The notes under the pieces: generated by a model
What the model was told of the DNA's origin: nothing
The model's input: the letters and a program-made list of their open reading frames with translations, nothing else
Databases searched by the model: none
Position numbers and translations under genes: made by a program
Assembly: GCA_964571525.1 (NCBI GenBank)
Contig: CAZNBY010000003.1
Location: forward strand, 40,308 to 104,307
Source of the DNA: an uncultured Planctomycetota bacterium
GTDB lineage: Bacteria > Planctomycetota > B143-G9
DNA: 64,000 nt
Direction of reading: 5' to 3'
Shown: one piece after another, positions 1 to 64,000 of the stretch
Numbering within the stretch: the stretch's first letter is position 1
Layout: every line of letters starts with the position of its first letter

Positions 1-796
1 AGCCGATACGGGTCTTCCAGTCGCGAAGCTCGGTGAAGGATGAGACGAGATCGGGCGATGTGATGATAAGGTAGTCAACATCGTTTGCATCAACTGGTGA
101 AAGCGGAGCCTTACCGTCAATCGGTGCTTCTAAAAGCGTCCTGCCAACTGGTGATAAATTCGGGAAAAACTCGGCCTGTGGATTAAGCGTTCTTGCTCTT
201 TCCTCGGCATAAAACGAGCTGAAATGCCTCTCCGGTGCAGTTGTGGGGTCTCCATCTATCTTGCAAGTAACCGTGATTGTCATTTCGGTCGCAATACGCA
301 ACACGCGCGATATTGGATTGTAAGCGAATTGGTGGGCGTAGAACGATACCTTCTTGATGCCGCGCCGCGTAGAAATCTCCGGTCTTCCGTGAAGTGCAGA
401 GGGATAGAAAGAGTCAATTCCGTAGATAGCGGCATCGGGTTGTGTGAACTCAAAAATCTCGTCACCCGCAACCGGTCTTTGCTTAGGACGAAGTGGGGCA
501 TCAAGCTGTATATCCGTATAGGTGGCAAGAATCTGAACCGTAGCTGCCGTGGTGCGAGTGTCAACTATAAACGACGCCAGCTTTGCGGGTAGCATTGGTG
601 CACCGACTGAGCCTGGGTAGAAGTAACCGGCTTCAACCGTGGGGGAGACGGTTGTATATCCATCGCGCACGGCGATTACATAGTCAGCCTTCGATATTGT
701 TATACGCGCAGATACGACGGACTCACCAAAGCCTGCCGTATAGCAGAATGCGCAGAACAACACCAAGACGAGCAAAATAAGATAGGGTCGTCTCAT
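1..796 (-). CDS. Secreted C25-type (gingipain-like) cysteine peptidase, N-terminal part; the window cuts the gene at its 3' side
   Basis: The reverse complement of 1..796 translates without a stop, starting at the ATG at 794-796 (MRRPYLILLVLVLFCAFCYTAGFGES...), so an N-terminal signal peptide is present. The end of the visible part reads ...DANDVDYLIITSPDLVSSFTELRDWKTRIG, which resembles the start of the catalytic domain of peptidase C25. The ORF track omits it because it runs off the window edge. Confidence 0.45.
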   Translation of the reverse strand, partial: MRRPYLILLVLVLFCAFCYTAGFGESVVSARITISKADYVIAVRDGYTTVSPTVEAGYFYPGSVGAPMLPAKLASFIVDTRTTAATVQILATYTDIQLDAPLRPKQRPVAGDEIFEFTQPDAAIYGIDSFYPSALHGRPEISTRRGIKKVSFYAHQFAYNPISRVLRIATEMTITVTCKIDGDPTTAPERHFSSFYAEERARTLNPQAEFFPNLSPVGRTLLEAPIDGKAPLSPVDANDVDYLIITSPDLVSSFTELRDWKTRIG

Positions 797-1070
797 CACA
801 AACGCTCCAGAATGATTGTGGGCATTCGATATTATAACAGCAATTTCAGAGTTACACTATTAACAATGAGACGCACAAATGGCACACTTGTTCGAAGCAG
901 AGTAGGGGGAGATGGCTTTTTCTGATGCTTATCTGCTCTGATGCCAATCTTGCCTTGCGCTTACAGTCATCAGGCAGGTTCTATTCAAGCAACAACCTGT
1001 AACAGGTCTGTACTATATAAGGTCACACGGATCTTATTAGCCTCTCGCACAACTTTGAAGCTTCTACAAG

Positions 1071-2384
1071 ATGCGTCTCACCCACTCTATATGGTTGGTG
1101 TTTATGCCGCATAACGCTTGTCTGACACATCGTTCTTGCCTTTTCGCATTGCTTCTATGTATGGTGTTCGCTTTTCAGTCGTTCGCATGGCCTGAGGAGT
1201 CAAAAAGGCTTAGCGATATTGAGGTCAATACATACAAGATTCCCTCTGTGGTTGGCGCATATAAAAAGCAGGGCAAGGAGGAGTTGAGAGAGATAGAGAT
1301 TGCCGACTTTTGGGTGCGAAGCGGCAGCAATCTGATTTTCACGCGAGGCGATTACGAGCAGACTGGCAAACTGCTCGTCTATTCCCTCAATACTCAGAAG
1401 AACGAGACAAGCTTGCTGCTCGAAATGACCGGTGTGCATGGTTATCTGCCCAACCGAAAGGGTTGGCTGTATATCTGTAGAGATGACGAAGAGGACGGCA
1501 GGATTATTGACAGGCGCGAGTATCGCGGTGGGTTTATCTGCAAAAGCTTCAGCTCGGTGTTGCCAAGTGACTCTCGCATAGTTAACTGGCATCGTGCCTC
1601 AAGCGAAAGTCGTTACGCCTGCCTTTACTCACCCGAGACGAAACAGCTTGGCATTTATGACATGGCGAAGCTGCTGCCGACCTATACGAAGATGCCAGAC
1701 AACATTGATATCCACATCGTTGACTCTTGCACCGATGACTATATCTACTTGCATGCGACAGAGTACGATAACGGAGCCGCATCGTACAAGCATCAGATGC
1801 TTATCAACGAGCAGGGGAAGTGGGTCGAAAGAGACTACAAGCACTACAACATGATGTTCGTCTTTCCCTACATCATCAAGTTCACACAAAGTGCAACCGA
1901 TACGGCGAGCCTTTCAGTGTCTGAAATTGGCAAGACGGAGGACAAGAACCTGACCGAGGCATCAATAAAACCGCCTTTCTTCGCCAAGGCGCTTCCCTCT
2001 GGCCTTATGCTTGTTTCGACAAACGGTCTTTCGCACAAGAAGGATGGTTTCACCTTAAAGGATAGGGACTTCGACTATTGGGTTCAGATGGCGAACGAGG
2101 AGTTTCCCCGTATGAAGGGAAACGCAAATGGTTTGCTGCTGGGTATAAGCCCCGAGGCGATTGTCTATCGCAGATCGAACGCGATCATTGTCAACACTCG
2201 CGAAGTTGCGCAGTTTAAGGGAAAGTTCGTATCCTTCGACTGGCTTGACAACACCCTGTTTATCGTATCAAAGGAGGATGAAGCTTACGAGCTAATCGTC
2301 ACAGAGATTAAGCTCCCTCACAAAATCCCATTCCTTCGCAACTCCATGCAAGGCTCTCATCCCCCCACCATTTGGTGCCAGTAG
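1071..2384 (+). CDS. Hypothetical secreted protein of 437 aa, no recognisable domain
   Basis: Long ORF whose N-terminus has a hydrophobic stretch (SCLFALLLCMVFAFQSFA) consistent with a signal peptide. It converges on the downstream operon, leaving only a 5-bp gap to the stop of the next gene. The start codon is uncertain. Confidence 0.5.
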   Translation: MRLTHSIWLVFMPHNACLTHRSCLFALLLCMVFAFQSFAWPEESKRLSDIEVNTYKIPSVVGAYKKQGKEELREIEIADFWVRSGSNLIFTRGDYEQTGKLLVYSLNTQKNETSLLLEMTGVHGYLPNRKGWLYICRDDEEDGRIIDRREYRGGFICKSFSSVLPSDSRIVNWHRASSESRYACLYSPETKQLGIYDMAKLLPTYTKMPDNIDIHIVDSCTDDYIYLHATEYDNGAASYKHQMLINEQGKWVERDYKHYNMMFVFPYIIKFTQSATDTASLSVSEIGKTEDKNLTEASIKPPFFAKALPSGLMLVSTNGLSHKKDGFTLKDRDFDYWVQMANEEFPRMKGNANGLLLGISPEAIVYRRSNAIIVNTREVAQFKGKFVSFDWLDNTLFIVSKEDEAYELIVTEIKLPHKIPFLRNSMQGSHPPTIWCQ

Positions 2385-2389
2385 GAGGA

Positions 2390-3652
2390 TTAGTCATTAA
2401 CCTCACCGTGTGGTGGTCTTGCTGCGAATATAATCAACTTTAGCTCTGTATCATCAATCAGTTCATAAATTGGCCTGATACCAGATAGTCTTTCGCTTTC
2501 AGTAATAATGATTGGCACACCCTCTCCGCGTTTGTCCATGATGAAGTTACGCCTGCAATCCTCGATTTGCGTTTTCAAAGGGCATCGCGCAAGCAATGAT
2601 GTCAACAGCTCATTTCTTGAAGACTGTCTTTCTGAAAGGCTGCTGATCGTCATTGTGTTAGGAATTGTGCCTGGTGAGAATATTTCGATGCGATCGGCGA
2701 ACATGTGTAATCTGATCTTCGATCCATATATCGAATAGTCTCTATGCGCAACCGCGTTTGTCACAGCCTCGAAGACTGCGTTCATGGAGTATTGCGGTAT
2801 TTCTCTCCTGTTTGGTGCCTTGATACCGAAGATGCGCATGTTCTTATTTACGAAGTCGCATGCCTTTGATATCTGAAAGTCCAACGGACCAGTTACTTCC
2901 TGTGCATCCAGTTGATATGACGCGTTCCGTTCAACACCACGATACGCGACTGCTTGAATGAAGGCGCTCTTAATGTATTCGTGAGGGGTTTTGCATGTCA
3001 TCAATATGCCGCTTACAGTCGGATAGATCTTTCCGTTTTCATCTCTTGTGACGAGACAAGCCTTTAATAGAAAATCCCGATCATCAACAGGCGACAACGG
3101 GGTTCTGAAGCGATTCCAAAGGTCATGTTCCATGCAATCGAGTGGTGCATTTGGAACAGATTGCTCATCAAATCTTATCAGGCGTACTTGGCTCCTTTGC
3201 TGGAACAATCTCGCAAGATAGTCTGGCGACATTTCACGCTTTGAGCTTCCTTGCCTGATGAAGTAACCATTTGGGCTTTTGTGCACAAACAGGCTTCTTG
3301 GTATCTCGATTTTGATTATTGACCTGAAAGTGCCTGTTGTATCGGGCAATTGCATTCGGAAAGTACGAAAGACTACCGGTGGCTTTATGCTGTCGCTGCA
3401 AACTTCGAAGACATACTTTTCTGCTGCTTCAAGGAGATCGGTTGGGATGCCCTCAATGTCGCGTGTCTTGTCGTTGACACCAAGCACGACGACAGCTTCG
3501 CATGTATTTGCGATCGCAGCGATTTCATCAGCAAGGTCACTCCTTGTCGGGTCTGACACGCTGTGGCCTTTGAAGCGTAACGATTTCAATTCGAGACTTG
3601 AATCCTCCCCGAGCCGAATTTTATCTAACAGATGTTCAGGGCTATCGAACAT
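2390..3652 (-). CDS. ATP-binding protein with a Schlafen-like AlbA_2 (divergent AAA) N-terminal domain and a C-terminal HATPase_c_4 domain, the family often annotated as a RecG-C-terminal-like transcriptional regulator
   Basis: The N-terminus (LELKSLRFKGHSVSDP...IAAIANTCEAVVVLGVND) has the architecture typical of AlbA_2/Schlafen divergent-AAA domains. The C-terminal region carries the motif AVTNAVAHRDYS characteristic of HATPase_c_4. Its start overlaps the stop of the upstream gene by 11 bp (3642-3652). Confidence 0.7.
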   Translation of the reverse strand: MFDSPEHLLDKIRLGEDSSLELKSLRFKGHSVSDPTRSDLADEIAAIANTCEAVVVLGVNDKTRDIEGIPTDLLEAAEKYVFEVCSDSIKPPVVFRTFRMQLPDTTGTFRSIIKIEIPRSLFVHKSPNGYFIRQGSSKREMSPDYLARLFQQRSQVRLIRFDEQSVPNAPLDCMEHDLWNRFRTPLSPVDDRDFLLKACLVTRDENGKIYPTVSGILMTCKTPHEYIKSAFIQAVAYRGVERNASYQLDAQEVTGPLDFQISKACDFVNKNMRIFGIKAPNRREIPQYSMNAVFEAVTNAVAHRDYSIYGSKIRLHMFADRIEIFSPGTIPNTMTISSLSERQSSRNELLTSLLARCPLKTQIEDCRRNFIMDKRGEGVPIIITESERLSGIRPIYELIDDTELKLIIFAARPPHGEVND

Positions 3653-6515
3653 TTCTGCCCTCCAGTGCTATGCGATCGTAACGCTGTTTGAAGGCTATCT
3701 CGCCCCCTTCCATGATGTCACATATTGTCTTGCGTACCTTTTCGACCTGAAGACAATCAGCAACACTCTGCTCAGTTTGACCTTGTTTTGCATCTAAGGC
3801 GACGACCAGTTCTGCATCGCCGTTAACAACGATATTTGCGTTGTGAGTTACGACAATAACTTGGCGATTAGGCTTTATACGGCGTAACTGCTCCACAATC
3901 AGATCATATATCAATCGGTTATCAAGATCATCTTCTGGTTGATCGAGAATCAAAGGTGAATCATCGTAAGAAAGAAAGAACGCGAGCAGCGTGGCAGTTT
4001 TCTGCCCTGGTGAACCGTCACTAATGGGGTTGTACTTACCATTAGATGAAAGGAAGCTGACTGCAATCGAGTCTTCTGGATACCAAAAAGCGAGCCTATC
4101 GAGCACTTCAGGTGACAACTTTGAAAGGTAGTTCGCAAAACGAAGGTCTTTCGCTGTTGTGTTTTGACCGTTCTTTGCATATTCCCTAATCGTGTCCTTG
4201 AACCTTTTTAGCTTCATTTCCATCTCGGTTCTGTCAGGATTGCCTTCATATAAATTATTAAAAAGACTATCAATATCCTTTGCGAATCTGTCCTGTTCCC
4301 TACCAATTAGTGTGCTGAAATTTCTCTCGCTCTCTTGTTTGTTGCCGAACAATTTGATTTCGATTCTAACAAATTTATTGTTTTTGCATATATCTTCAAC
4401 AGTTTTTCGCCTCATTTCTGTTAAATTATTGCGCATGTAGAAAATATTGCTTAGTATCTGCTCTGATTTGGCTTCAAGGTCTGCGATGATTATCTTGTTA
4501 GCTTCTTTCTCTTTTATCTGTTTTTCAATGGCCTGATGTTTCTGTATGAGAAATCCATATTCACTTGGATCTGATACGCCTTTTATCTTGAGTTGTTCTA
4601 TAAGGTTAAAGTGTGCGGTTTCTGTGTTCTTCACATTGCGTTGCCATTCGGATGCTAATCTGTCTTGCAGCCATTTTTCTGCTGCCGCTTCTGCACTTGA
4701 GGCGAGTTTGGATATGTTGAGGGATATCTCTTCAAAGACCTCTGCTGTTTTCTCTAAACGAGAAAGCAACTCACTTTCTTCTACTCGGCCAAGGTCGAAT
4801 GATGAACGGTCAAGTGTATCAGGCAATACTTCATTGCCTGTTTTTCTCAGTTTGCTGACAATGTCTGTTAGTCTGCTTTCCCATGACTCAAAAGCGCCTA
4901 CCTGTCTGCGACATCTTTGGTATTCCTTAAGCAGCTCTGAGTGTCCATGTTGCTCGAACACTTTAATCTTCTTCTGAATATCATCTAAATCACCCTTCAA
5001 ACGCGTGATTTCATCAATAGAAGCGGTGAGCTCGCGGATTTTTGCCCTTGTCGTTAAGTAGTTTCTCTCTGCAGCAACGCGTTCCTCCTCAAGTTCGCGA
5101 AAGCGTTGACTTGCTTCGTCAATCTTTTTAATCAGCGCCGATGGAACACCAGCGATCTGGAATATCTGCTTTTGGCTATATATGCTCGCGGGGAACCGTG
5201 AAGCAACATCTCCCTCACTCTTCTTCCATGTGCCATCGCTTTGCTCTTCCTCTATTGGATCCAGAGTGCCTTGCACATTCCATTGCACACGATATAGAAC
5301 TTGACCCTTTCGATAATAGACACGCACTACAGAATCGTTTCGCAAAAGCCCTGACTCATAGTCGTCTTTGGAACGCCTGTATTTAAGGAAGTCGCTTTTC
5401 ATTTCCTCTGGAAGCTCGTCCAACTCATTATCTCTGCGCAAGGCAACGCGAATAAGCTCTACAATTGTTGACTTGCCTGTCCCTCGTCCCCCAATAATCG
5501 CGTTCATACACGGATTGAAACTCAGCACAAAGGCCTTGTTGTTGCCTATATATTGTGCCCTTTCGATCTCGATTCGCTCGATATATGCTCCAGTATGATG
5601 GTTAAGATCGGAATCAGTTGAAACCTCGTCAAAACGCTTAACTGACATTTCTCCATCAAGAAGCGCTAACCTTAATCCTTCAATGCATGGAGTTCCCATC
5701 TTGACCCATGTGTAGTGGCTCCCTGGGTAGTTGCTGTGCTGCGATGAATCGGGATGATGCGAGTCTGAGCCAATTACAATCGTAGGTTTCTTGTTGGCTT
5801 CATAGAAAATCTTAGGGATATCCTTTTTGCGGTCAACTACTTCCATCGCATACAGCTTATCTTGTATGTTACTTGCGTCAGGACCTTTCATGCTGAACAA
5901 GCCAGCGTCTTTGTCAGAGTGCGCGGGAATAGGAATGCCGCCCGCTTTTTCAATCTCCCGAATCACTTCAATCATTGTCTTGGTCGTTGCATGCTCGCAA
6001 TACCCATTCTGCCCTTTATAACCAACTGCTCCAATCAGCTTGTTAATATCGCTTGTAGTGGTCTTTTGCCCAAATATAGCAAGTAGGTGTATGCCGCCCG
6101 ATACACTTATTTCGATACCGGGGAATAGGTATAGCTCGCGGTAGTCCTTGGGCTGCTCTGCTTTTAGCTTGCTGAGGGCTTGTTTCAGTATGTCTATGTG
6201 ATCGCCCGAGTTATGATCTGTTACTGCGACGCAGTCAATTTCAGCCTTCATGAAGCCAAGGAGCCAGTCTTTTGCAGTAATTTGCTTACTCGAAGTTTGG
6301 TGCGTTCCTTTTCCGTAATCACAAGAACTTGGTGTATGAGCATGGAAGTCGAACTTCCACCAACGAGCACCAACCCAGTTTATCTTGCTCATCTTATCCC
6401 CTTGCTTATAGGTCTGAACTGCGATTATATGGGCGTACTGTATCAGCGATTCGTCACCTATGTCAATAAACGCAGTTGTTGAGCGTATTGTGCTCCCTTG
6501 TGAATCAGGTACCAC
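3642..6515 (-). CDS. Fusion protein: N-terminal PHP-family phosphoesterase joined to a Rad50/SbcC/SMC-like ABC ATPase with a long coiled-coil insert (957 aa)
   Basis: PHP motifs are present: FDFHAHTPSS (HxH), VAVTDHNS, GIEIS, IPAHSD. Walker A is IIGGRGTGKSTIV. About 400 residues rich in heptad-like K/E/L/R sequence follow (coiled coil). The C-terminus carries an ABC signature-like SPGQKTATLLAF, Walker B LILDQPEDDLD, and an H-loop VIVVTHNANIV. Confidence 0.8.
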   Translation of the reverse strand: MVPDSQGSTIRSTTAFIDIGDESLIQYAHIIAVQTYKQGDKMSKINWVGARWWKFDFHAHTPSSCDYGKGTHQTSSKQITAKDWLLGFMKAEIDCVAVTDHNSGDHIDILKQALSKLKAEQPKDYRELYLFPGIEISVSGGIHLLAIFGQKTTTSDINKLIGAVGYKGQNGYCEHATTKTMIEVIREIEKAGGIPIPAHSDKDAGLFSMKGPDASNIQDKLYAMEVVDRKKDIPKIFYEANKKPTIVIGSDSHHPDSSQHSNYPGSHYTWVKMGTPCIEGLRLALLDGEMSVKRFDEVSTDSDLNHHTGAYIERIEIERAQYIGNNKAFVLSFNPCMNAIIGGRGTGKSTIVELIRVALRRDNELDELPEEMKSDFLKYRRSKDDYESGLLRNDSVVRVYYRKGQVLYRVQWNVQGTLDPIEEEQSDGTWKKSEGDVASRFPASIYSQKQIFQIAGVPSALIKKIDEASQRFRELEEERVAAERNYLTTRAKIRELTASIDEITRLKGDLDDIQKKIKVFEQHGHSELLKEYQRCRRQVGAFESWESRLTDIVSKLRKTGNEVLPDTLDRSSFDLGRVEESELLSRLEKTAEVFEEISLNISKLASSAEAAAEKWLQDRLASEWQRNVKNTETAHFNLIEQLKIKGVSDPSEYGFLIQKHQAIEKQIKEKEANKIIIADLEAKSEQILSNIFYMRNNLTEMRRKTVEDICKNNKFVRIEIKLFGNKQESERNFSTLIGREQDRFAKDIDSLFNNLYEGNPDRTEMEMKLKRFKDTIREYAKNGQNTTAKDLRFANYLSKLSPEVLDRLAFWYPEDSIAVSFLSSNGKYNPISDGSPGQKTATLLAFFLSYDDSPLILDQPEDDLDNRLIYDLIVEQLRRIKPNRQVIVVTHNANIVVNGDAELVVALDAKQGQTEQSVADCLQVEKVRKTICDIMEGGEIAFKQRYDRIALEGRNVR

Positions 6516-6695
6516 TCAGCAAATCTGGAACATGCAAACAGATGCACAATTACTTGCTGTTGATACGCAAACGAGGGTTGAATCTCCGAGCTTCATGTAC
6601 ACCAATGCTATACTACTCAGTATACCGAAAAATGCAACTTGATTGATGTTCGCTCTGTCGCGTTTTGAAACCGTGGCAATATCGCTTTTGCCCCG

Positions 6696-6728
6696 TAAAA
6701 ACGAAAAGGGCTGCATTGCTGCAGCCCT
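6696..6728 (-). terminator. Intrinsic terminator following the tRNA-Val/tRNA-Asp pair
   Basis: Perfect 9-bp inverted repeat agggctgca/tgcagccct (6707-6715 and 6720-6728) with loop ttgc. On the minus-strand transcript a T-rich tract follows (reverse complement of ccccgtaaaaacgaaaa). Confidence 0.55.
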
Positions 6729-6737
6729 GTATTTATC

Positions 6738-6814
6738 TGGCGAGGATGACGGGATTCGAACCCGCGACCTTCGGATCGACAGTCCGATGCTCTATCCAAT
6801 TGAGCTACATCCCC
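6738..6814 (-). tRNA. tRNA-Asp, anticodon GTC
   Basis: The reverse complement folds as a cloverleaf. Acceptor stem is GGGGATG/CATCCTC, discriminator G, and CCA is encoded. Anticodon stem TCGGA/TCCGA carries loop CTGTCGA. The T-loop is TTCGAAT. Confidence 0.85.
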
Positions 6815-6826
6815 GCAATTTGTAAA

Positions 6827-6903
6827 TGGTGGGCGATACCGGACTCGAACCAGTGACCCCTTGCTTGTAAGGCAAGTGCTCTAGCCGACTGAGCTAATCG
6901 CCC
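6827..6903 (-). tRNA. tRNA-Val, anticodon TAC
   Basis: Reverse complement is GGGCGATTAGCTCAGTCGGCTAGAGCACTTGCCTTACAAGCAAGGGGTCACTGGTTCGAGTCCGGTATCGCCCACCA. Acceptor stem is GGGCGAT/ATCGCCC and the anticodon loop is CTTACAA. Confidence 0.85.
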
Positions 6904-6976
6904 TTAACTCCTAAAATTCTACCCGTCTATAACGATTTGTCAAACCGTTTTTGCCAAAGTCAGCGCCGCGTTGTAG

Positions 6977-8095
6977 TTACAGATTGTAGTCGTCATCGTC
7001 GTCTGGCGGTGCGTCGAGGTTTAGTTTGCTGCGCATCTTCGCAGGTGACGCAATACGCCATGCTTCCGCAATTAGTGCCATCATTGCGGGTGGTTTTATG
7101 CCGATTTTTCCGCTTTCAGCCATTAACGCGGCAAGGTAGTCAAGGCCGGCATCTACTTTGCCAAGCTCGAAGCTGAGGCTCGTTGCCTGCGCAAGCGAGT
7201 TCATTAGCATAGGTATCTCGTTCAAATCGCGCGCCCGTTCGATGACTGTGTTAATAACCTCTATCGCCTTATCGGTTTGCCCGCTGTTTGCAAGCTGGGT
7301 GGAAAGCTGATCGAGCGACGAAAGGTGCGAGGGCAGGGCACCGATGTTTGCGAATAGCTGCCCAGCGGTCTTTGTTTGGGAAATTGCAGTATCGTCATCA
7401 CCTGCGTACTCAACGCAGCGACCATAGACGAGCCTGACATGCGCCTCATCCCACTTCCATCCCCTCTGATTCGCGATTGATACTGCTTTTACAAAATGCT
7501 GTTCTGCATCATCAAGGTCGCCGAAATGCGAAAGCTGTTCGGCGGCAAGCGCGATTGTCAACGGATCGTCGCACTGGTTCGCACATGAATTTGCTACTGT
7601 GAGCAGCAGATCCTCTGCACGCTCTGTCTCAACTACAAGCCCAAGGTTTCGCGCAGCAATTACAAGACCCTCGCACGCGGCAAGCTTAAGATGAGAAGGA
7701 GGCTCTGATTTTAGGGTGCGATATGCATGCGTGAAGTATGTTAACGCGGCTTCATCTTGTTGCATAATCTGAAGCAACTCGCCGCGCTTCAAATTCAGTT
7801 TGGTCTTCAGATCCGGTGGAACATCGTCGGGCGTTTCGAAACCCATTAAAGTGTTAAGCGCGTCAGAGTGCTTTCCTCCTGCCTGACTGATATCCGCGTG
7901 CAGAAGTATATACTCGATCTTGAGATCCGATGAGTTGGTCTCTATTTCGTTCGCGCAAGATTTGGCTTCAGCGAATCGCCCCATTCGAAGCAGTGCAGTG
8001 GCTCGCGCCCAACATCCAGAAAATGACTTTTCCTGAATGTTTGCAAGATCGGCAAACTGCCCTTTGTGAAGCATGTCGTCATACCGTTCTCTCAT
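6977..8095 (-). CDS. Hypothetical helical, TPR-like protein of 372 aa
   Basis: ORF overlapping the ScpA stop by 17 bp, so it lies in the same operon. Sequence is helical and repeat-like with an acidic C-terminal tail (DAPPDDDDDYNL). It shows no similarity to ScpB. Confidence 0.55.
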   Translation of the reverse strand: MRERYDDMLHKGQFADLANIQEKSFSGCWARATALLRMGRFAEAKSCANEIETNSSDLKIEYILLHADISQAGGKHSDALNTLMGFETPDDVPPDLKTKLNLKRGELLQIMQQDEAALTYFTHAYRTLKSEPPSHLKLAACEGLVIAARNLGLVVETERAEDLLLTVANSCANQCDDPLTIALAAEQLSHFGDLDDAEQHFVKAVSIANQRGWKWDEAHVRLVYGRCVEYAGDDDTAISQTKTAGQLFANIGALPSHLSSLDQLSTQLANSGQTDKAIEVINTVIERARDLNEIPMLMNSLAQATSLSFELGKVDAGLDYLAALMAESGKIGIKPPAMMALIAEAWRIASPAKMRSKLNLDAPPDDDDDYNL

Positions 8096-8840
8096 ATTGC
8101 CCCTTTTCGATAAGCGAAATTCTTATTGAGCCGAATGTCGTACCCTGATGCACATCAACAAAGCCCTCTTTGACAAGCTCAAGCACCGCAAGAAATGTAG
8201 CGACAACCTCTATTCGCTCGGTTGCGCCGTCGAACAGCGACAGGAAGTCGAGTGAACGCGTCCTCCCGAGTCTTTCAAGCACTCCATCACGATACTGCGA
8301 AGCTGTCTTGTTGTTCAGCGTGATTATGCGTGACGCCTTAAAATATGTTGATTCAAGTATCCGCTGATATGCCGAAAATATGGTGTAGGCGTTGTATGTT
8401 GACTCATCCTCTTCAACCACGCGAGCGTTTTCGTTCCAGCCGCGCGGCGCGTATCTGCAAGACTCAAGCTGAAGCACCGACAGCCATTCCGCCCATTTTT
8501 TGCACTCTGAATATGTAAGTATCTGCCGTATCAGTTCTTCGCGAGGGTCGGTTGCTAATTCCTCATCGTCCTGTTCGGCTCCCGGCAGAATCCGCTTTGA
8601 CTTTATTACAAGAAGCGTCGCCGCGATAATAAGAAACTCGCCACCTATCTCGATATCAAGCTCCTTAGACCGCTCAAGAGTTGCGATATACTGGTCGCAT
8701 ATTTCAGAAAGCGACACCTCCCAGATGTCAACCTCCTGCGCGCGGATCAGGTGCAACAGCAATTCGAGCGGGCCTTCGAAACACCCTATGTCAATATGAA
8801 GCGGGGTCGCTGCTGAGGGTGATGCTGGAGTGTTTTCCAT
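8079..8840 (-). CDS. scpA: Segregation and condensation protein A, kleisin ScpA
   Basis: The N-terminus LHIDIGCFEGPLELLLHLIRAQEVDIWEVSLSEICDQYI is the conserved ScpA motif. Length is 253 aa. Confidence 0.8.
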   Translation of the reverse strand: MENTPASPSAATPLHIDIGCFEGPLELLLHLIRAQEVDIWEVSLSEICDQYIATLERSKELDIEIGGEFLIIAATLLVIKSKRILPGAEQDDEELATDPREELIRQILTYSECKKWAEWLSVLQLESCRYAPRGWNENARVVEEDESTYNAYTIFSAYQRILESTYFKASRIITLNNKTASQYRDGVLERLGRTRSLDFLSLFDGATERIEVVATFLAVLELVKEGFVDVHQGTTFGSIRISLIEKGQYERTV

Positions 8841-8846
8841 TACAAG

Positions 8847-9695
8847 CTAAAACCGGAATAATGTTGCCAGAAACTCGTCATAAACATGCTTGAAGACTAT
8901 GTACAGCATCGCGGCGAGCGATAGAAACGGCCCATATGCGATGTAGTGGTCTTTCTTTATTAGCATTTGAGGCACAGCGATAAGCAACCCGAAAAACGGT
9001 GCGGTAAAAAAGACCAGCAAAGCCGCCTGCCAGCCCAATAAGCAGCCTATCAAGGCCATCAGCTTCACATCGCCAAAACCCATTGCCTCTTTTTTGAATG
9101 CGTAGCTTCCGAACACGCCGGTCAGCCATGTTATACCCGCGCCTGTTGCTCCACCGATCAACGATGTCACAAGGCCGCTCAGAGGCTTCGCCCAACCCGA
9201 AGCAAAACCGACCTGGGGTGCGAGCTTATCACCCATTATAATAGCGAGGATAAGCGCGACAATGGTGCCGCCCATGCTTATCTCGTTGGGGATTATCTTG
9301 TGATCGAAGTCAATGAATGTAACCGCAATAAGTGCAGCGGCCAAGGCGCAATGAACTGCGAATACCGCGTAACCGACGGGCGGGGCGAATATGCCAATAA
9401 TGTCAACAGCAAAAAGCCCCACGAACATCGCGGCGGTCAGAAACTCGACGAACGGATAGCGCAATGGGATGTCAACGCCGCACTTACGGCATTTACCCAT
9501 CAGCACAATGTAGCTTACAAGCGGGATGTTGTCGAACCAGCGGATGGGTGTGCTGCACTTCGGACAGTGGGACCCGGGCGATAGCAACGACTTTTCGAGC
9601 GGAAGCCGGTAGATCACCACATTGAGAAAGCTGCCGATACACGCGCCCAGAAACGCGGCGTAAAGCGTGTAGATGAAGATTTGTATGTCTGTCAA
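8847..9695 (-). CDS. pilD: Prepilin (type IV leader) peptidase, A24 family
   Basis: N-terminal CxxC...CxxC zinc-binding segment (CPKCSTPIRWFDNIPLVSYIVLMGKCRKCG) followed by a polytopic membrane domain. Total length is 282 aa. It lies 6 bp upstream of scpA. Confidence 0.85.
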   Translation of the reverse strand: MTDIQIFIYTLYAAFLGACIGSFLNVVIYRLPLEKSLLSPGSHCPKCSTPIRWFDNIPLVSYIVLMGKCRKCGVDIPLRYPFVEFLTAAMFVGLFAVDIIGIFAPPVGYAVFAVHCALAAALIAVTFIDFDHKIIPNEISMGGTIVALILAIIMGDKLAPQVGFASGWAKPLSGLVTSLIGGATGAGITWLTGVFGSYAFKKEAMGFGDVKLMALIGCLLGWQAALLVFFTAPFFGLLIAVPQMLIKKDHYIAYGPFLSLAAMLYIVFKHVYDEFLATLFRF

Positions 9696-10217
9696 CGCGC
9701 CCCCGCATGTGTAATGACGATTTGCTGAAAAGCCAGTTACTGTTTGCGTTCTTCAGTATATCCGAAGTGGCGAAAAGTAGCAATAAAAGCCCCTTGGCAA
9801 CCTCCAAAAACGCCGAACTATCTGCCCCATGCCACAAGTTAATCCGTATCAGAGGCCGCTCCTTAGAATGCGAAACATGCCTCTTTGCTTCTTCGTTTCG
9901 AGTCTCATTCTCGGCTCGAACGCATCTATTCACGCCTAAGCGAGTTTTGTCATTTCAAAGTCAGCTTCATAGGCACAAACACATGCCTGTGCATCTTACA
10001 AGCCAGATTGTTTCTGCCAGTAGGATGTCGAAAGACTTTTGCTCATCAAAGATTGCGAGAACACCCTCCTCAATGACTCTCTGTGTGGTAGGAGTTTGTC
10101 CCTTTACCCCCGAAAGCATCCTTCCGGGTCATAATGACCTCTATCATTGCAGCCTCTCTTTCTGCGACGACCTTAATAGGCCGCTCGGCAGATAGGATGA
10201 CTTTTTTCAGAATCTTG

Positions 10218-10246
10218 TTGACAACGCGGAAACCGCAATGTATAAT
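10218..10246 (+). promoter_or_regulatory. Consensus sigma70-type promoter: TTGACA, 17-nt spacer, TATAAT
   Basis: TTGACA is at 10218-10223 and TATAAT at 10241-10246, with exactly 17 nt between them. It lies about 75 nt upstream of the ATG at 10323, and GGAGGA precedes that ATG as a ribosome-binding site. Confidence 0.5.
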
Positions 10247-10322
10247 GGGTGAGTTACTTCAGTTTTTAGAGGTGGCCTTTAGAGGTAACCGCAGGTTATA
10301 GTAATAACAACGGAGGACTTTT

Positions 10323-11267
10323 ATGCATCGAACAATGATTTGTGTGTCTCTGTTTATCTGCCTCACATTAATTGTTTGCAACACAGAAGGAGCTATTACT
10401 GTGCCAGGCACTAATTGCATCGTGAATCTAAGCGCCTGGACATTAAGTAAGCTGGGACCAAGCAATGAAAAACACAACGCCAGCGTGGGCACAGTTGAAG
10501 GAGATAATTTCATCGGTGACTTTGACGAAAATGGAAATCCAAATCTACGAGTGGCTTATGATTTATGGGTAAATCCTGATAACAACCATCCTGAGCCAGT
10601 AGAGACAGATCCACCCATACCTCCCTTCATAACAGCGATAACGTATAATGTCAGCATCTTGTATGTCAATTCAGAAGGTGTGGAGCAAGAGATTATTAAC
10701 GCGGAGATTGGTTACGACGAACAAACTACTGCAGTTGAACAGGCAACCAATATCACAGGATACCAGCCAGGAGGTAACATCCTTGTAGCGGATTCAACCA
10801 ATGAACCAATAAGGTACGATCCCGACGTCTTCTTTAATGCTCTACCATCAGGCAGACTGATCATTACGGTAACATGCACGAAGTGCGGAGGAACCGCTAC
10901 AATTGACAGATTGGTGTTCTATAGACATACGAACATCACGCGAGTTATCCTTGTTTCATTCGATAATGTCTCAAATCCTGGTAATGATCTTGCGGTAGGA
11001 GACAATTTCACGGTTAGCGTAGGTTTCACTCCAAGAGATTGGGTGAATTCATATAACATTTACACAGATGTGATCGATAAGGTTCGTGTCTCAATAAATG
11101 GTCCGGCCCCATCAACCATCTACCAAGCAACGAATCCACCTAACAAGATTACCTCCGACCAATATCAGATCGCAACGGGAGGAGCGAATCCCAGCGCAAA
11201 GGCGTGGGGTAAAATGCAAGATGAAGGAGGATACGTCACCGATACAGAGGATCTGGTGTTTCAGTAA
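10323..11267 (+). CDS. Secreted hypothetical protein of 314 aa
   Basis: Signal-peptide-like N-terminus (MHRTMICVSLFICLTLIVCNTEGA). Composition is rich in Asn, Thr and Gly, typical of beta-rich extracellular proteins. A strong RBS precedes the start. Confidence 0.6.
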   Translation: MHRTMICVSLFICLTLIVCNTEGAITVPGTNCIVNLSAWTLSKLGPSNEKHNASVGTVEGDNFIGDFDENGNPNLRVAYDLWVNPDNNHPEPVETDPPIPPFITAITYNVSILYVNSEGVEQEIINAEIGYDEQTTAVEQATNITGYQPGGNILVADSTNEPIRYDPDVFFNALPSGRLIITVTCTKCGGTATIDRLVFYRHTNITRVILVSFDNVSNPGNDLAVGDNFTVSVGFTPRDWVNSYNIYTDVIDKVRVSINGPAPSTIYQATNPPNKITSDQYQIATGGANPSAKAWGKMQDEGGYVTDTEDLVFQ

Positions 11268-11320
11268 TTCAGATCGGCAAGGGGGCATTTATTGCCCCCC
11301 TTACCATAACAAATCGAGCT

Positions 11321-14300
11321 ATGAAATACGCATCGTTTTTGATCATTCTTCTTATGAGCTTTTGTCTTCTCGGTTTCGGCGAGAACGATAAAACCATAGA
11401 TCCACTGTACAGTTTGTTCGAGTCGCTGCCCGACTCTCCCAGTGAAGTCGAATTTGCTTCATTTCTCAATGAGGTGAAGAAGGTGGCGCATTTTAATCCT
11501 GGCATTCCATTCACTTTTAATGGTACATTTGAGACTTCACTGTACAAAATTCTCGGGCTCGGCGATTTCTACGACTCATACTTGCAGAACGACGAACGAA
11601 AATTGGAGCGCAGCCGTGAAAGCGAGGACATATCACTTACTCGCGACAAGCTGAAACAATACTTGCTGTGGAACAGCCTGCCAGCCCTCGTGCTGGAGAG
11701 TAACTGTACCGATCCGAAGAAGGACGACATCAACCTGCGCGTCTCATATTCCCTCTTCATCTGTCGGGCTTATCGTCAGCGGTACGCGGAATCTCTGTTA
11801 AACCCATTCACAAAGCAGATAGCGCAAACGGCAATTGAGGGGATCGAGAAATTCCCGATAAAGAACGATCTTGACAACCGGTATCAATCCTATATCGAAA
11901 ATCGAGCGAATCAGCTTGAAATCGCAGGTGATAACCTTCAGCAGCAGATAGCATCCGTAATGAAACTGGCAAACGAAAAGTCCGGCGATTACCTCTATCT
12001 AATCACCCTGTTGCACTGGTTGGAGTTGAACATTCCGGCAGAGGCGATTTTCGTCAAACCGATTCCGAATGAGATTCTCCTTGAAGTTGACCATTACGAT
12101 TGCTACAGCATAGTGCATGAGTACGTGCAGTCCTGGGTTTTCGGCGATCTCGACAAGCTGTTCATTCCGGACAACGGCGAGCGAATCTTCCGCGATCGTA
12201 CTCCCGGAGTAAACCTGCTTCTTGTATTCGTTGGCTCGTTTCTCGTCGATGCGATCATGAACAGAGAAGACGGCATTGCTGCGCGAAACAGTATACTCTT
12301 CCGATTTCATATAGGAGTCGGCAATCATTTCGATTATTGTGGCTGGCCCAGTTCATTTCTCAATCGATATTCCCGCTACATCAAAGAGTGTCGGCTTGAG
12401 AGAACCTATGGTCAATATGGTAACAGCACTCAGCCGCGACATTTTTTGAAGCTTGTGGAGGAGAGCGAAGGGGCTTCCTGTTGGTTTATCGGCAACTATG
12501 TTCCGGCAACCGAAATCGGCTCAAGAAGAGTGGAAAGCGATTTTGTATATCCGATAATCAAGCCTGTATGTCATCCAAGGTACCAGGGATTTCTGGACGG
12601 TATTGAGAGCGATGCAAAGGAGATCCGGGAATTGCTTGGAAGCACAGATTCGTTCGAATGGAACAAATACTACAGTATAAAAGAACACGATATCGAGCGA
12701 GAATACCCCATCGAACAAACGGTCCATCACAAGTACACCCTTGCTGGGGCTGCAGAGCATCTTGCCGATGGATGGCTCGAGAAAATCATGTTCGGACATG
12801 CAAAGTACAGCGAACCTGTCGAGAAGACCGTTCAACGCCTGGATCGCGCGGTCTATTACCATTACGCGAAGACAAGACTTAGGGTATATCAGATGGCATC
12901 ACCCGGGCCGGTCAGCGATATGTTCTATCCTGTTTTCTACGTTGAAGTTACCCCGGATGCAAGCGTAAGGCCGGATGAGTGTCTCGCTTCTTACATTGTG
13001 AAGGGTAAAGATTGGGTAAGACGCACCAATATTCATTCACTTGCTTATGACTGGTGGTGTCTGGAGCTTGTGGGGTACGATTGGTACAAGGAAAAGCGCA
13101 AGCAGGTTGAAGACCTTGCAGTGAAAGCCAACGCGGATTTTGAAAAGGACTCCAGAGCAACAAACGAAGCAAACTGGAAATGGTCAAGTGAACGTAATGG
13201 AAAATCGATGGAATCCAAGGCGGTTGTGGATCCGGATGCTCCAACTACCGAAGAACTGAAGGCTCATTTCGAAAGAGTCTATATTGAGTATCGCCAGGCT
13301 ATCGAGCAGTTGCCTGACGAGCCTGATGAGAATGATAAGAGGATTTTCTTCGACAAAATGAAGAGCATTCTGAAACTGGTGCCTTCCGCACCGTCAGCCG
13401 TTCGATCAGGACTACCCTGGACAACTCCCCCCTCCGCGTACTGTTTATCTTTCTTCTGTATTCCGGAAATGATGTTAGGTATGCCATTTATGAGACATAC
13501 TCACTTCGCCAGTTCCGTCGGACACACTATTTCCACAACAACGAAAAAGGACTTCTTCATAGAAACCTGCTTTGTAAGACTGCTTCTTGAGGGGGAATTC
13601 GAGCGGAGAATGCTGAGAAACCAAAGTCTGAAGTACTATCTCAAGGATGAAAAAGCCCTTGAGGAATACCGATATCAGGCAGCATTTATCCTGATGGGAT
13701 TGTTGCGACTGCGTGAAAACGCCCTCATTCGCGAGGATCTGCGGGAATCGCATACCCTGCAGATGGCCGAACTCGACAACCTTGACGCAAAATACAAACT
13801 CACAGAACGGTACATGCAATCAGTTAAAGAAACTGAGAAACGCCTTGATTTAGCATCGCTTCCAAACGAAGTTGTGATAAAAAGGCTGAAATCATTTCTT
13901 TTTCCCGGCGACAAGCATTTGCCAGAGCTAACGGCAATGTTGAACTGGTTGTTTTCCACTTGCCCCAACAGTCTGTTTCTGGATGCCGAACCACCAGATG
14001 TTATCCCGGTCAAGGATATCGTCAAATACAATACACTGTTGAGCAGATATGTCAAACCTGATTATCTCAACCAGAAGAAGAACTCCTGGTCAGACAGAAG
14101 AGGCAGAACAATCGCATCTCCGCTTCAGATAGTCACAGATATCAGAGTGCTATCGACGTTCTTCCCGTGTATCATCAATGGCGAAGACGCGAGTCTTCTT
14201 CGAAGCACATATTTTGCGAATGCATTCGGTATGACGATGGGAGACGGAATCGCATTCAATACACTGCGTATTCTTACTACCGGCGAGGCGCAGAAATCGC

Positions 14301-15214
14301 TCGACAAAATCTACAAGACATCGATTTTGCCGACTTGGAAGATGGCCTTTGAAGCGTGTGAGACGCCTGAGTTCAATGCAACAGTAATCAGGGAAGGAAA
14401 GCTCAAGGACATTTGGCTCCCGCTGTACGTAAAAACCACTGAACCGATCGGCACATTCACAAGCGACGACGCATATCCTATTCCTGTGCTATTCTCGCAT
14501 GGACGGGACGAATTCACAAATGCGCTTCTCGACGAGAAAGGTTCAGCGTTCTCTTTCTACAAATCTACGAATGTACTAAAGCAGGATTTTTCACAAAACA
14601 CGAATGATACCTCTGTAAGGCGGTACAAGTGCCCACTCAGACTGAATGTGCCGTACGATTTTTCCACCGACGCATTGGCAGTGAGAACGGTTACGACAGA
14701 GCCATGGGAGAGTCCAATACCTGGTTTGTCGGACGAGCAGTTTTCTGGTCTCATGAAGGGAGTCAAAACTAATATTTACGAACGCGTGGTGTTTGCACAC
14801 TACCCAAGCGTGACCTGGAAGGCTTTCTCAAGCAAGGAAAACTTTTCTCCATTATTGAGGAAACCCGGTAGATACAGTAACTTTGTGGCATATTCTATCC
14901 TGCCGGGTGAAGATGATGTGCCAGATCAATTTGTCCCTGGGATGCTGAATTCTTCAGGCAACGGTCTATTCGATAGGGCTGTTCCACAATCCAATGGACA
15001 GTATATCTACCCGCATATTCTCAGAATTCGGGAAAATCCTACTTGCCAGGCCATGCTTGACACTGGCGACGAATTGCTTGAAGAAGTCAGGAAACTCGCA
15101 AGATTGGAAACAGAGAACATCAGTGAGAAGAAGCGTGAACTGTGGGAAGAATGGGGAGGACGCGGCGATTTCATATACTGGTTGTTTGATATGCCGATCT
15201 GGTCGGGGGAATGA
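11321..15214 (+). CDS. Large secreted hypothetical protein of 1297 aa
   Basis: Signal peptide MKYASFLIILLMSFCLLGFG. No recognisable catalytic motif. It shares a conserved core of about 150 aa with the downstream 642-aa protein (HFLKLVEESEGASCWFIGNYVPATEIGSRRVESDFVYPII against QFELLKEGETGPAYFIGMHSPCNERGAEFIETDSIYPIL). Confidence 0.7.
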   Translation: MKYASFLIILLMSFCLLGFGENDKTIDPLYSLFESLPDSPSEVEFASFLNEVKKVAHFNPGIPFTFNGTFETSLYKILGLGDFYDSYLQNDERKLERSRESEDISLTRDKLKQYLLWNSLPALVLESNCTDPKKDDINLRVSYSLFICRAYRQRYAESLLNPFTKQIAQTAIEGIEKFPIKNDLDNRYQSYIENRANQLEIAGDNLQQQIASVMKLANEKSGDYLYLITLLHWLELNIPAEAIFVKPIPNEILLEVDHYDCYSIVHEYVQSWVFGDLDKLFIPDNGERIFRDRTPGVNLLLVFVGSFLVDAIMNREDGIAARNSILFRFHIGVGNHFDYCGWPSSFLNRYSRYIKECRLERTYGQYGNSTQPRHFLKLVEESEGASCWFIGNYVPATEIGSRRVESDFVYPIIKPVCHPRYQGFLDGIESDAKEIRELLGSTDSFEWNKYYSIKEHDIEREYPIEQTVHHKYTLAGAAEHLADGWLEKIMFGHAKYSEPVEKTVQRLDRAVYYHYAKTRLRVYQMASPGPVSDMFYPVFYVEVTPDASVRPDECLASYIVKGKDWVRRTNIHSLAYDWWCLELVGYDWYKEKRKQVEDLAVKANADFEKDSRATNEANWKWSSERNGKSMESKAVVDPDAPTTEELKAHFERVYIEYRQAIEQLPDEPDENDKRIFFDKMKSILKLVPSAPSAVRSGLPWTTPPSAYCLSFFCIPEMMLGMPFMRHTHFASSVGHTISTTTKKDFFIETCFVRLLLEGEFERRMLRNQSLKYYLKDEKALEEYRYQAAFILMGLLRLRENALIREDLRESHTLQMAELDNLDAKYKLTERYMQSVKETEKRLDLASLPNEVVIKRLKSFLFPGDKHLPELTAMLNWLFSTCPNSLFLDAEPPDVIPVKDIVKYNTLLSRYVKPDYLNQKKNSWSDRRGRTIASPLQIVTDIRVLSTFFPCIINGEDASLLRSTYFANAFGMTMGDGIAFNTLRILTTGEAQKSLDKIYKTSILPTWKMAFEACETPEFNATVIREGKLKDIWLPLYVKTTEPIGTFTSDDAYPIPVLFSHGRDEFTNALLDEKGSAFSFYKSTNVLKQDFSQNTNDTSVRRYKCPLRLNVPYDFSTDALAVRTVTTEPWESPIPGLSDEQFSGLMKGVKTNIYERVVFAHYPSVTWKAFSSKENFSPLLRKPGRYSNFVAYSILPGEDDVPDQFVPGMLNSSGNGLFDRAVPQSNGQYIYPHILRIRENPTCQAMLDTGDELLEEVRKLARLETENISEKKRELWEEWGGRGDFIYWLFDMPIWSGE

Positions 15215-15553
15215 TAAAACACTGAACCAGTATAACATCCCGCTTACAGGCGCACAGATGCGAAGGTTATAGACTTTGGGAAGCAAACATGTAGAGATCG
15301 TTAATTGTGCTGCCCCCACTTTATGGTCCAGTCGTTATGAGAGTTTTAGGTTTCACAGATAATCGTTTGTCAACCTCATCGGGCGAAGGACTGAGCATAG
15401 CGAAGGCCGAAGCCCGATATTGCGTCGCGTACTTTGCGGGGGGCATGTATCCATGCGAACTGTGCGGCCGCATTGCCTCCCCCTCACCTTAAGAACATGT
15501 GGTAGTATTACTTTTGCAATGCTTTCGGACGAGGTTATCAAAGTGGGTTTAGA

Positions 15554-17482
15554 ATGAGAAACATGCTCGCTCTTACTCTTATCCTGATGAACTTGATCTT
15601 GCTCACTAACCTTCCTCTGTACAGTGAGGAGGATGTAGACAACACACCTGATTGGTACGCAGTGTATCAGATGCTGCCCGAGATTCCGACCGATGATGAC
15701 CTCGACAGGTGCTTTAACTACTTAAACGAGCGGATTCTGCTTCGTGCGCCGGATCCGTCTTTTGTTGCTAATTACCAGTCCCATAGTCGCGTAATCAACA
15801 GGGTGGTTCCTGTGAATCTAAAAGAATATCCCCTCAAGCGTTTCTCGCGGTCGGAAAACATGCCGCCACCGGGGTTTGAGGGAAAGACGAAGAGGGAGGC
15901 TTGCCGGTCGTCCTACAAGTCCCTTTCGCTGCAACTGCTTCGCGCCCGGCTGATATGCGAGGGCAAAATGGCCGAGGGTGAAAGGGATATGACGCTGCTT
16001 GAAAAGGCGATGCTCTGCAGGTACGCGATTGCGTTAATTCCATGGAGTTCTACCGAATGGCCGATCCTATGCAAGCGAGAGGTGAACGACTGGTACGCGG
16101 AACAAAGCAGGAAACTCGATGAGAGATTTGGTCTTCTGAAGGCGATAGACAACAAGATAACCTCGGTATGCGATGGATTTGGGATTGTTGGTGCCACCTT
16201 TGAAGAGAGACTCGCGAAGTGGGAGGCGATTGCAGACGAACCTAACTTGGATCATTTCAAATCCTCAGCGCTTCAACATTGGCTTGTCATAAACTGCACC
16301 CCCGATGACATTCTGAAGGACCCGAAGAATGTACCAATATCATTTAGAAATGGTGCTCCTTCCATAATAGAGGACTATGTGAAACGCAGTTTTTTTAAGA
16401 TGGAGGATGTAAATGAAGTGCGAGGCGATAGGGAAAATCTCAACTCATCGGTATTGAAGGGAATGCACCTACGAAGGTTTCTGTGGACTTTGCTTGATGA
16501 CAAGTTCAAGTGCATTTTGGGTCACAACTCACTCCGATTTGTCAGCATGAAGCCTGAACACATACCATTCTTTTCGTCAACACAACGCAATCAGTTTTCA
16601 AAACCAAGTGTCACTTATGATTATTCGGTTGTGAACAATTCACGGATAGATGAGAAGCGGTACCAGTTCGAGCTACTCAAGGAGGGAGAAACTGGGCCTG
16701 CATACTTTATCGGGATGCACAGTCCCTGTAATGAACGGGGCGCAGAGTTCATAGAGACAGATTCGATCTATCCCATTCTTTTCTGGCATACGAACTGCCC
16801 GTACGGCGCAGAGATGCTGAACAGCATGTACAGGATAGATTTCGGCTTTGCGCCTTCGATCAATCGCACAGATCTATTCTATTGGTCTCAGAACATGCAC
16901 TTTCTGAACGAGGAACCGGACAAGACCGACAGAAACCTGTTTACGATAAACAGAGACTTGGAGTATGACCTTACCAACGAAGGCAGAAACAAGCTGATGA
17001 ACGATGCTGCTCTTCGGAAGATGTACACCAACGGGTCATCATTCAAGACGGACGAACCACAAATGCCCGACGGTTACGACTTCCCCGTTGTTTACAAATA
17101 CAACCGCGCAAGGTACAAAATCTACGGTTTTATGCACTATGATGCCGAGACTTGCCAGCCCGGGGCGCGGTTTGCCCTGTGTTTGATGGTTGTTACACCG
17201 CCGGATGATTCCCAGCCGTATAAGGTGTTGATTTGTCCCACATCGAAGAAATACGCGACCACAATCCGCAAGATGGGGCTTTCACACTACGGCGATATAG
17301 TATGGACAGCTGCTGAGTTCAAGACGCATGCCGAGAACATGGAACAGCTTAAGTGGATAGAGGATTATACAACCAAGCTGCATTACAGACAGAAGGAGGA
17401 AAATGAGGAGGCAAAGAAGAGAATCGAAGCCTTCAAACGCCTGTTTCAGTATATTCCCCAAGATGCAAAGAATCCAAATTAG
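15554..17482 (+). CDS. Secreted hypothetical protein of 642 aa, partial paralog of the 1297-aa protein
   Basis: Signal peptide MRNMLALTLILMNLILLTNLPLYS. Contains the shared conserved block described for the 1297-aa protein. Confidence 0.7.
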   Translation: MRNMLALTLILMNLILLTNLPLYSEEDVDNTPDWYAVYQMLPEIPTDDDLDRCFNYLNERILLRAPDPSFVANYQSHSRVINRVVPVNLKEYPLKRFSRSENMPPPGFEGKTKREACRSSYKSLSLQLLRARLICEGKMAEGERDMTLLEKAMLCRYAIALIPWSSTEWPILCKREVNDWYAEQSRKLDERFGLLKAIDNKITSVCDGFGIVGATFEERLAKWEAIADEPNLDHFKSSALQHWLVINCTPDDILKDPKNVPISFRNGAPSIIEDYVKRSFFKMEDVNEVRGDRENLNSSVLKGMHLRRFLWTLLDDKFKCILGHNSLRFVSMKPEHIPFFSSTQRNQFSKPSVTYDYSVVNNSRIDEKRYQFELLKEGETGPAYFIGMHSPCNERGAEFIETDSIYPILFWHTNCPYGAEMLNSMYRIDFGFAPSINRTDLFYWSQNMHFLNEEPDKTDRNLFTINRDLEYDLTNEGRNKLMNDAALRKMYTNGSSFKTDEPQMPDGYDFPVVYKYNRARYKIYGFMHYDAETCQPGARFALCLMVVTPPDDSQPYKVLICPTSKKYATTIRKMGLSHYGDIVWTAAEFKTHAENMEQLKWIEDYTTKLHYRQKEENEEAKKRIEAFKRLFQYIPQDAKNPN

Positions 17483-17539
17483 GCATAAGGCTGTACCAAG
17501 TGCATTGTCGCAAATGCGTGATTCTATGTAGTTCTTGCG

Positions 17540-18352
17540 TCAACCCTTAACTGCGCCTGCGGTAAGGCCCGATATCAGGTGTTTTTGCGCGAATAAAAAC
17601 ACTATCAACGCGGGTATCACTGCAATTGATATCGCCGCCGCTGTTGCGGGTATGTCAGCGCCGAAGTCGTGCGCAAGGTCCTCCACGCCCAACGGCAATG
17701 TGTATTTGCTGCGAGTGTTTATCATCGTCAGAGCGAACGCAAATTCGTTGTAGTTCATCACAAAGTTGTATATCGCTACAACAGCAATCGCGGGACGAGA
17801 AAGGGGCAGGGCGATGAAGAAGAATGTCTGCCACTCGCTGCAACCATCCAACTTTGCCGCCTCGAAAAGCTCCTTTGGCAGAGCCTCGAACGAGTTCTTC
17901 AGTATGAGTATCGTCAAAGCGAGGCCGAATGCGGTGTAGATCGCGCCGAGTGCGAACAGTGTATCATAAATCCCAAGTAGCTGGGTGGTCTTCATCAACG
18001 GCAGCAGAGTGATGTGGATAGGTATGGTAAGCCCTATCACCAATGCAACGCCTACGATTGATTTGCCAAAAAATCTGCGCCTTGCCAGAGCGTATGCCGC
18101 TGGAGCAGCGAGCATAATAGTTAATATGACGCTGCCTGCAGTTACAAGAAAGCTGTTGATAAGATAGCGCAGAAATGGAACCTCAGAAAACACTCTGCTG
18201 TAGTTTTCGAGCGATGGCGTGAAGAACGGCATTAGCGGGTTTGTGGTGAAATCAGCCTGAGATTTGAACGAAGTTGTGAACATCCAAAGGAAAGGCAGCC
18301 CGAATGCGGCTATGACGAAGACGAATGCAAAAATGCGCATCCCGCGTATCAT
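17540..18352 (-). CDS. Carbohydrate ABC transporter permease, UgpE/MalG type
   Basis: Six-TM BPD_transp_1-type permease. The EAA-like loop is EAAKLDGCSEWQTFFFIALPLSRPA. Confidence 0.85.
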   Translation of the reverse strand: MIRGMRIFAFVFVIAAFGLPFLWMFTTSFKSQADFTTNPLMPFFTPSLENYSRVFSEVPFLRYLINSFLVTAGSVILTIMLAAPAAYALARRRFFGKSIVGVALVIGLTIPIHITLLPLMKTTQLLGIYDTLFALGAIYTAFGLALTILILKNSFEALPKELFEAAKLDGCSEWQTFFFIALPLSRPAIAVVAIYNFVMNYNEFAFALTMINTRSKYTLPLGVEDLAHDFGADIPATAAAISIAVIPALIVFLFAQKHLISGLTAGAVKG

Positions 18353-19218
18353 CTTGCCATCCTTTGCTTAATTGAATAGACCAATGCACCAGCGATCAAT
18401 GCTGTAAGAAGGAGCAAAGTAGCGATCGCGCTCGAATAACCGAACCGCATCGAGTTTATACCGGTCTTGAAAAGGTATGTGCTTAGAAGCTCGCTCGAAT
18501 GGTGCGGCCCGCCGCGCGTCATTATGTACACGAGGTCGAAGTACTTCAGCGAACCCAATACCGCAAGCAATACGACCAGCTTAAGCGAGGGGAAAATCTC
18601 AGGCAATGTGATGTGCCAGAACCTGCGCCAAGGCCCTGCGCCATCGAGAGAAGCCGCCTCATACAATGACTTGTCAACCGCAGAAAGCGCGGCGAGAAGT
18701 ATCATCATGTGAAATCCAATGTAACGCCATGAAATCGCGGCAATAAGCGATGGCATCACAAGCGTCTCGCTGCCAAGCCAGTCGGGCGATAGGCCGAAAG
18801 CGACCTTCAATATGTTGTTCAACGGTCCTTCAAATGGATTGTATAAAAGCGCGAACAGCGTCGCGATGACGACGCTCGGAAGCACCATCGGAGAGAAGGC
18901 AAGTGACCGCATAATCTTAGATACTCTGGTGCTGTGCAAAAACGCCAATGCAAGCCCAAGGGCAATGGGGATCTGAATGGCGACCGACGCAATGGCGAGC
19001 ATTATGTTGTTGAAAAGTGCGCGGTAAAAGACAGGATCTTTAAGCAGTTCGGCATAGTTGGCAAATCCGCAAGGGCGAGCGCCTGAACCTGATCCTGTCC
19101 AGTCGAAAAACGAAAACGAGACAGACATGGCGACCGGCAGAAGCACAAACGCGCCATATAGCGCCAGTGCAGGCGTTAGAAAAGAGTAAGACTGAAGGTT
19201 ACTGCTTTCGCGCCTCAT
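18349..19218 (-). CDS. Carbohydrate ABC transporter permease, UgpA/MalF type
   Basis: Polytopic permease with the EAA loop EAASLDGAGPWRRFWHITLPEI. It overlaps the downstream permease by 4 bp. Confidence 0.85.
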   Translation of the reverse strand: MRRESSNLQSYSFLTPALALYGAFVLLPVAMSVSFSFFDWTGSGSGARPCGFANYAELLKDPVFYRALFNNIMLAIASVAIQIPIALGLALAFLHSTRVSKIMRSLAFSPMVLPSVVIATLFALLYNPFEGPLNNILKVAFGLSPDWLGSETLVMPSLIAAISWRYIGFHMMILLAALSAVDKSLYEAASLDGAGPWRRFWHITLPEIFPSLKLVVLLAVLGSLKYFDLVYIMTRGGPHHSSELLSTYLFKTGINSMRFGYSSAIATLLLLTALIAGALVYSIKQRMAR

Positions 19219-20492
19219 CTCGCTCGTATCTTCGCCGCTGCGGCTTCCATCTCGTCACAAACCTGCTGTGGAGTCATCTTGCCAGAAAGAAGGCTCTGCA
19301 CGGTCTCCTTGTGTTTCTCGCCAAGCTCTGGGGGAAGAAGCTGATCGAAATAAAGCTGCACAAAACTCGCCTCTTCCAACACTTTCATCGCCTCTTTCGT
19401 AAGTTTCGAAAAGCTTGTGTCTGGTGCACCTTTTACGGCGGGCATTCTGCCAGTCGCAGCCCATTCGATGGCGAACTTGGTGTCAGAAAGGTACTTCAAC
19501 AGCTCTTTTGCCATTTCTGGATTTTTGCATTTAGCGCTGACGGCAAACGCGCAGTTAGTGCCACCGACTACCGCTTTGTTATCGCCCATCGTAGCGTCGC
19601 TCATTGCAGGGAAGGGGAAGCAACCAAGGTCATCAAGCATCTCAGGAGCCTCACTTACCGCACGCGCAATCATCCATGTGCCCATAACGGTCATAGCAGC
19701 CTTTCCGGTAAACAACAGACGGCGGGCCGCGTCATCCTTCATACCCTGAAATCCCATATTAAAGCAATTCTTATCGAGCATCATCTTGACCATTTCGCCC
19801 GCCTTAACAAACCCCGCGTTTTTAAACGCATTGGGAAGGTTAGCCTCGACAGACATACCGAGTGTGCGCCCGCCAGCCCTCACTGCGCCGTAAACATAGA
19901 AAAAGCATCCCGGCCACTGTTCAGCATTGCCGAGTGCGATAGGCTCTATGCCTTTATCGCGAAGCTTTTCGCAGATTGAAACAAGCTCTTCGAAGGTCTG
20001 TGGGACAGTCAAGTTGTTCTCTGCAAACATCTTTTTGTTGTAGAAGACGGGCACAATCGAAAGGTCAACTGGAACGCATGCGGCGCGGTTTCCAATATTG
20101 GCGAAGGAAAGTGATGCGGAAGGAAAGCGATTCTTGAATTCGGTATCGGCGAAAAGGTCATCAAGAGGAAGCACAAGACCCTCATCGAGCCTCTGTTTCA
20201 GCACACCGCCACCCCATGTATGGAAAATGTCAGGCGCGCTGTCGCTCTTGAATGCAAGCTCTATTTTGGTTTTGAACGCATCATTCTTTATCTCATTCAC
20301 CTCGACGATTACCTTGGGGTGATCCGCTTCGAATCGCTTGACCGCAGCAGCGATAACATCCTTTGGCGGCGAATAGTTCATGATATGCCAGAATGTGAGC
20401 TTTGTGGCCTCTTTCTCAACAGCATAGCGGCTGGCGATAATTGCACCGACAACCACAGCAGCCACGATAACAAGCAGCAGAATCTTTTTCAT
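19215..20492 (-). CDS. Extracellular solute-binding protein (family 1) of a sugar ABC transporter
   Basis: The ORF track gives 19215..20540. The likely true start is MKKILLLVIVAAVVVGAIIA, a signal peptide about 16 codons downstream. Sequence is typical of a family-1 solute-binding protein. Confidence 0.75.
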   Translation of the reverse strand: MKKILLLVIVAAVVVGAIIASRYAVEKEATKLTFWHIMNYSPPKDVIAAAVKRFEADHPKVIVEVNEIKNDAFKTKIELAFKSDSAPDIFHTWGGGVLKQRLDEGLVLPLDDLFADTEFKNRFPSASLSFANIGNRAACVPVDLSIVPVFYNKKMFAENNLTVPQTFEELVSICEKLRDKGIEPIALGNAEQWPGCFFYVYGAVRAGGRTLGMSVEANLPNAFKNAGFVKAGEMVKMMLDKNCFNMGFQGMKDDAARRLLFTGKAAMTVMGTWMIARAVSEAPEMLDDLGCFPFPAMSDATMGDNKAVVGGTNCAFAVSAKCKNPEMAKELLKYLSDTKFAIEWAATGRMPAVKGAPDTSFSKLTKEAMKVLEEASFVQLYFDQLLPPELGEKHKETVQSLLSGKMTPQQVCDEMEAAAAKIRAR

Positions 20493-20503
20493 AATAACCT
20501 CGT

Positions 20504-21547
20504 CTATGCCAATCGAACGCCCGTTGTTGCGTCGAACCACATTGCGTCTTCAAAGGGAATATCATACAACACAAGTCGAGAAATGCTTTCTGGTCTTTCG
20601 CTGGTAACCGCCGCATACCGCCTGCCTTTGCAGTCAAAGTGCAGTACTGTTCGGTTGCCCTGATACTCGGTTGAGATCACATCTCCCGCTAAAATTCCAC
20701 TGGATGACGGTCTCATGCGCTCAGGTCGAATCAACAACAGCACTTTTCCGATTAGCAAAGCTGGGCACTTCATTGTGAATCCAAGTTCGCAGCGAAACTC
20801 CCCTTTTTCGCAAATTCCCGTAAACTCATTAGCCTTCGGTTTGCCTAAAAATGTGGCTACGAAGACCGAACTTGGCGAATCATATATCGCGCGTGGCGTA
20901 TCGAACTGCCTTAGTGCGCCGTTCTCTATCACCGCGGTGCGATCTGCGAGCGTCATGGCCTCTGCCTGATCATGTGTAACATAAAGCGCGGTTGCATTGA
21001 GGCTTTTTAACAATGAACGAAGCTCTACTCTAAGGCTCTCACGCAATCCAGCGTCAAGGTTTGAAAGTGGTTCATCAAAAAGAAACAGTGCGGGTCTTCG
21101 GACAATTGCTCGCCCAAGCGCGATGCGTTGCCTCTCGCCACCCGAGCATTCGGCAGGCCGTTTGTCGAGCAGCTTGGTGATATCAAGCATTTCGGCGGTT
21201 TGTTCAACAGCTCTTTTCACATCATTTGGGAAAATCTTCGCAATATTCAGCGCAAATTCCATGTTCTGCCGAGCCGTCATGTGAGGGTAGAGCGCATAGT
21301 TCTGAAAGACCATGGCAATATTGCGGGAATGCGGCGGGATACTTGAAATATCGCGGTTTGAAAGACGAATATAGCCAGAATCAGGAACCTCAAGACCAGC
21401 AAGAAGGCGAAGAAAGGTGGTCTTTCCGCATCCCGACGGCCCAAGCAGGACGATTATCTCACCTTCAGATGCGGAAAGCGAAATTCCGTCAACAGCAATT
21501 TTGCCGTCAAAGTTTTTTTTAAGGTCTTGAACTTCTAAAAAAGCCAT
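20504..21547 (-). CDS. ABC transporter ATP-binding protein, MalK/UgpC type
   Basis: MAFLEVQDLKKNF...GPSGCGKTT (Walker A), LSGGERQRIALGRAI (signature), LFLFDEPLSNLD (Walker B), and a C-terminal TOBE-like domain. The start was trimmed to the MAFLEV methionine. Confidence 0.85.
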   Translation of the reverse strand: MAFLEVQDLKKNFDGKIAVDGISLSASEGEIIVLLGPSGCGKTTFLRLLAGLEVPDSGYIRLSNRDISSIPPHSRNIAMVFQNYALYPHMTARQNMEFALNIAKIFPNDVKRAVEQTAEMLDITKLLDKRPAECSGGERQRIALGRAIVRRPALFLFDEPLSNLDAGLRESLRVELRSLLKSLNATALYVTHDQAEAMTLADRTAVIENGALRQFDTPRAIYDSPSSVFVATFLGKPKANEFTGICEKGEFRCELGFTMKCPALLIGKVLLLIRPERMRPSSSGILAGDVISTEYQGNRTVLHFDCKGRRYAAVTSERPESISRLVLYDIPFEDAMWFDATTGVRLA

Positions 21548-21588
21548 CTGTCTCCCCAAGTTCTTGGGCAAAAGGGGTCATAAAGGAG

Positions 21589-21609
21589 TTTCCTACAAGT
21601 TATCAACAA
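21589..21609. repeat. First copy of a 21-nt direct repeat, TTTCCTACAAGTTATCAACAA
   Basis: Identical 21-mer at 21589-21609 and 21784-21804, both in the same orientation. This copy sits about 40 bp upstream of the ABC ATPase start. Confidence 0.6.
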
Positions 21610-21783
21610 ATCTATCAAAATCGGCGGGAAAAAATTCACCGCCGGTTAAATTTAAGTTAGATAAGCGTTTCAGACTTGACCGATTCACAAATGGCTTAGA
21701 TACTTGCTTCCACGCTTGTCTGTGCCAAAAGCCTTTCGGGCTTTTTCAGTGCTTGATGCGACAATCTGATGGAACGCGCAAAC

Positions 21784-21804
21784 TTTCCTACAAGTTATCA
21801 ACAA
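21784..21804. repeat. Second copy of the 21-nt direct repeat, TTTCCTACAAGTTATCAACAA
   Basis: Exact copy of the first, 195 bp away, about 20 bp downstream of the amidohydrolase stop. A hairpin aaagcctttcgggcttt lies between the two copies at about 21730-21748. Confidence 0.6.
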
Positions 21805-21823
21805 TTCCCAAGACATTTTGAAG

Positions 21824-23281
21824 CTACATTTTTGATGCCAAAAAACGCCCAAAAAAGTCGTGCTGAAAGCCGCAACCTATCGTGGGTACCCCGTGCAAAT
21901 ACACATATCTTGCGGCTCCGCGCAAGGTCATCCCTTCGTACGGAGTCCAAGCACTTTTTGACGCGCAAATTTTCGCCGAGACACTCACTTTTCCATCTAA
22001 CGAAATTACGCTGAAATGGGCTATTTTGCCTGTTTCTAAGCTTGTCAAGTCGAGTTTTGCTATTCGTCGCGGATTTGTGCAAAGAAGCTCTTCGAGCCTT
22101 TCGAGCGAAACAAAACCACGATGATAGAATTCGATTGCCCAGGGTATCAGGTGCTCAACTCCAGGGAGACCTGCGGGAGCTTGTTCAAAGCTCTTTGACT
22201 TTTCATCGAAAAGATGCGGTGCGTGGTCGGATTGCAGCACATCAATTGTGCCGTTGGCAAGCGCTTTACGAAGTGCTTCAACATGGCGATTTGCACGCAG
22301 AGGAGGGTTGACCTTGAGGAATGACGGTGAATGTTTCGCGTCCTCGTTTGTCAAAACAAGGTGATGCGGGCAGACGGCTGCGCTGACTGGCAGCCCCTTG
22401 TTCTTGGCCTTTACAACCTCAACAACGCTTTCGGCGCAACTTAAGTGGAAGAGGTGAATATGAGCCTTTGTGTCGCGTGCGAGCCTTATCGCCGCCTTTA
22501 CAGACTCAACCTCTGAAACGCAAGGGCGGTTTGCATCGTGGTCGGTTGTCTTCGCCTTTGGAAAGAAATCAGGATCTTCTGCATGAACAGCTATGGGAAG
22601 ACCTTTCTCTGCCGCGATTTCTGCGGCTTTTTCCCAAACAGACTTGTCAGACACGCCGATGTCGCCTGTAGAATGACCGAGAAATAGCTTGAAACCCGCG
22701 CATAGCGGCGCACACTCTGAAAGCGTATCGAGATTTGTAGCCAGCACATTCGCGTAAAAACCGAAATCAACAAGGCTCTTTTTGCTGACAAAATCGCGCT
22801 TGGCAATAAGCGCGGATGCATTCGTGCAGAATGGCGGGCTGTTTTGTACCTCAATCACACCTGTTATTCCACCGCGCAACGCTGAAAGTGAACCGCTTTC
22901 CCATCCTTCCTTGTACGCAACAGGGCCGGGTTCGCGAAAATGCACATGATTGTCTATTGGGCCGGGGAGCGCAATGCAGCCCTCGCAATCGAGGATTTCT
23001 GCACCTTCTGGGGGAGAGATTGTGTCGGTGGGTGTGATGGATTCAAAGACACCGTTCTTTATATGCACATCGCGAATGCCCTTGTTAGGGCCGCTTATCA
23101 CCTTCAATCGTGTCAGGAAGTGTTCTTTCAATCTTGTACCTCTTGATACGGTATAATCAACAGACAGGTCTGTTCTTTCGATGCGCGTTTTCGACAGAAG
23201 CCGATACGGTGCTGTTTCTACCGAAAAAGTAACTGAAGAAATGAATCTTAGCGCTAAGGTATTATAATAGCTTTCGAGCAA
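21824..23281 (-). CDS. Cyclic amidohydrolase, dihydroorotase-like (dihydroorotase/allantoinase family)
   Basis: Metal-binding motif IDNHVHFREPG and further conserved blocks of the amidohydrolase fold (GFKLFLGHSTGD, AVHAED, LFHLS). The annotated N-terminal 60 aa or so look like an over-extension; the true start is probably further downstream. Confidence 0.7.
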   Translation of the reverse strand: MLESYYNTLALRFISSVTFSVETAPYRLLSKTRIERTDLSVDYTVSRGTRLKEHFLTRLKVISGPNKGIRDVHIKNGVFESITPTDTISPPEGAEILDCEGCIALPGPIDNHVHFREPGPVAYKEGWESGSLSALRGGITGVIEVQNSPPFCTNASALIAKRDFVSKKSLVDFGFYANVLATNLDTLSECAPLCAGFKLFLGHSTGDIGVSDKSVWEKAAEIAAEKGLPIAVHAEDPDFFPKAKTTDHDANRPCVSEVESVKAAIRLARDTKAHIHLFHLSCAESVVEVVKAKNKGLPVSAAVCPHHLVLTNEDAKHSPSFLKVNPPLRANRHVEALRKALANGTIDVLQSDHAPHLFDEKSKSFEQAPAGLPGVEHLIPWAIEFYHRGFVSLERLEELLCTNPRRIAKLDLTSLETGKIAHFSVISLDGKVSVSAKICASKSAWTPYEGMTLRGAARYVYLHGVPTIGCGFQHDFFGRFLASKM

Positions 23282-23404
23282 ACAAGCTTGCTGTTCTCGG
23301 CTTTTTTCATTGCGCTGCAGACATTGCTTACAGACCGTTTTGCGCGAGTCAGACAGCCTGTTCGCCAGAAGTATAGCGCGACGACAAACTACCGAAAGGC
23401 AAAC

Positions 23405-24787
23405 ATGGAGTTCGCGAATCCACTTTCAACGATCCCAAACAGAACGATGTCGCTTGTAGCCAACCTTCACACGCTTATTAAGCTCCGTTGGCTGGCGATA
23501 GTCGGTGTCGTCTGCGCGCTTGGTCTTGCCTATTGGTTCGGCCTGAATCTTCCATTCAAGACGCATCTCCTTCTTACTTCCGCGCTTCTTGCTTTAAACA
23601 TTGCCTATTTGGTTGCGCTAAAAAGTGTATCGGGAAAAGAGCAGAACAGCGACGAATATGTTGATGACGGCAAATTGCCCCGACCGCTACTCGCTATACT
23701 ATTCGCCCAGATTGCGTGCGACTGGCTTCTGCTGACAGCTTTCTTACACTTTTCCGGTGGCATGATGAATCCGTTCCTCATAATCTTCGTGCTGCACATG
23801 ATTATCGGGGTCAGTCTGCTCGAGTTCAACTTAACCTTTATTCTTGCATCATTCGGCATGATTCTAATTGCCTCGACAACGGCGCTTGAATACTACGGTC
23901 TTCTTGCGTATCATCCGCTTATACCCTCTCTTCCGGCAATATCCGAGCTTCCGCTTTTCTATGTAATCGGCATGTTGGCTGCCTTGGCGATCGTGTTGAC
24001 CATTTCGGGCGGCATAACCTATACTCTCGTTCAGGGAATACGCGAACGGGAACGCAAGCTGTACAAGATGTCACAAGACCTTGTTGCTTTGTCAAAACTG
24101 CGTTCTGAGTTCTTGTTCCGCGTAACTCACGAGCTGAAATCACCCGTCGCCGCGATGATGTCGGCTGTTGACGCTGTTTCAATTCTTGGTGGTGATTGCC
24201 TTGACGAGAAGGCGCTCGATATGCTCACGCGAATACGGCGTCGGGGTGAGGGCTTGCTGAATCTCATTAAAGACCTACTTGAGATTGCGCGACTTTCCAC
24301 ACCATCATTTGAAGTTGAGATGAAAGACCTGAACACTGCTGATATCCTTCGCATGATCTGCGAGACAGAAGAATTCAAGGCTCAGGAAAAGGGCATTGAG
24401 CTAAAGGTTGATATATCGGCGCAACCGGTTGTGCATGGTGATGAAAGCGCACTTCGCGAGGTGTTTTCAAACCTTGTTTCCAATGCGGTACGATACACGC
24501 CTGAGAAGGGAAGGGTAACAGTCAGCTTGTCTTTGGAAAGCGGGAAAATGAAGCTTGTCGTCACCGACACGGGCATTGGCATTTCAGAGGAGGATCAGAA
24601 GAAGTTGTTTTCTGAGTTCTTCCGTGCTGCAAACGCGAAAAAATTCACCCCTGCCGGCACCGGCCTTGGCCTTGCAATAACAAAGCAACACATCGAGCGT
24701 ATGGGCGGGACGATTTCGGTATCATCGAAATTGAATGAAGGCACGACCTTTGCAATCGTCTTACCCGCTGTAAACGCTGGGAGATAG
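23405..24787 (+). CDS. Membrane-bound sensor histidine kinase
   Basis: Multiple TM helices, then the HisKA H-box VTHELKSPVAAMMSAV and HATPase_c motifs (VFSNLVSNAVRYT, DTGIGI, GTGLGLAI). The ORF track starts at 23288, but the in-frame ATG at 23405 (MEFANPL) avoids a 6-bp divergent overlap with the neighbouring gene. Confidence 0.75.
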   Translation: MEFANPLSTIPNRTMSLVANLHTLIKLRWLAIVGVVCALGLAYWFGLNLPFKTHLLLTSALLALNIAYLVALKSVSGKEQNSDEYVDDGKLPRPLLAILFAQIACDWLLLTAFLHFSGGMMNPFLIIFVLHMIIGVSLLEFNLTFILASFGMILIASTTALEYYGLLAYHPLIPSLPAISELPLFYVIGMLAALAIVLTISGGITYTLVQGIRERERKLYKMSQDLVALSKLRSEFLFRVTHELKSPVAAMMSAVDAVSILGGDCLDEKALDMLTRIRRRGEGLLNLIKDLLEIARLSTPSFEVEMKDLNTADILRMICETEEFKAQEKGIELKVDISAQPVVHGDESALREVFSNLVSNAVRYTPEKGRVTVSLSLESGKMKLVVTDTGIGISEEDQKKLFSEFFRAANAKKFTPAGTGLGLAITKQHIERMGGTISVSSKLNEGTTFAIVLPAVNAGR

Positions 24788-24793
24788 AGAATA

Positions 24794-27700
24794 ATGCTTC
24801 CATTTGCGCATTTGCATGTTCACACAGATTACTCGCTGCTCGACGGCGCTTGTGAGATTAACAAGCTTGTTCGAAAAGTCGCATCGCTTGGGCATACCCA
24901 CATCGCCATAACAGACCATGGAAACATGCATGGCGCGCTTGAGTTCTATCGAGCCGCACAAAGGGCTTCGTTAAGACCTATAATTGGATACGAAGCCTAT
25001 ATGGCGCAAAACACACTTCACGACAAAGAACTGACTCCAAACGGAGATTATGCCTATCACCTGACGCTTCTTGCCGCAGATGAAGAAGGTTACAAGAATC
25101 TTTGCCGACTGGCGAGCATCGCGAGCATAGAGGGTTTCTACTATAAGCCTCGCATTGATTTCGAAACGCTTAAAAAGAACTCCGACGGTTTGATATGTCT
25201 GTCTGGCTGTCTTGGCGGGCAGATTCCATTTCACCTTGTCAACGGCGAGCTTGCCGTTGCTCGGCAATTGGCTGAAAAGTATCGCGAACTGTTTGGCGAT
25301 AGGTATTATTTCGAGCTGCAGAATCATGGTATTGACAGACAGAAGACCGTAAATGAGGGGCTTCTTGCATTGTCGCGCGAGCTTGATATCCCTGTTGTAG
25401 CTACCAACGATGCGCACTATATAAACAGCGATGATAGCTATGCGCATGAGGTGTTACTGTGCGTTGGTACAAAGAAACGGATTAACGATAGAGACCGTAT
25501 GAGATTCGATGGAACTGAATTCTACATAAAGAGCACTGAGCAGATGCTCGACGCTTTTCCCGACAACCCCGAGGCCTTGGAAAATACGCAGGTGGTTGCT
25601 GAGAGGTGTAGGCTCTCGCTCACACAAACAGGATTTGTCATTCCAGGATATTCCGATGGCTCTGGCCTTTCCGCGCATGATCTGTTCAGAAAGCTTTCGT
25701 ATGAGGGCACCGAAAAAAGATACGGCAAGGAAAGGAGCAAGGATGTTGATGAAAGGCTCGAATACGAACTGAAGTGCATTGCCGATATGGGCTTCGAGAC
25801 TTATTTCTTGATCGTTCAGGATTTCGTCGCCTACGCAAAGAACAACGGCATACCGGTTGGGCCGGGAAGGGGATCAGCTGCAGGGAGCCTCGTCGCATAC
25901 GCATTGGGAATTACAGACCTTGACCCACTTAGGTTCGATCTAATCTTCGAGCGCTTCTTGAATCCGGGCCGCATTCAGATGCCCGATATTGACATTGATT
26001 TTTGCCAAGAAAAGCGCCATCTGGTGCTTGATTATGTTGTCAACAAATATGGCGCAGAAAATGTTGCGCAAGTTGTGACCTTCGGAACCCTTGGTGCAAA
26101 AGCAGTTGTCCGTGATGTCGGTAGGGTTTTGGAGATGCCGCAGCCGCTGATAAACCGCATTGCAAAGCTGATCCCCGGCGCACCCGGTACGACACTTGAA
26201 AAGGCGATACAGTCGTCCACAGAGCTTCGGGAGATGATTGCAGGAAATAAGGAGATCGAGAACCTGTTCAATGTGTCAAGCAGACTCGAAGGCCTTTCCC
26301 GTAACGCTTCTGTTCACGCCGCTGCGGTTGTGATTTGCGATAAACCCTTGTACAACTACTTGCCGCTCAGCCGTGCCAAGAAGGAAACCGGCGACGAGCA
26401 AGCGATAGTAACACAATATTCAAAGGATTGGGTCGAGGAGATCGGCCTTCTCAAGATGGACTTTCTCGGCCTTGCTATGCTCACAACTCTTGAATATGCG
26501 CAGCGAAGCATCGAAGAGTCCGCTGGCAAGAAGGTGGTTTACGACGAAGCTCTTGCTGACCCAAAGACATACGAGTTGCTTTGCTCTGGTCACACGATGG
26601 GCATATTTCAGCTCGAATCGCGAGGTATGCGCGAGCTTGTGCGAAAGCTAAGACCAGATTGTTTCGAAGACATCTCTGCGGTGCTTGCGTTATATCGCCC
26701 CGGACCACTTGGTGGCGGCATGGTTGATTCATTCATCAAGCGCAAGCATGGCAAAGAGCCTATCGAGTACATGCACCCAATCCTCGAACCTATCCTTAGA
26801 AGCACTTACGGTGTGATCCTTTATCAGGAACAGGTGATACGAATCGCGAGCGTTGTCGGTGGTTTTACTCTTTCTGAAGCCGACAAACTTCGAAAGGCGA
26901 TGGGCAAAAAGATACCTGAGATTATGGATAACTACAAGCGCAAGTTCGTCGAAAACGCACCCAATCAGGGTGTATCAGCCGAAATAGCCGATAAGCTATT
27001 CGACTACATTCTGAACTTTGCCGGTTACGGTTTTAATAAGTCGCATTCGGCAGCCTATGCCGTTCTAACATATCGCTCTGCGTATCTCAAAGCCCACTAT
27101 CCACTTGAGTTTATGGCAGCGGTTATTTCTTCGGTACTCAACGATACCGATAGGTTGCTTGATCGCCTTGAGGAGTGTAGGCAGGCAGGATACGAAGCCT
27201 TGCCGCCCGATATAAACCGGTCGAAGGAAGTATTCTGCAAAGAAGGCAAGCGTGGAGTCAGATTTGGACTTGCGGCAATCAAGGGTGTCGGCTATCGTGC
27301 CGCAACAAACATCGTCGAAGAGGCAAAGAAAAAGCCTTTTTCGGGCATATTCGAGTTCTGCGAACGGGTGGATCTGAAGATAATCAATAAGGGCACGATT
27401 GAAGCCCTAATCAATGCTGGCGCCATGGATTGTCTTCCCGGCAACAGAAGGCAGAAGATAACCGTGTTAGAGGAGGCCATTACCTCAGCACAAAGCCAGC
27501 AAGCCGATGCTGATATTGGTCAGATGAACCTGTTCGGGGGGGACTCCTCTCCTGTATCAAAGGATATTCTGCCAAAGATGCCTGATTTTACTGAAGAGGA
27601 GTTGCTGCAGCGTGAATCAACAGCACTTGGTTTTTTCCTTACAAAGCACCCGGTAAGTCGGTACGAGGAACTTGCTTCGACCTTTATCACTTGCCGCATA

Positions 27701-28393
27701 AAAGACATCCATTCAGCGGCGGGCGAGGGCTTTTCGTCAGGTGGAATAGAAGACCTTGTGATTGACGATGTATTAGGTGAAAACGAGATTGAACAGGATA
27801 CTGCAAAGCTGCCTTCGGATGGCGAATCGGTGCTTCTGATAGTGCGTATCGCATCGCTGCGCAGGAATTCGACTCGCGACGGTAAGCAGATGGCGGTCAT
27901 GACTATCGAAGACGCAACTGGTTCGATGGACGCTGTCGCATTTCCAGAAGTATGGACCCGTTTGAGCAACGAGATGAAGGATATGCCCGCGGACGGGGTC
28001 TTCTTCGTCGGCGGCTACCTCGATTTAACTCGCGAGATGCCTCAGATAGTAATGGAAGAATGTGTGCGTCCAAGCTCTGTAGTTGAAAGACTCACCGACA
28101 CTATTTCGATCGCACTGCCGGACGATGATAAAACTCGCGAGTCAATAAGATGGATAAGCTCTTTTGTTGACCGCAATACCGGCCCAGTTCGCGTATCGTT
28201 GCGTATTCCCTTTGATAAATATGCAGCAAATCTGACCCTTCCCAAGGAATACAAGGTTAAGCTTACGCCACAGGCAATGGCTGAACTGACAGATAAACTT
28301 GGCAAGGATTCATATAAACTGATACCTCGAAGACAATTCAATACCAGTCGGAGGAAAAATGGTTTTGCCTTTCGAAACGGTGATCGTTCTTGA
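24794..28393 (+). CDS. dnaE: DNA polymerase III alpha subunit
   Basis: N-terminal PHP domain (FAHLHVHTDYSLLDGA), polymerase core, OB-fold. Length is 1199 aa. Confidence 0.9.
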   Translation: MLPFAHLHVHTDYSLLDGACEINKLVRKVASLGHTHIAITDHGNMHGALEFYRAAQRASLRPIIGYEAYMAQNTLHDKELTPNGDYAYHLTLLAADEEGYKNLCRLASIASIEGFYYKPRIDFETLKKNSDGLICLSGCLGGQIPFHLVNGELAVARQLAEKYRELFGDRYYFELQNHGIDRQKTVNEGLLALSRELDIPVVATNDAHYINSDDSYAHEVLLCVGTKKRINDRDRMRFDGTEFYIKSTEQMLDAFPDNPEALENTQVVAERCRLSLTQTGFVIPGYSDGSGLSAHDLFRKLSYEGTEKRYGKERSKDVDERLEYELKCIADMGFETYFLIVQDFVAYAKNNGIPVGPGRGSAAGSLVAYALGITDLDPLRFDLIFERFLNPGRIQMPDIDIDFCQEKRHLVLDYVVNKYGAENVAQVVTFGTLGAKAVVRDVGRVLEMPQPLINRIAKLIPGAPGTTLEKAIQSSTELREMIAGNKEIENLFNVSSRLEGLSRNASVHAAAVVICDKPLYNYLPLSRAKKETGDEQAIVTQYSKDWVEEIGLLKMDFLGLAMLTTLEYAQRSIEESAGKKVVYDEALADPKTYELLCSGHTMGIFQLESRGMRELVRKLRPDCFEDISAVLALYRPGPLGGGMVDSFIKRKHGKEPIEYMHPILEPILRSTYGVILYQEQVIRIASVVGGFTLSEADKLRKAMGKKIPEIMDNYKRKFVENAPNQGVSAEIADKLFDYILNFAGYGFNKSHSAAYAVLTYRSAYLKAHYPLEFMAAVISSVLNDTDRLLDRLEECRQAGYEALPPDINRSKEVFCKEGKRGVRFGLAAIKGVGYRAATNIVEEAKKKPFSGIFEFCERVDLKIINKGTIEALINAGAMDCLPGNRRQKITVLEEAITSAQSQQADADIGQMNLFGGDSSPVSKDILPKMPDFTEEELLQRESTALGFFLTKHPVSRYEELASTFITCRIKDIHSAAGEGFSSGGIEDLVIDDVLGENEIEQDTAKLPSDGESVLLIVRIASLRRNSTRDGKQMAVMTIEDATGSMDAVAFPEVWTRLSNEMKDMPADGVFFVGGYLDLTREMPQIVMEECVRPSSVVERLTDTISIALPDDDKTRESIRWISSFVDRNTGPVRVSLRIPFDKYAANLTLPKEYKVKLTPQAMAELTDKLGKDSYKLIPRRQFNTSRRKNGFAFRNGDRS

Positions 28394-29909
28394 TTTCGGT
28401 TCGCAGCTCGTACAGCTCATCGCGCGTCGAATCCGTGCGCTTAATGTCTTCTGTCGCATTCTACCATCGAGCGCTTCAGCGGCAAAGATTGCAGAATACA
28501 ATCCAATAGGCATTGTGTTTTCGGGCGGCCCCGCATCATGTCATGTTAAGGGATCGCCTCGACCTGACCCAGCAATCTTCGAACTCGGCGTGCCGATTCT
28601 TGGCATCTGCTATGGCAGTCAAGTAGTTTGCCATGAGCGCGGAGGTCGTGTCGCTGCCTCAGAAACCCGTCAATACGGCCACACTATAATGCGCATCACC
28701 GATCGTGATAACCCTCTTACTATTGGCTTGCCCGATTCTTTTCGCGTATGGATGTCTCACGGCGACACAATTCTGAAGCTGCCCGAAGGGATGAGCCAAT
28801 CAGCCGATACTGACACAGCGCCTAACGCGATTATCTTTGATCCGCAAATGAAGTTCTATGGCGTGCAATTTCACCCCGAGGTGGTTCACACCGACAATGG
28901 CGAGACGATTTTCAAGAATTTCCTTTACAGCATCTGCCATTGCACAGGCAACTGGAAGATGGGCGATTTTATTGAGGATTCTGTAACCTCAATCCGCGAG
29001 CGTGTTGGTGATGGACGCGTTGTGCTTGGTCTTTCTGGTGGCGTTGACAGCTCTGTTGCAGCCATGCTCCTTGCTAAGGCTATCGGGCCAAAACTCTCAT
29101 GCATTTTTGTTGATAACGGTCTGCTTAGACTAAATGAGGCGGAAGAGGTCAAGAAGAACTTTACCGGAAAATACGGCCTTGATTTTCACTTTGTTGACGC
29201 ATCCGCGCGTTTTCTTGACGGCCTGAAGGGTGTTACCGATCCTGAGCAGAAGCGCAAGATAATCGGTCGCACATTCATAGATGTTTTTGAGCAAGAGGCG
29301 AAGCGAATTACAGGTGTCAAGTTCCTTGCGCAAGGCACTCTGTACCCCGATGTCATTGAGTCAACAAGCGCGCACGGCGGGCCGACAGCAAAGATAAAAA
29401 GCCATCACAATGTAGGTGGACTGCCAAGCGTGATGAATCTGCAACTTATCGAACCTCTCCGCGAGCTATTTAAAGACGAGGTGCGCGAGGTGGGTATCAG
29501 ACTCGGCCTGCCTGAGAGTCTTGTCTGGCGACACCCGTTCCCCGGACCTGGTCTTGCGGTTCGCATACTTGGTGAAATAACACGAGAACGAATTCAGGTT
29601 CTTCAACGAGCTGATGCAATAGCCATAGAGGAAATCCGCGCTGCAGGATTGTATCGCGATATCTGGCAGGCTTTCGTGGTGCTTCTGCCGGTCAGTTCTG
29701 TGGGTGTGATGGGTGATGAAAGAACCTACGAAAATGCTGCGGTTTTGCGTTGCGTGGAATCGAAGGACGGCATGACTGCCGACTGGTTCCGCATGCCACA
29801 TAATGTTCTTAATCGGATTTCAAACCGCATTATTAACGAGGTAAAGGGCATAAACCGCATGGCTTACGATATCTCATCTAAGCCTCCGGCAACGATAGAA
29901 TGGGAGTAA
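28359..29909 (+). CDS. guaA: Glutamine-hydrolysing GMP synthase
   Basis: GATase1 N-terminus (IVLDFGSQ...GICYGSQ), ATP-PPase motif SGGVDSSV, and a conserved C-terminal dimerisation domain. It overlaps the end of dnaE by 35 bp. Confidence 0.9.
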   Translation: MVLPFETVIVLDFGSQLVQLIARRIRALNVFCRILPSSASAAKIAEYNPIGIVFSGGPASCHVKGSPRPDPAIFELGVPILGICYGSQVVCHERGGRVAASETRQYGHTIMRITDRDNPLTIGLPDSFRVWMSHGDTILKLPEGMSQSADTDTAPNAIIFDPQMKFYGVQFHPEVVHTDNGETIFKNFLYSICHCTGNWKMGDFIEDSVTSIRERVGDGRVVLGLSGGVDSSVAAMLLAKAIGPKLSCIFVDNGLLRLNEAEEVKKNFTGKYGLDFHFVDASARFLDGLKGVTDPEQKRKIIGRTFIDVFEQEAKRITGVKFLAQGTLYPDVIESTSAHGGPTAKIKSHHNVGGLPSVMNLQLIEPLRELFKDEVREVGIRLGLPESLVWRHPFPGPGLAVRILGEITRERIQVLQRADAIAIEEIRAAGLYRDIWQAFVVLLPVSSVGVMGDERTYENAAVLRCVESKDGMTADWFRMPHNVLNRISNRIINEVKGINRMAYDISSKPPATIEWE

Positions 29910-29980
29910 ATGCTTAATCCTGCGCTTGAAAAACTTGCGCAGCATGCAACGGTGTATAATATATAAGTGTCAATTCGGAT

Positions 29981-30057
29981 GCGCCCATAGCTCAACTGGA
30001 TAGAGCGTCTGGCTACGGACCAGAAGGTTAGGGGTTCGAATCCTCTTGGGCGTACCA
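29981..30057 (+). tRNA. tRNA-Arg, anticodon ACG
   Basis: GCGCCCATAGCTCAACTGGATAGAGCGTCTGGCTACGGACCAGAAGGTTAGGGGTTCGAATCCTCTTGGGCGTACCA. Anticodon loop is CTACGGA. CCA is encoded. Confidence 0.85.
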
Positions 30058-30086
30058 CCTGCTTATTATCTCGATTTCGAGTTGGA

Positions 30087-30109
30087 CCCGGGCGAAAGCC
30101 CGGGTTTTT
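30087..30109 (+). terminator. Intrinsic terminator after tRNA-Arg
   Basis: Hairpin cccgggc-gaaa-gcccggg followed by TTTTT. Confidence 0.6.
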
Positions 30110-30178
30110 GTTTATTGTCGTGGCGGTTGTTTCAACCACAGATTTTGTATGAAAAACCGTCAGTAGTGGTCTGCGGCA

Positions 30179-32077
30179 TCATAAGGAGATCGAGTACGAG
30201 ATCGTGTTCTTTCCACCATTGCTAATCAATCGCACAGGAATACGAAGGTGAAGTGTCTTTGGAGTGCAAAGCCCCTGCGCGTCATCACAAAGCACAAACG
30301 AGATCTTTGCCACGATCTCTGCATCTATCTCAACTTCCTTAAAATCTGATACTTGAACGGGCAATTTGACAAGCTGTTCAGCTTTTCCATCCGCTGTTTC
30401 TGATAATGTCTCAGAGTCAATAAGAAGCAGATCTGATCTGCGCGATACCTCTAACCTCGTGTTAATAGTTGAGCCTTGCGAGAACTTGCAGCCCTCGGTC
30501 GCTTTGATACAAAGTCGAATCTCTGCTGTGCCAATGGATAATCCCTCGCTGTCAGCGGGTTTTAGCAAATGTGTAAACCAATCGTCCGCATCTGCACAGG
30601 GCTTAGTTTTTGCTGAAGGGGTGTTGAATGTTTGCTGTGGATTGACTGATGGCAAGTCATGAAACTCTATCGCCTTCATCTCACCGTTCTTGAAATGCAA
30701 TATGCGGTGCGCGTTTGTATCGCAGATAAGCAACGAGCCGTTCGTCGAGGCACGCACGCAGTTGGGTTCGTTAAGATCTCTAACGATTGTGCTGACTTCA
30801 CCAGATGCAAAGCTCATGAACTTTATCTTGCCGTTATATGTGTCGGCAATAAAGAGCCCCTCGCTTGTCGCTTCAACTCCAAGGCAATGCTGAAGCAGGC
30901 ATTCAGATGCCTTACCGTCAACATCGCCGAAGTTGAAAAGCCCCTTGCCGATCAGCGTGCGCACGATGCGTGACTTTGTGTTTAATGCACGGATCGCGCT
31001 CGTCTCGCTATCAGCGACAAACAGCCAGTCGCCAAATACACTAAGACCTGATGGTTGTGCCCAGGCACTCCGCATTAAATCCCCGTCAATCAACGACTCA
31101 ACCCCAGTGCCTGCATAAGGCTCAATGTATCCTTCTGTCGGGTTGAAGCGATGCAACTGGTGACTGCCCGCCATCGCGATTACCAACTCATCACCAAGAC
31201 AAACAATATCCCACGGCGAACGCAATGGGGTTTCGGTTGCGGTTCTTCGACCCGAAAACGCATTTACCCCCATCGAGCCTGTACCTGCCACGGTGGTTAC
31301 AGTCTCAGTATTAAGGTCAATTTTGCGTATGGCATGGTTGCGGGTATCTGCGACAAAAATCGCGCCAGCAAACTCGCATGTCCCTTGCGGGTCGTCGAAA
31401 CTGGAAAGTTCAAAAGACCCATCCCTAAGCCCTTTAATTCCGCAGCCGATTACTCTCTTTACAATGCCGTCAGGGGTTGCGATAATCAACCTGTTGTTGC
31501 CGCTGTCGCTTATCAGAATGTCACCGGTGCTCAACACCGTCAGTTTTCCCGGAAAGCGCAGAGGGCTATCGTGTTCTTTTGAAACAGCACGAATGTTTGG
31601 TGGATTGAAATTGAGCTTTCCTTGCTTTCTGGATTCATCAAGGAGCTTTGTGATAAAGGAGTCGAGAAGCTCAAGATCTGGTTCACCTGGTGCGATTGCT
31701 GCGACAGTGCCATCCGGCTTTATAACGACTATTGTGGGCCATGAGCTGATGCAATATTCAGACCAGATTGCCATCTCATCGTCAACCGCGACGGGGTGGG
31801 TGATGTTGTATCGCTCGATAGCCTGCATAATGCGTTCGTGGTTTTTTTCGGCGTCGAATTTACCACTGTGAATCCCAATTACAACCAATGGCTCGCCTTC
31901 GTGTCTGCGCTCTATTTCGTTCAGCACCGGCATCACATGCATGCAGTTGATGCAGCAGAATGTCCAGAAATCAAGCACAACAACATTACCGCGAAGCTCT
32001 TTCATAGAAAGCGGTCTATCGCAGTTTAACCATGCGGTCGCGCAGGTTAGTTCGGGTGCGTAGATTCGTGACTCCAT
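30179..32077 (-). CDS. Thioredoxin-like (TlpA/AhpC-TSA fold) protein with an NHL-repeat beta-propeller, resembling NHLRC2
   Basis: N-terminal thioredoxin fold with CxxC (FWTFCCINCMHVMP). Repeated NHL-like blades follow (GxxFxxPxGI-type segments). A C-terminal beta-rich domain brings the total to 632 aa. Confidence 0.7.
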   Translation of the reverse strand: MESRIYAPELTCATAWLNCDRPLSMKELRGNVVVLDFWTFCCINCMHVMPVLNEIERRHEGEPLVVIGIHSGKFDAEKNHERIMQAIERYNITHPVAVDDEMAIWSEYCISSWPTIVVIKPDGTVAAIAPGEPDLELLDSFITKLLDESRKQGKLNFNPPNIRAVSKEHDSPLRFPGKLTVLSTGDILISDSGNNRLIIATPDGIVKRVIGCGIKGLRDGSFELSSFDDPQGTCEFAGAIFVADTRNHAIRKIDLNTETVTTVAGTGSMGVNAFSGRRTATETPLRSPWDIVCLGDELVIAMAGSHQLHRFNPTEGYIEPYAGTGVESLIDGDLMRSAWAQPSGLSVFGDWLFVADSETSAIRALNTKSRIVRTLIGKGLFNFGDVDGKASECLLQHCLGVEATSEGLFIADTYNGKIKFMSFASGEVSTIVRDLNEPNCVRASTNGSLLICDTNAHRILHFKNGEMKAIEFHDLPSVNPQQTFNTPSAKTKPCADADDWFTHLLKPADSEGLSIGTAEIRLCIKATEGCKFSQGSTINTRLEVSRRSDLLLIDSETLSETADGKAEQLVKLPVQVSDFKEVEIDAEIVAKISFVLCDDAQGLCTPKTLHLRIPVRLISNGGKNTISYSISL

Positions 32078-32107
32078 GCCTGTTCTCTCTTCTGTATGTC
32101 CTGTTTG

Positions 32108-35100
32108 CTATTCTTCAGTTTCCTGCGCAAGCACAGCCCGCACCTTATCAGATAGGCTCTTGACGGTGAAAGGCTTTTGCAGAAAGCTAACGCCTTCATC
32201 AAGAATGCCTTGGTGCGCAATGACATTATGAGTATAACCTGACAGGAAGAGCACCTTTATACCAGGGCGAAGCTCGGCGATCTTCTCGTACAGAACCCTA
32301 CCATTCATATCAGGCATGATGACATCAGATACAAGCATATCAATTCTTGACTCGTAATTGCGAGCGATTTCGATTCCCTTTATTGGGTTTTCTTCTGATA
32401 TCACCTGGTATCCCTTGTCACGCAATACCTCACACATCAGTGCCCGAACCGAATTATCATCTTCGACTATAAGAAGCGTCTCGCCACCTAACTTCGCAAG
32501 TCTTTCTGATTTTGGCTTTACGACTTCAGTCGCAGACTCATCGCAAGCTGGGAAATGCAGCTTGAAACATGTGCCTCTGCTAATCTCACTGTACACCCAG
32601 ATGCTACCTCCGTGTTGTTTGACAATGCCATGCACTGTCGCAAGGCCGAGTCCAGTGCCTTTTCCTGTGGACTTTGTAGTGAAGAACGGCTCGAATATCC
32701 TCTCTTTCACCTCTTCGGGCATTCCCTCACCGGTGTCGGTTACCGCGAGCCTAATATAGCGCCCAAGCTTTAGTTCTGGATGTTGCGTGGCATATTCTTC
32801 GGTAATCTCCACCTCTTCAGTTTCAACAGTCAGCATACCTCCGTTTGGCATCGCATCCTGCGCATTTACAGCAAGATTCATCAGAATCTGTCGAAGCTGG
32901 CCGACATCAGCGCGTATGTACGATCGGATATCACCGAGAATGCTCTTTATTGCGATATCCTCTCTAACCAGGCGGCGAATCATACCCCAGAATGCCCGTA
33001 TTTCGTCGTTGAGCGATACAACCTTCACTTCAAGAATTTGCTTACGGCTGAACGCCAATAACTGCTGAGTCAGATCCTTAGCGTGAACAGCAGCCTCGAA
33101 GATTCTCTGTGCACGACGCTGGTCTGTGGAGTTATCAGGCAACCTGTCCTTCAGTGTCTCTGAATAGCCAAGAATCGGCGAAAGCACATTGTTGAAGTCG
33201 TGAGCAATACCTCCCGCAAGTTGACCGATGGCCTCTAATTTCCTTGCTTGCTGAAGCTGGTTTTCTAACAGAGCTTTTTCTGCTTCGATCTTCTTCGTCT
33301 CGGTAATGTTCTTGTTGTGCGAGATTATGTACTTTGGCTTGCCGTCATCACCACAACTAACTGCCGCACGCACAGAGACCCACACTATGTCGCCGTTCTT
33401 CGCGATAAAGCGTCTTTCGAATTCAACGGAGTCTGACTGGAAGTTGATTAACTTGTCAAACATCTGCCTTGATAGTAAAAAGTCATCGGGATGTGTATAT
33501 TCGTAAATACTGCGCGCGAGCATTTCGACCTTGTCGTAACCAAGCATTCCAGACATTTCGTCGTTAACCCGAAGAATGCTTGTGTCGGGCGCGAGAATAA
33601 TCATACCAACTGGAGCATGCTCAAAAGCACTTCTAAACCTCTCTTCCGTCTCACGCAAGGCGGCCTCACTGCGCTTTCGTTCGCGCAAGTCAATCAGCAC
33701 TGTGGTGTTGCCAAGTATCTCACCTTTTTCGTCTCTGATAGGCGCGGCATAGATTGAAAAGGGGATGTTTTCTCCACTCTTATTTATTCTCTGTATCTCA
33801 GTACCATTGAAGAATCTGCCTTCACGGATCCATTCAAGATACATTAGGTATTCGGCCTTGCTTTCATCTGAAACGGATGGTAGCATTCTGCCTATTACCT
33901 CGTCACGGCTCCAGCCAAGTATCTGTTCAGCAGCCTTATTCCAGATAATCTGCACGCAACCATTCTTGTCGAGCGCGTAAACTGGCAGAGGCACAGCGTC
34001 AAGAACCGCATTAAGTGTTGCGAGTGCTGACCGTAAAGACTCCTGCGCGTTCTTCTGTTCGGTGATGTCAAAGTGGGTGCCAACCATGCGCAATGGTTTT
34101 CCCTCTTCATTTCGCGCCACGATTTTCCCTCTGTCAAGAATCCATCTCCAATCACCGTTCTTATGCTTCATGCGGTAAATGCTGTCGTACTTTTGAGTTG
34201 TTCCGTTCAAATAAGCAAGCATCACATCACGGCGAAGTGTAAAATCTTCGGGATGAACAAGTTGCTTATGCGCATCTGAGCTTGGTTCGATCTCATTGAG
34301 TTCGTAACCTAACATTGCCGCCCATCGCTCGTCGTGGTATATCTTGCCAGTCGTTAAGTTCCAATCCCATAGACCAAGATCGCCACCTTCTATCGCAAGA
34401 TCGAGTCTTTCTTCGCTCTCTGCTAAAGCTTCAGCAGCGATCACTCTTTCTGTGATGTCGCGCACGATTCCACCAATACCTACTCGTCCATTCGCCAATG
34501 GAACGGGGAATTTCACAGTCTCAAATACTCTGTCTCCGACCCTCTGGTCATCAATGATTACTTTGCGGGATTTTAATGCAATCAGGTCAGACTTGTGGCA
34601 TTCTTCAGCAGCCTCAGGCGGCATTAATTCGAAGTCGCTCTTGCCGATGACATCTTGAATAGACTTGCCGAAATACTCAGCCAGATGCTCGTTGCACAAT
34701 ATATGCTTGAAGTTTTCGTCTTTGATATAAATCAGATCGGAAGTCGCGTTTACAAATGCTCTATAGCGAGCTTCGCTTTCAACAAGCGCTTCAGTGGCAC
34801 GCCTACTTTCTGTAGTATCAGCGAACACGCAAGCAAACTGGTTAGTGGAAACTCGAAATGCAGAAACTTGAAAATACTTGTCGAATTCGCGTGCATAGCT
34901 TTCGAAAAACGCTGGTTCCCCTGTAAGTGTAACTCGCCCATAAATGTCTATCCATTTTCGTTCTGTTTCTGGGAGAGCCTCTAATACTGTCCTGCCTATC
35001 AGGTCATGTGCCCTCAACCCGGTCATCTTTTCAAATGCGGGATTCACAGCGAGAAAGCGGTAATCCACAGGATTACCTACCTTGTCACAGATAAGCTCGT

Positions 35101-38100
35101 GCAGTGCAAAACCATTTAGCATCTCGTTGAACAGTGTCTGATACTGCTGCTCGATTTCCCTTTGTTCAGTGACATCAATTATGTTTCCTACGACCTTAAC
35201 CACTCGCTCATTTGCGAAAACAGCGCTTCCGGTTGTTCTTATCCACAGCTTTCTTCCCTTTGCCGTTGTGAAAGGACACTCGATGTCATAAGGCTCGCCG
35301 AACTCAACGCACTTTTTAAAAGCATCGTACACCAACTGCCTATCGTCGGGTTCATAGCACAACAGACTGCGATGAACATGCTCTTCGGAGCCGGTGGGTA
35401 TGTTACCAGGATATAGGTCGTGTATGTAATATGTTTCGTCCGTCCAGAGCATCTTCTTCTTAACAACATCCCATTCCCATCCGCCAATCTTGGCAATGTG
35501 CTGTGTGGCCTTCAGCAATTCCCTGCTTTCAGAGACAGCTTGCTGATCGTATGCTCTCTGCAGTGCAATTGAGGCGACATCAGCAAGCGCACCCACAATG
35601 CTCGCATCCTCATCAGTAAAACCTGCTGGTTTGTTTGCAAGCCCAATCAGCCCGATGGTCTTTCCCTTGTGATTGATCGGTGCGAACATCACATTGCTGA
35701 GATGCACATGTCCAGATGGCATGAACTGCATCCATTCGCTTCGTGAAAAATCGTTTTCAAAAACTGCGCGACCGGACTTGTATGCCTCTGCTCGAAGACC
35801 GCGAATCGGCATGGGAAGACTCGAATCAACATCGCAGGGCAGGCCGCCTGACTCTAAAAACAGCACTTTGTTCTCGGAACCGTCATCAGAGAGTAGCGCG
35901 ACATATCCTGATACTGCCCCTGTCACTTGACGGCATATATCGAATATCTGCCTCGCAGCTTCCTCAAAACTGCTTGTTGTTAACACAGAGTTTGATGCGT
36001 TCAGCAACGCTGAAATCTGGCGTTCGCGCGCGGTGGATGCAGCAAGAGCATTCTTTAGCGCAGCTTCAATGGATATTCGTTCTGTGATATCGCGAGCAGA
36101 AGCGTAGATTAGTTTGCCTGCAGGAAAAGAACGCCATTCGATCCAGCGATAGCTACCGTCTTTGTGTCTGTAGCGATTAACAAAGTTCGTGATTTCTGAC
36201 CCTTCTGCGAGAGTTGACACAGCCTTCATCGTTGCGTTGAGATCGTCAGGATGCACTAAGTCAAGGAATCTTCTACCCTCAAGCTCATGTAATTTGTAGC
36301 CTAAAGCAGTTTCCCATTCAGGATTCAACCGCTTGAAAAAGCCATCTGTATCCGCAATACAAAGCAGATCAAGTGCGCTTGAGAAGAATTGGTTCAACTC
36401 CTCAGCTTTTTGACGCAGTTCTTCTTGTGCCTTGACTCGTTCTGTTACATCCGTTGCAAGTTCAAATCGCACATCCCTTCCATCCGGCCACTTGATTATC
36501 CTGTCAACCAACTCATAGTGACCCTTAAGCTTTGGATTGAAGTAATACCACCTGTAAGGTTCACCATTGTTACTGAGGATTATATCGTTTGTGCAGAACT
36601 CGCATGGCTTGTCAAGCCCTTGAAACTCCTTGTAGCAAAGCTTACCAACTGGATCCTGTTTGTATAGCTTTCTCAATGCTGAGTTCACAAAAAGCACTTC
36701 GTAAGTGTAAGGGTCAGAGACGTATATACATTCTGGTATGCTATCGAATACCGAGAGCAACTGCCTTCTTTCAATTTCAAGTGCGTCTTTGATGCGCTTC
36801 TGCTCGGTTATATCTTCAGCAATTCCTATTCCAAAAGCTTCATCTTGAGTACTACCTTCAATCATTGCACCAGAAAGCCGCACCCAAATCAATGAGCCGT
36901 CTTTTCTTACATAGCGCTTTTCAATCAGGTAGCCTGTCTTCCGACCTTCAATAATCTCGTTCATGTCCACAATTTCATTTGCATAGTCATCTGGGTGGGT
37001 TATGTCTTTGACGCGAAGTTGCGCTATCTCTTCATTTGTGTAACCGAGCATGTCGCAGAAGTACTTGTTTGCGCTGATTATTTTCTGATCACTTGGTCTG
37101 GCGATCACGATGCCCACTGGTGATTTATCAAAAAGGCTTCGAAATCTCCTTTCGCTGCTTTGCAGCGCTTCTTCAGCTTGCTTGCGTTCAGTAATGTCTC
37201 GCGTAACACCATGATAACCGACCACTTCACCGTACTTGTCTCGAAATGGTGAGACAGTAACTTCAACCCATCTCCATTCGCCATTCCGGTGCTGTATCTG
37301 CATGTCGTACCTGATTGGTCCTGTCTCAATTCCCTTATGCTCGTCGAGTATTCGCTTCTGATTCGAAGTCTGGATCTTCTTAATGTCCTCTTTCCTAAGA
37401 ATGGTCCAGAGCCTTTTCCCAATGAGTTCCGTATTCTTTATGCCGAGCATCTGCTGCGAGGCACGACTGACATAGGTGAACACAAAGTCACTATCTATGT
37501 GCCAGATGATGTCGCTCGAATTTTCTGTGATCAGCCGGAACTTTTCTTCGCTTTCGCGGACTTCTTCTTCCGCCTTCTTTCGTTCAGTCAAGTCTATACC
37601 CAGACATGTTACATCTGAGATTCTGCCATCAGCATCACGGGTCATCACATTCGACCAAGCAATTAACCTTTCTTCACCAGATTTAGTCACTATCTCATTT
37701 TCATGCGTTGAGAAGGCAATAATGTCTTGTGTCGAGACAATATCTTGGAACAACTTCTTTGTCTCTGCCCGAAGTCGCTCCGGCAGAAATGTCTCGAACC
37801 AGTCTTGACCAAGCGCCTCCTCCTCGCTCCATCCTGTCAGCATGAGGAAATGCTTGTTTGCAAAGGATAATCTGCCATCTGGTGACAAAGATATGCCAAT
37901 CTGAGGGGTGTTGATAAGAATGTGCTTCCATTTGCTCTCGGACGCACTGAGCGCATCTTGAACTACCTTGCGCTCTGTGATCTCAGTCAAAGTTACTGTT
38001 GTGCCTGTGAATTTTCCGCTGACATCATGCATTCGGCTAAGGTGAACTTCGAAGATTCGGGGCTTGCTGTCTAATACAGCTTCTTTGTCAAATGTCAGCT

Positions 38101-38833
38101 CTCTTTTCTCGGATTCTTGAAACGCTCGTATGTCAACTTTAAGCCAATCAATCTGAACATCAAGCTCATCCGTGCTATAGTACGCTGATTCATTCTCTAA
38201 TGCATAACCTATCAGCCGCGCTGCCTGAAAGTTCATGTTGACTATCTTGCCGTCGGGCGCAACAAATAGGGCGGGCGATGCGAGGCTTTCGAATATTGTC
38301 AGGTACTTGTTCTTCTCGTTGACAACCGCACGCGTGGATGATTGTATCTCTTCGAGGAGTTGCTCCTGTGTATGCTTTGTCCATTCTGAAATGAAGCCCA
38401 ACTCGACTCGATCAAAGAACTTGTTGACGAAGTGCAGAGCTACTTTCTTGCCGACTGGTTCGTCGAGACTCTCTTCGACGAGATCAATGTAGGCTTGGCG
38501 GTAGTATTTAAATAAACCGAGAAACATGCTAATTGTGATTCCGCGGGAACGGTGGCGCTGTGCTTCAAGTACGCCGAATGATGCAATTGGATCCTCCTCG
38601 TACTTCTCATCCGGCCCAATATCGTGAAGCTTGCCAGATTTGATGCCCATTTCAAGCATCTCAGAAAGCATCGTGATAGAGATTCGCCATGCCTCGCGAA
38701 GCGTGGATGTGTATTTCGTGTACTCATAGCGTTTTGAGTACTCTAATATTCTGTCAACGAGCCATTCTTCACTTTGCTGAAGCAAAGCGAGCAGCTTGTT
38801 AAATGCTGGTTCGTGTGACATGCTTATCTCCAA
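32108..38833 (-). CDS. Giant multi-PAS sensor histidine kinase with a C-terminal receiver domain (2241 aa)
   Basis: About a dozen PAS/PAC modules, with one GAF-like segment. HisKA is AHDFNNVLSPILGYSE. HATPase_c motifs are NLAVNAQDAM, DTGEGM, GTGLGLA. The C-terminal REC domain reads LLIVEDD...DMLVSDVIMPDMNG. A helical N-terminal domain of about 150 aa that is not PAS precedes all of this. Confidence 0.85.
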   Translation of the reverse strand: MEISMSHEPAFNKLLALLQQSEEWLVDRILEYSKRYEYTKYTSTLREAWRISITMLSEMLEMGIKSGKLHDIGPDEKYEEDPIASFGVLEAQRHRSRGITISMFLGLFKYYRQAYIDLVEESLDEPVGKKVALHFVNKFFDRVELGFISEWTKHTQEQLLEEIQSSTRAVVNEKNKYLTIFESLASPALFVAPDGKIVNMNFQAARLIGYALENESAYYSTDELDVQIDWLKVDIRAFQESEKRELTFDKEAVLDSKPRIFEVHLSRMHDVSGKFTGTTVTLTEITERKVVQDALSASESKWKHILINTPQIGISLSPDGRLSFANKHFLMLTGWSEEEALGQDWFETFLPERLRAETKKLFQDIVSTQDIIAFSTHENEIVTKSGEERLIAWSNVMTRDADGRISDVTCLGIDLTERKKAEEEVRESEEKFRLITENSSDIIWHIDSDFVFTYVSRASQQMLGIKNTELIGKRLWTILRKEDIKKIQTSNQKRILDEHKGIETGPIRYDMQIQHRNGEWRWVEVTVSPFRDKYGEVVGYHGVTRDITERKQAEEALQSSERRFRSLFDKSPVGIVIARPSDQKIISANKYFCDMLGYTNEEIAQLRVKDITHPDDYANEIVDMNEIIEGRKTGYLIEKRYVRKDGSLIWVRLSGAMIEGSTQDEAFGIGIAEDITEQKRIKDALEIERRQLLSVFDSIPECIYVSDPYTYEVLFVNSALRKLYKQDPVGKLCYKEFQGLDKPCEFCTNDIILSNNGEPYRWYYFNPKLKGHYELVDRIIKWPDGRDVRFELATDVTERVKAQEELRQKAEELNQFFSSALDLLCIADTDGFFKRLNPEWETALGYKLHELEGRRFLDLVHPDDLNATMKAVSTLAEGSEITNFVNRYRHKDGSYRWIEWRSFPAGKLIYASARDITERISIEAALKNALAASTARERQISALLNASNSVLTTSSFEEAARQIFDICRQVTGAVSGYVALLSDDGSENKVLFLESGGLPCDVDSSLPMPIRGLRAEAYKSGRAVFENDFSRSEWMQFMPSGHVHLSNVMFAPINHKGKTIGLIGLANKPAGFTDEDASIVGALADVASIALQRAYDQQAVSESRELLKATQHIAKIGGWEWDVVKKKMLWTDETYYIHDLYPGNIPTGSEEHVHRSLLCYEPDDRQLVYDAFKKCVEFGEPYDIECPFTTAKGRKLWIRTTGSAVFANERVVKVVGNIIDVTEQREIEQQYQTLFNEMLNGFALHELICDKVGNPVDYRFLAVNPAFEKMTGLRAHDLIGRTVLEALPETERKWIDIYGRVTLTGEPAFFESYAREFDKYFQVSAFRVSTNQFACVFADTTESRRATEALVESEARYRAFVNATSDLIYIKDENFKHILCNEHLAEYFGKSIQDVIGKSDFELMPPEAAEECHKSDLIALKSRKVIIDDQRVGDRVFETVKFPVPLANGRVGIGGIVRDITERVIAAEALAESEERLDLAIEGGDLGLWDWNLTTGKIYHDERWAAMLGYELNEIEPSSDAHKQLVHPEDFTLRRDVMLAYLNGTTQKYDSIYRMKHKNGDWRWILDRGKIVARNEEGKPLRMVGTHFDITEQKNAQESLRSALATLNAVLDAVPLPVYALDKNGCVQIIWNKAAEQILGWSRDEVIGRMLPSVSDESKAEYLMYLEWIREGRFFNGTEIQRINKSGENIPFSIYAAPIRDEKGEILGNTTVLIDLRERKRSEAALRETEERFRSAFEHAPVGMIILAPDTSILRVNDEMSGMLGYDKVEMLARSIYEYTHPDDFLLSRQMFDKLINFQSDSVEFERRFIAKNGDIVWVSVRAAVSCGDDGKPKYIISHNKNITETKKIEAEKALLENQLQQARKLEAIGQLAGGIAHDFNNVLSPILGYSETLKDRLPDNSTDQRRAQRIFEAAVHAKDLTQQLLAFSRKQILEVKVVSLNDEIRAFWGMIRRLVREDIAIKSILGDIRSYIRADVGQLRQILMNLAVNAQDAMPNGGMLTVETEEVEITEEYATQHPELKLGRYIRLAVTDTGEGMPEEVKERIFEPFFTTKSTGKGTGLGLATVHGIVKQHGGSIWVYSEISRGTCFKLHFPACDESATEVVKPKSERLAKLGGETLLIVEDDNSVRALMCEVLRDKGYQVISEENPIKGIEIARNYESRIDMLVSDVIMPDMNGRVLYEKIAELRPGIKVLFLSGYTHNVIAHQGILDEGVSFLQKPFTVKSLSDKVRAVLAQETEE

Positions 38834-38989
38834 AAAGTTGAGTTAAGAAAACTGCAGACGCAACGCGATGAACACGACAGAATCGTGCATCACAAACAAC
38901 CACCACCTGTAGTATACACGCATCATGTCATCATCGAAACTTAGGTGGGAAGCAGAACGATGACAGGTTTCTTAAGCTGCCTCCTGTGT

Positions 38990-41900
38990 CTAAAGTCCTT
39001 GTAAAAGGAGAAGTAAGGCGTCTTTCAGCATCTCGAACTGCTTTTCGAGTTGGGGCATCAACCTTTGAATGGCATCAATATCGTTATTATTGTTCGCTTC
39101 CTCAATCTTATGTGCAGTGCTTTGCACGGAATCACCGCCCATATTCGCGCTCGATCCCTTTATCAGGTGGGCGGCCCGTCCGATTTTATCTTTGTCTCTA
39201 AGGTTAACTGCGTTCTTCAAAGAGTCAAGCTGGTTAGGAAAATCATCGAGGTATATAGTCACTATCTCACGCGCAAGCTTTTCGTCGTTCATCATACGGC
39301 GCAGGAATCCTGCTCTGTCGAATACAATTCTGCTGCTTGCCTTCGAAAACGCGTCCTCGCGCGGTTGTGGAAGTGAACCTAAATCAATCTTACTGGCTTC
39401 GGGCATCCATTTCTCAAGGGCTTTGCCAAGAGCTTCAGGAACGATCGGTTTCGCGACATAGTCGTTCATTCCCGAGGCGATACACCTTTCGCGATCGCCT
39501 GATAACGCATGTGCTGTCATCGCAATAATCGGTATATGGCTGTTAAGCACGACTGACATTGGACAGCGTATTGCCCGAGTCGTCTCGAATCCATCCATCT
39601 CTGGCATGGAAACATCCATAAGCACAAGGTCATACGGGATGTTTTCAAGCGCTTTTAGAACCTCATTTCCATTTGCGACCGCGTCAACATGCAAGCCAAA
39701 TTTAGACAATATTCCGATTGCAACTTGCTGGTTGGCAATGTTATCCTCGGCAAGCAGAACCCTCCCAGAAAATCTCGCACGATAACCCTTTAATCTTCGT
39801 TCGGTGCTTTGCTTCACAAATTCCTTTTCGCTGACTGACAGGCAAGAAGCCAGCGCATCGAACAGGTCAGATTGCCTTACCGGCTTTGTGAGATAGGCAT
39901 TAAAACCAATATCAGCAAACCGCTTTGCGTCGCCGCTTAAAACCATTGAGGTCATCATGACCAATCTCAGATTCTTCAATTTGCTGTCGCTTCGTATTGC
40001 CTTACCTAAAGCCTCACCATCCATTCCCGGCATAAGCATGTCAAGCACTGCGATGTCGAAAGGTTCGTCCGAATCCAAAGCGTTATAAAGCAAATGCAGA
40101 GCCTCAGGTGCGTCGGATGCATCAGTCGTCTTCATTCCCCATGACTTAAGTCTAACCATAAGAATTTCCCTGTTCGTTGCATTGTCGTCAACGACCAGTA
40201 CTTTCGCGCCGCGAATGTCTGCTACTGGACGCTCTTCAGCGACCTTTACGCCCGATAGTTTAAGTGATACCTTTGCAGTGAACCAGAACTCCGATCCTTT
40301 TCCAAGCAGACTATTAACCCCAATTCGCCCACCCATCATCTCGGCAAGCTGCTTTGAAATTGCCAATCCTAAGCCCGTACCGCCGTATTTTCTTGTTGTT
40401 GAAGCATCAACCTGCATGAAGCTGTCAAACAGCAAGTGTTGTTTGTCGTCTGGTATTCCGATACCCGTATCGCGCACAGAGAATCGTATCATAGCAGAGC
40501 TGTTGTGCTTTGATTCTATCGAAGCTCGAACAACAACCTCGCCCTCATGTGTGAACTTGATTGCGTTACCAACAAGGTTTGTAATGACTTGACGCAATCT
40601 GCCCGGGTCTCCGTTTACAAAGACGGGCAAATCGGGGTCTGGGGCAAAAATAAGCTCAAGACCTTTTTCATGCGCCTTTACCGCATGAACTACAGACAGT
40701 TCCTCAAGCATGTTATGAATGTCGAAGTCCACTTCTTCAAGCTCAAGCTTGCCAGCCTCGATTTTAGAGAAGTCGAGTATGTCATTTATAATCGAAAGAA
40801 GCGATTCTCCACTTGATCGGACGATCTCGGCATATCTTCTTTGCTCTGAAGATAGGGCCGTATCCAACAGCAATCCGGTCATTCCTATTACACCGTTCAT
40901 AGGCGTGCGTATTTCGTGGCTCATATTGGCCAGGAACTCGCTCTTTGCCTTGTTTGCTGCCTCTGCCTCGGCTTTTAATGCTTCGGCTCTTCTTGTGGCA
41001 GCCTCAAGATCCTTCAATGTCTGCCTCAATTTTTCCTCAGCCCGTTTCCGCTCGGTGATATCTTCGAACACAACACAGAACTTATCCATAGCTTCAATTG
41101 GGCGATACACATTGCAGTAGTAGAACTTGTTTGTTGGTTTATGAAAACGCTCAAAGCTTCTTGGTTCGCCTGTTTTGACGGTATGGCTGTATTCCTGCAC
41201 CCACTCTTGCTCAGTATCAGGCCAGACTTCATGCACTGTTTTACCTTTCACCTGTTCGAAGGTAACTCCAGTGGTTCGTTCATAGGCTTCGTTGACCATT
41301 TCGAATCTGTAGCTGACAAAATTACGATTTTCATCATACACCGATTCGAACAGAACGAAGGCATTTGTCATCTGCATAAGGAGTTGCTTAAGCTCCCTTT
41401 CGCTCTTCTGAAGCGCCTGCTCAGCGAGCTTACGCTCTGTTATATCGGTGTGTGAACCCGCCATTCTGTATGGTCTTTCGTATTCATCACGAAGAGCTTC
41501 TCCCCTTGCCAGTACCCATATATACTTGCCTGATTTGTGACGGAAGCGGAATTCGGCACTATAATACTGGGTCTTTTTTTCGAAGTAATCGCGAACATTA
41601 TTCATAACTGATTCGATGTCGTCAGGATGAATCCTGCTCTCGAATTCAGAATACTCATTCTGCAATTCATCATCTGCATAGCCGATCATCTGCTTCCATT
41701 TTGTTGAGAAGAAGATGTCATTGTTAAGCAGATTCCAATCCCATATTCCGTCGTTGCTGCCATTGACTGCCAACATGTATTGCATGCGGCTTTCACTCAA
41801 CTCTTTCTCAGCCTTCTTTCGCTCGGATATATCTCGCAATATGCCGACTGCATGCCATTTTCCTTTAATCAGCACAGAGGAAAGCGCGATTTCGACCGCG

Positions 41901-44800
41901 AATTCATCTCCATTCTTATTAAGCGCGGTCAGCTCTGTTAGTTTGCCGATAGCACTACCTTTACCGGTGATCTGAAAATCCTTAAAGGCAACAGAATAAT
42001 CCTTGCGATATTGTTCTGGCGCAAGAAAATCATGAAGCACTCTGCCCATTACTTCAGATGGGGTATAGCCAAATATGCGAGTTGCCGCTTCATTCCACAT
42101 CGTGATTCGACCCTTGTTGTCAATCATAATGATTGCATCCTGAGCGGCTTCCACGATCTTGTTCAGTCGCGCTTCGCTGTCGCGAAGCTCTGCTTGAGCG
42201 TTGATGATACTTGAGATATCAAGATCTGAGCCGATGTACCCAATTGCCTTACCCTTACTATCGTATTTCGGAACACCGTTTGTCAGCATCGTGACAATCC
42301 TGCCATCTTTGGAAACAATTCGGTTTTCGAAGTTACGAAGCACTTCGCATTTGGCGAAAAATTCAAGCCCAGCCTTCTTTAAGTACACTTGCTCTTCCTC
42401 GGAAGCAAGATCAAAAAAGTGCTTGTGCCCGACAATTTCATCTGTGCTGTACCCCAATATCTGTTCGCACGCTGCACTGATATATGTGAAAAGTCCGTTC
42501 ATATCAACTTCCCAAATAATCTCGCGGCTCTGTTCAGATATCTGCTTGAATCGCTCGTTGCTTTCAAAAAGCTCGCGCTTTGCCCGGTGTTCCTCTGTTA
42601 CATCTCGGAACACAAGAACCGCACCAACGACTTTGCCGAATATGTTTCTGATAGGAGCACAGCTGTCTGCAATCAGCTTCTCTGTTCCGTTTTTTGATAT
42701 AAGGGCTGTGGAGTTTGCAAGGCCAATAATCTCGCCACTTTCGATCGCCTTTCGGACAGGTATATCCGCGGGAGTGCGGTCGGTCGAATGGATTATGTTG
42801 AATATCTGTTCGATTGGCTTGCCTCTTGCTTCAGTCGTTCGCCAACCTGTCAGTTCCTCTGCGACATTGTTAAGACTTGTAACATTGCCTTGTTCGTTTG
42901 TTGTAATAACTCCGTCGCCAATTGACCGTAATGTTGCCGACAGCAGTTCCTCATTTTCTCTTAGGCTTGCGGTTCGTTCTGCGACAAGTCGTTCTAATAC
43001 TGCGCGTCGGTGAGCTATGCTTAAAACAAACGCAGTAAGCAATAGTGTCAATATAATGCCAGCTCCTCCTGCAAGCATCGCGGTCCGTGATGGATGTGCT
43101 CTTAGCCATTCTTTAGTCGGCATTGCGGTTAGGGCGTATGTCTTTCCAAAAACAAGTATCGGTATAATGGTCGAAAACTCATTGTAGCTCGAGTGCGAAA
43201 TGCCAATTGCTTTCACTTTATCGCTGCGATCGAATGGAAATGAAGCAATGTGCCTTGGGGGTGATTCTGGGGATAGTTGAAAAAGCTCCAGTTTAACATC
43301 ATCGCGTTCGTCTCCCATCAAACGCATTGAAAGCTGAAGGGCTGTGTCAAGTGGAAGAGATGTCACAACAAATCCGCGAAGCCCGTTTTCATTCTTCCCC
43401 TTGTCGAAAACCGGACGGAAGACGACGATACCTCTTTGCGATCCATCTCCGCGACTTAGAATCAATGGTTCTGTTGCGGTAGCCATGCCTGTTCTAAGCG
43501 CTTCATTTATTGCATTCCGACGAAGAACATCGAATCCAAGGTCTATCCCGAATATCGAGTCATTCAACTCGGCTGGTTCCGCATATACAAGAGGGTAGTA
43601 AGTATCCCTTCCGGAAACTGGCTCTCTATTTCCTTCCTTGTCTCGCTGCCAAACATCGAAGTTCTGCAAACCATCTTTGCGCGCTTGTTCAATAACATCC
43701 GGAAGCATCTCTGGCTTGACTGCTGGTGCCCAACCCCATGTTCGCGCGACACCGTCTGTGGTGAAAGGCTCTGCAAATGCTTGAAACTCGCTCCTGTTCA
43801 CCTCTTCGCTGCTTTCAAAGAACCTGCCGATGCTCTCGAGCCTTGCGCGAAGCTCGAACAAAGATTTGCTAAATCCTTCAGCTTGTGCGCGAGAAAGTGC
43901 GTGAAATGAGTCTCTGCGAGAATCCCCTTCGATTTCGAATATCAATGACGAACCAGAGAAGGTTATTACAAGTCCGACAGCCAAACAGAAAACTGCATCG
44001 AAGTGGCGAAGATGCCATCGGCTCGATTCTTTCATAAAACCGCGGAAAAAGAACACAGCTCCGCCGATCAGCACAAGAAGTATCATCGTTAGTGTGTAGG
44101 GGACAGGGGCGATTTTTGCAGCCGCGAGCTTCTGAATCAGCTCATCGGCAAGCTTGTCAACGCCAATCACCATCAGTATCTCGCCTGTCTTGTAATCTCG
44201 AACTGGAGCGTAGGCTGTAATAAATGAACCGAATTCGTCGGTATATGGCTTCTTAGAAACTATCAGTTCACCTTTTTCCAAGGCAGTGATTGCCTCTTGC
44301 GGAGGCTCTTCATATTCCGTTCCAGGTGGTGATGCAAAGGGGTGCCCCTCAACATAGCTTTCTGGGCCGAACAGAATCTTACCCTGCCGCATCCTCATGG
44401 TGAATATCCCGTATATCGGAGTGGATTCTGCATACGAAATTAACTGCGAAGATAGTCTATTAAAGGCAGGATTGTCAATGTCATCCAATGTGAAAGAGAG
44501 CGACTTGACCCTTTGTATATTCACTGATTTAGCGAGAGCGGATGCGTGCGAAAGAAGGTCGTTTTTAATCTGTTGCTCAATTCGATTGCACGACCAGCGC
44601 GATGCGAGAACTCCGAGCAGTACTGTGACGGCTAAGGCGATTGACATCAATGTTAGATGAACAACAAGCCTGCGTCTTGGATGCGACTCTCCCATCAGCT
44701 TTTCCCACCTGTTTGTGTGCCACAGTATTATACATCCTTTAGAAAAGAATGGCATACCAGCGAGGCAAGAATGCAGACTGATTGTGGTCTGCTGCATCAT
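38990..44800 (-). CDS. Hybrid sensor histidine kinase: periplasmic sensor, multiple PAS, HisKA-HATPase, two REC domains and a C-terminal HPt (1936 aa)
   Basis: Two TM segments flank a periplasmic domain of about 250 aa. PAS repeats follow. H-box is SHEIRTPMNGVIGMTGLL. HATPase motifs are present. The two receiver domains read VLVVDDNATNR...DMLMPGMDG and VLLAEDNIANQ...MDVSMPEMDG. The terminal HPt motif is HLIKGSSANMGGD. The true start may be an internal Met. Confidence 0.85.
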   Translation of the reverse strand: MMQQTTISLHSCLAGMPFFSKGCIILWHTNRWEKLMGESHPRRRLVVHLTLMSIALAVTVLLGVLASRWSCNRIEQQIKNDLLSHASALAKSVNIQRVKSLSFTLDDIDNPAFNRLSSQLISYAESTPIYGIFTMRMRQGKILFGPESYVEGHPFASPPGTEYEEPPQEAITALEKGELIVSKKPYTDEFGSFITAYAPVRDYKTGEILMVIGVDKLADELIQKLAAAKIAPVPYTLTMILLVLIGGAVFFFRGFMKESSRWHLRHFDAVFCLAVGLVITFSGSSLIFEIEGDSRRDSFHALSRAQAEGFSKSLFELRARLESIGRFFESSEEVNRSEFQAFAEPFTTDGVARTWGWAPAVKPEMLPDVIEQARKDGLQNFDVWQRDKEGNREPVSGRDTYYPLVYAEPAELNDSIFGIDLGFDVLRRNAINEALRTGMATATEPLILSRGDGSQRGIVVFRPVFDKGKNENGLRGFVVTSLPLDTALQLSMRLMGDERDDVKLELFQLSPESPPRHIASFPFDRSDKVKAIGISHSSYNEFSTIIPILVFGKTYALTAMPTKEWLRAHPSRTAMLAGGAGIILTLLLTAFVLSIAHRRAVLERLVAERTASLRENEELLSATLRSIGDGVITTNEQGNVTSLNNVAEELTGWRTTEARGKPIEQIFNIIHSTDRTPADIPVRKAIESGEIIGLANSTALISKNGTEKLIADSCAPIRNIFGKVVGAVLVFRDVTEEHRAKRELFESNERFKQISEQSREIIWEVDMNGLFTYISAACEQILGYSTDEIVGHKHFFDLASEEEQVYLKKAGLEFFAKCEVLRNFENRIVSKDGRIVTMLTNGVPKYDSKGKAIGYIGSDLDISSIINAQAELRDSEARLNKIVEAAQDAIIMIDNKGRITMWNEAATRIFGYTPSEVMGRVLHDFLAPEQYRKDYSVAFKDFQITGKGSAIGKLTELTALNKNGDEFAVEIALSSVLIKGKWHAVGILRDISERKKAEKELSESRMQYMLAVNGSNDGIWDWNLLNNDIFFSTKWKQMIGYADDELQNEYSEFESRIHPDDIESVMNNVRDYFEKKTQYYSAEFRFRHKSGKYIWVLARGEALRDEYERPYRMAGSHTDITERKLAEQALQKSERELKQLLMQMTNAFVLFESVYDENRNFVSYRFEMVNEAYERTTGVTFEQVKGKTVHEVWPDTEQEWVQEYSHTVKTGEPRSFERFHKPTNKFYYCNVYRPIEAMDKFCVVFEDITERKRAEEKLRQTLKDLEAATRRAEALKAEAEAANKAKSEFLANMSHEIRTPMNGVIGMTGLLLDTALSSEQRRYAEIVRSSGESLLSIINDILDFSKIEAGKLELEEVDFDIHNMLEELSVVHAVKAHEKGLELIFAPDPDLPVFVNGDPGRLRQVITNLVGNAIKFTHEGEVVVRASIESKHNSSAMIRFSVRDTGIGIPDDKQHLLFDSFMQVDASTTRKYGGTGLGLAISKQLAEMMGGRIGVNSLLGKGSEFWFTAKVSLKLSGVKVAEERPVADIRGAKVLVVDDNATNREILMVRLKSWGMKTTDASDAPEALHLLYNALDSDEPFDIAVLDMLMPGMDGEALGKAIRSDSKLKNLRLVMMTSMVLSGDAKRFADIGFNAYLTKPVRQSDLFDALASCLSVSEKEFVKQSTERRLKGYRARFSGRVLLAEDNIANQQVAIGILSKFGLHVDAVANGNEVLKALENIPYDLVLMDVSMPEMDGFETTRAIRCPMSVVLNSHIPIIAMTAHALSGDRERCIASGMNDYVAKPIVPEALGKALEKWMPEASKIDLGSLPQPREDAFSKASSRIVFDRAGFLRRMMNDEKLAREIVTIYLDDFPNQLDSLKNAVNLRDKDKIGRAAHLIKGSSANMGGDSVQSTAHKIEEANNNNDIDAIQRLMPQLEKQFEMLKDALLLLLQGL

Positions 44801-44873
44801 CGAGATAATTGCTGTAACTTTTCCGGTGCCTTTCCGTCATTACTAATAAGTAACGAACTCCATAGGAGGCATT

Positions 44874-46148
44874 ATGAGACGGTATCCTGTTTCTGTGTTA
44901 TTGCTGCTGACAATAGTGCTGCTGCTGATTGCATCGGCATCATCTACTGTGTCGGCACGAATTAAGTTGGCCACATTGCCTGTTCGTGAACGGGTCGAGA
45001 TCCAACTCGACAACGACAATACAACCCTTGTTGAAGAGGAGCGTATTGTCCCGCTGTTAAAGTGGTCTGCCCAGACAGGCAACAACTTCATTGACTTCAG
45101 TTGGTCGAACACAAGCATTGACAAGTCGTCCATTCTGTTTCGTCCCATCGCGATACGCAATGGCGAGCAGTTTGACGCGATCAAGAAGGTCAAGCTCGAC
45201 CCATTTGGTGAGGTTGAGGAAGTATCGGTTATCAATGTCGCCTTCCCCCCTAACGAAAACGCCCTTGTGTGGGAGGTTTTCGCGGCACGCGCGTGCGCCG
45301 TTAAGGTGCGCGTAAGCTATCTTATATCGAACCTGAGCCGTTCATTCAGCTATCGTGCGCTCGCCAATAAGGATGAAACTACACTAACGCTTTCGAAATA
45401 TCTGCAGATACGGAATTACTCAGGCGAAAGCTTCAGTGGGGCAGGGGTTTGGGCAGGATTTGGCACTGCATTCAACAAGGTAGTTGATAATTCTACGGAT
45501 ATCAAAGTGCTCATGCACAACTTCAAAGATGTGAAGATAAACAAGACCTTCACCTTCGACTGGTACACAAACGGCAGATTGAATGCAGATAAGCCCTTTG
45601 CATCGAAGATACTGATGCACTATAACCTTAAGAACACCACCGCTGGTGGTATGGGTCTATTCCCAATGCAGCCGGGAAAGGTTCGTATCTTTGTTGACGA
45701 TGGTCGCAATGGTGAAGCGTTTCTCGGCGAGGATATTGCTCTTCTTACCCCAATTGATGGCGAGATGGACCTTTACCTCGGAGAATCGCGCGATATCGTT
45801 TGCACAAGAACGATAGACAGCAATGTGCGTGAAGTGAAGCGCGGTAACCTTTTCAACCAGAACATTGTAATTAAGTATGAGATCGAGAACTTCCGCGACA
45901 AGCCCGCGACACTTCGCATACTCGAACAGGTTAACAGGCTCTGTGCAGAACTCGCTGGTGTTGGCAATCGCGACACTGAGTGGGAGAAAGGCTCACAGAC
46001 ATCATCAGAGCTTAAGATTGATATGGAAAAGGGGATCACGATGCCAATGCTGCTCGTTGACCTTCCTGCCGCACCTGCTGATAAGACCAAGAAGGTCGAA
46101 AAAGTAGTCGTCAAGTTCCACATAACCCTAAAGAACTGCTGGAATTGA
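44874..46148 (+). CDS. Secreted DUF4140/DUF4139-like protein, divergent paralog 1 of 4
   Basis: Signal peptide. The N-terminal block ATLPVRERVEIQLDNDNTTLVEEERIV...FIDFSWSNTSIDKSSILFRP resembles the start of the TIGR02231/DUF4140 family. It is collinear with the next three genes. Confidence 0.55.
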   Translation: MRRYPVSVLLLLTIVLLLIASASSTVSARIKLATLPVRERVEIQLDNDNTTLVEEERIVPLLKWSAQTGNNFIDFSWSNTSIDKSSILFRPIAIRNGEQFDAIKKVKLDPFGEVEEVSVINVAFPPNENALVWEVFAARACAVKVRVSYLISNLSRSFSYRALANKDETTLTLSKYLQIRNYSGESFSGAGVWAGFGTAFNKVVDNSTDIKVLMHNFKDVKINKTFTFDWYTNGRLNADKPFASKILMHYNLKNTTAGGMGLFPMQPGKVRIFVDDGRNGEAFLGEDIALLTPIDGEMDLYLGESRDIVCTRTIDSNVREVKRGNLFNQNIVIKYEIENFRDKPATLRILEQVNRLCAELAGVGNRDTEWEKGSQTSSELKIDMEKGITMPMLLVDLPAAPADKTKKVEKVVVKFHITLKNCWN

Positions 46149-46157
46149 GAGTGAGCC

Positions 46158-47546
46158 ATGAGAAGGAGTTCTATAGTTAAAATCGCGCTTGTGGTGCTTG
46201 CCATAATAACGGCAACTGCCGTTGTTGGACGGGCAGAGAACATTGATGTTGTTACTTTGCCTGTTCGTGAAGGTGTGCAGTTGACGATCTACAACAACGA
46301 GGACCTTACACTTGTGCGTGAGACGAGGAGTATTACCCTAAAGCGTGGTGCTAATCGTCTTCAGTTCTCTTGGACAAACACCTTGATTGACCCTTCGAGC
46401 GTCGAGTTCCGCACTGTTGACCATAAAGAAGATGTTACGCTTGTTGACACCCTCTTTTTGGGTTCGAAGCCGCAGCATCTTATCTGGAATATCGAATCAA
46501 AATACGAGGGGCAGGTTAAGGTCGAAGTTTGTTATTTCACAAGCGGAATATCTTGGGCTATGGACTACACCGCGATTGCAAACCCCGATGAGACCACGCT
46601 AAATCTGCGCGGTTATGTTTCTGTGACCAACAATTCGGGGGAGGACTACGAAAATGCAGACATTCGGTTGATCGTAGGGAACATTAACCTGATGGAGAAA
46701 ATCGCAGAGTTGGCTCGCCGTCAGGGATTGCAGATTCCCAGGGTGCTTCTGAATTACAACGATCTTAAGCTTAAGGCAACACGCGATGCTTTTGAACGCG
46801 CAAAATCCACGCCTCCACCGGGAACGAGTTTTCCCGCAAGATCAGGTCTGCCTGACGCTTCTGCTCAAAGACCAAAGGAGATAATCAAGGAAGGTGTGAG
46901 TGAGTATTTCATGTTCTCCATTGAAGGAAGCGAGACTGTTACTAACAGGTACACGAAGCGTATGCAAGCCGTGAAAGCTGATAGTGTCAGTTTCGACACC
47001 GTTTACCGCATGCGCAACCACCAGTACGGCCCGCGCCCAGTTCGCTTCTTCATATTCAGCAATGACACCGAGCACAAATTAGGCGATAGTCCGCTTCCAA
47101 ACGGGATGATTCGTACATTCCGAGATAACGGTCGTGACGGCCTTGCCTTTTTAGGTGCGGAGTACCTTGAATATGTCCCCGTTCGCTCGAAAATCGAGCT
47201 TAATCTGGGTGCCGACGACCTTGTTGTGTTTGAGTCGCTTGTGTCTGATTTGAAAAGGTCTGATTTCGGGCATGACATATACGATTCTGTTGTGTCGTGG
47301 GATGAACTGACAACATGGATTTCGATGGTCAAAAACTACCGCTCAAAGCCCATCACATTTGAACTTCGACAGCAATGGAGCGGTGACACTGAATATAAGT
47401 CAGACCTGTCTGCGTCCCTTTTCGATTACATGACGGTCGAGACCATCTTTACCGTCGAGTCACGCGATGTAAAAAAACTCCACTCCTATGTTCTGCAGCA
47501 CCTTGGAAAGGCTTCCAAGCAGAACAGAGTGTTGCTAACGAAGTGA
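46158..47546 (+). CDS. Secreted DUF4140/DUF4139-like protein, paralog 2
   Basis: VVTLPVREGVQLTIYNNEDLTLVRETRSITLKRGANRLQFSWTNTLIDPSSVEFR. About 60-70% identical to paralogs 3 and 4 along its full length. Confidence 0.6.
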   Translation: MRRSSIVKIALVVLAIITATAVVGRAENIDVVTLPVREGVQLTIYNNEDLTLVRETRSITLKRGANRLQFSWTNTLIDPSSVEFRTVDHKEDVTLVDTLFLGSKPQHLIWNIESKYEGQVKVEVCYFTSGISWAMDYTAIANPDETTLNLRGYVSVTNNSGEDYENADIRLIVGNINLMEKIAELARRQGLQIPRVLLNYNDLKLKATRDAFERAKSTPPPGTSFPARSGLPDASAQRPKEIIKEGVSEYFMFSIEGSETVTNRYTKRMQAVKADSVSFDTVYRMRNHQYGPRPVRFFIFSNDTEHKLGDSPLPNGMIRTFRDNGRDGLAFLGAEYLEYVPVRSKIELNLGADDLVVFESLVSDLKRSDFGHDIYDSVVSWDELTTWISMVKNYRSKPITFELRQQWSGDTEYKSDLSASLFDYMTVETIFTVESRDVKKLHSYVLQHLGKASKQNRVLLTK

Positions 47547-47553
47547 GGTAATT

Positions 47554-48912
47554 ATGAAAAAGAAACTGCCTCTGCTGTTATTGCTTTCGGCGATTCTTAT
47601 GCAGATAAGTTATATCGCCGTCGCAGAGAACATTGACCTTGTAACCCTCCCCACGCGGGACGGCGTCCAACTCACTATCTACAACTCTGAAGATCTTACT
47701 CTTGTCCGCGAGACGCGAAGTATCACCCTTAAAAAGGGTGAAAACCGCCTTCAGTTCTCGTGGGCAAATACCCTAATTGACCCCACAAGCGTTGATTTCC
47801 GTCCGGTCGAGCATAAGGAGGATATCACCCTTGTTGATGCGGTCTTCCCCGGCCAGAAGCCCCAACACCTTATCTGGAATATAGACTCTAAATACGAAGG
47901 GCAGGTCAAGGTCGAGGTGAGCTACTTCACAAGTGGTCTTTCGTGGGCAATGGATTACACAGCTATTGCCAATCCCGAAGAGACAAATCTAAAACTCAAA
48001 GGCTATGTCTCGGTGCTTAACCGTTCTGGCGAGGAGTATGAGAATGCCGAGATTCGCCTTATTGTCGGCAATGTGAACCTTGTTGAAAAGATCGCTGAGC
48101 TTGCAAAACGCAAAGGCATTGAGCCTCCCGCTGCTGGCAGAGACTACGATCGTATTAAGAAAGAGGCCGCCCGTGAGATGTTCGACAAGGCCACCCCTCG
48201 AACCGCTGCTGCTCCGGGTGCACCCGCTAAGGCTCCTGAAATCGTTAAAGAGGGCTTAAGCGAGTACTTCATGTTCACAATCGAGGGTTTGCAGACCGTA
48301 CCAAACTTATGGGTAAAGCGAATTCAGGCTGTTAACGCTGATTCTGTGAAATTCGACATAGTCTATCGTATGCGTGACTTTCAGTATGGTCCTCGGCCAG
48401 TTCGTTTTTACATATTTGAAAACGACACCGAACGCGGTCTTGGTGATAGCCCTCTGCCTGATGGGATGCTCCGAGTCTTTCGCGATAACGGTCGCGATGG
48501 TCTTGCTTTCTACGCTTCTCAGAGCCTTAACTATGTGCCGATTCGAGCTAAGATCGAGGCTAACCTTGGCACAGACGATCTTGTTGTCTTTGAGATTATC
48601 AAGTCAGGTCTCGAACGCAAAGAGTTTAGCTTTGCGATGAGCGGGATGCGGGAATATGTGAATGGATGGGATGAGCACGGAGTCTGGTCGGGCACTGTGC
48701 GCAATTATCGCGCTAAGCCGATCAAGTTCGAGCTTCGTCAGATATGGGACGGCGATGTGGAATACAGCGCCGATATGCCATCCACATTGTTCGATTACCG
48801 CACTGTCGAAACAATCTTCACGGTCGAACCCCGCTCGAAAAAGACCCTGCTTTCTAAGACTTTGATACATATGGGGAACAACTCCAAGCAGTCGCGCATA
48901 CTCCTTAAGTGA
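47554..48912 (+). CDS. Secreted DUF4140/DUF4139-like protein, paralog 3
   Basis: LVTLPTRDGVQLTIYNSEDLTLVRETRSITLKKGENRLQFSWANTLIDPTSVDFR. Spacing to the neighbouring genes is 7 bp. Confidence 0.6.
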   Translation: MKKKLPLLLLLSAILMQISYIAVAENIDLVTLPTRDGVQLTIYNSEDLTLVRETRSITLKKGENRLQFSWANTLIDPTSVDFRPVEHKEDITLVDAVFPGQKPQHLIWNIDSKYEGQVKVEVSYFTSGLSWAMDYTAIANPEETNLKLKGYVSVLNRSGEEYENAEIRLIVGNVNLVEKIAELAKRKGIEPPAAGRDYDRIKKEAAREMFDKATPRTAAAPGAPAKAPEIVKEGLSEYFMFTIEGLQTVPNLWVKRIQAVNADSVKFDIVYRMRDFQYGPRPVRFYIFENDTERGLGDSPLPDGMLRVFRDNGRDGLAFYASQSLNYVPIRAKIEANLGTDDLVVFEIIKSGLERKEFSFAMSGMREYVNGWDEHGVWSGTVRNYRAKPIKFELRQIWDGDVEYSADMPSTLFDYRTVETIFTVEPRSKKTLLSKTLIHMGNNSKQSRILLK

Positions 48913-48918
48913 GGCTTT

Positions 48919-50289
48919 ATGACCAACAGATTAACATTGCTTGTTATGCTTCTGATTTTCGCAGCCCAGATCGGCTCGGTTGCTTGTGCCGGTAACATAG
49001 ACCTTGTCACACTCCCTAGCCGTGACGGCGTTCAGTTGACGATCTATAATTCTGAGGACATCACTCTTGTCAAAGAGACCCGTTCGCTTGCTTTCAAAAG
49101 GGGCACCAACTCACTTCAGTTCTCATGGGCAAACACCCTGATTGATCCTTCCAGCGTCGAGTTTAGACCAATCGAACACAAGGACGAAATCACCCTTGTT
49201 GACACAGTGTTTCCCGGCCTAAAGCCCCAGCACTTGGTGTGGAACATTGACTCGAAATTCGAGGGTCAGGCACGCGTCGAGGTGAGTTACTTCACAAGCG
49301 GCCTTTCGTGGGCGATGGATTACACCGCAATAACAAATCCCGACGAGACTCTTCTATCGTTAAATGGCTTTGTTTCTGTAACGAATGGATCCGGCGAGAA
49401 CTACGAAAACGCTCAGATTCGGCTTGTTGTAGGCAACATCAACCTTGTCGAGAAGATAAGCGATCTTGCGAAGCGCAAAGGGCTTGAGGTAACGACACTT
49501 ACACCGCCTGAGTATGATGAACTTCGCCACAACGCGCTTTGGGACGCAATGGATGGCAACAACGCACCCTCCGAAGACGCTTTTGCTGAAGGCGCAGCGC
49601 AGATAGAGGAAAAACAGGTGATCAAGGAAGGTCTAAGCGAGTATTTCATATTCACGATAGAGGGGCGTGAGACCGTACCGCATAGCTGGACAAAACGGAT
49701 GGGTGCCGTCAATGCTGCAAATGTGCCTTTCGAAATCGTTTATCGTATGCGGGATTACCAATACGGACCCCGCCCTGTGCGCTTCTATGTCTGGAACAAT
49801 GACACTGAGCATAAGTTGGGAGAAAGCCCGCTTCCTGACGGAATGATAAGTGTCTTCCGCGATAATGGCAGAGACGGCCTTGCCTTTTGCGCTCGGCAGT
49901 ATATTAACTATGTGCCCATACGAGCAGATATAGAGATCAACCTTGGTGCAGATGATCTTGTTGTTTACAAGACGGTGAAGGCCGAGTTATCGCGTGGCGA
50001 ATTTAGCTTCCGGTCAAGTGGAAGGCAGGAATATGTTGATGGTTGGAAGGAACGAACTCTGTGGAAAGATGTTGTCAGCAACTACCGCTCAAAGCCGATT
50101 AAATTCGAGCTTAGGCGCGTCTGGCAGGGCGATGTCGAATACTCATCTGATACAAAGGGTGGATTGTTTGACTATCAAACCGTCGAGACCGTCTTTTCCA
50201 TAGAAGGCAACACGAAAAAGAACATTAATGCCGAAGTAACGGCTTTGCAGGGAAGACTGGCAAAGCAGGCGAGAGTGGTGGTGAAATAA
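48919..50289 (+). CDS. Secreted DUF4140/DUF4139-like protein, paralog 4
   Basis: LVTLPSRDGVQLTIYNSEDITLVKETRSLAFKRGTNSLQFSWANTLIDPSSVEFR. Last gene of the array. Confidence 0.6.
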   Translation: MTNRLTLLVMLLIFAAQIGSVACAGNIDLVTLPSRDGVQLTIYNSEDITLVKETRSLAFKRGTNSLQFSWANTLIDPSSVEFRPIEHKDEITLVDTVFPGLKPQHLVWNIDSKFEGQARVEVSYFTSGLSWAMDYTAITNPDETLLSLNGFVSVTNGSGENYENAQIRLVVGNINLVEKISDLAKRKGLEVTTLTPPEYDELRHNALWDAMDGNNAPSEDAFAEGAAQIEEKQVIKEGLSEYFIFTIEGRETVPHSWTKRMGAVNAANVPFEIVYRMRDYQYGPRPVRFYVWNNDTEHKLGESPLPDGMISVFRDNGRDGLAFCARQYINYVPIRADIEINLGADDLVVYKTVKAELSRGEFSFRSSGRQEYVDGWKERTLWKDVVSNYRSKPIKFELRRVWQGDVEYSSDTKGGLFDYQTVETVFSIEGNTKKNINAEVTALQGRLAKQARVVVK

Positions 50290-50317
50290 TCTCTACGGCA
50301 TAATAACGCTGAGCATG

Positions 50318-50353
50318 AAAAAAACGCCCGTCGAAAAGCGGGCGTTTTTTTCT
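50318..50353. terminator. Bidirectional intrinsic terminator
   Basis: aaaaaaa-cgcccg-tcgaaaag-cgggcg-ttttttt. A GC stem flanked by an A-run and a T-run serves both the paralog array on the plus strand and the ferredoxin on the minus strand. Confidence 0.6.
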
Positions 50354-50412
50354 AAAACTCGAACACCGGATTACCGCAGGGTATCGGAAGACGATACACC
50401 TGAGACATTCGG

Positions 50413-50583
50413 GTTATTCGGGCGCAATTGCGCTCACGGGGCAGGCATCAACGCAAGAGCCGCAATCTACACAAGCATCGGGGTCAATGATGTAGTGCGG
50501 GCTGCCTTCGCTGATCGCTCCAACAGGGCAGCTTTCGATGCAAGAACCGCATGCAACGCATGCATCGCTGATCTTGTGAGCCA
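50413..50583 (-). CDS. 2x[4Fe-4S] ferredoxin of 56 aa, absent from the ORF track because it is shorter than 60 aa
   Basis: Hand translation of the reverse complement gives MAHKISDACVACGSCIESCPVGAISEGSPHYIIDPDACVDCGSCVDACPVSAIAPE*. It has two CxxCxxCxxxCP clusters. Confidence 0.8.
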
Positions 50584-50692
50584 TGGGACCTCCAATCCGA
50601 ATGTGGTTGAATTTAGTATATGGAAAATTGCTTGTCTGTCAAACAAATATTGCAGTATTTTAGACGGGTTCAAACCCGATCGGACAATAGAA

Positions 50693-50720
50693 AAGGGTCG
50701 CTGATTGCTCAGCGACCCTT
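50693..50720 (-). terminator. Intrinsic terminator immediately after the Rhs gene
   Basis: Perfect 12-bp inverted repeat aagggtcgctga/tcagcgaccctt with loop ttgc. On the minus-strand transcript TTTTCTATTG follows. Confidence 0.55.
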
Positions 50721-50738
50721 GTGTTGTGAGGGTTGTTG

Positions 50739-53700
50739 TTACCAAGGTTTTGTTCGGTAGTATTCGTATTGTCCGTAACCCCATGCTGCGACATCAAGTA
50801 TGTCATTCGCAAGCAGAGCCCACCCGACGATCGGCACCATTCGCGATGCTCCGCGAAATACGGTTCGAGTGACTGCAGGGGCTGCTTTTAACCCCATTCG
50901 AAGTGCCTGTCTTCCATACTTCTTAACACCCCACTCTGCGGCCATCTCGACACCCTTTTCTATGCTCTCGTCAACCGCCGCATCAACGCAATCGCTTGTG
51001 ACATCAACAACATCATCCATCCATATTTGCTGTGTTGTTGTATCGCGAGGCGCAGGAATGCCGATATCAGCGGTCTGACTCGCATAGCCTATGTCGTAGT
51101 TCGGGTCGAAGAACGGGCATTCGTATTCCTCATCTTCATCTTCATGACCGGTGGGGTCAAAGAAACGCATTGGATTGCAGCGAGCATACGCATAAGGATT
51201 AAACCCGTTGCGGTACAATGATGGATCAGGTGTAAGAAAACGACCGATCTGCGGATGATACCAGCGATGGCGCATGAAATATAGGCCAGCCTCGAAATCG
51301 TATTCTGAACCAGCGAAAAGGAACGGATTCGGGATGCCCTTGTCGTCCATCGCCAATATGTTGCCGTATGCATCGTACACATAGCTCGATGTTACGCCAC
51401 CGCCGTTAAGCCCGACGACATTGCGGAAACCATCTTGAGCATAGCGATAAACAACACCGCCGTAAATCATAACCAGCGGGCGGTTAGCTTCATCAGCATG
51501 TGCGAATTCAGCTAACTTACTTGTTGAAGTGTCATACATGCCAATCAGCCGTTCCTGATGATCATAGATGTAATAAGTGCGTACGCCGTTTATCTCGCGG
51601 CAGGTTCTTAGTCCAAGCGGGCTGTAGTAGTAGTTGATAGTCTTTTCGATGTCGCTTTCTACTGTCTTGCCGTTGTAGATCACAACTTGAGTTAGATTGC
51701 CTGCGGCATCATAGGCATATGCGCGACGCCTTAAACCATCAGCGGATGGAGACTCAAGCGTCATGCGATTCGATGAATCATAGTAGTAACTGCATGTGTC
51801 GTCGTTTGTCAGCTTGTTGCCAGAAAACTGCGCCATTGGCCGCATGTGGGTTCCTGAAATGTTGTTATTGCCCGTGTAGCCGTAAGACTCATTCGGGCCT
51901 GGGAATCCGATGGGATGAGTTACGCTCTTTATTCTGCCTGCACCGTCAAGTGCAACTGTATGCCCACCGTAGGAATCAGTGTAGTAAACGCAACCAAGAT
52001 GATTCCATGTGTAGGTATAACTTCCCGCAAATGAATTGACAGAGCTGATGAATCCAGCAGATGTGCGAGTGTAGCTTACATTCGCGTCGCCGTAATTCAG
52101 AGTAGTAATCTGCCCCTTTGCGTTGCGGGATATGTTGACGAGATTCGAACCGCCATCGCTTAGAGACGATAGGCGCATATCAAAGCGCGAAAAACCGAAT
52201 CTGAAACCGGTGGTTCCAACATTTATACGCTGATACAGCACCCGTTCAGACGCCGTCTCAAGAGTTATGCCTGTGTTGTAGAAATGCTGCCCATTTGGGT
52301 CACTGTAACCGATGTAGTTGATGTTGTTGTTCGCATCATACCCATAGTTCAGCGTGACATTCTGGCTGTTTGCGGATGTCATCTTGCCGGCATCGTTGTA
52401 ATCAAAGTTGATGTTGTATGAGCCTGTCGGACCTGATATCTTCTTCTCGGTGCATTTACCGTTGTCATCGTAGGTAAACTCAAATTGGTTATTGCCAGCT
52501 CCATTGTAAATAGTCGGCAGGCCATTTGGTTTAAAGGTCGAAGTGTAATCGCCCTCGGGACCAGATACGCTTGTGCAACGGTAGAACTTATCATACTGGA
52601 AAGATAGTCCGCCACTCGGCTTCGTGACTCCGGTGATTATGCACTCAGGTGTATAACCACCGATTATTGCGCTGCGATGCAAGTTGGTTACAGCAAAGCT
52701 GAATGTGGCGGCTGGTGTGGTAATCGAGGTGATGTTTCCGGCTGCATTATATGTGAAAGTTGCCGTCTCGTCACCACCTGTCTTTGATATTACTCGTCCA
52801 GAATCGTTGTATGTGTAGGTGTAGTTGATTCCGTTTCGATTAACAGAGATAATACGACCCAAAGCGTCATATTGCGCACTTATCTCTTGATTTCCATCCC
52901 GATATTGCCCGATGGGAACTCCACCATCGTAGGTAAATGCCATGTTGATTGAGCCAGAGTAAGTATTGATCACTCTGCCTTCATCATCATAGCCGTAGTA
53001 CTTTGTCTCATTGATTGGATTAGTTACCTTTGTAAGCTTTCCATCCTCATCGAACTCTGACACCCAGTACTCACCATTGATCTTGTTGATAATAGTGTGC
53101 AAGGTGCCAGACGGATTGCGATAGTAGTACTCGACCCGCTTTCCGTTTGGATAAGTTACATTCTGGATCTTACCGGTCGGGTAGTACTCCTTAAGCAGCT
53201 TCTTGCCTCCCTGTTCAACTTCCATTGTAAGCCCTTGTTTTGTGAATGTAACCATCGGCTGGTTCTCACCGTCGAACTTCGCCTGAACCTTATCTACCTT
53301 TGGCGCGAGTTGAGGCCATGTGACCTCGTCGGCGAACTCGTTGATAATGCCGCTAAGCCCATCTTCTGTTATCGTCTGTGTGTATTCACCGTTGTACTGG
53401 ATTTCGGTGACGAACTGCTTGTCGTCGTATGTGTAGGTGACTCTATGCCCGACCGGATCGGTCTTGCTCGCAAGGAGTCCATGATAGTTGTATGTGTAGG
53501 AGCTTATAGCGTTGCCGGGGGTGGCAATGTTCGCAAGAAAACCATCTGAAAGCGTCAGAGTAGAGGTGCGGTCGAGGTTGTCTTTTATTACTACACTGCC
53601 ACCGGTATAATTGAAGTCCCAGAATCCAACCTTGTCAATCGCAATGCGCGTTACCTTCGGGTTGTTCTCGTCTGAAGTGTCATACGAATATGTGGTCTTC

Positions 53701-56399
53701 GCGCCACTTGGCAGCGTTACATTCTGAAGCAATCCGTTCTCATCAAACTCATGCTTTTCACCGCCCGGGGATTCGATGAAGAACTTACCACCCATTTTAG
53801 TAAGCGACATGTTTTCTGAGCCTTGCGCAGTCCAGTCGCCAGTCAATCTCTGCCAGATACGAATGCTCGACATACGCCCAATACCGCTGATGTACATATT
53901 GTCGCCAGGTCCGCATGCGATATTGCCAGCCTCAAAGAACTGCAGACTCTTAACCGCTAAGCGATCGGTGTTCAATGCCGTCTTTGTGCCGCCGTTTAAC
54001 AGCGTAACCTTGGAGTTGACATCAACCTTGAAGAGCTTGAACATTTCAAGCAGGAAAATCTCTCCTGCGGAATTAAAAGCGATATCAACAAGAGGGGGGA
54101 TGTTTGCTTCAGAAAGTTCAAGATCCTTTTCAACCTCTGGGTTCTTTGCTCCATTTCCGCCGATAACCTCAGACTGTGTATCGCCGTTTCCGTCAATGTA
54201 ACCGCGGACGATCTCACCTGTATTCCAATCGTGGTTTTGCACATAGAAGAAACCAAGGCGGTCAACACCAAGAGCCCGAGCATTTGATGTTGGATAGACA
54301 AGCTTGGTCTCACTCTCATCCGCAAGTATTCGCCATAAGCCTTCGGAACCTAACACATATAAATCGCCATTCGGCGCAAAGGCAATGTCCCATGTGCCCG
54401 CAACAGTAGCAACATGCACCCAAGAGCCATCTTTGAACTTGTCAATCGAATCACCTGTGCAGTAATAAGGCTCTTTTGTTGATGGATTGACTGCGAATGG
54501 ATCGCCATGTGGCATGGTTAGAGGGCGGGTTGCGATGGTTGTAACATCAGTGCCTGCAATAGGCTCAGCAGGATACTCGTCGCCCACGGGTGGCTCGCCC
54601 ATGGGATCCTTCATGCGGTATATGGTTACTGTTGCAGGTGATCCCCAGCTATCGCGGTAACTGTGCGCTATATACAGATATTCGCCGTCGCTGTCTGTGC
54701 GGATTGTGCGGTTCCATTCCTCGAATGCGTTACGACCGATTTCTGGAGCATCCGGTTGGAGCAGATAGAAGTAGTTTTCTGCATAAAGCTGGTGTTCAGC
54801 TTTGAACATAACTGGTGGGCCTTCGCGTCTTCCAGCCAGCATAGCAGCATCGCGATCTTGCGAGAAATACAGACGCTCAAGACCCGCGATATACCAGCCC
54901 TTGCCAAACGGGCTGTCATTGAGGTTGATGAGCCCCATATAGCGCCTGTGGTTGATATTGTATGTCGGCGCGGGATCATCGCCATTGCGGTCTATCTTGC
55001 CAGCTTTTTGCGATGGCGGGGTTGGAGGAACAAACATACATGGTGCGGTTCTTGCGATTGCAAGGGGAATAGAGGGCTGAGGATAGACAAAGCTGCCTGT
55101 AGCCGAGTTTGAATATCTGCCTGCAAAATACTGACCATATGCGATGTTGTAAGGGTAGGGGCCTGATGGCAGTACAACCTTATTGCCTTTGTCATCTTCC
55201 TTTGTCACATCCACGACAACGCGAGATATTGTTGCATCTGATGAGTCTTCAACTATTGCCTCGAAGACCTGATTGAAGCCACCAAAGCGAATGCGCCCGA
55301 ACATGGCGTCTGCCTTATCGGCTGGGCGCCCCTTTGCTGTAACCTCGATCATCCTCTTTGCACGCACGGTATCGGATTCATAAAGCAGCGATATAGTATT
55401 CTCGACACCGAACGCGAATATGGATGGCAGGTCAACACCGACCATCAGGTTGCCATTCGTGACATCTACATGGGGTTCGCCCGACATGAAGTTGTCGTTC
55501 GAAAGCGATACTTCGTAAAGGTCCCTTTCTGAGCCAATATCTGAAATCACAGGTAAAGCGGCAAGGAAAGTAGAGAAGTGGTTAGTGGTGAACTGTATCC
55601 ATAGGCCATCGGCTGTTACCGTTCCGACGCCATGGTCTTCCCATTCGCCAGTATTAGTGTTGTAATAACCGATTGGGACAGATGTACCAACTGGCAAGCC
55701 GATGGAGTTCGTCAGTTTGATAGTTATAAGGCCACCGACCGCGCTTGTCGCGTCAAGTACTATACCGCCCACCACCGCGCAATTAGGTGGAATTTGGCCG
55801 GGAAGCGCAAAGTCATAGGTCTCTTCTGGAATGTAATATGCAGTTACCTCTGTTCCGTTTGGGAACACAGAGGATGGTATGATGATAGATGCTTTTGTCG
55901 AGACATTAATTGTGCCGCCGGTTGCGCCGACAGTCTGCTGTGCGCCGTCTCCGGGTATCAGATAGATATTGCCCATGTGTACCTGAGCACCGAGCGAAAC
56001 TGGTACGAATTGCGTCTCGGGCACATGCCCGTCAATGTGCATCGTAACCTTCAAATTGCCCGGAAACACTGGAAAATTGAAGCGGCCGTTGATATCCGTC
56101 GTGCCCATTAAAACGCCGTTTCCATCGAACAAAGAGACATTGCTCAACGGGTTCCCGCTGCCATACGACACGACCTTGCCAGAAATAAAGCCTCTGCTTC
56201 CAAGCGTCGGTGTAGGAGTGGGCGTAGGTGTCGCAGTTGGGGAAGGTGTAACTGTAGGAGAAGGGGATGGAGTTAATGTGCCGGATACAGACGCTGTTGG
56301 AGATGCCGAGGTTGTTGTCCCACCGCCACCACCGCCGCCGCACGCGACGGCGATATGGAGCATTAACAGCACTGATGCGATAAATGCGAAGCGCTTCAT
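50739..56399 (-). CDS. Rhs/YD-repeat polymorphic-toxin protein with signal peptide, poly-Gly and Pro/Thr-rich linker, and a C-terminal variable domain (1886 aa)
   Basis: N-terminus MKRFAFIASVLLMLHIAVACGGGGGGG followed by a TPSPTATPTPTPTPT linker. A carboxypeptidase-regulatory-like beta domain and many YD repeats (YxYDxxG) follow. The Rhs core ends YDAYGNIL...RHRWYHPQIGRFLTPDPSLYRNGFNPYAYARCNPMRFFDPTGH. A C-terminal tail of about 135 aa with no recognisable motif follows. Confidence 0.85.
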   Translation of the reverse strand: MKRFAFIASVLLMLHIAVACGGGGGGGTTTSASPTASVSGTLTPSPSPTVTPSPTATPTPTPTPTLGSRGFISGKVVSYGSGNPLSNVSLFDGNGVLMGTTDINGRFNFPVFPGNLKVTMHIDGHVPETQFVPVSLGAQVHMGNIYLIPGDGAQQTVGATGGTINVSTKASIIIPSSVFPNGTEVTAYYIPEETYDFALPGQIPPNCAVVGGIVLDATSAVGGLITIKLTNSIGLPVGTSVPIGYYNTNTGEWEDHGVGTVTADGLWIQFTTNHFSTFLAALPVISDIGSERDLYEVSLSNDNFMSGEPHVDVTNGNLMVGVDLPSIFAFGVENTISLLYESDTVRAKRMIEVTAKGRPADKADAMFGRIRFGGFNQVFEAIVEDSSDATISRVVVDVTKEDDKGNKVVLPSGPYPYNIAYGQYFAGRYSNSATGSFVYPQPSIPLAIARTAPCMFVPPTPPSQKAGKIDRNGDDPAPTYNINHRRYMGLINLNDSPFGKGWYIAGLERLYFSQDRDAAMLAGRREGPPVMFKAEHQLYAENYFYLLQPDAPEIGRNAFEEWNRTIRTDSDGEYLYIAHSYRDSWGSPATVTIYRMKDPMGEPPVGDEYPAEPIAGTDVTTIATRPLTMPHGDPFAVNPSTKEPYYCTGDSIDKFKDGSWVHVATVAGTWDIAFAPNGDLYVLGSEGLWRILADESETKLVYPTSNARALGVDRLGFFYVQNHDWNTGEIVRGYIDGNGDTQSEVIGGNGAKNPEVEKDLELSEANIPPLVDIAFNSAGEIFLLEMFKLFKVDVNSKVTLLNGGTKTALNTDRLAVKSLQFFEAGNIACGPGDNMYISGIGRMSSIRIWQRLTGDWTAQGSENMSLTKMGGKFFIESPGGEKHEFDENGLLQNVTLPSGAKTTYSYDTSDENNPKVTRIAIDKVGFWDFNYTGGSVVIKDNLDRTSTLTLSDGFLANIATPGNAISSYTYNYHGLLASKTDPVGHRVTYTYDDKQFVTEIQYNGEYTQTITEDGLSGIINEFADEVTWPQLAPKVDKVQAKFDGENQPMVTFTKQGLTMEVEQGGKKLLKEYYPTGKIQNVTYPNGKRVEYYYRNPSGTLHTIINKINGEYWVSEFDEDGKLTKVTNPINETKYYGYDDEGRVINTYSGSINMAFTYDGGVPIGQYRDGNQEISAQYDALGRIISVNRNGINYTYTYNDSGRVISKTGGDETATFTYNAAGNITSITTPAATFSFAVTNLHRSAIIGGYTPECIITGVTKPSGGLSFQYDKFYRCTSVSGPEGDYTSTFKPNGLPTIYNGAGNNQFEFTYDDNGKCTEKKISGPTGSYNINFDYNDAGKMTSANSQNVTLNYGYDANNNINYIGYSDPNGQHFYNTGITLETASERVLYQRINVGTTGFRFGFSRFDMRLSSLSDGGSNLVNISRNAKGQITTLNYGDANVSYTRTSAGFISSVNSFAGSYTYTWNHLGCVYYTDSYGGHTVALDGAGRIKSVTHPIGFPGPNESYGYTGNNNISGTHMRPMAQFSGNKLTNDDTCSYYYDSSNRMTLESPSADGLRRRAYAYDAAGNLTQVVIYNGKTVESDIEKTINYYYSPLGLRTCREINGVRTYYIYDHQERLIGMYDTSTSKLAEFAHADEANRPLVMIYGGVVYRYAQDGFRNVVGLNGGGVTSSYVYDAYGNILAMDDKGIPNPFLFAGSEYDFEAGLYFMRHRWYHPQIGRFLTPDPSLYRNGFNPYAYARCNPMRFFDPTGHEDEDEEYECPFFDPNYDIGYASQTADIGIPAPRDTTTQQIWMDDVVDVTSDCVDAAVDESIEKGVEMAAEWGVKKYGRQALRMGLKAAPAVTRTVFRGASRMVPIVGWALLANDILDVAAWGYGQYEYYRTKPW

Positions 56400-56631
56400 A
56401 GAACTCTCCTGGGTACTTTATTGTTAGGGATTATGAAATTGCGTGGTAAGAACAAAGGCAAGCTGCAGCCATGCAGGCTGATACGGCGAAACAAGCACTT
56501 GATAACGGTTGGATAAGTCAGACTTCCCCCAATCAAGCGATGTATCTCATTGTGTCTGGATCTGCAATTATTATACGAATGCAGAAAATTAGTCAAGTGC
56601 GCTTCAGTTCAAGCGAGAAAAAAGGCACGAT

Positions 56632-59600
56632 TTACTTCTCTTGGATCTCAAGCTGGCGCCACAGATAAGATAGCGTATAAGAAAGTGCTTTTGGTGAATT
56701 GCACAGCACTAAGCGTCCGCGCGGGTCAGTGCCCATGAATACTGCTCCGTCATGTGGCTTCCAAAGTGCATCAAGAATCGGTGATGCCTTCTTGATTGTC
56801 TCGATGATGCTGTTGTTTAATCCTGTGCCAGCGATTCGAATTGGCACGAACACTACTGTGGTGCCACAGTCCCAAATGTTCTCGCTGCTCCGCTCGATCA
56901 GTTGGCGCTCAGTTATCGTAAGCACATACTCGTCATATTCGTCTGCGAGCCACACAAACCAAGGGTATTCGGCAACAAGAATATCCATAAGCCCGGATAG
57001 GCTGATCCAACCGGTCAGCGATGCTCGTAATCTGTCTGGCAGTGTGACACGAACCGCTGCCTTTGCTAATTGCGGGTCAACAGAAAATGATGTCTGCGAT
57101 TGTGTCGAAACCACGCGTACCAGTTCGCCAAGTGTTACCACACTTTCTGGAACATAGATAAGTTCGTACGGGATTGGGGCAAGAATCCCCGTTGTCAGCC
57201 ATGGTTTAGGCATGGCAGGTCGAGGTGCAGAGGCAGCATCTATCAACTTTTTAAGCCGTATTTGCCCCGACATGGGCATATTGGCGACTACATTCATATC
57301 ACGCTTTGCGATAGAAAAGCCGTGCTTTCCATCCGCAGGTGCCATAAACTCGCGCAAAAACACAATAGCCTGTTCCACCTGATCATCTGTAACAGCACCT
57401 GGGTATGAGTACACATGAACATCCGCGCTTTCTTCTGAAAGGAATCCATAACCCCGAGATAGCTGCACAGAAAACTGGCTCTTTACTTTTACAACACCTG
57501 CTCCGTATCTCCTTTCTAACGCAATAGGATCGCGATAGAACGCAGATAGCTCGTAAGCAAGGTAACTTAAAATCGAGCTTCTTGACCCGACCCAGTTCTG
57601 GGGTGCTATTCGCTTCTCAAAGGCTCCATCCTTCTTATATGTGTCGAGCAATTCCTTTGTCACCAGTATATCCATTTCGCAGACTGTAGAGACAAGCGAA
57701 ACTATCTCGACGATGTCAGTGGGCTCTGATGTTTGAACTAAAAGCGGAGCCTCGATACCACGCCTTTCACGCGGAACTACTCGAACTATGAATCGAGATC
57801 TCGATATGCCAGAAAATCCGTCATCCGCAGAAGCCTCGAACTCATGGCTGCCCAAAGGCAGATTTTCTATAACGAAATAGGGCAGAAACCTGAAACTTGC
57901 CTTTGACGATTGCCCTCCCGTTCGTCTTAGTGCATAGCGCAATGAATCGCCATCTCCATCAACCGTCGAAGACAAATCCACAATAAGCATATCACCGAGC
58001 ACGATTTCATAAGGAGCTTCGACCCTAACCTCAGGTGGGCGATTTGGTTCTTTTACCCTAACCTCAACCAAATCTGAAGAGCTTTGTTGACCATTACTTA
58101 CCTCAAGCTCGAATGAGTAGTTGCCAACCTTTAAAGGCACCAAATTTACCTTCGATTCAGTCTGCTTTTCAATGTCCACGATAGCAGGGCCGCCTACCTG
58201 CTTCCAAAGATAGGTAAGCGATCCGCCTCCAGCTTGTCTGCTGCCAGAACCATCCAGCGTCAGCGTTGCTCCCACCTCGCAATAGAAGTCTGCCCCCGCA
58301 TTCGCAACTGGAGCAGGGAAGGGGGATGTAACCTCGAATTTCGCTCTTGCTGGCGCGCTTCGTATCCCAGCAACGATTGCAACAACCTCGAACTCATATA
58401 TCCCCGGCTCTTTGGGGAAGAAGGTTACGGTCTCCTGCGTGGCGCGCGAGGATGAAAGCTGTGCAACCGGCCCCGAGAGCTGACGCCAGATATACTCAGC
58501 ACCCGCATTTTTTCCTTCTGTCGCTGCGGCAAGTGTTACCTTGCGGTTTACTGATGCTTTTGACGGCGCGAAACACGATACAACTGGCACTCCCTGCGTA
58601 GGTCTCACTATCACTGTCGCATACACCGGTTGCATGGCAACTGATTTGACTGTCGCGTTTACACAGAACTCGAAAACACCGCTGAATGGAAATGTCACAT
58701 CAAGGGTTGGCGCGGTTATCTCTGTCATTAGTGTGACGCCACGATGTTGTGTCCACTTATATACCCCGCCTTCAATCGGATTAACAACCTTCAGCGTTAC
58801 AGTCGAATTTATTCCCGTCGTTATGACCTGAGGCTCGACAGCAATCAGCTTTGCATCGCGGTTGACGCAAATAACTTCTGTCTCGCTTACCGTCTTGGCC
58901 TGCCCGTCAGATACTGTGAGCTTAAATCGTGCAGTGCCCTTGTTTTCGGCCCGCAGAGAGACATCTGTTTTTGAAAAGTCAGGTTCACCTTTCCAAAGTT
59001 TATCCCCGTTTACATGCTCCCACTCGCCCGTTATTTTGTCGCCATCAAGGTCGAATGATAATGACCCTTGCAGCGTGAACGACTCTCCCTGGCGTATGAC
59101 AATCTTCGATGGTGCTGCCGGTGTAGGCGGCATGTTTCCCTGTTTAACTTGTACTTCGATAACTGCCGTATTCGTCAGAGCGCCCGACTCATCAACCTTC
59201 AACAAGAATGTGTATATGCCTGAATAACGGGGCACAAACCAGCATACAATACCGCCACCCTCAAGCTCAACTGGTGGGCCATCAACCTGAAACCACTGAA
59301 ACGATAGCACCCCGCCCTGCGACGGGGATGACGCTGCGCCGCTAAGGGTTACCTTGCTATGAGCGTAAGCAGGTTTTGGCGAATAGACCGCGCGGACTGT
59401 AGGTTTTGCCAAGGCCGCCAATACGCTTAGTTCTTGAATTGGAGCATCTGTTCGTGCGATTCCGTCTGATACATACATCCGTATTACATACGAGCCTTCT
59501 GTTTGCGGCTTAAATACAAAGCGGGGGCCTATTGCCTCTGTCTTAGCTCCAGTTGCGATGCTCTCAGCGCTCCAGTGAAAGGTCAAAGGGTCATCGTCGG

Positions 59601-61422
59601 GATCGAACGCAGCTATCGGCTCGAATACTGCTTCATCGCCCACGCTGCATCGCTTTGTGCCCTGCATCCGCGCAGATGGGGGACTATTGCGCCGAAAAAC
59701 AGGTATTTCGATAGTCTTGTCTGCAAATCCGCGGTTGTTCTCTGCCTTTGCGTAAAAACGGTAAGTGCCGGGTGATGATGCGGTGAATTCGGCTCTGCCG
59801 GCATCGGTGAAGCGTATGCCGCAAAACGGTCCTGAGACGAACCTCAGCGTAAGCTTCAACGCTTCCTGCGTATCGTCGAACGAGCCTGTTATGTCAACAA
59901 TGATGTCATCACCTACAACGCTACCCTTTGTGTCAACTCGAAGCATAGGTTTTCCGTCAGACGGCATAACCTCAAGCTGAGTCTGTGTAGGTTCGGATAT
60001 CTCGTCGCCGTCGCTGACTATTAAATTGAACAGGTACATCCCCGGTGTGAAGAGTCGGACTGTGCGTTCGCCCAATCTTGGAATTGATGCAGCGGCAAGT
60101 GGATCGGGGGATTCGAGCAGTGCCCAGTAAGCTGAAAGCGGTTCACCTTCGGGATCGGTTGAAGTTGATGAATCAAGCATGAAGGGCTCGCCGACCGATA
60201 CTCGTTTGGGTAGAGTGGCGACTGCTACTGGTTTGTTGTTTTGATTTACTGCGCGAAATCTGATCGAATTAGTAGAAACCGCACCATAGATGTCGGTGAT
60301 CGTCAATGATACCGTGTATTCACCAGCAGTATTGGGTTTTATGAAAAATGTGTCCTCGTCGCTTTTTTCGGTCGTAACTCCTGTCTGAGGAGTTACTTTC
60401 CAAAGATACGAAATCCTATCTCCGTCTGGGTCGTCTGATGTTGTCGCAGATAAAGACACCCCTCTTCCAACTGTTGTCAGAGCGGTTCCTGTTATGCGCA
60501 CTCGCGGTGCATTGTTGACTTCTGGGTTTCTTGCAGTCAAGCTGTATGTAAGAAATGCATGTGTCGCTCCGTTATCAATATATGCCCGTATCTTAACCTC
60601 GCCGTCGAACGCGCGAAATACAAGTTTGGATGTTGTGAGCGACTTGATACCATAGATTTTGCCGGCTACAGGTTCCCACCACCAGCGGAGAATAGGCTCG
60701 GCATCCGAGTCGTATGATGCGGATGAGTCAAGAATGTAGCTGCCATCTTCGTAGCGAGCTCTTATCTTTATGGTCGGCGGCATTATAGAAAGAGGCATCT
60801 TTAGCCCGCGCTTTCTTGGCGAGAGCCTCTCTTTAAGTGGAACGGGTGGGGTGCGTGATATCTTTACGCCGTGTTCTCCAATCGTTGCGTAAAGGTCGGC
60901 GTCAATCTCGGCTAACTCACCTTTCGATTCGACCTCAACACCTCCATTAGGTGAATATACTCCTCCTGTCTTTCCCTCGCGAAAGGCTTCGAACCTGTTT
61001 TTCGAAGAGATGGTAACTCCCTCAATCTGAACCTCTGCACGCGATCCAATTGGAGAAGGAATGAACAGCATTTTGCCGCTAAGAAGCTCGAACTTGTAGC
61101 AAAGCAGATGGGGTTTTTGTTCGATTCCTCTTGCTGACACAAATCTTACTCTTGATTCAGCATCAAGTACTAAAAGGCTCGCGTCATCGAATCGAAGCAC
61201 AAGCAGGGCGTTTGATGATGTGAAGAATGTCGTATCAGCGCTATACCTTACTCCCTTTTCTAACGCGATCTTCTGCATTGCCTGTTCAGCAAAAGCCTCT
61301 TGATAAAGTGCTGCGACGGTGCAAAAGCCCTCGACTTCGCAATTGGCGCATTGCCGATGAATCGAAAGCACCACAAGGAGCGTAAAAAGCACAGTTAAAG
61401 CAGCTATCGCGATTCTGCGCAT
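56632..61422 (-). CDS. Large secreted surface protein with multiple PKD/Ig-like beta-sandwich repeats and a distinct C-terminal domain of about 450 aa (1596 aa)
   Basis: Signal peptide MRRIAIAALTVLFTLLVVLSI. Repeated modules of about 90-100 aa show PKD-like periodicity (DPDGD, DPDDD, YxWxxxxGP motifs). The C-terminal 450 aa or so is not repeat-like. Confidence 0.7.
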   Translation of the reverse strand: MRRIAIAALTVLFTLLVVLSIHRQCANCEVEGFCTVAALYQEAFAEQAMQKIALEKGVRYSADTTFFTSSNALLVLRFDDASLLVLDAESRVRFVSARGIEQKPHLLCYKFELLSGKMLFIPSPIGSRAEVQIEGVTISSKNRFEAFREGKTGGVYSPNGGVEVESKGELAEIDADLYATIGEHGVKISRTPPVPLKERLSPRKRGLKMPLSIMPPTIKIRARYEDGSYILDSSASYDSDAEPILRWWWEPVAGKIYGIKSLTTSKLVFRAFDGEVKIRAYIDNGATHAFLTYSLTARNPEVNNAPRVRITGTALTTVGRGVSLSATTSDDPDGDRISYLWKVTPQTGVTTEKSDEDTFFIKPNTAGEYTVSLTITDIYGAVSTNSIRFRAVNQNNKPVAVATLPKRVSVGEPFMLDSSTSTDPEGEPLSAYWALLESPDPLAAASIPRLGERTVRLFTPGMYLFNLIVSDGDEISEPTQTQLEVMPSDGKPMLRVDTKGSVVGDDIIVDITGSFDDTQEALKLTLRFVSGPFCGIRFTDAGRAEFTASSPGTYRFYAKAENNRGFADKTIEIPVFRRNSPPSARMQGTKRCSVGDEAVFEPIAAFDPDDDPLTFHWSAESIATGAKTEAIGPRFVFKPQTEGSYVIRMYVSDGIARTDAPIQELSVLAALAKPTVRAVYSPKPAYAHSKVTLSGAASSPSQGGVLSFQWFQVDGPPVELEGGGIVCWFVPRYSGIYTFLLKVDESGALTNTAVIEVQVKQGNMPPTPAAPSKIVIRQGESFTLQGSLSFDLDGDKITGEWEHVNGDKLWKGEPDFSKTDVSLRAENKGTARFKLTVSDGQAKTVSETEVICVNRDAKLIAVEPQVITTGINSTVTLKVVNPIEGGVYKWTQHRGVTLMTEITAPTLDVTFPFSGVFEFCVNATVKSVAMQPVYATVIVRPTQGVPVVSCFAPSKASVNRKVTLAAATEGKNAGAEYIWRQLSGPVAQLSSSRATQETVTFFPKEPGIYEFEVVAIVAGIRSAPARAKFEVTSPFPAPVANAGADFYCEVGATLTLDGSGSRQAGGGSLTYLWKQVGGPAIVDIEKQTESKVNLVPLKVGNYSFELEVSNGQQSSSDLVEVRVKEPNRPPEVRVEAPYEIVLGDMLIVDLSSTVDGDGDSLRYALRRTGGQSSKASFRFLPYFVIENLPLGSHEFEASADDGFSGISRSRFIVRVVPRERRGIEAPLLVQTSEPTDIVEIVSLVSTVCEMDILVTKELLDTYKKDGAFEKRIAPQNWVGSRSSILSYLAYELSAFYRDPIALERRYGAGVVKVKSQFSVQLSRGYGFLSEESADVHVYSYPGAVTDDQVEQAIVFLREFMAPADGKHGFSIAKRDMNVVANMPMSGQIRLKKLIDAASAPRPAMPKPWLTTGILAPIPYELIYVPESVVTLGELVRVVSTQSQTSFSVDPQLAKAAVRVTLPDRLRASLTGWISLSGLMDILVAEYPWFVWLADEYDEYVLTITERQLIERSSENIWDCGTTVVFVPIRIAGTGLNNSIIETIKKASPILDALWKPHDGAVFMGTDPRGRLVLCNSPKALSYTLSYLWRQLEIQEK

Positions 61423-61577
61423 AGATACATTTTAGACGCTTTGCACACCATTACACCTAATATTGGACATTTGTGCGCTACTCCATGCCTCATCGCAGAC
61501 ATGGTGCCATTACTCTTCGCCAAAGTAATGCGCGAAAGCATTGACAAAACCGTCGTATCAAGTAAAATATGCACATC

Positions 61578-61653
61578 GGGCATATAGCTCAGTCGGCAGA
61601 GCGCTTCGCTCACATCGAAGAGGTCACTGGTTCGAGTCCAGTTATGCCCACCA
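61578..61653 (+). tRNA. tRNA-Val, anticodon CAC
   Basis: GGGCATATAGCTCAGTCGGCAGAGCGCTTCGCTCACATCGAAGAGGTCACTGGTTCGAGTCCAGTTATGCCCACCA. Anticodon loop is CTCACAT. CCA is encoded. Confidence 0.85.
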
Positions 61654-61668
61654 TGATTCGTCAGCTCA

Positions 61669-61695
61669 GGCGATCCGCAAGCGGGTCGCCTTTTT
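61669..61695 (+). terminator. Intrinsic terminator after tRNA-Val(CAC)
   Basis: ggcgatccgc-aa-gcgggtcgcc (one mismatch) followed by TTTTT. Confidence 0.5.
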
Positions 61696-61730
61696 GTTGG
61701 ATACTGAAATCTACCGTTGTTTCCGTAAAA

Positions 61731-62129
61731 ATGCGAAATACCGTGGCTGACAAGAGAGTTTTCGATGCATTATCGGACTGCGAAAAACTGAAGGATCTTG
61801 AAATGACGACAATGAGTTGTCGTGGTATTCTGAATCTAAAATGCAAGCTGGCGAGGCTTGTTATTGATAGTAAAAGTTACAGGAATATCGACATTTCTTC
61901 ATGCGACGAATTGAAGAGCTTGGATATTGGCATTATCAGTGAAATCGGTATTGATTCTGACTTTCTGTCGTTGCCAGAACTTGAAGAAGAAAGTGTAATG
62001 TGTCGCAGTAGTGCTATTGCTCGAGATGTAATATCACGATTAGTGAATCCACGAAGCGTGCAGCTATTTATATCTCCACTTAATCCCAATGACATTATGG
62101 GACCACCTTCAGATGATTATGGTGAATGA
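61731..62129 (+). CDS. Hypothetical protein of 132 aa
   Basis: The ORF track starts this at 61569 and so includes the tRNA. It is trimmed here to the first ATG downstream of the tRNA terminator (MRNTVADKRVFDAL...). No recognisable domain. Confidence 0.4.
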   Translation: MRNTVADKRVFDALSDCEKLKDLEMTTMSCRGILNLKCKLARLVIDSKSYRNIDISSCDELKSLDIGIISEIGIDSDFLSLPELEEESVMCRSSAIARDVISRLVNPRSVQLFISPLNPNDIMGPPSDDYGE

Positions 62130-62180
62130 TACAACAATCTGGATTATCCTGCAGAATATGACTGCAATGTAATAAGCGAT

Positions 62181-62564
62181 ATGACGCAGTTTGAGAACTT
62201 AAAACACATGGCAGTAACATACTGGCACCCTCTTCGCGAAAAGGCGTATAACCAGTGTCTTATGAAGACTGACGAATTGGTATGCAGGACGCTGAGTGAA
62301 AGATGCGATGAGATAGTGCTCGAAAATGTACCGTTCAAATGGTCAGTGTGCAAGGATATGCCGAACAAAGTGTATGTGAACAGGCGATTTAGTGCTTCGC
62401 AGTTGCTGATGATGAGCGAGTTGGCAAGAAAGGACATCGTGACAGAGCCTTCGGTTCAGGAATATGAAATCTACAAGGACAAGATTGCCGAGGATACCGG
62501 GAAAATGTGCGCAACCCTATACCGAGTGCGGCTTGCAAGCTTGGTGACCGACTTGTTATCGTGA
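62181..62564 (+). CDS. Hypothetical protein of 127 aa
   Basis: Intact ORF in the same direction. No recognisable domain. Confidence 0.4.
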   Translation: MTQFENLKHMAVTYWHPLREKAYNQCLMKTDELVCRTLSERCDEIVLENVPFKWSVCKDMPNKVYVNRRFSASQLLMMSELARKDIVTEPSVQEYEIYKDKIAEDTGKMCATLYRVRLASLVTDLLS

Positions 62565-62697
62565 GGCTTGAGAAGGGCTCAATAACATGGGCTGAGGTTG
62601 ACAGCACGATTAAGGAGATTGTGCAGAAGTACTCAATCCCTTAGGATTGTCCAATTCCATCTCTTTCTCCCAGCGAAAAGCGCGTATATTGACCGGG

Positions 62698-64000
62698 ATG
62701 AAGCGATACTATTTGGTCGTTGTGCTTATTGCTTTGGCGCAGCTTGCTGCTGTATCAGAGCAATATCCCGTCCCGCTGGTCTGTCCTCTTTGCGGTTTGC
62801 CTTTTGATGGCATGCAGCTTGAGGCTGAGGATGTTGTCGGTATTGACTCTGACTTCTGTTCCTATGGAAAAAGTGGGGCCGGAAGATCATTTGATGTGCA
62901 GTACTGCACAAACTGCGGGTATTGCGATGCCCTCGACTTCTTTCTGTCTGGCCAGCATCTATCGAAGGATCAGAACAATAAGGCACGGGATATAATCAAC
63001 ACCATATTCAAAGGCAAGAAATACGCTGATCAGGAAGCCCCGCCAGTTGACCTAAAGTTCTTAGCCGCCTTTGAATGCGCAAAGCTGCGTGGCGCTGACA
63101 CATTGTCCATTGCGCATATAGCGCATGTTGCGGCATGGTCGGTGCGCGATAAGATAGTCTTTCGCACATTAAAAGCCGAATACAAGACCCCAATCATCGC
63201 TTTTGCTGAGTTTGATTCGGCTGTTCCCACTCTTTCTATAAGCGAGCCAAGGGCTTTTGATAAAGCTTTCGAACTGCTGCAACTTTCTGTGCGCCTCGGT
63301 ATGCCCGCTTCTCGAAGGGCAATTTCTATCAAGATAATCGAGGCTGGATACGACCTTCTTAAGCCGACCGATATGGAGACCTTAAGAACCGAGCTTGACA
63401 AATTCAACACTGATTGTGCTCAAGAGGCTCGTTTCTTAACTCAAGCCGCATCGCTGTTCGAGGATCATCTTTCAAAGTCTGAGAACATTTCAGCCGCAGA
63501 CAGGGCGCGATTTGCGTATATTATCGGAGATATCCATAGAAGGTGCGGCAAGCCAGAGCTTGCCGAGAAGTGGTTGCGCGCCGCGGACTGCGAGGGTGCG
63601 CGCGCAGATGTTAAGGCGCTGATTCCAATTCTGTTAAAGCACCGCGAGCAAAGTCCTGACACTTCATCGGGAATCTACCCCGAAATCAACTGCCCATTGT
63701 GCGGACGAAAGACCGAGTATCTGCCATCCGTCGAGCCCGATATGCTCGGTGGTGCGGATGTTGACTTCTGCGGTTACTCGCTTGATTCGTCGAGCTACGG
63801 GACGGATGTTATCACATGCCTACACTGCTTGTACAGCAGATTTTGCACAGACTTCCAGACGGCGTTAGACGATGACAATAAATCAAAGCTGACGATCGCA
63901 CTTAAGGCATTTGCCTCGCTTCCGCGCCCTTCAACACCTAAGGGATTTAAAACATGGCAGAGGTTCGAGCTTGCCGCTGTCTGCATGTCAGCGATTGGCC
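62698..64000 (+). CDS. Secreted protein with two tandem DUF2225-like modules (zinc ribbon plus helical domain); the window cuts it at the 3' end
   Basis: ATG at 62698 with the signal peptide MKRYYLVVVLIALAQLAAVS. Module 1 reads CPLCGLPFDG...DSDFCSYG...VQYCTNCGYCDA. Module 2 starts about 330 aa later: CPLCGRKTEY...DVDFCGYS...VITCLHCLYSRF. The frame stays open to the window end, which is why it is missing from the ORF track. Confidence 0.55.
   Translation, partial: MKRYYLVVVLIALAQLAAVSEQYPVPLVCPLCGLPFDGMQLEAEDVVGIDSDFCSYGKSGAGRSFDVQYCTNCGYCDALDFFLSGQHLSKDQNNKARDIINTIFKGKKYADQEAPPVDLKFLAAFECAKLRGADTLSIAHIAHVAAWSVRDKIVFRTLKAEYKTPIIAFAEFDSAVPTLSISEPRAFDKAFELLQLSVRLGMPASRRAISIKIIEAGYDLLKPTDMETLRTELDKFNTDCAQEARFLTQAASLFEDHLSKSENISAADRARFAYIIGDIHRRCGKPELAEKWLRAADCEGARADVKALIPILLKHREQSPDTSSGIYPEINCPLCGRKTEYLPSVEPDMLGGADVDFCGYSLDSSSYGTDVITCLHCLYSRFCTDFQTALDDDNKSKLTIALKAFASLPRPSTPKGFKTWQRFELAAVCMSAIG

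What the first reader, a model, noticed from the sequence alone, without database searches (positions are those of the whole stretch)
2390..6515. Two-gene operon beside tRNA-Asp pairing a PHP-nuclease/Rad50-like ATPase fusion with a Schlafen-like ATP-binding protein; a candidate undescribed defence or DNA-surveillance module
The two genes overlap by 11 bp (3642-3652), which indicates translational coupling and points to a functional pair. The 957-aa product fuses a PHP phosphoesterase (FDFHAHTP, VAVTDHNS, IPAHSD) to an ABC ATPase of the Rad50/SbcC/SMC class: Walker A GGRGTGKST, a roughly 400-aa coiled coil, signature SPGQK, Walker B ILDQPEDDLD, and an H-loop VVTHNAN. The 420-aa partner has an AlbA_2/Schlafen-like domain plus a HATPase_c_4 domain. 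Several named defence families pair an ABC/SMC-like ATPase with a nuclease (OLD/Gabija, Septu, PARIS, Lamassu/DdmABC, Wadjet), and Schlafen-like domains recur in immunity proteins. I cannot match this pair to any of those families from memory. The system sits in the first gene position next to the 3' end of a tRNA and in an AT-rich patch, which is the classic setting of a defence island.
Basis: partly seen in the sequence, partly recalled or inferred. Interest (0 to 1): 0.8.

Follow-up and report, generated by a model that had tools for sequence, protein, structure and literature searches.

The report
Ppl-like nuclease paired with bacterial Schlafen
The two overlapping genes are real and form a widely conserved pair, but both belong to known anti-phage families (a Ppl/TrlF-type PHP nuclease-ATPase and a stand-alone Schlafen-GHKL "Schlatpase"), so only their obligate pairing looks new.

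Summary
In detail: two minus-strand genes overlap by 11 nt next to tRNA-Asp, in the lowest-GC stretch of the window. The large gene probably starts at ATG 6395, giving 917 aa.

It is not an undescribed protein. It is a full-length member of NCBIfam "TrlF family AAA-like ATPase" (613 bits, cut-off 350). It is collinear with, and 28% identical to, the E. coli anti-phage protein Ppl, a published NTP-inhibited 3'-5' ssDNA exonuclease that senses 3'-OH ends.

The 420-aa partner is a stand-alone Schlafen + GHKL-ATPase protein ("Schlatpase", or pSlfn-HisKinase). Its Schlafen nuclease motif and its GHKL ATP site are both conserved.

The apparently new part is the pairing. In 62 of 76 assessable TrlF loci, spread over many phyla, this partner sits directly downstream; in 46 of them the genes overlap. 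The two proteins' divergence is correlated (r = 0.82). About a quarter of pairs lie inside BREX loci.

Characterised Ppl and the enterobacterial TrlF clade are single genes. I found no paper linking Ppl/TrlF to Schlafen, but two key papers could not be read.

Verdict: a new two-gene variant of a known kind, probably a DNA-end/NTP sensor-exonuclease coupled to a Schlafen nuclease. Function is untested.

The parts
3642..6395 (-). trlF-like gene, 917 aa. It encodes a PHP nuclease fused to a Rad50/SMC-like ABC ATPase. The longest ORF extends to GTG 6515, but ATG 6395 is the probable start.
   Evidence: NCBIfam NF045780 TrlF scores 612.9 bits against a cut-off of 350, full length. PADLOC Ppl E 3.3e-135. 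28% identity end to end with E. coli Ppl, E 2e-108. Homologue lengths are 915-925 aa.
5601..6374 (-). PHP phosphoesterase (nuclease) domain, residues about 8-265.
5142..5588 (-). N-terminal half of the ABC ATPase head (Walker A GGRGTGKST, Q-loop).
   Evidence: K308 is kept in 83/83 and Q408 in 83/83. SMC and Rad50 heads match by sequence and by fold.
4386..5141 (-). Antiparallel coiled-coil insertion, residues about 419-670. It coincides with the GC minimum of 0.37-0.39.
   Evidence: The AF2 model (pLDDT 81.3) shows long helices at 430-482, 486-522, 538-581, 583-604 and 612-670. No CxxC hook is present. GC profile.
3642..4385 (-). C-terminal half of the ABC head (signature SPGQK, Walker B LDQPEDDLD, D-loop, H-loop VVTHNAN), including the stop codon.
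   Evidence: Pfam SMC_N and AAA_21 hits. S795, G797, D818, E821, D825 and H851 are kept in 83/83. Aligns with P. furiosus Rad50.
3658..3663 (-). GGAGGG Shine-Dalgarno-like motif for the partner gene, encoded within TrlF codons L-E-G.
   Evidence: Read directly from the sequence. An SD-like motif lies 4-20 nt upstream of the partner start in 48 of 60 loci.
3642..3652 (-). 11-nt overlap between the TrlF stop and the partner start (ATGTTCGATAG).
   Evidence: In homologous loci the same junction overlaps by 8-17 nt in 46 of 62 cases and abuts within 5 nt in the other 16.
2390..3652 (-). Partner gene, 420 aa. It encodes a stand-alone Schlafen (AlbA_2) + GHKL ATPase protein (Schlatpase / pSlfn-HisKinase) with no C-terminal HTH.
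   Evidence: Pfam SLFN_AlbA_2 E 1.6e-14 and HATPase_c_4 E 4.7e-18. PADLOC pAgo/Aga models match the same module. Foldseek: 3LMM for the whole protein, SLFN13/14/5/11 for the N-domain. TrlF-linked partners are 401-435 aa.
3227..3607 (-). Schlafen nuclease-lobe domain, residues 16-142.
   Evidence: E16, K23 and D61 are >=97% conserved and E21 90-97% conserved in 59 TrlF-linked partners. In profile alignments, E16 and E21 pair with SLFN14 E206 and the E211A position; D61 aligns with the second D of the SLFN 'GVDD' motif (D249 by my numbering, from memory).
2441..2725 (-). GHKL (Bergerat-fold) ATP-binding domain, Pfam residues 310-404. The N-box E295-x3-N299 lies just upstream.
   Evidence: E295, N299, H303, R304, D305, Y306 and S326-P327-G328 are >=97% conserved. 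The E...N spacing matches E314/N318 of RzAgo, which coordinate ATP gamma-phosphate and Mg.
6437..6466 (-). Promoter-like site TTGACA-18 nt-(TG)TACAGT upstream of ATG 6395. AAGGGG at about 6402-6407 could serve as the ribosome-binding site.
   Evidence: This is a consensus match only. The count of such sites in the region is not above the shuffled expectation.
6707..6728 (-). Terminator-like hairpin plus T-run that ends the tRNA-Val/tRNA-Asp unit. It marks the upstream boundary of the module.
   Evidence: tRNAs.

Best explanation
This is a horizontally acquired two-gene anti-phage module in the chromosome of an uncultured Planctomycetota-like bacterium.

Gene 1 (TrlF family) is a Ppl-type enzyme. 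It has an N-terminal PHP metal-dependent nuclease fused to a Rad50/SMC-like ABC ATPase, whose two head halves are separated by a coiled coil of about 250 aa. By homology with E. coli Ppl, it most likely dimerises through ATP-engaged heads. NTPs would hold it off. It would become active on DNA with free 3'-OH ends when phage replication drains the nucleotide pool, and would then degrade DNA 3'-5'.

Gene 2 is translationally coupled to gene 1. It encodes a stand-alone Schlatpase: a Schlafen nuclease lobe plus a GHKL ATPase. By analogy with SLFN-pAgo, the GHKL domain assembles the Schlafen lobes into an active oligomer in an ATP-dependent way, and the Schlafen site cleaves RNA, most likely tRNA.

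I propose that the two form one complex. In it, TrlF is the DNA-end/nucleotide sensor and DNA effector. It licenses the Schlafen nuclease as a second, translation-blocking (abortive) effector.

Shown here: family membership, intact catalytic motifs in both proteins, a conserved coupled gene pair, and defence-locus contexts.

Inferred: physical complex formation, which protein senses and which executes, the substrate of the Schlafen domain, and the phenotype.
For: Family and homology:
- TrlF equivalog 612.9 bits (cut-off 350); PADLOC Ppl E 3.3e-135.
- Collinear with E. coli Ppl at 28% identity.
- All PHP and ABC catalytic residues are conserved, including in Ppl.

Ppl mechanism from the literature:
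[quoted passage not shown] Source: review PMC12904381, summarising Xu et al. 2026 Mol Cell 86:180, which is cited in PMC13434339.

Partner:
- AlbA_2 + HATPase_c_4 domains.
- Schlafen fold.
- E16-x4-E21-x-K23...D61 and the GHKL N-box E295/N299 are conserved in 59 TrlF-linked partners. E16/E21 align with SLFN14 E206/E211.
- In SLFN-pAgo the same SLFN+GHKL module tetramerises on ATP and cleaves tRNA.
- Bacterial Schlafens are phage-activated tRNases (PMC13056530; PMC13462974).

Coupling:
- The partner lies directly downstream in 62 of 76 assessable genome loci from many phyla. 46 overlap by 8-17 nt.
- An SD-like motif lies within TrlF's last codons in 48 of 60 loci.
- Mirror-tree r = 0.82, Mantel 0/999.
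- On an NJ tree the paired state is spread across the family, and solos are one tight clade plus scattered tips.

Defence context:
- 14 of 58 pairs lie within BREX loci, mostly directly between pglX and pglZ; others lie next to type II/III methyltransferases.
- Solo relatives sit on conjugative plasmids beside RM systems.

Acquisition:
- The pair has the lowest GC in the window.
Against: - No experiment exists for any member of the paired TrlF clade. Only Ppl (28% identical, single gene) has been tested.
- Ppl and the enterobacterial TrlF clade work, or at least exist, without any partner. The Schlatpase is therefore not intrinsically needed by this fold.
- The association is asymmetric. Of the 74 assessable closest Schlatpase homologues, only 23 (31%) have a TrlF gene upstream. 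The rest sit in heterogeneous contexts.
- The window's partner is most similar (60-63%) to partners of a TrlF clade that is only 34% identical to the window's TrlF. This indicates module exchange rather than strict co-descent.
- The AF2 model of the partner is only moderate (pLDDT 69.7, with the GHKL part poorly defined). No complex prediction could be run.
- In this window there are no other defence genes, no integrase and no att repeat.
- tRNA as the substrate is pure analogy.
Confidence: 0.68

Rival explanations
1. TrlF is the only effector, and the Schlatpase is a regulatory or adaptor subunit. It would act as an ATP-gated switch, a nucleic-acid-binding specificity factor, or a brake (antitoxin-like) on the PHP nuclease. 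It would not act as an RNase that kills the cell.
For: - Ppl alone suffices for defence and is itself nucleotide-regulated.
- GHKL domains are ATP-driven conformational switches.
- Sources annotate these proteins as 'predicted HTH transcriptional regulator' or 'DNA binding domain-containing protein'.
- AlbA-like folds bind nucleic acids; Alba hits appear.
- Of seven tested bacterial Schlafens, only the DUF262 and Ig-like fusions gave defence. Stand-alone Slfn-HisKinase proteins therefore showed no autonomous effector activity in that panel.
Against: - The Schlafen catalytic motif E-x4-E-x-K plus D61 is 90-100% conserved in TrlF-linked partners. That would be unexpected for a purely structural role.
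- This partner lacks the C-terminal HTH (420 aa; partners are 401-435 aa).
- In every studied bacterial case the Schlafen domain is the nuclease effector.
Confidence: 0.17
2. These are two independent single-gene defence systems, a Ppl-like nuclease and a pSlfn-HisKinase. They are often neighbours only because defence genes cluster.
For: - Each family exists on its own. Examples are solo TrlF/Ppl and Schlatpases without TrlF in 51 of 74 loci.
- Extra diverged Schlatpase paralogues occur near some loci.
- Schlafen-HisKinase genes are described as independent 'backup effectors' in BREX loci (PMC12839542).
Against: - Island clustering does not produce a fixed order, the same strand and 8-17-nt overlaps in 46 of 62 loci across more than 15 phyla.
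- It also does not explain an SD embedded in the upstream gene's conserved C-terminal codons, or correlated divergence of the two proteins (r = 0.82).
- No other neighbour is recurrent: 458 neighbours fall into 370 clusters.
Confidence: 0.1
3. This is a housekeeping DNA-repair or end-processing machine analogous to SbcCD/Mre11-Rad50, with the PHP domain replacing Mre11. It would be unrelated to immunity.
For: The ABC head and coiled coil resemble Rad50, SMC and RecN. PHP domains act as proofreading and repair nucleases in PolX, PolC and EndoQ.
Against: - The distribution is patchy and crosses phylum boundaries, and the GC is atypical.
- Relatives are plasmid-borne (1136 plasmid records).
- Only 17 of 5426 complete E. 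coli genomes carry the enterobacterial clade.
- Pairs are embedded in BREX and RM loci.
- The nearest characterised relative is an anti-phage protein.
Confidence: 0.03

Closest known systems
Ppl, the E. coli single-gene anti-phage system (Vassallo et al. 2022 from memory; mechanism in Xu et al. 2026 Mol Cell 86:180, known to me only through PMC12904381 and PMC13434339)
   Same: It has the same end-to-end architecture: PHP nuclease, ABC head half, coiled coil, ABC head half. BLASTP alignment is collinear (E 2e-108). All PHP and ABC catalytic residues are shared. It therefore probably shares NTP-inhibited 3'-5' exonuclease activity on 3'-OH ends.
   Different: Identity is only 28%. The NCBIfam Ppl model scores 552 bits against a cut-off of 1000, and the PADLOC Ppl model scores 450 bits against 1826 for real Ppl. 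Ppl has no downstream Schlafen gene, whereas the window's protein is translationally coupled to one.
TrlF family AAA-like ATPase (NCBIfam NF045780), as annotated on Klebsiella and E. coli conjugative plasmids and in a few E. coli chromosomes
   Same: The window protein is a member by the curated cut-off (612.9 versus 350 bits) and is 42-44% identical.
   Different: The enterobacterial and plasmid clade is solo, for example next to a type II RM system. It forms one tight clade nested among partner-bearing lineages. No function has been published under this name that I could find.
Schlatpase supradomain of SLFN-pAgo (RzAgo; bioRxiv 10.64898/2026.05.29.728809)
   Same: It has the same two Pfam domains in the same order (PF04326 + PF13749), the same E(x)4(D/E)xK nuclease motif and the same GHKL E...N ATP site. 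PADLOC pAgo models match residues 40-398 of the partner.
   Different: There the module is fused to an Argonaute sensor. Here it is a separate 420-aa protein whose conserved neighbour is a PHP-ABC ATPase. That paper reports stand-alone Schlatpases and links to RM systems but no PHP/ABC partner.
Bacterial Schlafen defence nucleases: pSlfn (RorSlfn5, EcoSlfn7; PMC13056530) and CRISPR-associated Cash (PMC13462974)
   Same: They share the Schlafen nuclease lobe and catalytic motif. They follow the effector-plus-sensor logic, and the known output is tRNA cleavage. The partner has the 'HisKinase' architecture, which is the commonest class at 34%.
   Different: In those systems the sensor is fused in the same polypeptide (Ig-like, DUF262, Csx15). 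Here the candidate sensor is a separate, co-translated protein. The HisKinase-class proteins tested alone gave no protection in that study.
Mre11-Rad50 / SbcCD
   Same: Both combine a Rad50-like ABC head with an antiparallel coiled coil and a metal-dependent nuclease that acts on DNA ends.
   Different: Here the nuclease has a PHP fold and is fused in cis, rather than being an Mre11 phosphodiesterase in trans. The coiled coil is short (about 250 aa) and has no zinc hook. The distribution is that of a mobile defence gene.
   Same: The general logic is the same: an ABC-type ATPase sensor coupled to a nuclease. PARIS also ends in tRNA cleavage.
   Different: PADLOC matches to GajA, PtuA, AriA and LmuB cover only the Walker A or signature/Walker B stretches, at E 1e-5 to 1e-11. 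The nucleases differ (TOPRIM, HNH, Cap4 and others versus PHP and Schlafen). The module is not a member of any of these systems.
Hma-like context (helicase + N6-methylase + ATPase), named from memory
   Same: A TrlF-family protein (35% identical) is the third gene after a DEAD/DEAH helicase and an N6 DNA methylase on E. coli IncF plasmids.
   Different: The partners differ and there is no Schlafen gene. This shows that the PHP-ABC protein is a module used with several partner sets. SNF2 helicases follow it in L020, L027 and L029.

Membership tests
TrlF family AAA-like ATPase (NCBIfam NF045780) | Whole-protein score above the curated equivalog cut-off, with full-length coverage. | tested here: met
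   612.9 bits against a cut-off of 350. Residues 49-949 of the 957-aa ORF match profile positions 2-943 of 944.
Ppl anti-phage protein (NCBIfam NF042955 / PADLOC PDLC02208) | Score above the curated equivalog cut-off (1000 bits). | tested here: not met
   552.2 bits. The PADLOC Ppl model gives 450 bits, against 1826 for E. coli Ppl. Identity to Ppl is 28%.
Ppl anti-phage protein (NCBIfam NF042955 / PADLOC PDLC02208) | PHP nuclease + ABC ATPase architecture with intact catalytic residues. | tested here: met
   The alignment is collinear over 917 and 891 aa. The residue sets are identical in Ppl and the window protein.
Ppl anti-phage protein (NCBIfam NF042955 / PADLOC PDLC02208) | Autonomous single-gene system. 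| tested here: not met
   The window gene overlaps a conserved partner gene. E. coli ppl has no such neighbour.
Ppl anti-phage protein (NCBIfam NF042955 / PADLOC PDLC02208) | NTP-inhibited 3'-5' ssDNA exonuclease activity and phage protection. | not testable with these tools
   This needs biochemistry and phage assays.
PHP (polymerase and histidinol phosphatase) superfamily | PHP barrel fold with the conserved H/D/E metal-binding set. | tested here: met
PHP (polymerase and histidinol phosphatase) superfamily | Match to Pfam PF02811. | tested here: not met
   It was not reported at E <= 0.01. hhalign against the window's own DnaE PHP domain gives E 0.16. NCBIfam CehA/McbA gives E 4e-10 but scores below its cut-off.
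Rad50/SMC-class ABC ATPases | Walker A, Q-loop, signature, Walker B, D-loop and H-loop, with a coiled coil inserted between the head halves. | tested here: met
Rad50/SMC-class ABC ATPases | Zinc hook (CxxC) or hinge at the coiled-coil apex. | tested here: not met
   The only cysteine inside the coiled coil is C495, which lies in a helix, and C670 sits at its end. There is no CxxC and no hinge domain.
Bacterial Schlafen nucleases (pSlfn) | AlbA_2/Schlafen nuclease lobe with the E-x4-(D/E)-x-K motif. | tested here: met
   Pfam PF04326 E 1.6e-14. Foldseek matches SLFN13, SLFN14, SLFN5 and SLFN11. E16, E21, K23 and D61 are conserved, and E16/E21 are in register with SLFN14 E206/E211.
Bacterial Schlafen nucleases (pSlfn) | Trigger-dependent tRNA cleavage. 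| not testable with these tools
   This rests only on analogy to RorSlfn5, RzAgo and Cash.
Schlatpase supradomain (SLFN + GHKL ATPase) | PF04326 followed by PF13749, with the GHKL E...N ATP/Mg site. | tested here: met
   E295 and N299 are >=97% conserved.
Schlatpase supradomain (SLFN + GHKL ATPase) | ATP-driven tetramerisation that builds the active nuclease. | not testable with these tools
   Only a monomer AF2 model could be made, and its GHKL part has low confidence.
tRNA-integrated genomic (defence) island | Integrase and a direct repeat of the tRNA 3' end at the far boundary. | tested here: not met
   No tRNA-derived repeat occurs in 1-7000. No integrase lies between the tRNA and the window start, or in the 10 kb beyond it in L001.
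tRNA-integrated genomic (defence) island | Atypical composition and neighbouring known defence genes. | tested here: inconclusive
   The pair has the lowest GC in the window. However, none of the seven neighbouring proteins tested hits PADLOC. Many homologous loci are inside BREX or RM loci.
Gabija / Septu / PARIS / Lamassu / Wadjet | Full-length match to the system's ATPase, plus the cognate nuclease or partner genes. | tested here: not met
   There are only short P-loop or signature-region matches. The partner gene matches none of their components.

The most novel reading that the evidence does not exclude
The TrlF-Schlatpase operon is a widespread two-component immune system that has not yet been described. 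In it, an SMC/Rad50-like PHP exonuclease that reads DNA ends and nucleotide levels licenses a separate Schlafen nuclease. On this reading the two-gene form is the ancestral and dominant form of the Ppl family, and single-gene Ppl is a derived exception. It would also supply the missing sensor for the most abundant class of bacterial Schlafens (Slfn-HisKinase), which has no demonstrated function so far. Finally, it would explain the 'BREX-associated Schlafen' as half of a two-gene cassette.
Probability: 0.35. Interest if true: 0.75.

Novelty: new variant of a known kind. Interest (0 to 1): 0.55.

Why it matters
Ppl has so far been studied as a single-gene system from E. coli plasmids. In this sample, across Acidobacteriota, Desulfobacterota, Latescibacterota, Poribacteria, Myxococcota, Planctomycetota and other phyla, four of five members of the sister TrlF family carry a co-translated Schlafen-GHKL partner. 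The model system may therefore be the atypical case.

Slfn-HisKinase proteins are also the commonest bacterial Schlafens, yet no trigger or phenotype is known for them. A fixed partner that is a known DNA-end/NTP sensor gives a directly testable hypothesis for how they are switched on.

If the link holds, it would connect DNA-end sensing by an SMC-like machine to a Schlafen nuclease. That echoes human SLFN11, which responds to replication stress by cleaving tRNA; I recall this from memory and did not test it here.

On the practical side, annotation pipelines would probably label such loci 'Ppl' and miss the second gene.

Tried and rejected
- Origin of the name TrlF. Two literature searches found nothing relevant, so this remains unresolved.
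- Primary Ppl mechanism paper (Xu et al. 2026) and the ABC-ATPase classification (Krishnan et al. 2020, NAR 48:10045). Neither is held. Either could already mention the Schlafen neighbour, so novelty is stated with that caveat.
- Papers containing both 'Schlafen' and 'Ppl' or 'PHP'. The searches found none that were relevant.
- Vassallo preprint. It contains no Ppl, Hma or PHP terms.
- Sequence search of the PDB for a Ppl structure. It found only Rad50 and SMC.
- N-terminal 280 aa against the PDB by phmmer. Nothing useful came back.
- tRNA-derived att repeats. None were found.
- A universal third gene. It was rejected because 458 neighbours fall into 370 clusters.
- Phage carriage. The seven IMG/VR hits are all solo TrlF, and INPHARED phages give only partial ABC matches. 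The partner matches a PHROG annotated as 'DNA helicase', which is the old RecG-C-terminal misnomer.
- PADLOC scan of the 89 immediate neighbours. It matched 157 models. I ran no matched control set, so I do not quote an enrichment statistic.
- Synteny comparison with close relatives lacking the insertion.
- Complex prediction. This was not possible with the tools offered.

Full report
**1. The observation**

The window holds two minus-strand ORFs, 6515..3642 (957 aa from GTG) and 3652..2390 (420 aa). They overlap by 11 nt. tRNA-Asp (6738-6814) and tRNA-Val (6827-6903) lie upstream on the same strand.

The tRNA unit has its own promoter-like site. It ends in a hairpin plus T-run at 6728-6707.

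The large gene probably starts at ATG 6395, giving 917 aa. The closest 120 relatives are about 914-933 aa long, and their alignments start at that methionine. AAGGGG precedes that ATG.

The junction reads CTGGAGGGCAGAAATGTTCGATAG. A GGAGGG Shine-Dalgarno-like motif is thus encoded by the last codons of gene 1, and the partner's ATG lies 8 nt before the start of gene 1's stop codon.

The pair has GC 0.446. That is the lowest of all 240 windows of 4.1 kb (mean 0.482, sd 0.013). The minimum (0.37-0.39) coincides with the Lys/Glu-rich coiled coil.

The host is chromosomal and Planctomycetota-like. dnaE and guaA lie 20 kb away, and GuaA is 79% identical to 'Ca. Brocadiia bacterium'. The same locus occurs in three SRA assemblies and in a 186-kb NCBI contig.

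**2. The large protein**

It is a full-length member of NCBIfam NF045780, 'TrlF family AAA-like ATPase' (612.9 bits, cut-off 350). It hits the PADLOC Ppl model at E 3.3e-135. The curated Ppl equivalog gives 552 bits, below its cut-off of 1000.

Bona fide E. coli Ppl (WP_015059139, from an IncF plasmid) aligns end to end at 28% identity, E 2e-108. The two are therefore sister families with one architecture.

The PHP metal-ligand set and every ABC motif are conserved in 79-83 of 83 family members, apart from three conservatively substituted positions (T306, P796, K799); Ppl shares the full PHP set and all but the second Q-loop position.

An AF2 model (pLDDT 81.3) shows three parts:
- an ABC head that matches Smc, Rad50, RecF and JetC;
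- a helical insertion of about 250 residues (419-670) with no CxxC hook.

Pfam's PHP model itself does not fire.

[quoted passage not shown] NTPs bound to both domains inhibit it. Phage-induced NTP depletion together with 3'-OH ends made by phage homing endonucleases activates it. This comes from the review PMC12904381, which summarises Xu et al. 2026, a paper I know only from its citations. A phage counter-defence gene is also known (PMC11482910).

**3. The partner**

Pfam finds SLFN_AlbA_2 (residues 16-142) and HATPase_c_4 (310-404).

Foldseek on an AF2 model (pLDDT 69.7 overall, N-domain about 90) matches the whole protein to 3LMM. It matches the N-domain to the nuclease lobe of SLFN13, SLFN14, SLFN5 and SLFN11 and to the SAMD9 tRNase.

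In 59 TrlF-linked partners, E16, K23 and D61 are at least 97% conserved and E21 is 90-97% conserved. Profile alignments put E16 and E21 in register with SLFN14 E206 and the E211A position. D61 aligns with the second D of the SLFN 'GVDD' motif; the number D249 is my recollection.

The GHKL N-box E295-x3-N299 is also conserved. It corresponds to E314/N318 of RzAgo, which hold the ATP gamma-phosphate and Mg.

This SLFN+GHKL combination has been named the 'Schlatpase' supradomain. It occurs in 58.6% of 103,533 prokaryotic Schlafen proteins, mostly as small stand-alone proteins. In SLFN-pAgo, ATP binding drives tetramerisation and the Schlafen site cleaves tRNA.

In another survey the same architecture ('HisKinase') is the commonest bacterial Schlafen class at 34%. 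Of the seven constructs tested there, only a DUF262 fusion and an Ig-like fusion protected.

TrlF-linked partners are uniformly 401-435 aa and lack the C-terminal HTH seen in many relatives.

**4. Is the pair conserved?**

A profile scan of one genome per species returned 80 TrlF loci at 37-50% identity. They come from Acidobacteriota, Desulfobacterota, Latescibacterota, Rhodothermales, Myxococcota, Poribacteria, Chloroflexota, Gammaproteobacteria and other groups.

In 62 of them a homologue of the 420-aa protein (41-60% identical) starts at the TrlF stop. Of these, 58 are intact, one is cut by a contig end and three are truncated or disrupted. Four loci have too little downstream sequence to judge, so the rate is 62 of 76, or 82%.

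In 46 loci the genes overlap by 8-17 nt. In the other 16 they abut within 5 nt. An SD-like motif lies within TrlF's last codons in 48 of 60 loci. This explains why the C-terminal 'ALEG' of TrlF is nearly invariant.

Pairwise identities of the two proteins correlate across 72 pairs (r = 0.82; Mantel 0/999).

On an NJ tree rooted with Ppl, the paired state is spread across the whole family. Solos are one tight clade plus scattered tips. That clade covers Hafnia, Pectobacterium, Klebsiella and E. coli plasmids, and some Desulfobulbus and spirochaete MAGs.

Some solos have other neighbours:
- an SNF2-family helicase at +6 or +54 nt (L020, L027, L029);
- PglZ (L033);
- an AAA_21 ATPase (L046);
- on E. 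coli IncFIA plasmids, a helicase + N6-methylase + TrlF trio.

**5. The reverse test tempers this**

I examined 80 metagenomic loci holding the closest Schlatpase homologues (58-64% identical). Only 23 of the 74 assessable ones have a TrlF gene directly upstream, and those TrlFs are just 31-35% identical to the window's.

TrlF is still by far the most frequent upstream neighbour. The next cluster has six members, and the rest are mostly singletons. They include OLD, GmrSD, AAA_21, another Schlatpase and housekeeping genes.

So TrlF nearly always has this partner, but this Schlatpase lineage is not confined to TrlF. The window's partner is also closer to partners of a distant TrlF clade than to partners of its nearest TrlFs. 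That points to module exchange.

**6. Defence context**

There is no universal third gene: 458 neighbours fall into 370 clusters.

In 14 of 58 loci the pair lies within a BREX locus, in most of them directly between pglX and pglZ. PADLOC confirms PglX, BrxC, PglZ, BrxL and BrxA at E = 0 to 1e-99. Two BREX types are involved. Others lie beside type II/III methyltransferases.

Published surveys note Schlafen-HisKinase genes tightly linked to BREX: at least 1017 taxa in PMC12839542 and 'cluster 2' in PMC13462974. Neither mentions a PHP-ABC neighbour.

Solo relatives are common on conjugative plasmids (1136 records), for example beside a type II RM system. They are rare in E. coli chromosomes, with 17 of 5426 genomes carrying one.

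In the window itself the pair is isolated. The seven neighbouring proteins tested have no PADLOC hit. There is no integrase and no tRNA-derived repeat.

**7. Mechanism**

The steps shown are family membership, intact active sites in all four enzymatic domains, co-translation signals and co-variation.

The steps inferred are as follows. TrlF behaves like Ppl: ATP/NTP-gated and activated by 3'-OH ends. The partner assembles through its GHKL domain and uses the Schlafen site on RNA, probably tRNA. TrlF licenses it within one complex.

The main rival is that the partner is a regulator or adaptor of a TrlF-only effector.

The reading of two unrelated neighbours is hard to reconcile with the fixed overlapping junction across phyla. 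A housekeeping-repair reading conflicts with the patchy, mobile and BREX-embedded distribution.

**8. Comparison and novelty**

The locus is a member of the TrlF family. It is a relative of Ppl, but not a member by the curated cut-off. Its partner is a member of the Schlafen/Schlatpase class. It is not Gabija, Septu, PARIS, Lamassu or Wadjet.

I found no paper in the searchable library that links Ppl/TrlF or a PHP domain with bacterial Schlafens. Two potentially relevant papers could not be read.

I therefore rate it a new variant of a known kind. The interest is moderate. It lies in the pairing and in what the pairing implies for both families, not in either protein alone.

Noticed in passing
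L086 (E. coli IncFIA plasmid NZ_CP097428) 308-7856: A TrlF-family gene (35% identical to the window's) is the third gene of a contiguous same-strand trio: DEAD/DEAH helicase, N6 DNA methylase, TrlF. This looks like the Hma system, a name I recall from memory. PADLOC v2 labels the parts only as type I REase, MTase and Ppl.
   Followed up: partly
L020 3394-6195; L027 9949-12864; L029 (same arrangement): Some partner-less TrlF genes are followed 6-54 nt downstream by an SNF2-family helicase of about 950 aa. This may be an alternative partner.
   Followed up: partly
L079 12831-15492; L072 12792-16518; L040 3104-3589: In three genomes the Schlafen partner is split by an insertion of 1.4-2.5 kb or is truncated after about 160 aa, while TrlF stays intact. 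This may be decay of the partner, or counter-selection against it.
   Followed up: no
L080 3561-4772, 14093-16079; L063 8648-9829, 14210-15814; L054 4309-5585; L072 8540-9679: Additional Schlatpase paralogues (mostly 25-31% identical to the window's partner; one, L080 3561-4772, 44%) lie within a few kb of the TrlF pair. Several Schlafen-GHKL genes can therefore cluster in one locus.
   Followed up: no
window 2390-3652 compared with L090, L099, L104-L111, L120, L124, L130 and others: The window's partner is 60-63% identical to partners whose TrlF is only about 34% identical to the window's TrlF. It is just 55-60% identical to partners of TrlFs that are 46-50% identical. This suggests the partner module has been exchanged between TrlF clades.
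   Followed up: partly
window 1071-2384 (+): A convergent ORF of 407-437 aa has a signal-peptide-like N-terminus. Its stop lies 5 nt from the partner's stop. It has no Pfam, NCBIfam, PADLOC or PHROG hit, and it is conserved with the locus in all three SRA assemblies.
   Followed up: partly
window 32108-61422: There are four giant ORFs (2241, 1936, 1886 and 1596 aa), a 1297-aa ORF at 11321-15214 with no PADLOC hit, and a 642-aa ORF at 15554-17482 with no PADLOC or Pfam hit. Beyond the window start, L001 carries an 1841-aa Peptidase_C25/PKD-repeat protein. Large surface proteins of this kind are typical of Planctomycetota.
   Followed up: no
window 2390-3652: The partner matches phrog_12156, annotated 'DNA helicase' (E 1e-44), and sources call its relatives 'ATP-dependent DNA helicase RecG'. 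This is the old RecG-C-terminal misnomer for the GHKL domain. It also shows that relatives occur in phage genomes.
   Followed up: no
L167-L173 (IMG/VR contigs): Seven viral or proviral contigs carry TrlF-family genes, three of them from the enterobacterial 42% clade. All lack the Schlafen partner.
   Followed up: partly

Follow-up and report, generated by a model that had tools for sequence, protein, structure and literature searches.

A minus-strand reading frame in a 64,000-nucleotide stretch of DNA from an uncultured Planctomycetota bacterium (the window) runs without interruption over positions 3642..6515, encoding 957 aa if begun at GTG 6515. Is its product a self-contained, single-chain counterpart of the Mre11/SbcD nuclease and the Rad50/SbcC ATPase, as a sequence-only reading had proposed, or one half of something else? 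The answer reached here, which we regard as reasonably probable, is that positions 2390-6392 of the minus strand form a trlF-trlG operon, a paired variant of the Ppl anti-phage nuclease-ATPases that would combine a Ppl-like sensor with a Schlafen effector.

The trlF gene and its start site

The frame is open and holds the expected parts, but it probably begins at ATG 6392, giving a 916-aa protein, not at GTG 6515. This start is preferred because the family models and all homologs begin at an equivalent methionine, and because a ribosome-binding site (6403-6397) and a promoter-like site (6466-6437) lie within the supposed extension. The promoter-like site falls inside the putative 41 additional N-terminal residues, between the tRNA terminator and ATG 6392. 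Homologs of 915-925 aa match the shorter product, and residue numbering below refers to it.

6738..6903, minus strand: tRNA-Asp(GTC) (6738-6814) and tRNA-Val(TAC) (6827-6903) genes, located by ARAGORN; flanking landmark and possible insertion site, outside the system
6707..6728, minus strand: hairpin resembling an intrinsic terminator, at the end of the tRNA-Val/tRNA-Asp unit; the trlFG unit is bounded upstream here
6437..6466, minus strand: promoter-like site upstream of trlF (TTGACA, 18 nt, TG-TACAGT), a candidate by consensus match
6397..6403, minus strand: putative ribosome-binding site AAGGGGA, read from the sequence, 4 nt before ATG 6392
3642..6392, minus strand: trlF, encoding a 916-aa TrlF/Ppl-family protein (stop codon included in the interval); PHP-like phosphoesterase joined to an ABC ATPase of the SMC/Rad50 class

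Domain organization of TrlF

5598..6392, minus strand: PHP-like metal-phosphoesterase domain, approximately residues 1-265, assigned from ligand conservation, model and CehA/McbA match
5109..5597, minus strand: N-terminal half of the ABC head, residues 266-428; Walker A GGRGTGKST (301-309), Q-loop YSQKQ (405-409)
4386..5108, minus strand: helical, coiled-coil-like insert, residues 429-669; inter-arm loop 522-536, without zinc hook
3645..4385, minus strand: C-terminal half of the ABC head, residues 670-916; SPGQK (794-798), LILDQPEDDLD (814-824), H-loop H850

Motifs and a confident AlphaFold2 model (mean pLDDT 83.9, pTM 0.69) bear out the earlier reading of the sequence: a phosphoesterase precedes, in one chain, an ABC ATPase of the SMC/Rad50 class in which a helical insert parts the Walker A half from the signature/Walker B half. 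The nature of the phosphoesterase is less clear-cut. Nine putative metal ligands (H17, H19, D25, H60, E94, H102, H158, D210 and H212) are invariant or nearly so among 60 homologs. In the model, residues 1-265 alternate beta and alpha elements with these ligands at strand ends. The NCBIfam CehA/McbA metallohydrolase model gives a sub-threshold match to this domain (E 4e-10), and motif II aligns weakly by hhalign with the PHP domain of the window's own DnaE (E 0.024). The Pfam PHP model falls short of significance on the domain (E 0.053, in 1 of 13 members), and no PHP protein emerged when PDB sequences were searched by profile. The earlier assignment to the PHP type is therefore kept in a weaker form, as a divergent, PHP-like metal-phosphoesterase predicted from sequence and model, because of the CehA/McbA match, the ligand pattern set in a beta/alpha fold, the DnaE alignment and end-to-end homology to Ppl.

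The ATPase motifs comprise Walker A (G301-T309), the signature S794-PGQ, Walker B and D-loop (D817-D824) and H850, as defined by comparison of 60 homologs. Walker B reads D-Q-P-E, with an invariant Gln at the position of the usual catalytic Glu. The closest solved proteins by sequence (phmmer) are P. furiosus Rad50 (3qkt; E 4e-6), the best PDB match, and SMC heads. By fold (Foldseek, E 4e-11 to 1e-7) they are the SMC, MukB, JetC, Rad50, RecN and RecF heads, so the Rad50-type head anticipated earlier does emerge from structure prediction. DSSP places the insert helices at 429-481, 484-521, 537-580, 582-603 and 611-669, around an inter-arm loop (522-536) with the conserved motif P524-D-x-L-D-x-x-x-F532-D. 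A coiled coil does separate the ATPase halves, but it is moderate rather than long: the insert spans ~240 residues with ~90-130 per arm, far shorter than the many hundreds of Rad50/SbcC.

This organization bears on the possibility that TrlF serves housekeeping DNA repair, processing chromosomal hairpins or double-strand breaks as a one-chain SbcCD/Mre11-Rad50 analogue. The affinity to Rad50, SMC and RecN heads by sequence and fold speaks for it. So do the fused metal-dependent phosphoesterase with all its ligands conserved and the action of Ppl on DNA 3′ ends, as far as the latter has been summarized. In TrlF, as in Rad50/SbcC plus Mre11/SbcD, antiparallel helices interrupt the ABC head, and this head is combined with a metal-dependent nuclease acting on DNA ends, which is putative here. 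The insert of 60 homologs, however, contains neither CxxC nor any conserved Cys, bearing out the earlier impression that no zinc hook was evident. Together with the short arms, a Walker B of D-Q-P-E in place of D-E and the lack of an Mre11/SbcD-type partner, this excludes TrlF from the Rad50/SbcC family; the earlier reading is supported in part. The nuclease of Mre11/SbcD is moreover calcineurin-like and a separate subunit, whereas that of TrlF is PHP-like and fused.

Family identity and relation to Ppl

The fusion is not novel: the protein falls within TrlF, a widespread family that has been named before and is sister to the anti-phage Ppl. The protein scores 612.9 bits against the NCBIfam TrlF model (NF045780; curated cutoff 350) and 552 bits against that for Ppl (NF042955), over model positions 1-882 of 882; the PADLOC Ppl model matches at E 3e-135. 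A word-indexed search found 3,687 homologs at E<=1e-5. At E<=1e-30 there are 1,123 clusters (50% identity), and of the best 150 nearly all align end to end. The question whether a PHP-Rad50 fusion recurs is thereby answered in the affirmative. The nearest database relative is only ~50% identical. Given both the family match and the conserved TrlG partner described below, identification as TrlF is close to certain.

The primary study of Ppl is reportedly that of Xu et al. in Mol Cell 2026. It is known here through its citation in PMC13434339 and a summary in PMC12904381. According to that summary, E. coli Ppl is a single-stranded DNA 3′-5′ exonuclease that senses 3′-OH ends and is inhibited, not driven, by NTPs; NTP binding holds it inactive, and activation follows when NTPs run low and 3′-OH DNA ends arise during phage infection (PMC12904381). 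TrlF resembles it end to end, pairing a PHP domain with an ABC-type NTPase that carries a helical insert, and the two agree in their metal ligands and nucleotide-binding motifs. The 552 bits scored by TrlF nevertheless fall far short of the 1000 set as the Ppl equivalog cutoff, and Ppl is described, in the part of the literature summarized, as a single-gene system, whereas TrlF here has a conserved, overlapping Schlafen-GHKL partner. By analogy with the summarized properties of Ppl, the idea that the protein targets DNA ends or foreign DNA fits, but ATP-dependence would not, as NTPs restrain Ppl.

TrlG, a Schlafen-GHKL protein

The reading of TrlF as a self-contained enzyme overlooked the gene that overlaps its 3′ end.

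2390..3652, minus strand: trlG coding sequence, 420 aa; Schlafen/AlbA_2 nuclease-like domain plus GHKL-type ATPase (HATPase_c_4), sharing its first 11 nt with the trlF 3′ end
3185..3652, minus strand: Schlafen-like domain, residues ~1-156; E16-x4-E21-x-K23, 'AAIAN' box 45-49
2423..2785, minus strand: GHKL-type ATPase domain, residues ~290-410; N-box E295/N299/D305, P327-G328, G376-x-G378

Pfam recognizes SLFN_AlbA_2 (E 1.6e-14, residues 16-142) and HATPase_c_4 (E 4.7e-18, residues 310-404). The nuclease motif and AAIAN residues, corresponding to the E(x)4(D/E)xK motif and SAFAN box defined for Schlafen nucleases (bioRxiv 10.64898/2026.05.29.728809), are invariant or nearly so in homologs. The model exceeds pLDDT 90 in the Schlafen-like domain and is of lower confidence in the GHKL-type domain. 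In fold comparison 3lmm matches over the full length, followed by SLFN14, SLFN13, SLFN11, SLFN5 and the SAMD9 tRNase domain, with SLFN12 also present; the GHKL-type domain gives weak matches to the ATP-binding domains of PDK and histidine kinases. Judged by motifs and model, TrlG is a stand-alone Schlafen and GHKL-ATPase protein with the predicted nuclease motif intact. Proteins of this type are often annotated 'HTH transcriptional regulator' or 'RecG'.

The same Schlafen-GHKL module occurs in SLFN-pAgo, where it cleaves tRNA after ATP-dependent oligomerization (bioRxiv 10.64898/2026.05.29.728809). Like this 'Schlatpase', TrlG carries a Schlafen domain and, after it, a PF13749 GHKL ATPase; it also has E(x)4(D/E)xK and a SAFAN-like box, and its residues 40-398 are matched by the PADLOC pAgo model. 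Unlike SLFN-pAgo, the 420-aa TrlG stands alone and lacks an Argonaute core; sensing would fall to a separate Ppl-like protein, where SLFN-pAgo uses a guide-loaded Argonaute.

Pairing of trlF and trlG

Among 44 related loci, excluding the query itself and having room for a downstream gene, 37 carry trlG directly downstream of trlF on the same strand, with -7 to +38 nt between the genes, in a sample biased towards relatives that share peptides with the query TrlF. Paired forms are spread over the entire TrlF tree, with synteny across many phyla. The distances of the two proteins are correlated (r=0.81, reached by 0 of 2,000 permutations), and TrlG is the more conserved (mean distance 0.45 vs 0.57 for TrlF). 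On the evidence of their sequences, trlF and trlG are a conserved, translationally coupled two-gene unit. Synteny, overlap and co-divergence, which any operon shows, also suggest that the proteins are physically or functionally coupled.

Could they instead be two independent systems that travel together, TrlF acting alone like Ppl and TrlG being a separate Schlafen-GHKL defense or regulatory protein? TrlF/Ppl genes without a partner are frequent and have every motif intact; a close TrlG is found in just 1 of 1,146 TrlF-positive plasmid records; and stand-alone Schlafen-GHKL proteins are very abundant, with 60,692 reported. Toxicity of the Photorhabdus locus, described below, also depends on TrlG, whereas trlF yielded no mutants (PMC7554251). 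Such independence is nonetheless unlikely in view of the fixed order on one strand with 4-11-nt overlaps in 37 of 44 loci from many phyla, the strong co-divergence, and insertion of the pair as a unit in differing contexts. TrlG has no HTH after its GHKL domain (420 aa, with domains ending at residue 404). Paired loci preserve the catalytic and binding residues of TrlF and TrlG alike, with the putative PHP ligands present in 37-38 of 38 (and in 8 of 8 solo loci). The exception is lineage L034, which has lost 4 of 9 PHP ligands while TrlG is intact, a better fit to division of labor.

The Photorhabdus Temperature Restricting Locus

The sole phenotype reported for a paired trlF-trlG locus is temperature restriction: in Photorhabdus laumondii, raising the temperature to 36 C induces the operon trlR-trlF-trlG, whose expression arrests growth (PMC7554251). 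The arrest is relieved by mutations in trlG alone, none arising in trlF, and loss-of-function substitutions hit both TrlG domains (PMC7554251). These genetics cast TrlG as the growth-arresting component, and, with the translational coupling of the two genes, the claim of a self-contained single-chain enzyme falls. The loci agree in gene order and in a downstream AlbA_2 plus HATPase_c_4 gene; compared by domain positions, the two domains lie at 16-142 and 310-404 here versus 14-128 and 298-365 in Photorhabdus. They differ in genomic site (tRNA-Asp/Val here, polA-dsbA there), and the trlR found in Photorhabdus is absent upstream here.

A physiological switch that halts replication under heat or stress, with no part in defense, would account directly for the 36 C-induced arrest, the one experimental phenotype (PMC7554251), in a study that never mentions phage. 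It is an improbable account all the same, since the trlR regulator is missing from the window and not conserved in related loci, and the pair occurs in bacteria of very different habitats, in defense islands and in a BREX operon. Temperature-dependent self-toxicity is, moreover, a common side effect of defense systems. The closest characterized relative of TrlF, so far as it has been summarized, is the anti-phage Ppl.

Genomic setting

The pair lies directly 3′ of the tRNA-Asp and tRNA-Val genes and is the lowest-GC 4-kb stretch of the window (0.447 vs 0.482 +/- 0.014); it was probably acquired horizontally beside them. No defense genes, integrase or att repeat were found in its flanks within the window. 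Elsewhere, one related pair (locus L059) sits inside a BREX operon, flanked by pglX and pglZ, others are followed by HigB and HipA modules or by an Eco57I-type restriction-modification enzyme, and on a Burkholderia plasmid the pair adjoins a PLD restriction endonuclease. A solo TrlF on pBKPC18-1 adjoins a type II restriction-modification pair.

These contexts, defense rather than repair, weigh further against chromosomal repair. So do the patchy distribution of TrlF across phyla, the 1,146 plasmid records with a homolog, the low GC beside tRNA genes, a conserved partner predicted to be a Schlafen-type nuclease and, from the summary at hand, the anti-phage nature of the characterized homolog Ppl; a repair role appears very improbable. 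A role of trlF-trlG in defense is likely. The pair would most likely be a mobile anti-phage defense module rather than a new DNA-repair enzyme.

Proposed mechanism and related defense systems

In the anti-phage module favored here, TrlF may act as sensor and DNA nuclease, its PHP domain engaging 3′ DNA ends and its ABC head serving as a nucleotide-binding switch, a role that fits the invariant Gln at the Walker B catalytic Glu position. TrlF might then license or cooperate with TrlG, which would cleave tRNA or other RNA and so stop growth of the infected cell. This specific coupling from sensor to effector is a tentative proposal; as no Photorhabdus suppressor mapped to trlF, TrlF may be dispensable for TrlG toxicity.

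The same logic of an ABC-type sensor or switch joined to a nuclease effector is seen in Gabija GajA, PARIS AriA-AriB, Septu PtuA-PtuB, Lamassu LmuB and Wadjet JetC-JetD. Their nucleases are TOPRIM, HNH, Cap4 and others, versus PHP and Schlafen here, and none is a full-length match. The ATPase part of TrlF gives weak PADLOC matches to AriA, PtuA, GajA and LmuB, and JetC and AriA are among its fold matches.

Family membership and distribution

The locus described here consists of two overlapping genes.

Window 3642 to 6392, minus strand: trlF, a PHP-like phosphoesterase fused to an SMC/Rad50-type ABC ATPase
Window 2390 to 3652, minus strand: trlG, a Schlafen/AlbA_2 domain joined to a GHKL-type ATPase

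The product of trlF belongs to a curated family, NCBIfam NF045780 (TrlF family AAA-like ATPase), whose cutoff of 350 bits it clears with a score of 612.9; the alignment runs from residue 49 to 949 of the 957-aa open reading frame and covers profile positions 2-943 of 944. The match to the equivalog model of the E. coli anti-phage protein Ppl (NF042955) also spanned the whole length, at 552.2 bits and below the cutoff of 1000, and other TrlF relatives tested against this model scored 510-626 bits as well. The PADLOC Ppl model matched TrlF with E 3e-135.

The sequence-only reading had presented this protein as a single-chain analogue of Mre11/SbcD plus Rad50/SbcC and had raised the question of whether such a fusion is a recurrent architecture. 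It is recurrent: an exhaustive HMMER scan of 1.84 billion representatives yielded 1,123 clusters at E<=1e-30, with end-to-end matches for nearly all of the best 150, and a word-indexed search found 3,687 TrlF homologs. Species-representative genomes from many phyla contributed 52 TrlF loci, and a TrlF/Ppl homolog is present on 1,146 plasmid records (829 conjugative, mostly Escherichia and Klebsiella). The PHP-ATPase fusion recurs widely and is already named, and the locus is TrlF/Ppl with TrlG. The novelty implied by the sequence-only reading was overstated. The architecture has been catalogued, and biochemically characterised for E. coli Ppl, so it does not define a new enzyme class.

Distant PHP-ATPase relatives with ~29% identity, matching from residue 8 to about 905, occur in a Yersinia phage (OM046624.1, 8630-11218, annotated "chromosome partition protein") and in a Vibrio phage-like element (PQ189346.1, 10331-12923); Ppl-like proteins are therefore also carried by phages. 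In Buttiauxella massiliensis (locus L035, 6007-8747), the TrlF/Ppl relative is truncated at 841 aa; what remains of the match falls in a different frame or beyond in-frame stops. It is probably a decaying copy.

Reading frame and translation start

A single uninterrupted minus-strand open reading frame runs from 6515 to 3642 and counts 957 codons from a GTG. This frame, as originally read, stands; the GTG at 6515 is almost certainly not its start. Comparison with homologs places the true start almost certainly at ATG 6392, giving a protein of 916 residues, because the family models all begin to match at residue 48-49 of the 957-aa form and the 120 best homologs, 915-925 residues in length, start at the equivalent methionine. 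In addition, a ribosome-binding site (AAGGGGA) lies 4 nt upstream of ATG 6392, and a sigma-70-like site (TTGACA, 18 nt, TG-TACAGT; 6466-6437) falls inside the supposed N-terminal extension. TrlF residue numbers refer to the 916-residue protein.

Domain architecture of TrlF

Conservation was read from an alignment of 60 homologs with 46-51% identity.

Conserved motifs of TrlF, each invariant or nearly invariant among the 60 homologs
H17, H19, D25, H60, E94, H102, H158, D210, H212: putative PHP metal ligands
G301-T309: Walker A
YSQKQ (405-409): Q-loop
S794-P-G-Q (signature 794-798): signature
D817-Q-P-E-D-D-L-D824: Walker B and D-loop
H850: H-loop

The AlphaFold2 model of TrlF is confident (mean pLDDT 83.9, pTM 0.69). 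The ABC head is assembled from residues 266-428 and 670-916; between these halves, residues 429-669 fold into five long helices and include the loop at 522-536. Motifs and model together confirm the proposed ATPase with Walker A and signature/Walker B halves split by a helical insert, and Rad50/SMC heads are the top PDB matches. The nearest solved proteins by sequence are P. furiosus Rad50 (E 4e-6) and SMC heads; by fold they are the heads of SMC, MukB, JetC, Rad50, RecN and RecF (Foldseek E 4e-11 to 1e-7), with TM-scores that are low because the query is multi-domain and its arms are flexible.

The proposed kinship with Rad50/SbcC extends to the type of head, whose halves (301-309, 794-798) are likewise split by antiparallel helices (429-669), but not to the zinc hook, the long arms or an Mre11/SbcD-type partner. 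Each helical arm of TrlF has ~90-130 residues, far shorter than in Rad50 or SbcC. No CxxC and no conserved cysteine was found in the insert across the 60 homologs; instead of a hook, the inter-arm loop carries a conserved P524-D-x-L-D-x-x-x-F532-D motif. The nuclease domain is PHP-like and fused, rather than a calcineurin-like partner, and no Mre11/SbcD-type partner was found among the neighbours (TrlG, a TPR protein, ScpA and a prepilin peptidase).

Throughout the TrlF/Ppl family, the Walker B sequence is D-Q-P-E (residues 817-820, window 3942-3953), in which the usual catalytic glutamate is replaced by a glutamine that is invariant in 60/60 and 46/46 sequences. Our analogy with ABC "EQ" mutants suggests that the head of TrlF/Ppl may serve as a nucleotide-binding or sensing switch and not as a fast motor with rapid hydrolysis.

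At the level of sequence, the assignment of the N-terminal domain to the PHP class is less strongly supported than was first assumed. Pfam PHP was not significant for the whole of TrlF or for 13 N-terminal domains, which gave one weak match, and a profile of the N-terminal domain found no PHP protein among PDB sequences. In an hhalign comparison with the PHP domain of the window's own DnaE, motif II alone aligned (VAVTDHNSG with IAITDHGN, E 0.024). The domain is tentatively treated as PHP-like on the strength of a sub-threshold NCBIfam match to CehA/McbA metallohydrolases (E 4e-10), the ligand pattern, and end-to-end homology to Ppl, whose PHP domain is reported to be an exonuclease (PMC12904381). 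The predicted structure is consistent with this assignment: residues 10-250 alternate between strands and helices and place the conserved His, Asp and Glu residues at or just past strand ends, a layout expected of a PHP barrel.

One paired locus, L034 (6001-10051, Candidatus Poriferisodalis sp.), encodes a TrlF with four of the nine ligands substituted (H60L, H158R, D210E, H212S) and a TrlG that keeps all its catalytic residues. To judge from these substitutions, the nuclease activity of TrlF may have been lost in this lineage.

The partner gene trlG

The trlG gene, which shares 11 nt with the end of trlF, encodes 420 residues comprising two Pfam domains, SLFN_AlbA_2 (16-142) and HATPase_c_4 (310-404). 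A TrlG homolog with 46-58% identity lies directly downstream on the same strand in 37 of the 44 non-self loci with enough downstream sequence, where the overlap is usually 4 nt. These informative loci come from GTDB species-representative genomes, mostly metagenome-assembled, that were recovered with the window's query. On the TrlF tree, paired loci occur throughout and are interspersed with solo forms. TrlG is better conserved than TrlF, and the pairwise distances of the two proteins correlate with r=0.81, a value reached by 0 of 2,000 permutations. TrlF and TrlG may be coupled. Against the most serious rival explanation, that they are independent neighbours, stands their co-divergence across phyla, together with a fixed gene order and the overlapping of the two genes.

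A close TrlG was found on 1 of the 1,146 TrlF/Ppl plasmid records, from Burkholderia thailandensis, where it directly follows TrlF. TrlF on Enterobacterial plasmids is thus a solo gene, as Ppl is, and the solo form dominates the clinical plasmids. Pairs turned up mainly in environmental bacteria, in their genomes and in MAG contigs.

The model of TrlG has a mean pLDDT of 75, rising above 90 in the N-terminal domain. Its fold matches the full-length AlbA_2/HATPase_c_4 protein DIP2311 (3lmm), the nuclease domains of SLFN14, SLFN13, SLFN11, SLFN5 and SLFN12 together with the tRNase domain of SAMD9, and, more weakly, GHKL kinase ATP-binding domains. Two elements define the Schlafen nuclease signature, E(x)4(D/E)xK and a SAFAN box (bioRxiv 10.64898/2026.05.29.728809). 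TrlG carries E16-x4-E21-x-K23 and A-A-[FMI]-A-N at 45-49, as well as a GHKL N-box (E295, N299, D305) and glycine boxes (G376, G378), and these Schlafen and GHKL residues are kept in 37-38 of 38 paired loci. The invariant or nearly invariant positions include E16, E21, K23, A48 and N49 in the Schlafen part and E295, N299, D305, G376 and G378 in the GHKL part. The order of a Schlafen/AlbA_2 domain with this signature and a SAFAN-like box, followed by a PF13749 GHKL ATPase, is that of the "Schlatpase" module. In the Runella zeae SLFN-pAgo system, the one case described, such a module carries out metal-dependent cleavage of tRNA after ATP-driven oligomerisation (bioRxiv 10.64898/2026.05.29.728809).

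Genomic surroundings and defence context

The genes and elements flanking trlFG are as follows.

Window 6977-8095: TPR gene
Window 6707-6943: compact unit of tRNA-Val(TAC) and tRNA-Asp(GTC)
Window 1071-2384, plus strand: orf437, 437 aa, converging on trlG with 5 nt between the stop codons

The trlFG pair follows the terminator of the tRNA-Val/tRNA-Asp unit, has its own promoter-like site and forms the lowest-GC 4-kb stretch of the window (0.447 vs 0.482 +/- 0.014). At its borders within the window, neither an integrase nor an att-like direct repeat of the tRNA end was found, and a trlFG "island" therefore stays a suggestion. The tRNA unit itself has a near-consensus promoter-like site (6943-6916, 11/12 matches) and a strong terminator hairpin (6728-6707); spurious open reading frames over it yield typical "GFEPATF..." pseudo-translations. 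The TPR gene and orf437 were considered as parts of the system and rejected because both were found beside trlFG only in same-species contigs (L001-L003). Searches of Pfam, NCBIfam and PADLOC gave no match for orf437, and in other species none of its homologs was found beside TrlFG.

Related loci keep the company of defence genes. In locus L059 (2037-15058), a BREX operon holds the pair in the order BrxC/PglY, PglX methyltransferase, TrlF, TrlG, PglZ, so that one candidate defence module unusually sits inside another; a Fic-like gene also lies upstream of the pair. Elsewhere, related pairs adjoin HigB and HipA toxin-antitoxin modules, an Eco57I-type restriction-modification enzyme and, on the Burkholderia plasmid, a PLD-family restriction endonuclease, and a solo TrlF adjoins a type II restriction-modification pair. 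A housekeeping role in DNA repair is unlikely for a protein with such neighbours, mobility, no zinc hook and a TrlG partner.

Relation to Ppl and to the temperature-restricting locus

E. coli Ppl is described as a single-stranded DNA 3'-5' exonuclease that protects against phage; it is inhibited when NTPs occupy its PHP domain as well as its NTPase domain, and switched on by NTP depletion and by 3'-OH ends arising from phage infection (PMC12904381; Xu et al., Mol Cell 2026, as cited). The phage protein Bas63 gp130 counteracts it. A sequence search found no Ppl structure among PDB sequences. Ppl is described as a single-gene system, and PADLOC models it as a single protein, whereas the window's TrlF is accompanied by a conserved partner whose gene overlaps its own.

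TrlF takes its name from the Temperature Restricting Locus (TRL) trlR-trlF-trlG of Photorhabdus laumondii, in which TrlF was described as a large "histidinol phosphatase" protein (PMC7554251). At 36 C the TRL operon is switched on and growth stops, a phenotype known only for P. laumondii. In spontaneous mutants that tolerate this temperature, both domains of TrlG were hit by substitutions, or trlG had acquired stop codons or IS insertions, and no mutation fell in trlF; the paper proposes no mechanism and never mentions phage (PMC7554251). As in the window, trlG (AlbA_2 plus HATPase_c_4) lies directly downstream of trlF, with AlbA_2 at 14-128 and HATPase_c_4 at 298-365 in Photorhabdus compared with SLFN_AlbA_2 at 16-142 and HATPase_c_4 at 310-404 here. 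Unlike Photorhabdus, where the small regulator trlR precedes trlF, the window has no plausible small HTH open reading frame in the interval from the tRNA terminator to trlF, and across 49 related loci no small open reading frame was found to be conserved upstream. The idea that the pair is a dedicated temperature switch has in its favour the only experimentally supported function of any paired locus, but it fits poorly with the distribution of the pair and with the absence of trlR.

The sequence analysis establishes the family membership, active-site residues preserved in both proteins, a conserved operon arrangement and the company it keeps in genomes. A tentative reading, to which we give somewhat less than an even chance, is that TrlF and TrlG form a so far unrecognised two-component anti-phage system in which a Ppl-type sensor of 3' ends and NTP depletion controls a Schlafen tRNase, as Argonaute does in SLFN-pAgo. 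Temperature restriction in Photorhabdus would then reflect autoimmunity and not thermosensing. In the paired form, TrlF would sense infection and may degrade DNA, and TrlG would act as the growth-arresting RNase effector. Such a division of labour agrees with two observations: TrlG is the toxic component in Photorhabdus, and the L034 pair retains the catalytic residues of TrlG while four of the nine PHP ligands of TrlF are lost.

The useful result, and the part worth pursuing, is the link among three literatures: Ppl defence, the Photorhabdus temperature-restricting locus and prokaryotic Schlafen-GHKL effectors. As far as the papers searched show, this connection is unreported: none of them links TrlG to Ppl or to defence. 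If TrlF and TrlG work together, what has been studied in E. coli as Ppl would be a two-part system in reduced form, the 36 C growth arrest in Photorhabdus would be explained at the molecular level, and another bacterial Schlafen nuclease would serve as an immune effector, as in animals.

Other features of the window

Three consecutive large open reading frames (314, 1297 and 642 aa; 10323-17482, plus strand) matched no Pfam family at E<=1e-5. Two minus-strand regions (32108-44800 and 50739-61422) contain four giant open reading frames of 2241, 1936, 1886 and 1596 aa. In same-species contigs, an 1841-aa Peptidase_C25/PKD protein is encoded just past the left edge of the window.

Follow-up and report, generated by a model that had tools for sequence, protein, structure and literature searches.

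The window analysed here, a 64,000-nucleotide stretch of DNA from an uncultured Planctomycetota bacterium, carries two overlapping genes, one coding for a relative of the anti-phage protein Ppl (TrlF family) and the other for a protein which, judging by its domains and motifs, is a member of the 'Schlatpase' supradomain, with a Schlafen-type nuclease domain followed by an ATP-binding switch (Table 1). Both genes are found side by side in at least 12 bacterial phyla, and we consider it highly probable that they make up a conserved functional two-gene module. Taken as a whole, we read the locus, with moderate confidence, as a horizontally acquired two-nuclease anti-phage cassette, in which Ppl probably acts as sensor and DNase and would be coupled to the Schlatpase as RNase effector.

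Table 1. Coordinates of the Ppl and Schlatpase genes, their motifs and the neighbouring features in the window
Feature	Position	Strand	Description
Schlatpase gene	2390..3652	(-)	420 aa, ATG start; SLFN_AlbA_2 N-terminal, HATPase_c_4 (GHKL) C-terminal, without HTH
GHKL/Bergerat N-box, codons E295..N299 (FEAVTNAVAHRDY)	2756..2770	(-)	counterpart of RzAgo E314/N318
Schlafen nuclease motif E-x4-E-x-K, codons E16..K23 (GEDSSLELK)	3584..3607	(-)	read from translation
Ppl/Schlatpase overlap, 11 nt	3642..3652	(-)	Ppl TAG 3644-3642, Schlatpase ATG 3652-3650
Ppl/TrlF gene	3642..6392	(-)	916 aa from the most likely start, ATG 6392; PHP phosphoesterase and ABC/SMC-like ATPase
Shine-Dalgarno GGAGGG for Schlatpase	3658..3663	(-)	within the Ppl coding sequence
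Promoter-like TTGACA-18-TACAGT (with TG)	6437..6466	(-)	upstream of Ppl; consensus match only
Terminator-like hairpin	6707-6728		accompanies the tRNA genes
tRNA-Val(TAC) and tRNA-Asp(GTC) genes	6738..6903	(-)	directly upstream of the cassette

A Pfam search of the 420-aa protein found the two domains that the sequence-only reading had named, SLFN_AlbA_2 (PF04326, residues 16–142, 54.9 bits with the cutoff at 25.3, E 1.6e-14) and HATPase_c_4 (PF13749, residues 310–404, 65.4 bits with the cutoff at 26, E 4.7e-18), and both are also present in all 40 Ppl-linked Schlatpase partners retrieved from other genomes. No third Pfam domain (HTH/wHTH or helicase core) appeared in the window protein or in any of these 40 partners, and the C-terminus lies only 16 residues past the GHKL match, so that the usual annotation quoted in that reading, transcriptional regulator or RecG-like protein, does not apply; without an HTH the former name has no support. 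The PADLOC SLFN-pAgo profile aligns to residues 40–398 (8.5e-14), and the NCBIfam profiles assigned no family to the protein. The nuclease motif E(x)4(D/E)xK, as defined in recent work (10.64898/2026.05.29.728809; 10.1101/2025.07.24.666596; PMC13462974), is found here as E16-x4-E21-x-K23, with E16 and K23 invariant and E21 kept in at least 90% of the 40 partners, which go down to 28% identity. In the GHKL half, which also has HRDY, SPG and RGxG boxes, residues E295, N299, A300, H303, R304, D305, and Y306 are invariant in the same set. The region of the SAFAN box reads AAIAN (residues 45–49); in an alignment of the 40 partners N49 never varies and A48 is retained by at least 90%, and S and F are not kept.

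The AlphaFold2 model of the Schlatpase (mean pLDDT 73) exceeds a pLDDT of 90 at residues 20–130 and is of modest confidence in the GHKL part (40–75). Its top Foldseek match, E 5e-16, is 3LMM (DIP2311 of Corynebacterium diphtheriae), an AlbA_2-HATPase_c_4 protein that is also the best full-length fold match and the only solved structure that a sequence search detects (E 1.2e-4), although it is an uncharacterised structural-genomics protein of 583 aa, with an extra C-terminal region and 17% identity to the window protein. The nuclease domains of mammalian SLFN13/14/5/11/12 and the SAMD9 tRNase come next (E 1e-6 to 1e-3), followed by the GHKL domains of the histidine kinase HK853 and of PDK2 (E 6e-3 to 4e-2).

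The Schlatpase supradomain (SLFN AlbA_2 plus GHKL ATPase) was defined for the SLFN-pAgo of Runella zeae, an ATP-gated tRNase in which E314 and N318 coordinate Mg-ATP (10.64898/2026.05.29.728809), and corresponds to the 'pSlfn-HisKinase' class of Taboada et al. (10.1101/2025.07.24.666596). The window protein resembles the RzAgo Schlatpase in having both Pfam domains in equal order, the E(x)4(D/E)xK motif and the E..N residues of the GHKL domain, but it has no Argonaute, NACHT or RM subunit fused to it and its conserved partner, Ppl/TrlF, is encoded in trans. It likewise shares the Schlafen plus GHKL core of the Schlafen-'minimal histidine kinase'-wHTH proteins, which are accessory RNases of BREX and BREX-related systems (PMC12839542), but lacks their wHTH and has Ppl as its constant neighbour. 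Clusters of Schlafen-ATPases have been associated with BREX, RM, and type I CRISPR (PMC13462974); in the window, no other defence genes (BREX, RM, and CRISPR included) adjoin the cassette.

The partner had been described from the sequence alone as a PHP-ATPase, which is correct as far as it goes, but its identity as the known defence protein Ppl was not recognised. The PADLOC Ppl profile matches this protein from end to end (3.3e-135, positions 3–892 of 894), and it scores 612.9 bits, above the cutoff of 350, with the NCBIfam TrlF family (NF045780, 'TrlF family AAA-like ATPase'; a look through the literature did not reveal where the name 'TrlF' comes from). With the NCBIfam equivalog 'anti-phage protein Ppl' (NF042955) it stays below threshold, reaching 552 bits where 1000 are required, and is therefore not a close orthologue of the E. 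coli Ppl. In the window protein the HxH and DxH motifs of the N-terminal PHP domain (FDFHAH and GSDSHH), Walker A (GGRGTGKS), signature (SPGQK), Walker B (LILDQPEDD), and H-loop (THN) are kept, and a coiled-coil insert is found within the ABC/SMC-like ATPase. Across 43 sequences D15, H17, H19, E94, H102, Walker A, Q-loop, signature, Walker B, and H-loop are invariant, with D210 and H212 kept in at least 90%. The mechanical ORF opens at GTG 6515; however, homologues align only from residue 47 and the ATG at 6392 is preceded by an AAGGGG Shine-Dalgarno sequence, so this ATG is most likely the true start.

The claim that the Schlatpase gene is not a stand-alone one holds, its ATG lying inside the upstream ORF, and so does that of its translational coupling to the PHP-ATPase. 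Co-occurrence with ABC-ATPase partners is also borne out by homologues, both on plasmids of Burkholderia, the Pseudomonas syringae group, and Yersinia, and in species-representative genomes, where the Schlatpase gene lies on the same strand and immediately 3' of Ppl in 37 of the 44 evaluable loci (84%, a figure that overestimates the pairing frequency across the whole Ppl family since peptides of the window Ppl served as seeds in the scan of genomes). The Ppl proteins of these 37 pairs are 30–47% identical to that of the window. The pair is present too in the closest metagenomic homologues (L001/2/3/9/10), and one viral contig (IMG/VR, L109) carries a divergent version of it. A scan of viral contigs with the Schlatpase gave no match, and the phage GenBank records contained no pair, only distant Schlatpases (26% identity) and distant partial Ppl-like matches in Gordonia and Mycobacterium phages, the Ppl-like ones being either 29% identical with at most 51% coverage or C-terminal fragments.

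The junction itself is strongly conserved. An identical 8-nt overlap (cATGTTTGA) is found in 26 of the 37 pairs and an 11-nt one in two, the rest falling within -1 to +12 nt, and most related junctions have purine-rich boxes similar to that of the window. The 11-nt overlap of the window is a derivative of the 8-nt form via a TGA>CGA change. Overlapping genes persist down to partners of 28–30% identity, while gene order and strand are strictly fixed, and the pairwise divergences of Ppl and Schlatpase correlate with r=0.81, a value that none of 2000 Mantel permutations reached. We saw no alternative partner in the 37 pairs, and an all-against-all clustering of 764 neighbouring ORFs gave no third conserved gene near the pair; an apparent 'family 2' in this clustering was discarded as an ORF-calling artefact, consisting of long antisense ORFs in the Schlatpase genes of GC-rich loci.

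All this bears on whether the two genes simply travel together. As two autonomous defence genes, their operon would serve only for co-transfer and co-expression and provide layered or synergistic immunity without physical coupling, a scenario that we judge unlikely. Both are indeed found alone in many genomes. Solo Ppl makes up 7 of the 44 evaluable loci and occurs also on plasmids of Klebsiella and E. coli, and the E. coli system that has been characterised is described as a single-gene one (PMC12904381). On plasmids the solo forms dominate. Schlafen-HisKinase is, in turn, the commonest stand-alone pSlfn architecture (10.1101/2025.07.24.666596), and in a clade of Schlatpases with 60–64% identity Ppl was nearby in 0 of 26 loci. 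The partnership is thus facultative or dispensable at the family level. Moreover, a same slot between BREX-like methylase and SNF2/PglZ genes may hold Ppl plus Schlatpase, only Ppl or only Schlatpase. However, defence genes that are simply co-localised do not as a rule keep a start/stop overlap, and here the identical junction has been kept across at least 12 phyla and an overlap down to the lowest partner identities, with fixed order and strand, correlated divergence and no change of partner, all of which argues against this scenario.

What this function is about is suggested by the surroundings of the relatives, which include BREX-like methylase, SNF2, and PglZ genes (the cassette lies between the methylase and the SNF2/PglZ genes in L016, L001, L048, and L086) and type ISP or Eco57I restriction-modification genes. 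A role of the cassette in defence against phages or mobile DNA appears probable to us. In the window it has a GC content of 0.446, the lowest of any 4-kb stretch, and is flanked by tRNA genes that likely mark an insertion hotspot bounding it; given these two features, horizontal acquisition next to tRNA-Asp is the best reading. When island boundaries were sought, positions 1–7000 showed neither a directly repeated tRNA-Asp 3' end nor another direct repeat of at least 14 nt, and no integrase was found. The convergent gene at 1071-2384 was rejected as a part of the system, being an orphan with no homologue elsewhere and with no counterpart conserved beside the pair in related loci.

Regarding the Schlatpase, the sequence-only reading had proposed a DNA-binding sensor or specificity subunit, remarking also that Schlafen domains can be nucleases. 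It is this last remark that fits best, as E16-x4-E21-x-K23 and E295/N299 are kept in the 40 Ppl-linked partners, and by analogy with the Schlafen tRNases of published function (10.64898/2026.05.29.728809; PMC13462974; 10.1101/2025.07.24.666596) we lean toward an active RNase effector instead of a DNA-binding adaptor. A non-catalytic nucleic-acid-binding adaptor or regulator, that would target or gate the Ppl exonuclease on certain DNA or RNA structures, or regulate transcription of the operon, is improbable. Alba-fold and Schlafen domains do bind nucleic acids (Foldseek gives weak matches of our model to Alba proteins), some mammalian Schlafens are devoid of catalysis (PMC13462974), and relatives are annotated as 'predicted HTH transcriptional regulator' or 'RNA-binding domain-containing protein'. 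Against this, the nuclease motif and the GHKL N-box are kept in all 40 partners (E16, K23, E295, and N299 invariant), there is no HTH or other DNA-binding domain after the GHKL, the gene is downstream of Ppl and co-translated with it instead of being divergently transcribed, and in one relative (L009) Ppl is preceded by a separate gene for an XRE-type HTH protein. Finally, it is very improbable that the Schlatpase, which is predicted to be a metal-dependent endonuclease and whose active site is intact, cuts phage nucleic acid to provide 3'-OH ends for degradation by the PHP 3'-5' exonuclease of Ppl, replacing the phage homing endonucleases that trigger the solo E. coli Ppl, for, even if Ppl needs 3'-OH overhangs (PMC12904381; also the title of Xu et al.) and some Schlafens bind ssDNA (PMC13462974), all prokaryotic Schlafens characterised so far cleave tRNA, not DNA.

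Returning to the cassette as a sensor and DNase paired with an RNase effector, these are probably the respective roles of Ppl and Schlatpase, by analogy with characterised systems from which we also infer how they might be coupled. Encoded by overlapping genes, the two proteins would be made in fixed proportion and act together. Ppl would sense infection from ssDNA ends with a 3'-OH and from a drop in NTP levels, and its PHP 3'-5' exonuclease would degrade the phage DNA, both as in the E. coli protein, which requires 3'-OH overhangs (PMC12904381) and whose mechanism is given as 3'-OH end sensing plus NTP depletion (PMC12904381; Xu et al., Mol Cell 2026, as cited in PMC13434339). The Schlatpase would be the RNase effector, most likely a tRNase, requiring ATP-driven oligomerisation via its GHKL domain to become active, as extrapolated from SLFN-pAgo, Cash, and pSlfn5; for a Schlatpase, such oligomerisation (tetramerisation) and tRNA cleavage are known only for RzAgo (10.64898/2026.05.29.728809). 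Ppl may then license or release the Schlatpase in a PARIS-like manner, the ABC ATPase holding the tRNase, and under such control we propose that DNA degradation would be backed up by translation arrest. That Ppl directly controls the Schlatpase is possible and we put it forward tentatively. A point against this explanation is that the ATP need of Schlatpase assembly and the inhibition of Ppl by NTP go in opposite directions.

The resemblance to PARIS (AriA plus AriB), in which an ABC/SMC-like ATPase is also encoded with a separate nuclease effector, here of a predicted tRNase class, is an analogy only. The ATPase region of Ppl matches the AriA, PtuA, and GajA profiles (1.9e-11 to 1e-5), but the AriA match (1.9e-11) is limited to the C-terminal part, residues 723–895, and the profile search found no AriB or TOPRIM (DUF4435) match at the locus, so membership of PARIS was rejected. 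Septu (PtuA/PtuB) and Gabija (GajA/GajB) are more loosely alike in their ATPase plus nuclease logic. In contrast to all three, the window effector is a Schlafen plus GHKL protein, not a TOPRIM or HNH one, and the ATPase protein has a PHP nuclease of its own.

To our knowledge, no sensor is known for the Slfn-HisKinase or 'Schlatpase' class, the most abundant prokaryotic Schlafens. Ppl could be the trans-encoded infection sensor of one branch of them, within a single complex, with the pair being ancestral and the solo forms derived, a joint reading that we find somewhat unlikely. The clade of solo Schlatpases branches from within the Ppl-linked ones (79–85% NJ bootstrap), and the solo Ppl lineages are scattered across the Ppl tree. 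If Ppl is the sensor, the immune complex would couple a 3'-5' exonuclease that senses DNA ends and NTP to an ATP-gated tRNase; if the pair is ancestral, the solo E. coli Ppl and the large and highly conserved clade of solo Schlatpases would have arisen by partner loss.

Ppl is catalogued as a one-gene defence by PADLOC, NCBIfam, and the literature, and its mechanism has been worked out on the solo E. coli protein. In contrast to this definition, the window Ppl and those of the 37 paired loci have a conserved adjoining second gene. We found no report of the pairing in the literature outside the primary Ppl paper, and linkage to Ppl is unmentioned in three works dealing with Schlatpases (10.64898/2026.05.29.728809; PMC13462974; 10.1101/2025.07.24.666596). 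With Ppl listed as single-gene in the databases and literature examined, the pair appears to be a variant, not described so far, in which a phage defence already known has two enzymes. In the relatives that we recovered from environmental bacteria, Ppl usually comes translationally coupled to a Schlafen-GHKL nuclease. If the two proteins work as one machine, defence-finder tools under-annotate these loci, and they would offer a natural system to study how the commonest bacterial Schlafen architecture, which has no fused sensor, is switched on. It would also be a further case of a DNA-targeting first line with a translation-arresting back-up, a logic seen in PARIS and the BREX accessory effectors and, if true, with a parallel in human SLFN11.

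The 420-aa protein belongs to the 'Schlatpase' supradomain, a name coined in 2026 (10.64898/2026.05.29.728809), equally the Slfn-HisKinase class, which accounts for 34% of prokaryotic Schlafens (10.1101/2025.07.24.666596). The Schlafen-GHKL reading frame proposed from the sequence alone proved real, with both domains over the curated Pfam cutoffs (SLFN_AlbA_2, residues 16–142, E 1.6e-14; HATPase_c_4, residues 310–404, E 4.7e-18) and no third domain in the Pfam search. Its N-terminus, GE16DSSLE21LK23, matches the Schlafen nuclease motif E(x)4(D/E)xK, catalytic in SLFN11, RzAgo (the SLFN-pAgo of Runella zeae), Cash, and pSlfn5 (10.64898/2026.05.29.728809; PMC13462974; 10.1101/2025.07.24.666596), while the C-terminal half carries a GHKL N-box, FE295AVTN299AVAHRDY, in which E295 and N299 match the Mg-ATP ligands E314 and N318 of RzAgo (10.64898/2026.05.29.728809). 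Among 40 Ppl-linked partners E16, K23, N49, E295, N299, HRDY, SPG, and RGxG are invariant, with E21 and D61 kept in at least 90%. Confidence in the AlphaFold2 model is high over the Schlafen domain and moderate elsewhere; the model's structural matches are, in order, 3LMM (full length), the nuclease domains of mammalian Schlafens together with the SAMD9 tRNase, and the GHKL domains of histidine kinases and PDK. The PADLOC SLFN-pAgo profile covers residues 40–398. 'HTH transcriptional regulator' and 'RecG', names found in databases, are inapplicable since the protein has no HTH; the sequence-only reading had given a transcriptional regulator or RecG-like protein as the usual annotation.

Judged by its profile matches, the PHP-ATPase encoded upstream belongs to the Ppl/TrlF defence family. 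The PADLOC Ppl profile aligns over its whole length (3.3e-135), and the NCBIfam model 'TrlF family AAA-like ATPase' scores above threshold (612.9 bits, threshold 350); the score for the 'anti-phage protein Ppl' equivalog falls below that model's strict threshold (552 against 1000 bits). The mechanical ORF spans 3642..6515, homologues align only from its residue 47, and an ATG preceded by a ribosome-binding site lies at 6392; we have therefore taken the shorter gene. The PHP residues D15/H17/H19/E94/H102/D210/H212 and the Walker A, Q-loop, signature, Walker B, and H-loop are intact in both paired and solo forms. The overlap of the two genes, also proposed earlier, was borne out, with a GGAGGG box 5 nt 5' of the Schlatpase ATG. 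In relatives the conserved 8-nt junction is cATGTTTGA, where Ppl reads ..H-V-stop and its partner M-F-D..; in the window TGA has become CGA, so that Ppl is one codon longer and the overlap extends to 11 nt.

Features of the Ppl-Schlatpase cassette and its flanks (window positions)
Feature	Position	Strand	Details
Orphan gene	1071-2384	+	437-aa ORF (407 aa in public assemblies), convergent with Schlatpase
Schlatpase gene	2390..3652	-	ORF of 420 aa, ATG start
Ppl stop/Schlatpase start overlap	ATG 3652-3650, TAG 3644-3642	-	11 nt
Ppl gene	3642..6392	-	916 aa; ATG at 6392 with AAGGGG ribosome-binding site
tRNA-Val(TAC)/tRNA-Asp(GTC) pair with promoter-like site and terminator-like hairpin	6707-6943	-	Directly upstream of cassette

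The three closest Schlatpase homologues (P0001, P0003, and P0004; 67–69% identity) all lie behind a ~924-aa Ppl-like gene with an 8-nt overlap, those Ppl proteins being only ~50% identical to that of the window. When the window Ppl was scanned against a single genome for each species, 52 loci emerged (30–47% identity); 44 are evaluable, having both a complete Ppl and sufficient DNA beyond its 3' end. The expected co-occurrence with an ATPase partner was found in 37 of these 44, which carry a Schlatpase homologue (46–58% identity) directly 3' of Ppl on the same strand; this 84% comes from a scan seeded with window Ppl peptides and is therefore no measure of the whole-family frequency. By record titles, with two of the taxa checked, the paired loci belong to Acidobacteriota, Myxococcota, Planctomycetota, Rhodothermales, Flavobacteriaceae, Thermodesulfobacteriota, Magnetococcales, Verrucomicrobiota, Spirochaetota, Gemmatimonadota, Chloroflexota, Actinomycetota, Latescibacterota, and Gamma- and Betaproteobacteria. 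Their junction is the 8-nt overlap in 26 cases and 11 nt in two, the others ranging from -1 to +12 nt. Plasmids also carry the pair, in Burkholderia thailandensis (55% identity) as well as in Yersinia ruckeri and the Pseudomonas syringae group; in these last two the partner is only 27–31% identical and still overlaps a 'TrlF family' gene. The sole paired example found among viral contigs is a divergent one on L109, a predicted viral contig from IMG/VR (IMGVR_UViG_3300009430_000108, 1799-5562): a TrlF-like gene of 863 aa and a Schlafen gene of 397 aa share 22 nt, and the Schlafen gene is ~40% identical to the partner on the Yersinia plasmid. When all 764 neighbouring ORFs were clustered, no third conserved family emerged, and pairwise divergences of the two proteins are correlated (r = 0.81 over 38 pairs, reached in 0/2000 permutations). 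From the highly constant junction, the wide range of taxa, the two-family clustering, and the correlated divergence we conclude that Ppl and Schlatpase form a conserved two-gene operon and discount chance adjacency.

Solo forms of both genes exist. Ppl stands alone in 7 of the 44 evaluable loci, dispersed across its tree, in many Klebsiella and E. coli conjugative plasmids and in most viral contigs with Ppl, and the characterised E. coli system is Ppl alone (PMC12904381). Conversely, Ppl is absent near 26 metagenomic loci encoding Schlatpase homologues 55–64% identical to the window protein. One large solo clade (L004-L008, L063-L083; metagenomic and genomic loci from Desulfobacterota, Kiritimatiellia, Synergistaceae, and SAR324) is 60–64% identical to the window protein and unusually well conserved, with a mean column identity of 78%, mutually unrelated neighbourhoods, and Ppl never close by. 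In neighbour-joining (distance) trees rooted on the divergent plasmid pairs, where support is moderate, this clade is recovered as monophyletic (80% bootstrap), has the window clade as its sister group (79%), and nests among Ppl-linked proteins (85% with L056 included), which suggests that solo Schlatpases arose from a paired ancestor. In two loci (L062, 4199-5272 (-); L047, 2687-3301 (-)) a second, divergent Schlatpase paralogue (25–28% identical) is encoded upstream of Ppl in the opposite orientation. In L077 two paralogues lie on either side of a SWIM-zinc-finger protein, and L068 and L085 have the SWIM protein 3' of their solo Schlatpases. On plasmids of Klebsiella, Pseudomonas, and Yersinia (L089, L090, L092) TrlF/Ppl genes have small serine 'recombinase family protein' genes at their flanks, in agreement with serine recombinases being reported markers of defence loci (PMC12632615).

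The cassette begins ~350 bp downstream of the tRNA pair, which has a near-consensus promoter-like site (TTGACA-16-TAGAAT) and a GC-rich, 9-bp terminator-like hairpin; another promoter-like site lies 5' of Ppl. With a GC of 0.446, positions 2390-6392 are the lowest 4-kb stretch of the 64-kb window (mean 0.482, sd 0.014). Past the tRNAs there are housekeeping genes (TPR protein, ScpA, prepilin peptidase), and neither an integrase nor a repeat of the tRNA end was found around the cassette, which we read as a defence cassette of minimal size that was acquired horizontally and sits at a tRNA hotspot. The convergent orphan, ending 5 nt from the Schlatpase stop and with a hydrophobic N-terminus, is possibly part of the acquired segment; it has no match in Pfam, NCBIfam, or PADLOC, and among 5.8 billion proteins no homologue outside its own organism. 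A 122-aa ORF at 224-592 (+) is probably spurious; on the opposite strand, this organism's public assemblies place a Peptidase_C25/PKD surface protein of 1841 aa, whose gene extends past the window start. In some relatives the cassette sits within BREX-like loci, between methylase and SNF2/PglZ genes, and in others it adjoins Type ISP or Eco57I-like enzymes. The BREX-like slot after the N6_N4 methylase holds both genes in L016, L017, and L001, Ppl alone in L048, and Schlatpase alone in L086, L063, and L066, and looks like a variable accessory-effector position.

Two enzymes with intact predicted active sites, their co-translation from a deeply conserved, overlapping junction, co-divergence, and defence contexts in relatives make it likely that the pair is a functional module. 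The main alternative, two autonomous genes that are only co-transferred, would accommodate the solo forms but leaves the conserved overlap and the co-divergence unexplained. E. coli Ppl is described as a ssDNA 3'-5' exonuclease that NTPs restrain and 3'-OH ends trigger (PMC12904381; Xu et al. via PMC13434339). In RzAgo the Schlatpase requires ATP-driven tetramerisation to be a working tRNase, and bacterial Schlafens cause abortive infection through tRNA cleavage (10.64898/2026.05.29.728809). In the functional module we propose, Ppl would be sensor and first effector, and Schlatpase the second effector, acting on RNA, with its assembly or release governed by Ppl. An analogue would be PARIS, in which a tRNase is held by an ABC ATPase. 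We lean slightly towards Schlatpase being an active RNase effector, and more tentatively suggest that it may be under direct Ppl control. A possible, unsupported reading is that Schlatpase would make 3'-OH ends for Ppl, and a non-catalytic adaptor role is disfavoured because the catalytic residues are invariant and the HTH is missing. Ro60 binds tRNA-like Y RNAs. The counter-defence of phage Bas63 against solo Ppl is gp130, a Ro60-like protein (PMC11482910), an RNA connection for a system otherwise described as DNA-targeting, and curious beside a predicted tRNase partner.

Ppl and Schlatpase are each a known defence family. Their pairing is found neither in PADLOC, where Ppl is a single-gene model, nor in the Schlafen papers, which give associations with pAgo, BREX, RM, CRISPR, and NACHT (10.64898/2026.05.29.728809; PMC13462974). 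The literature searched contained no relevant joint use of the two terms, though the primary Ppl paper, outside that search, may mention the pairing. What appears to be new is the conserved Ppl-Schlatpase pairing, of two components already known.
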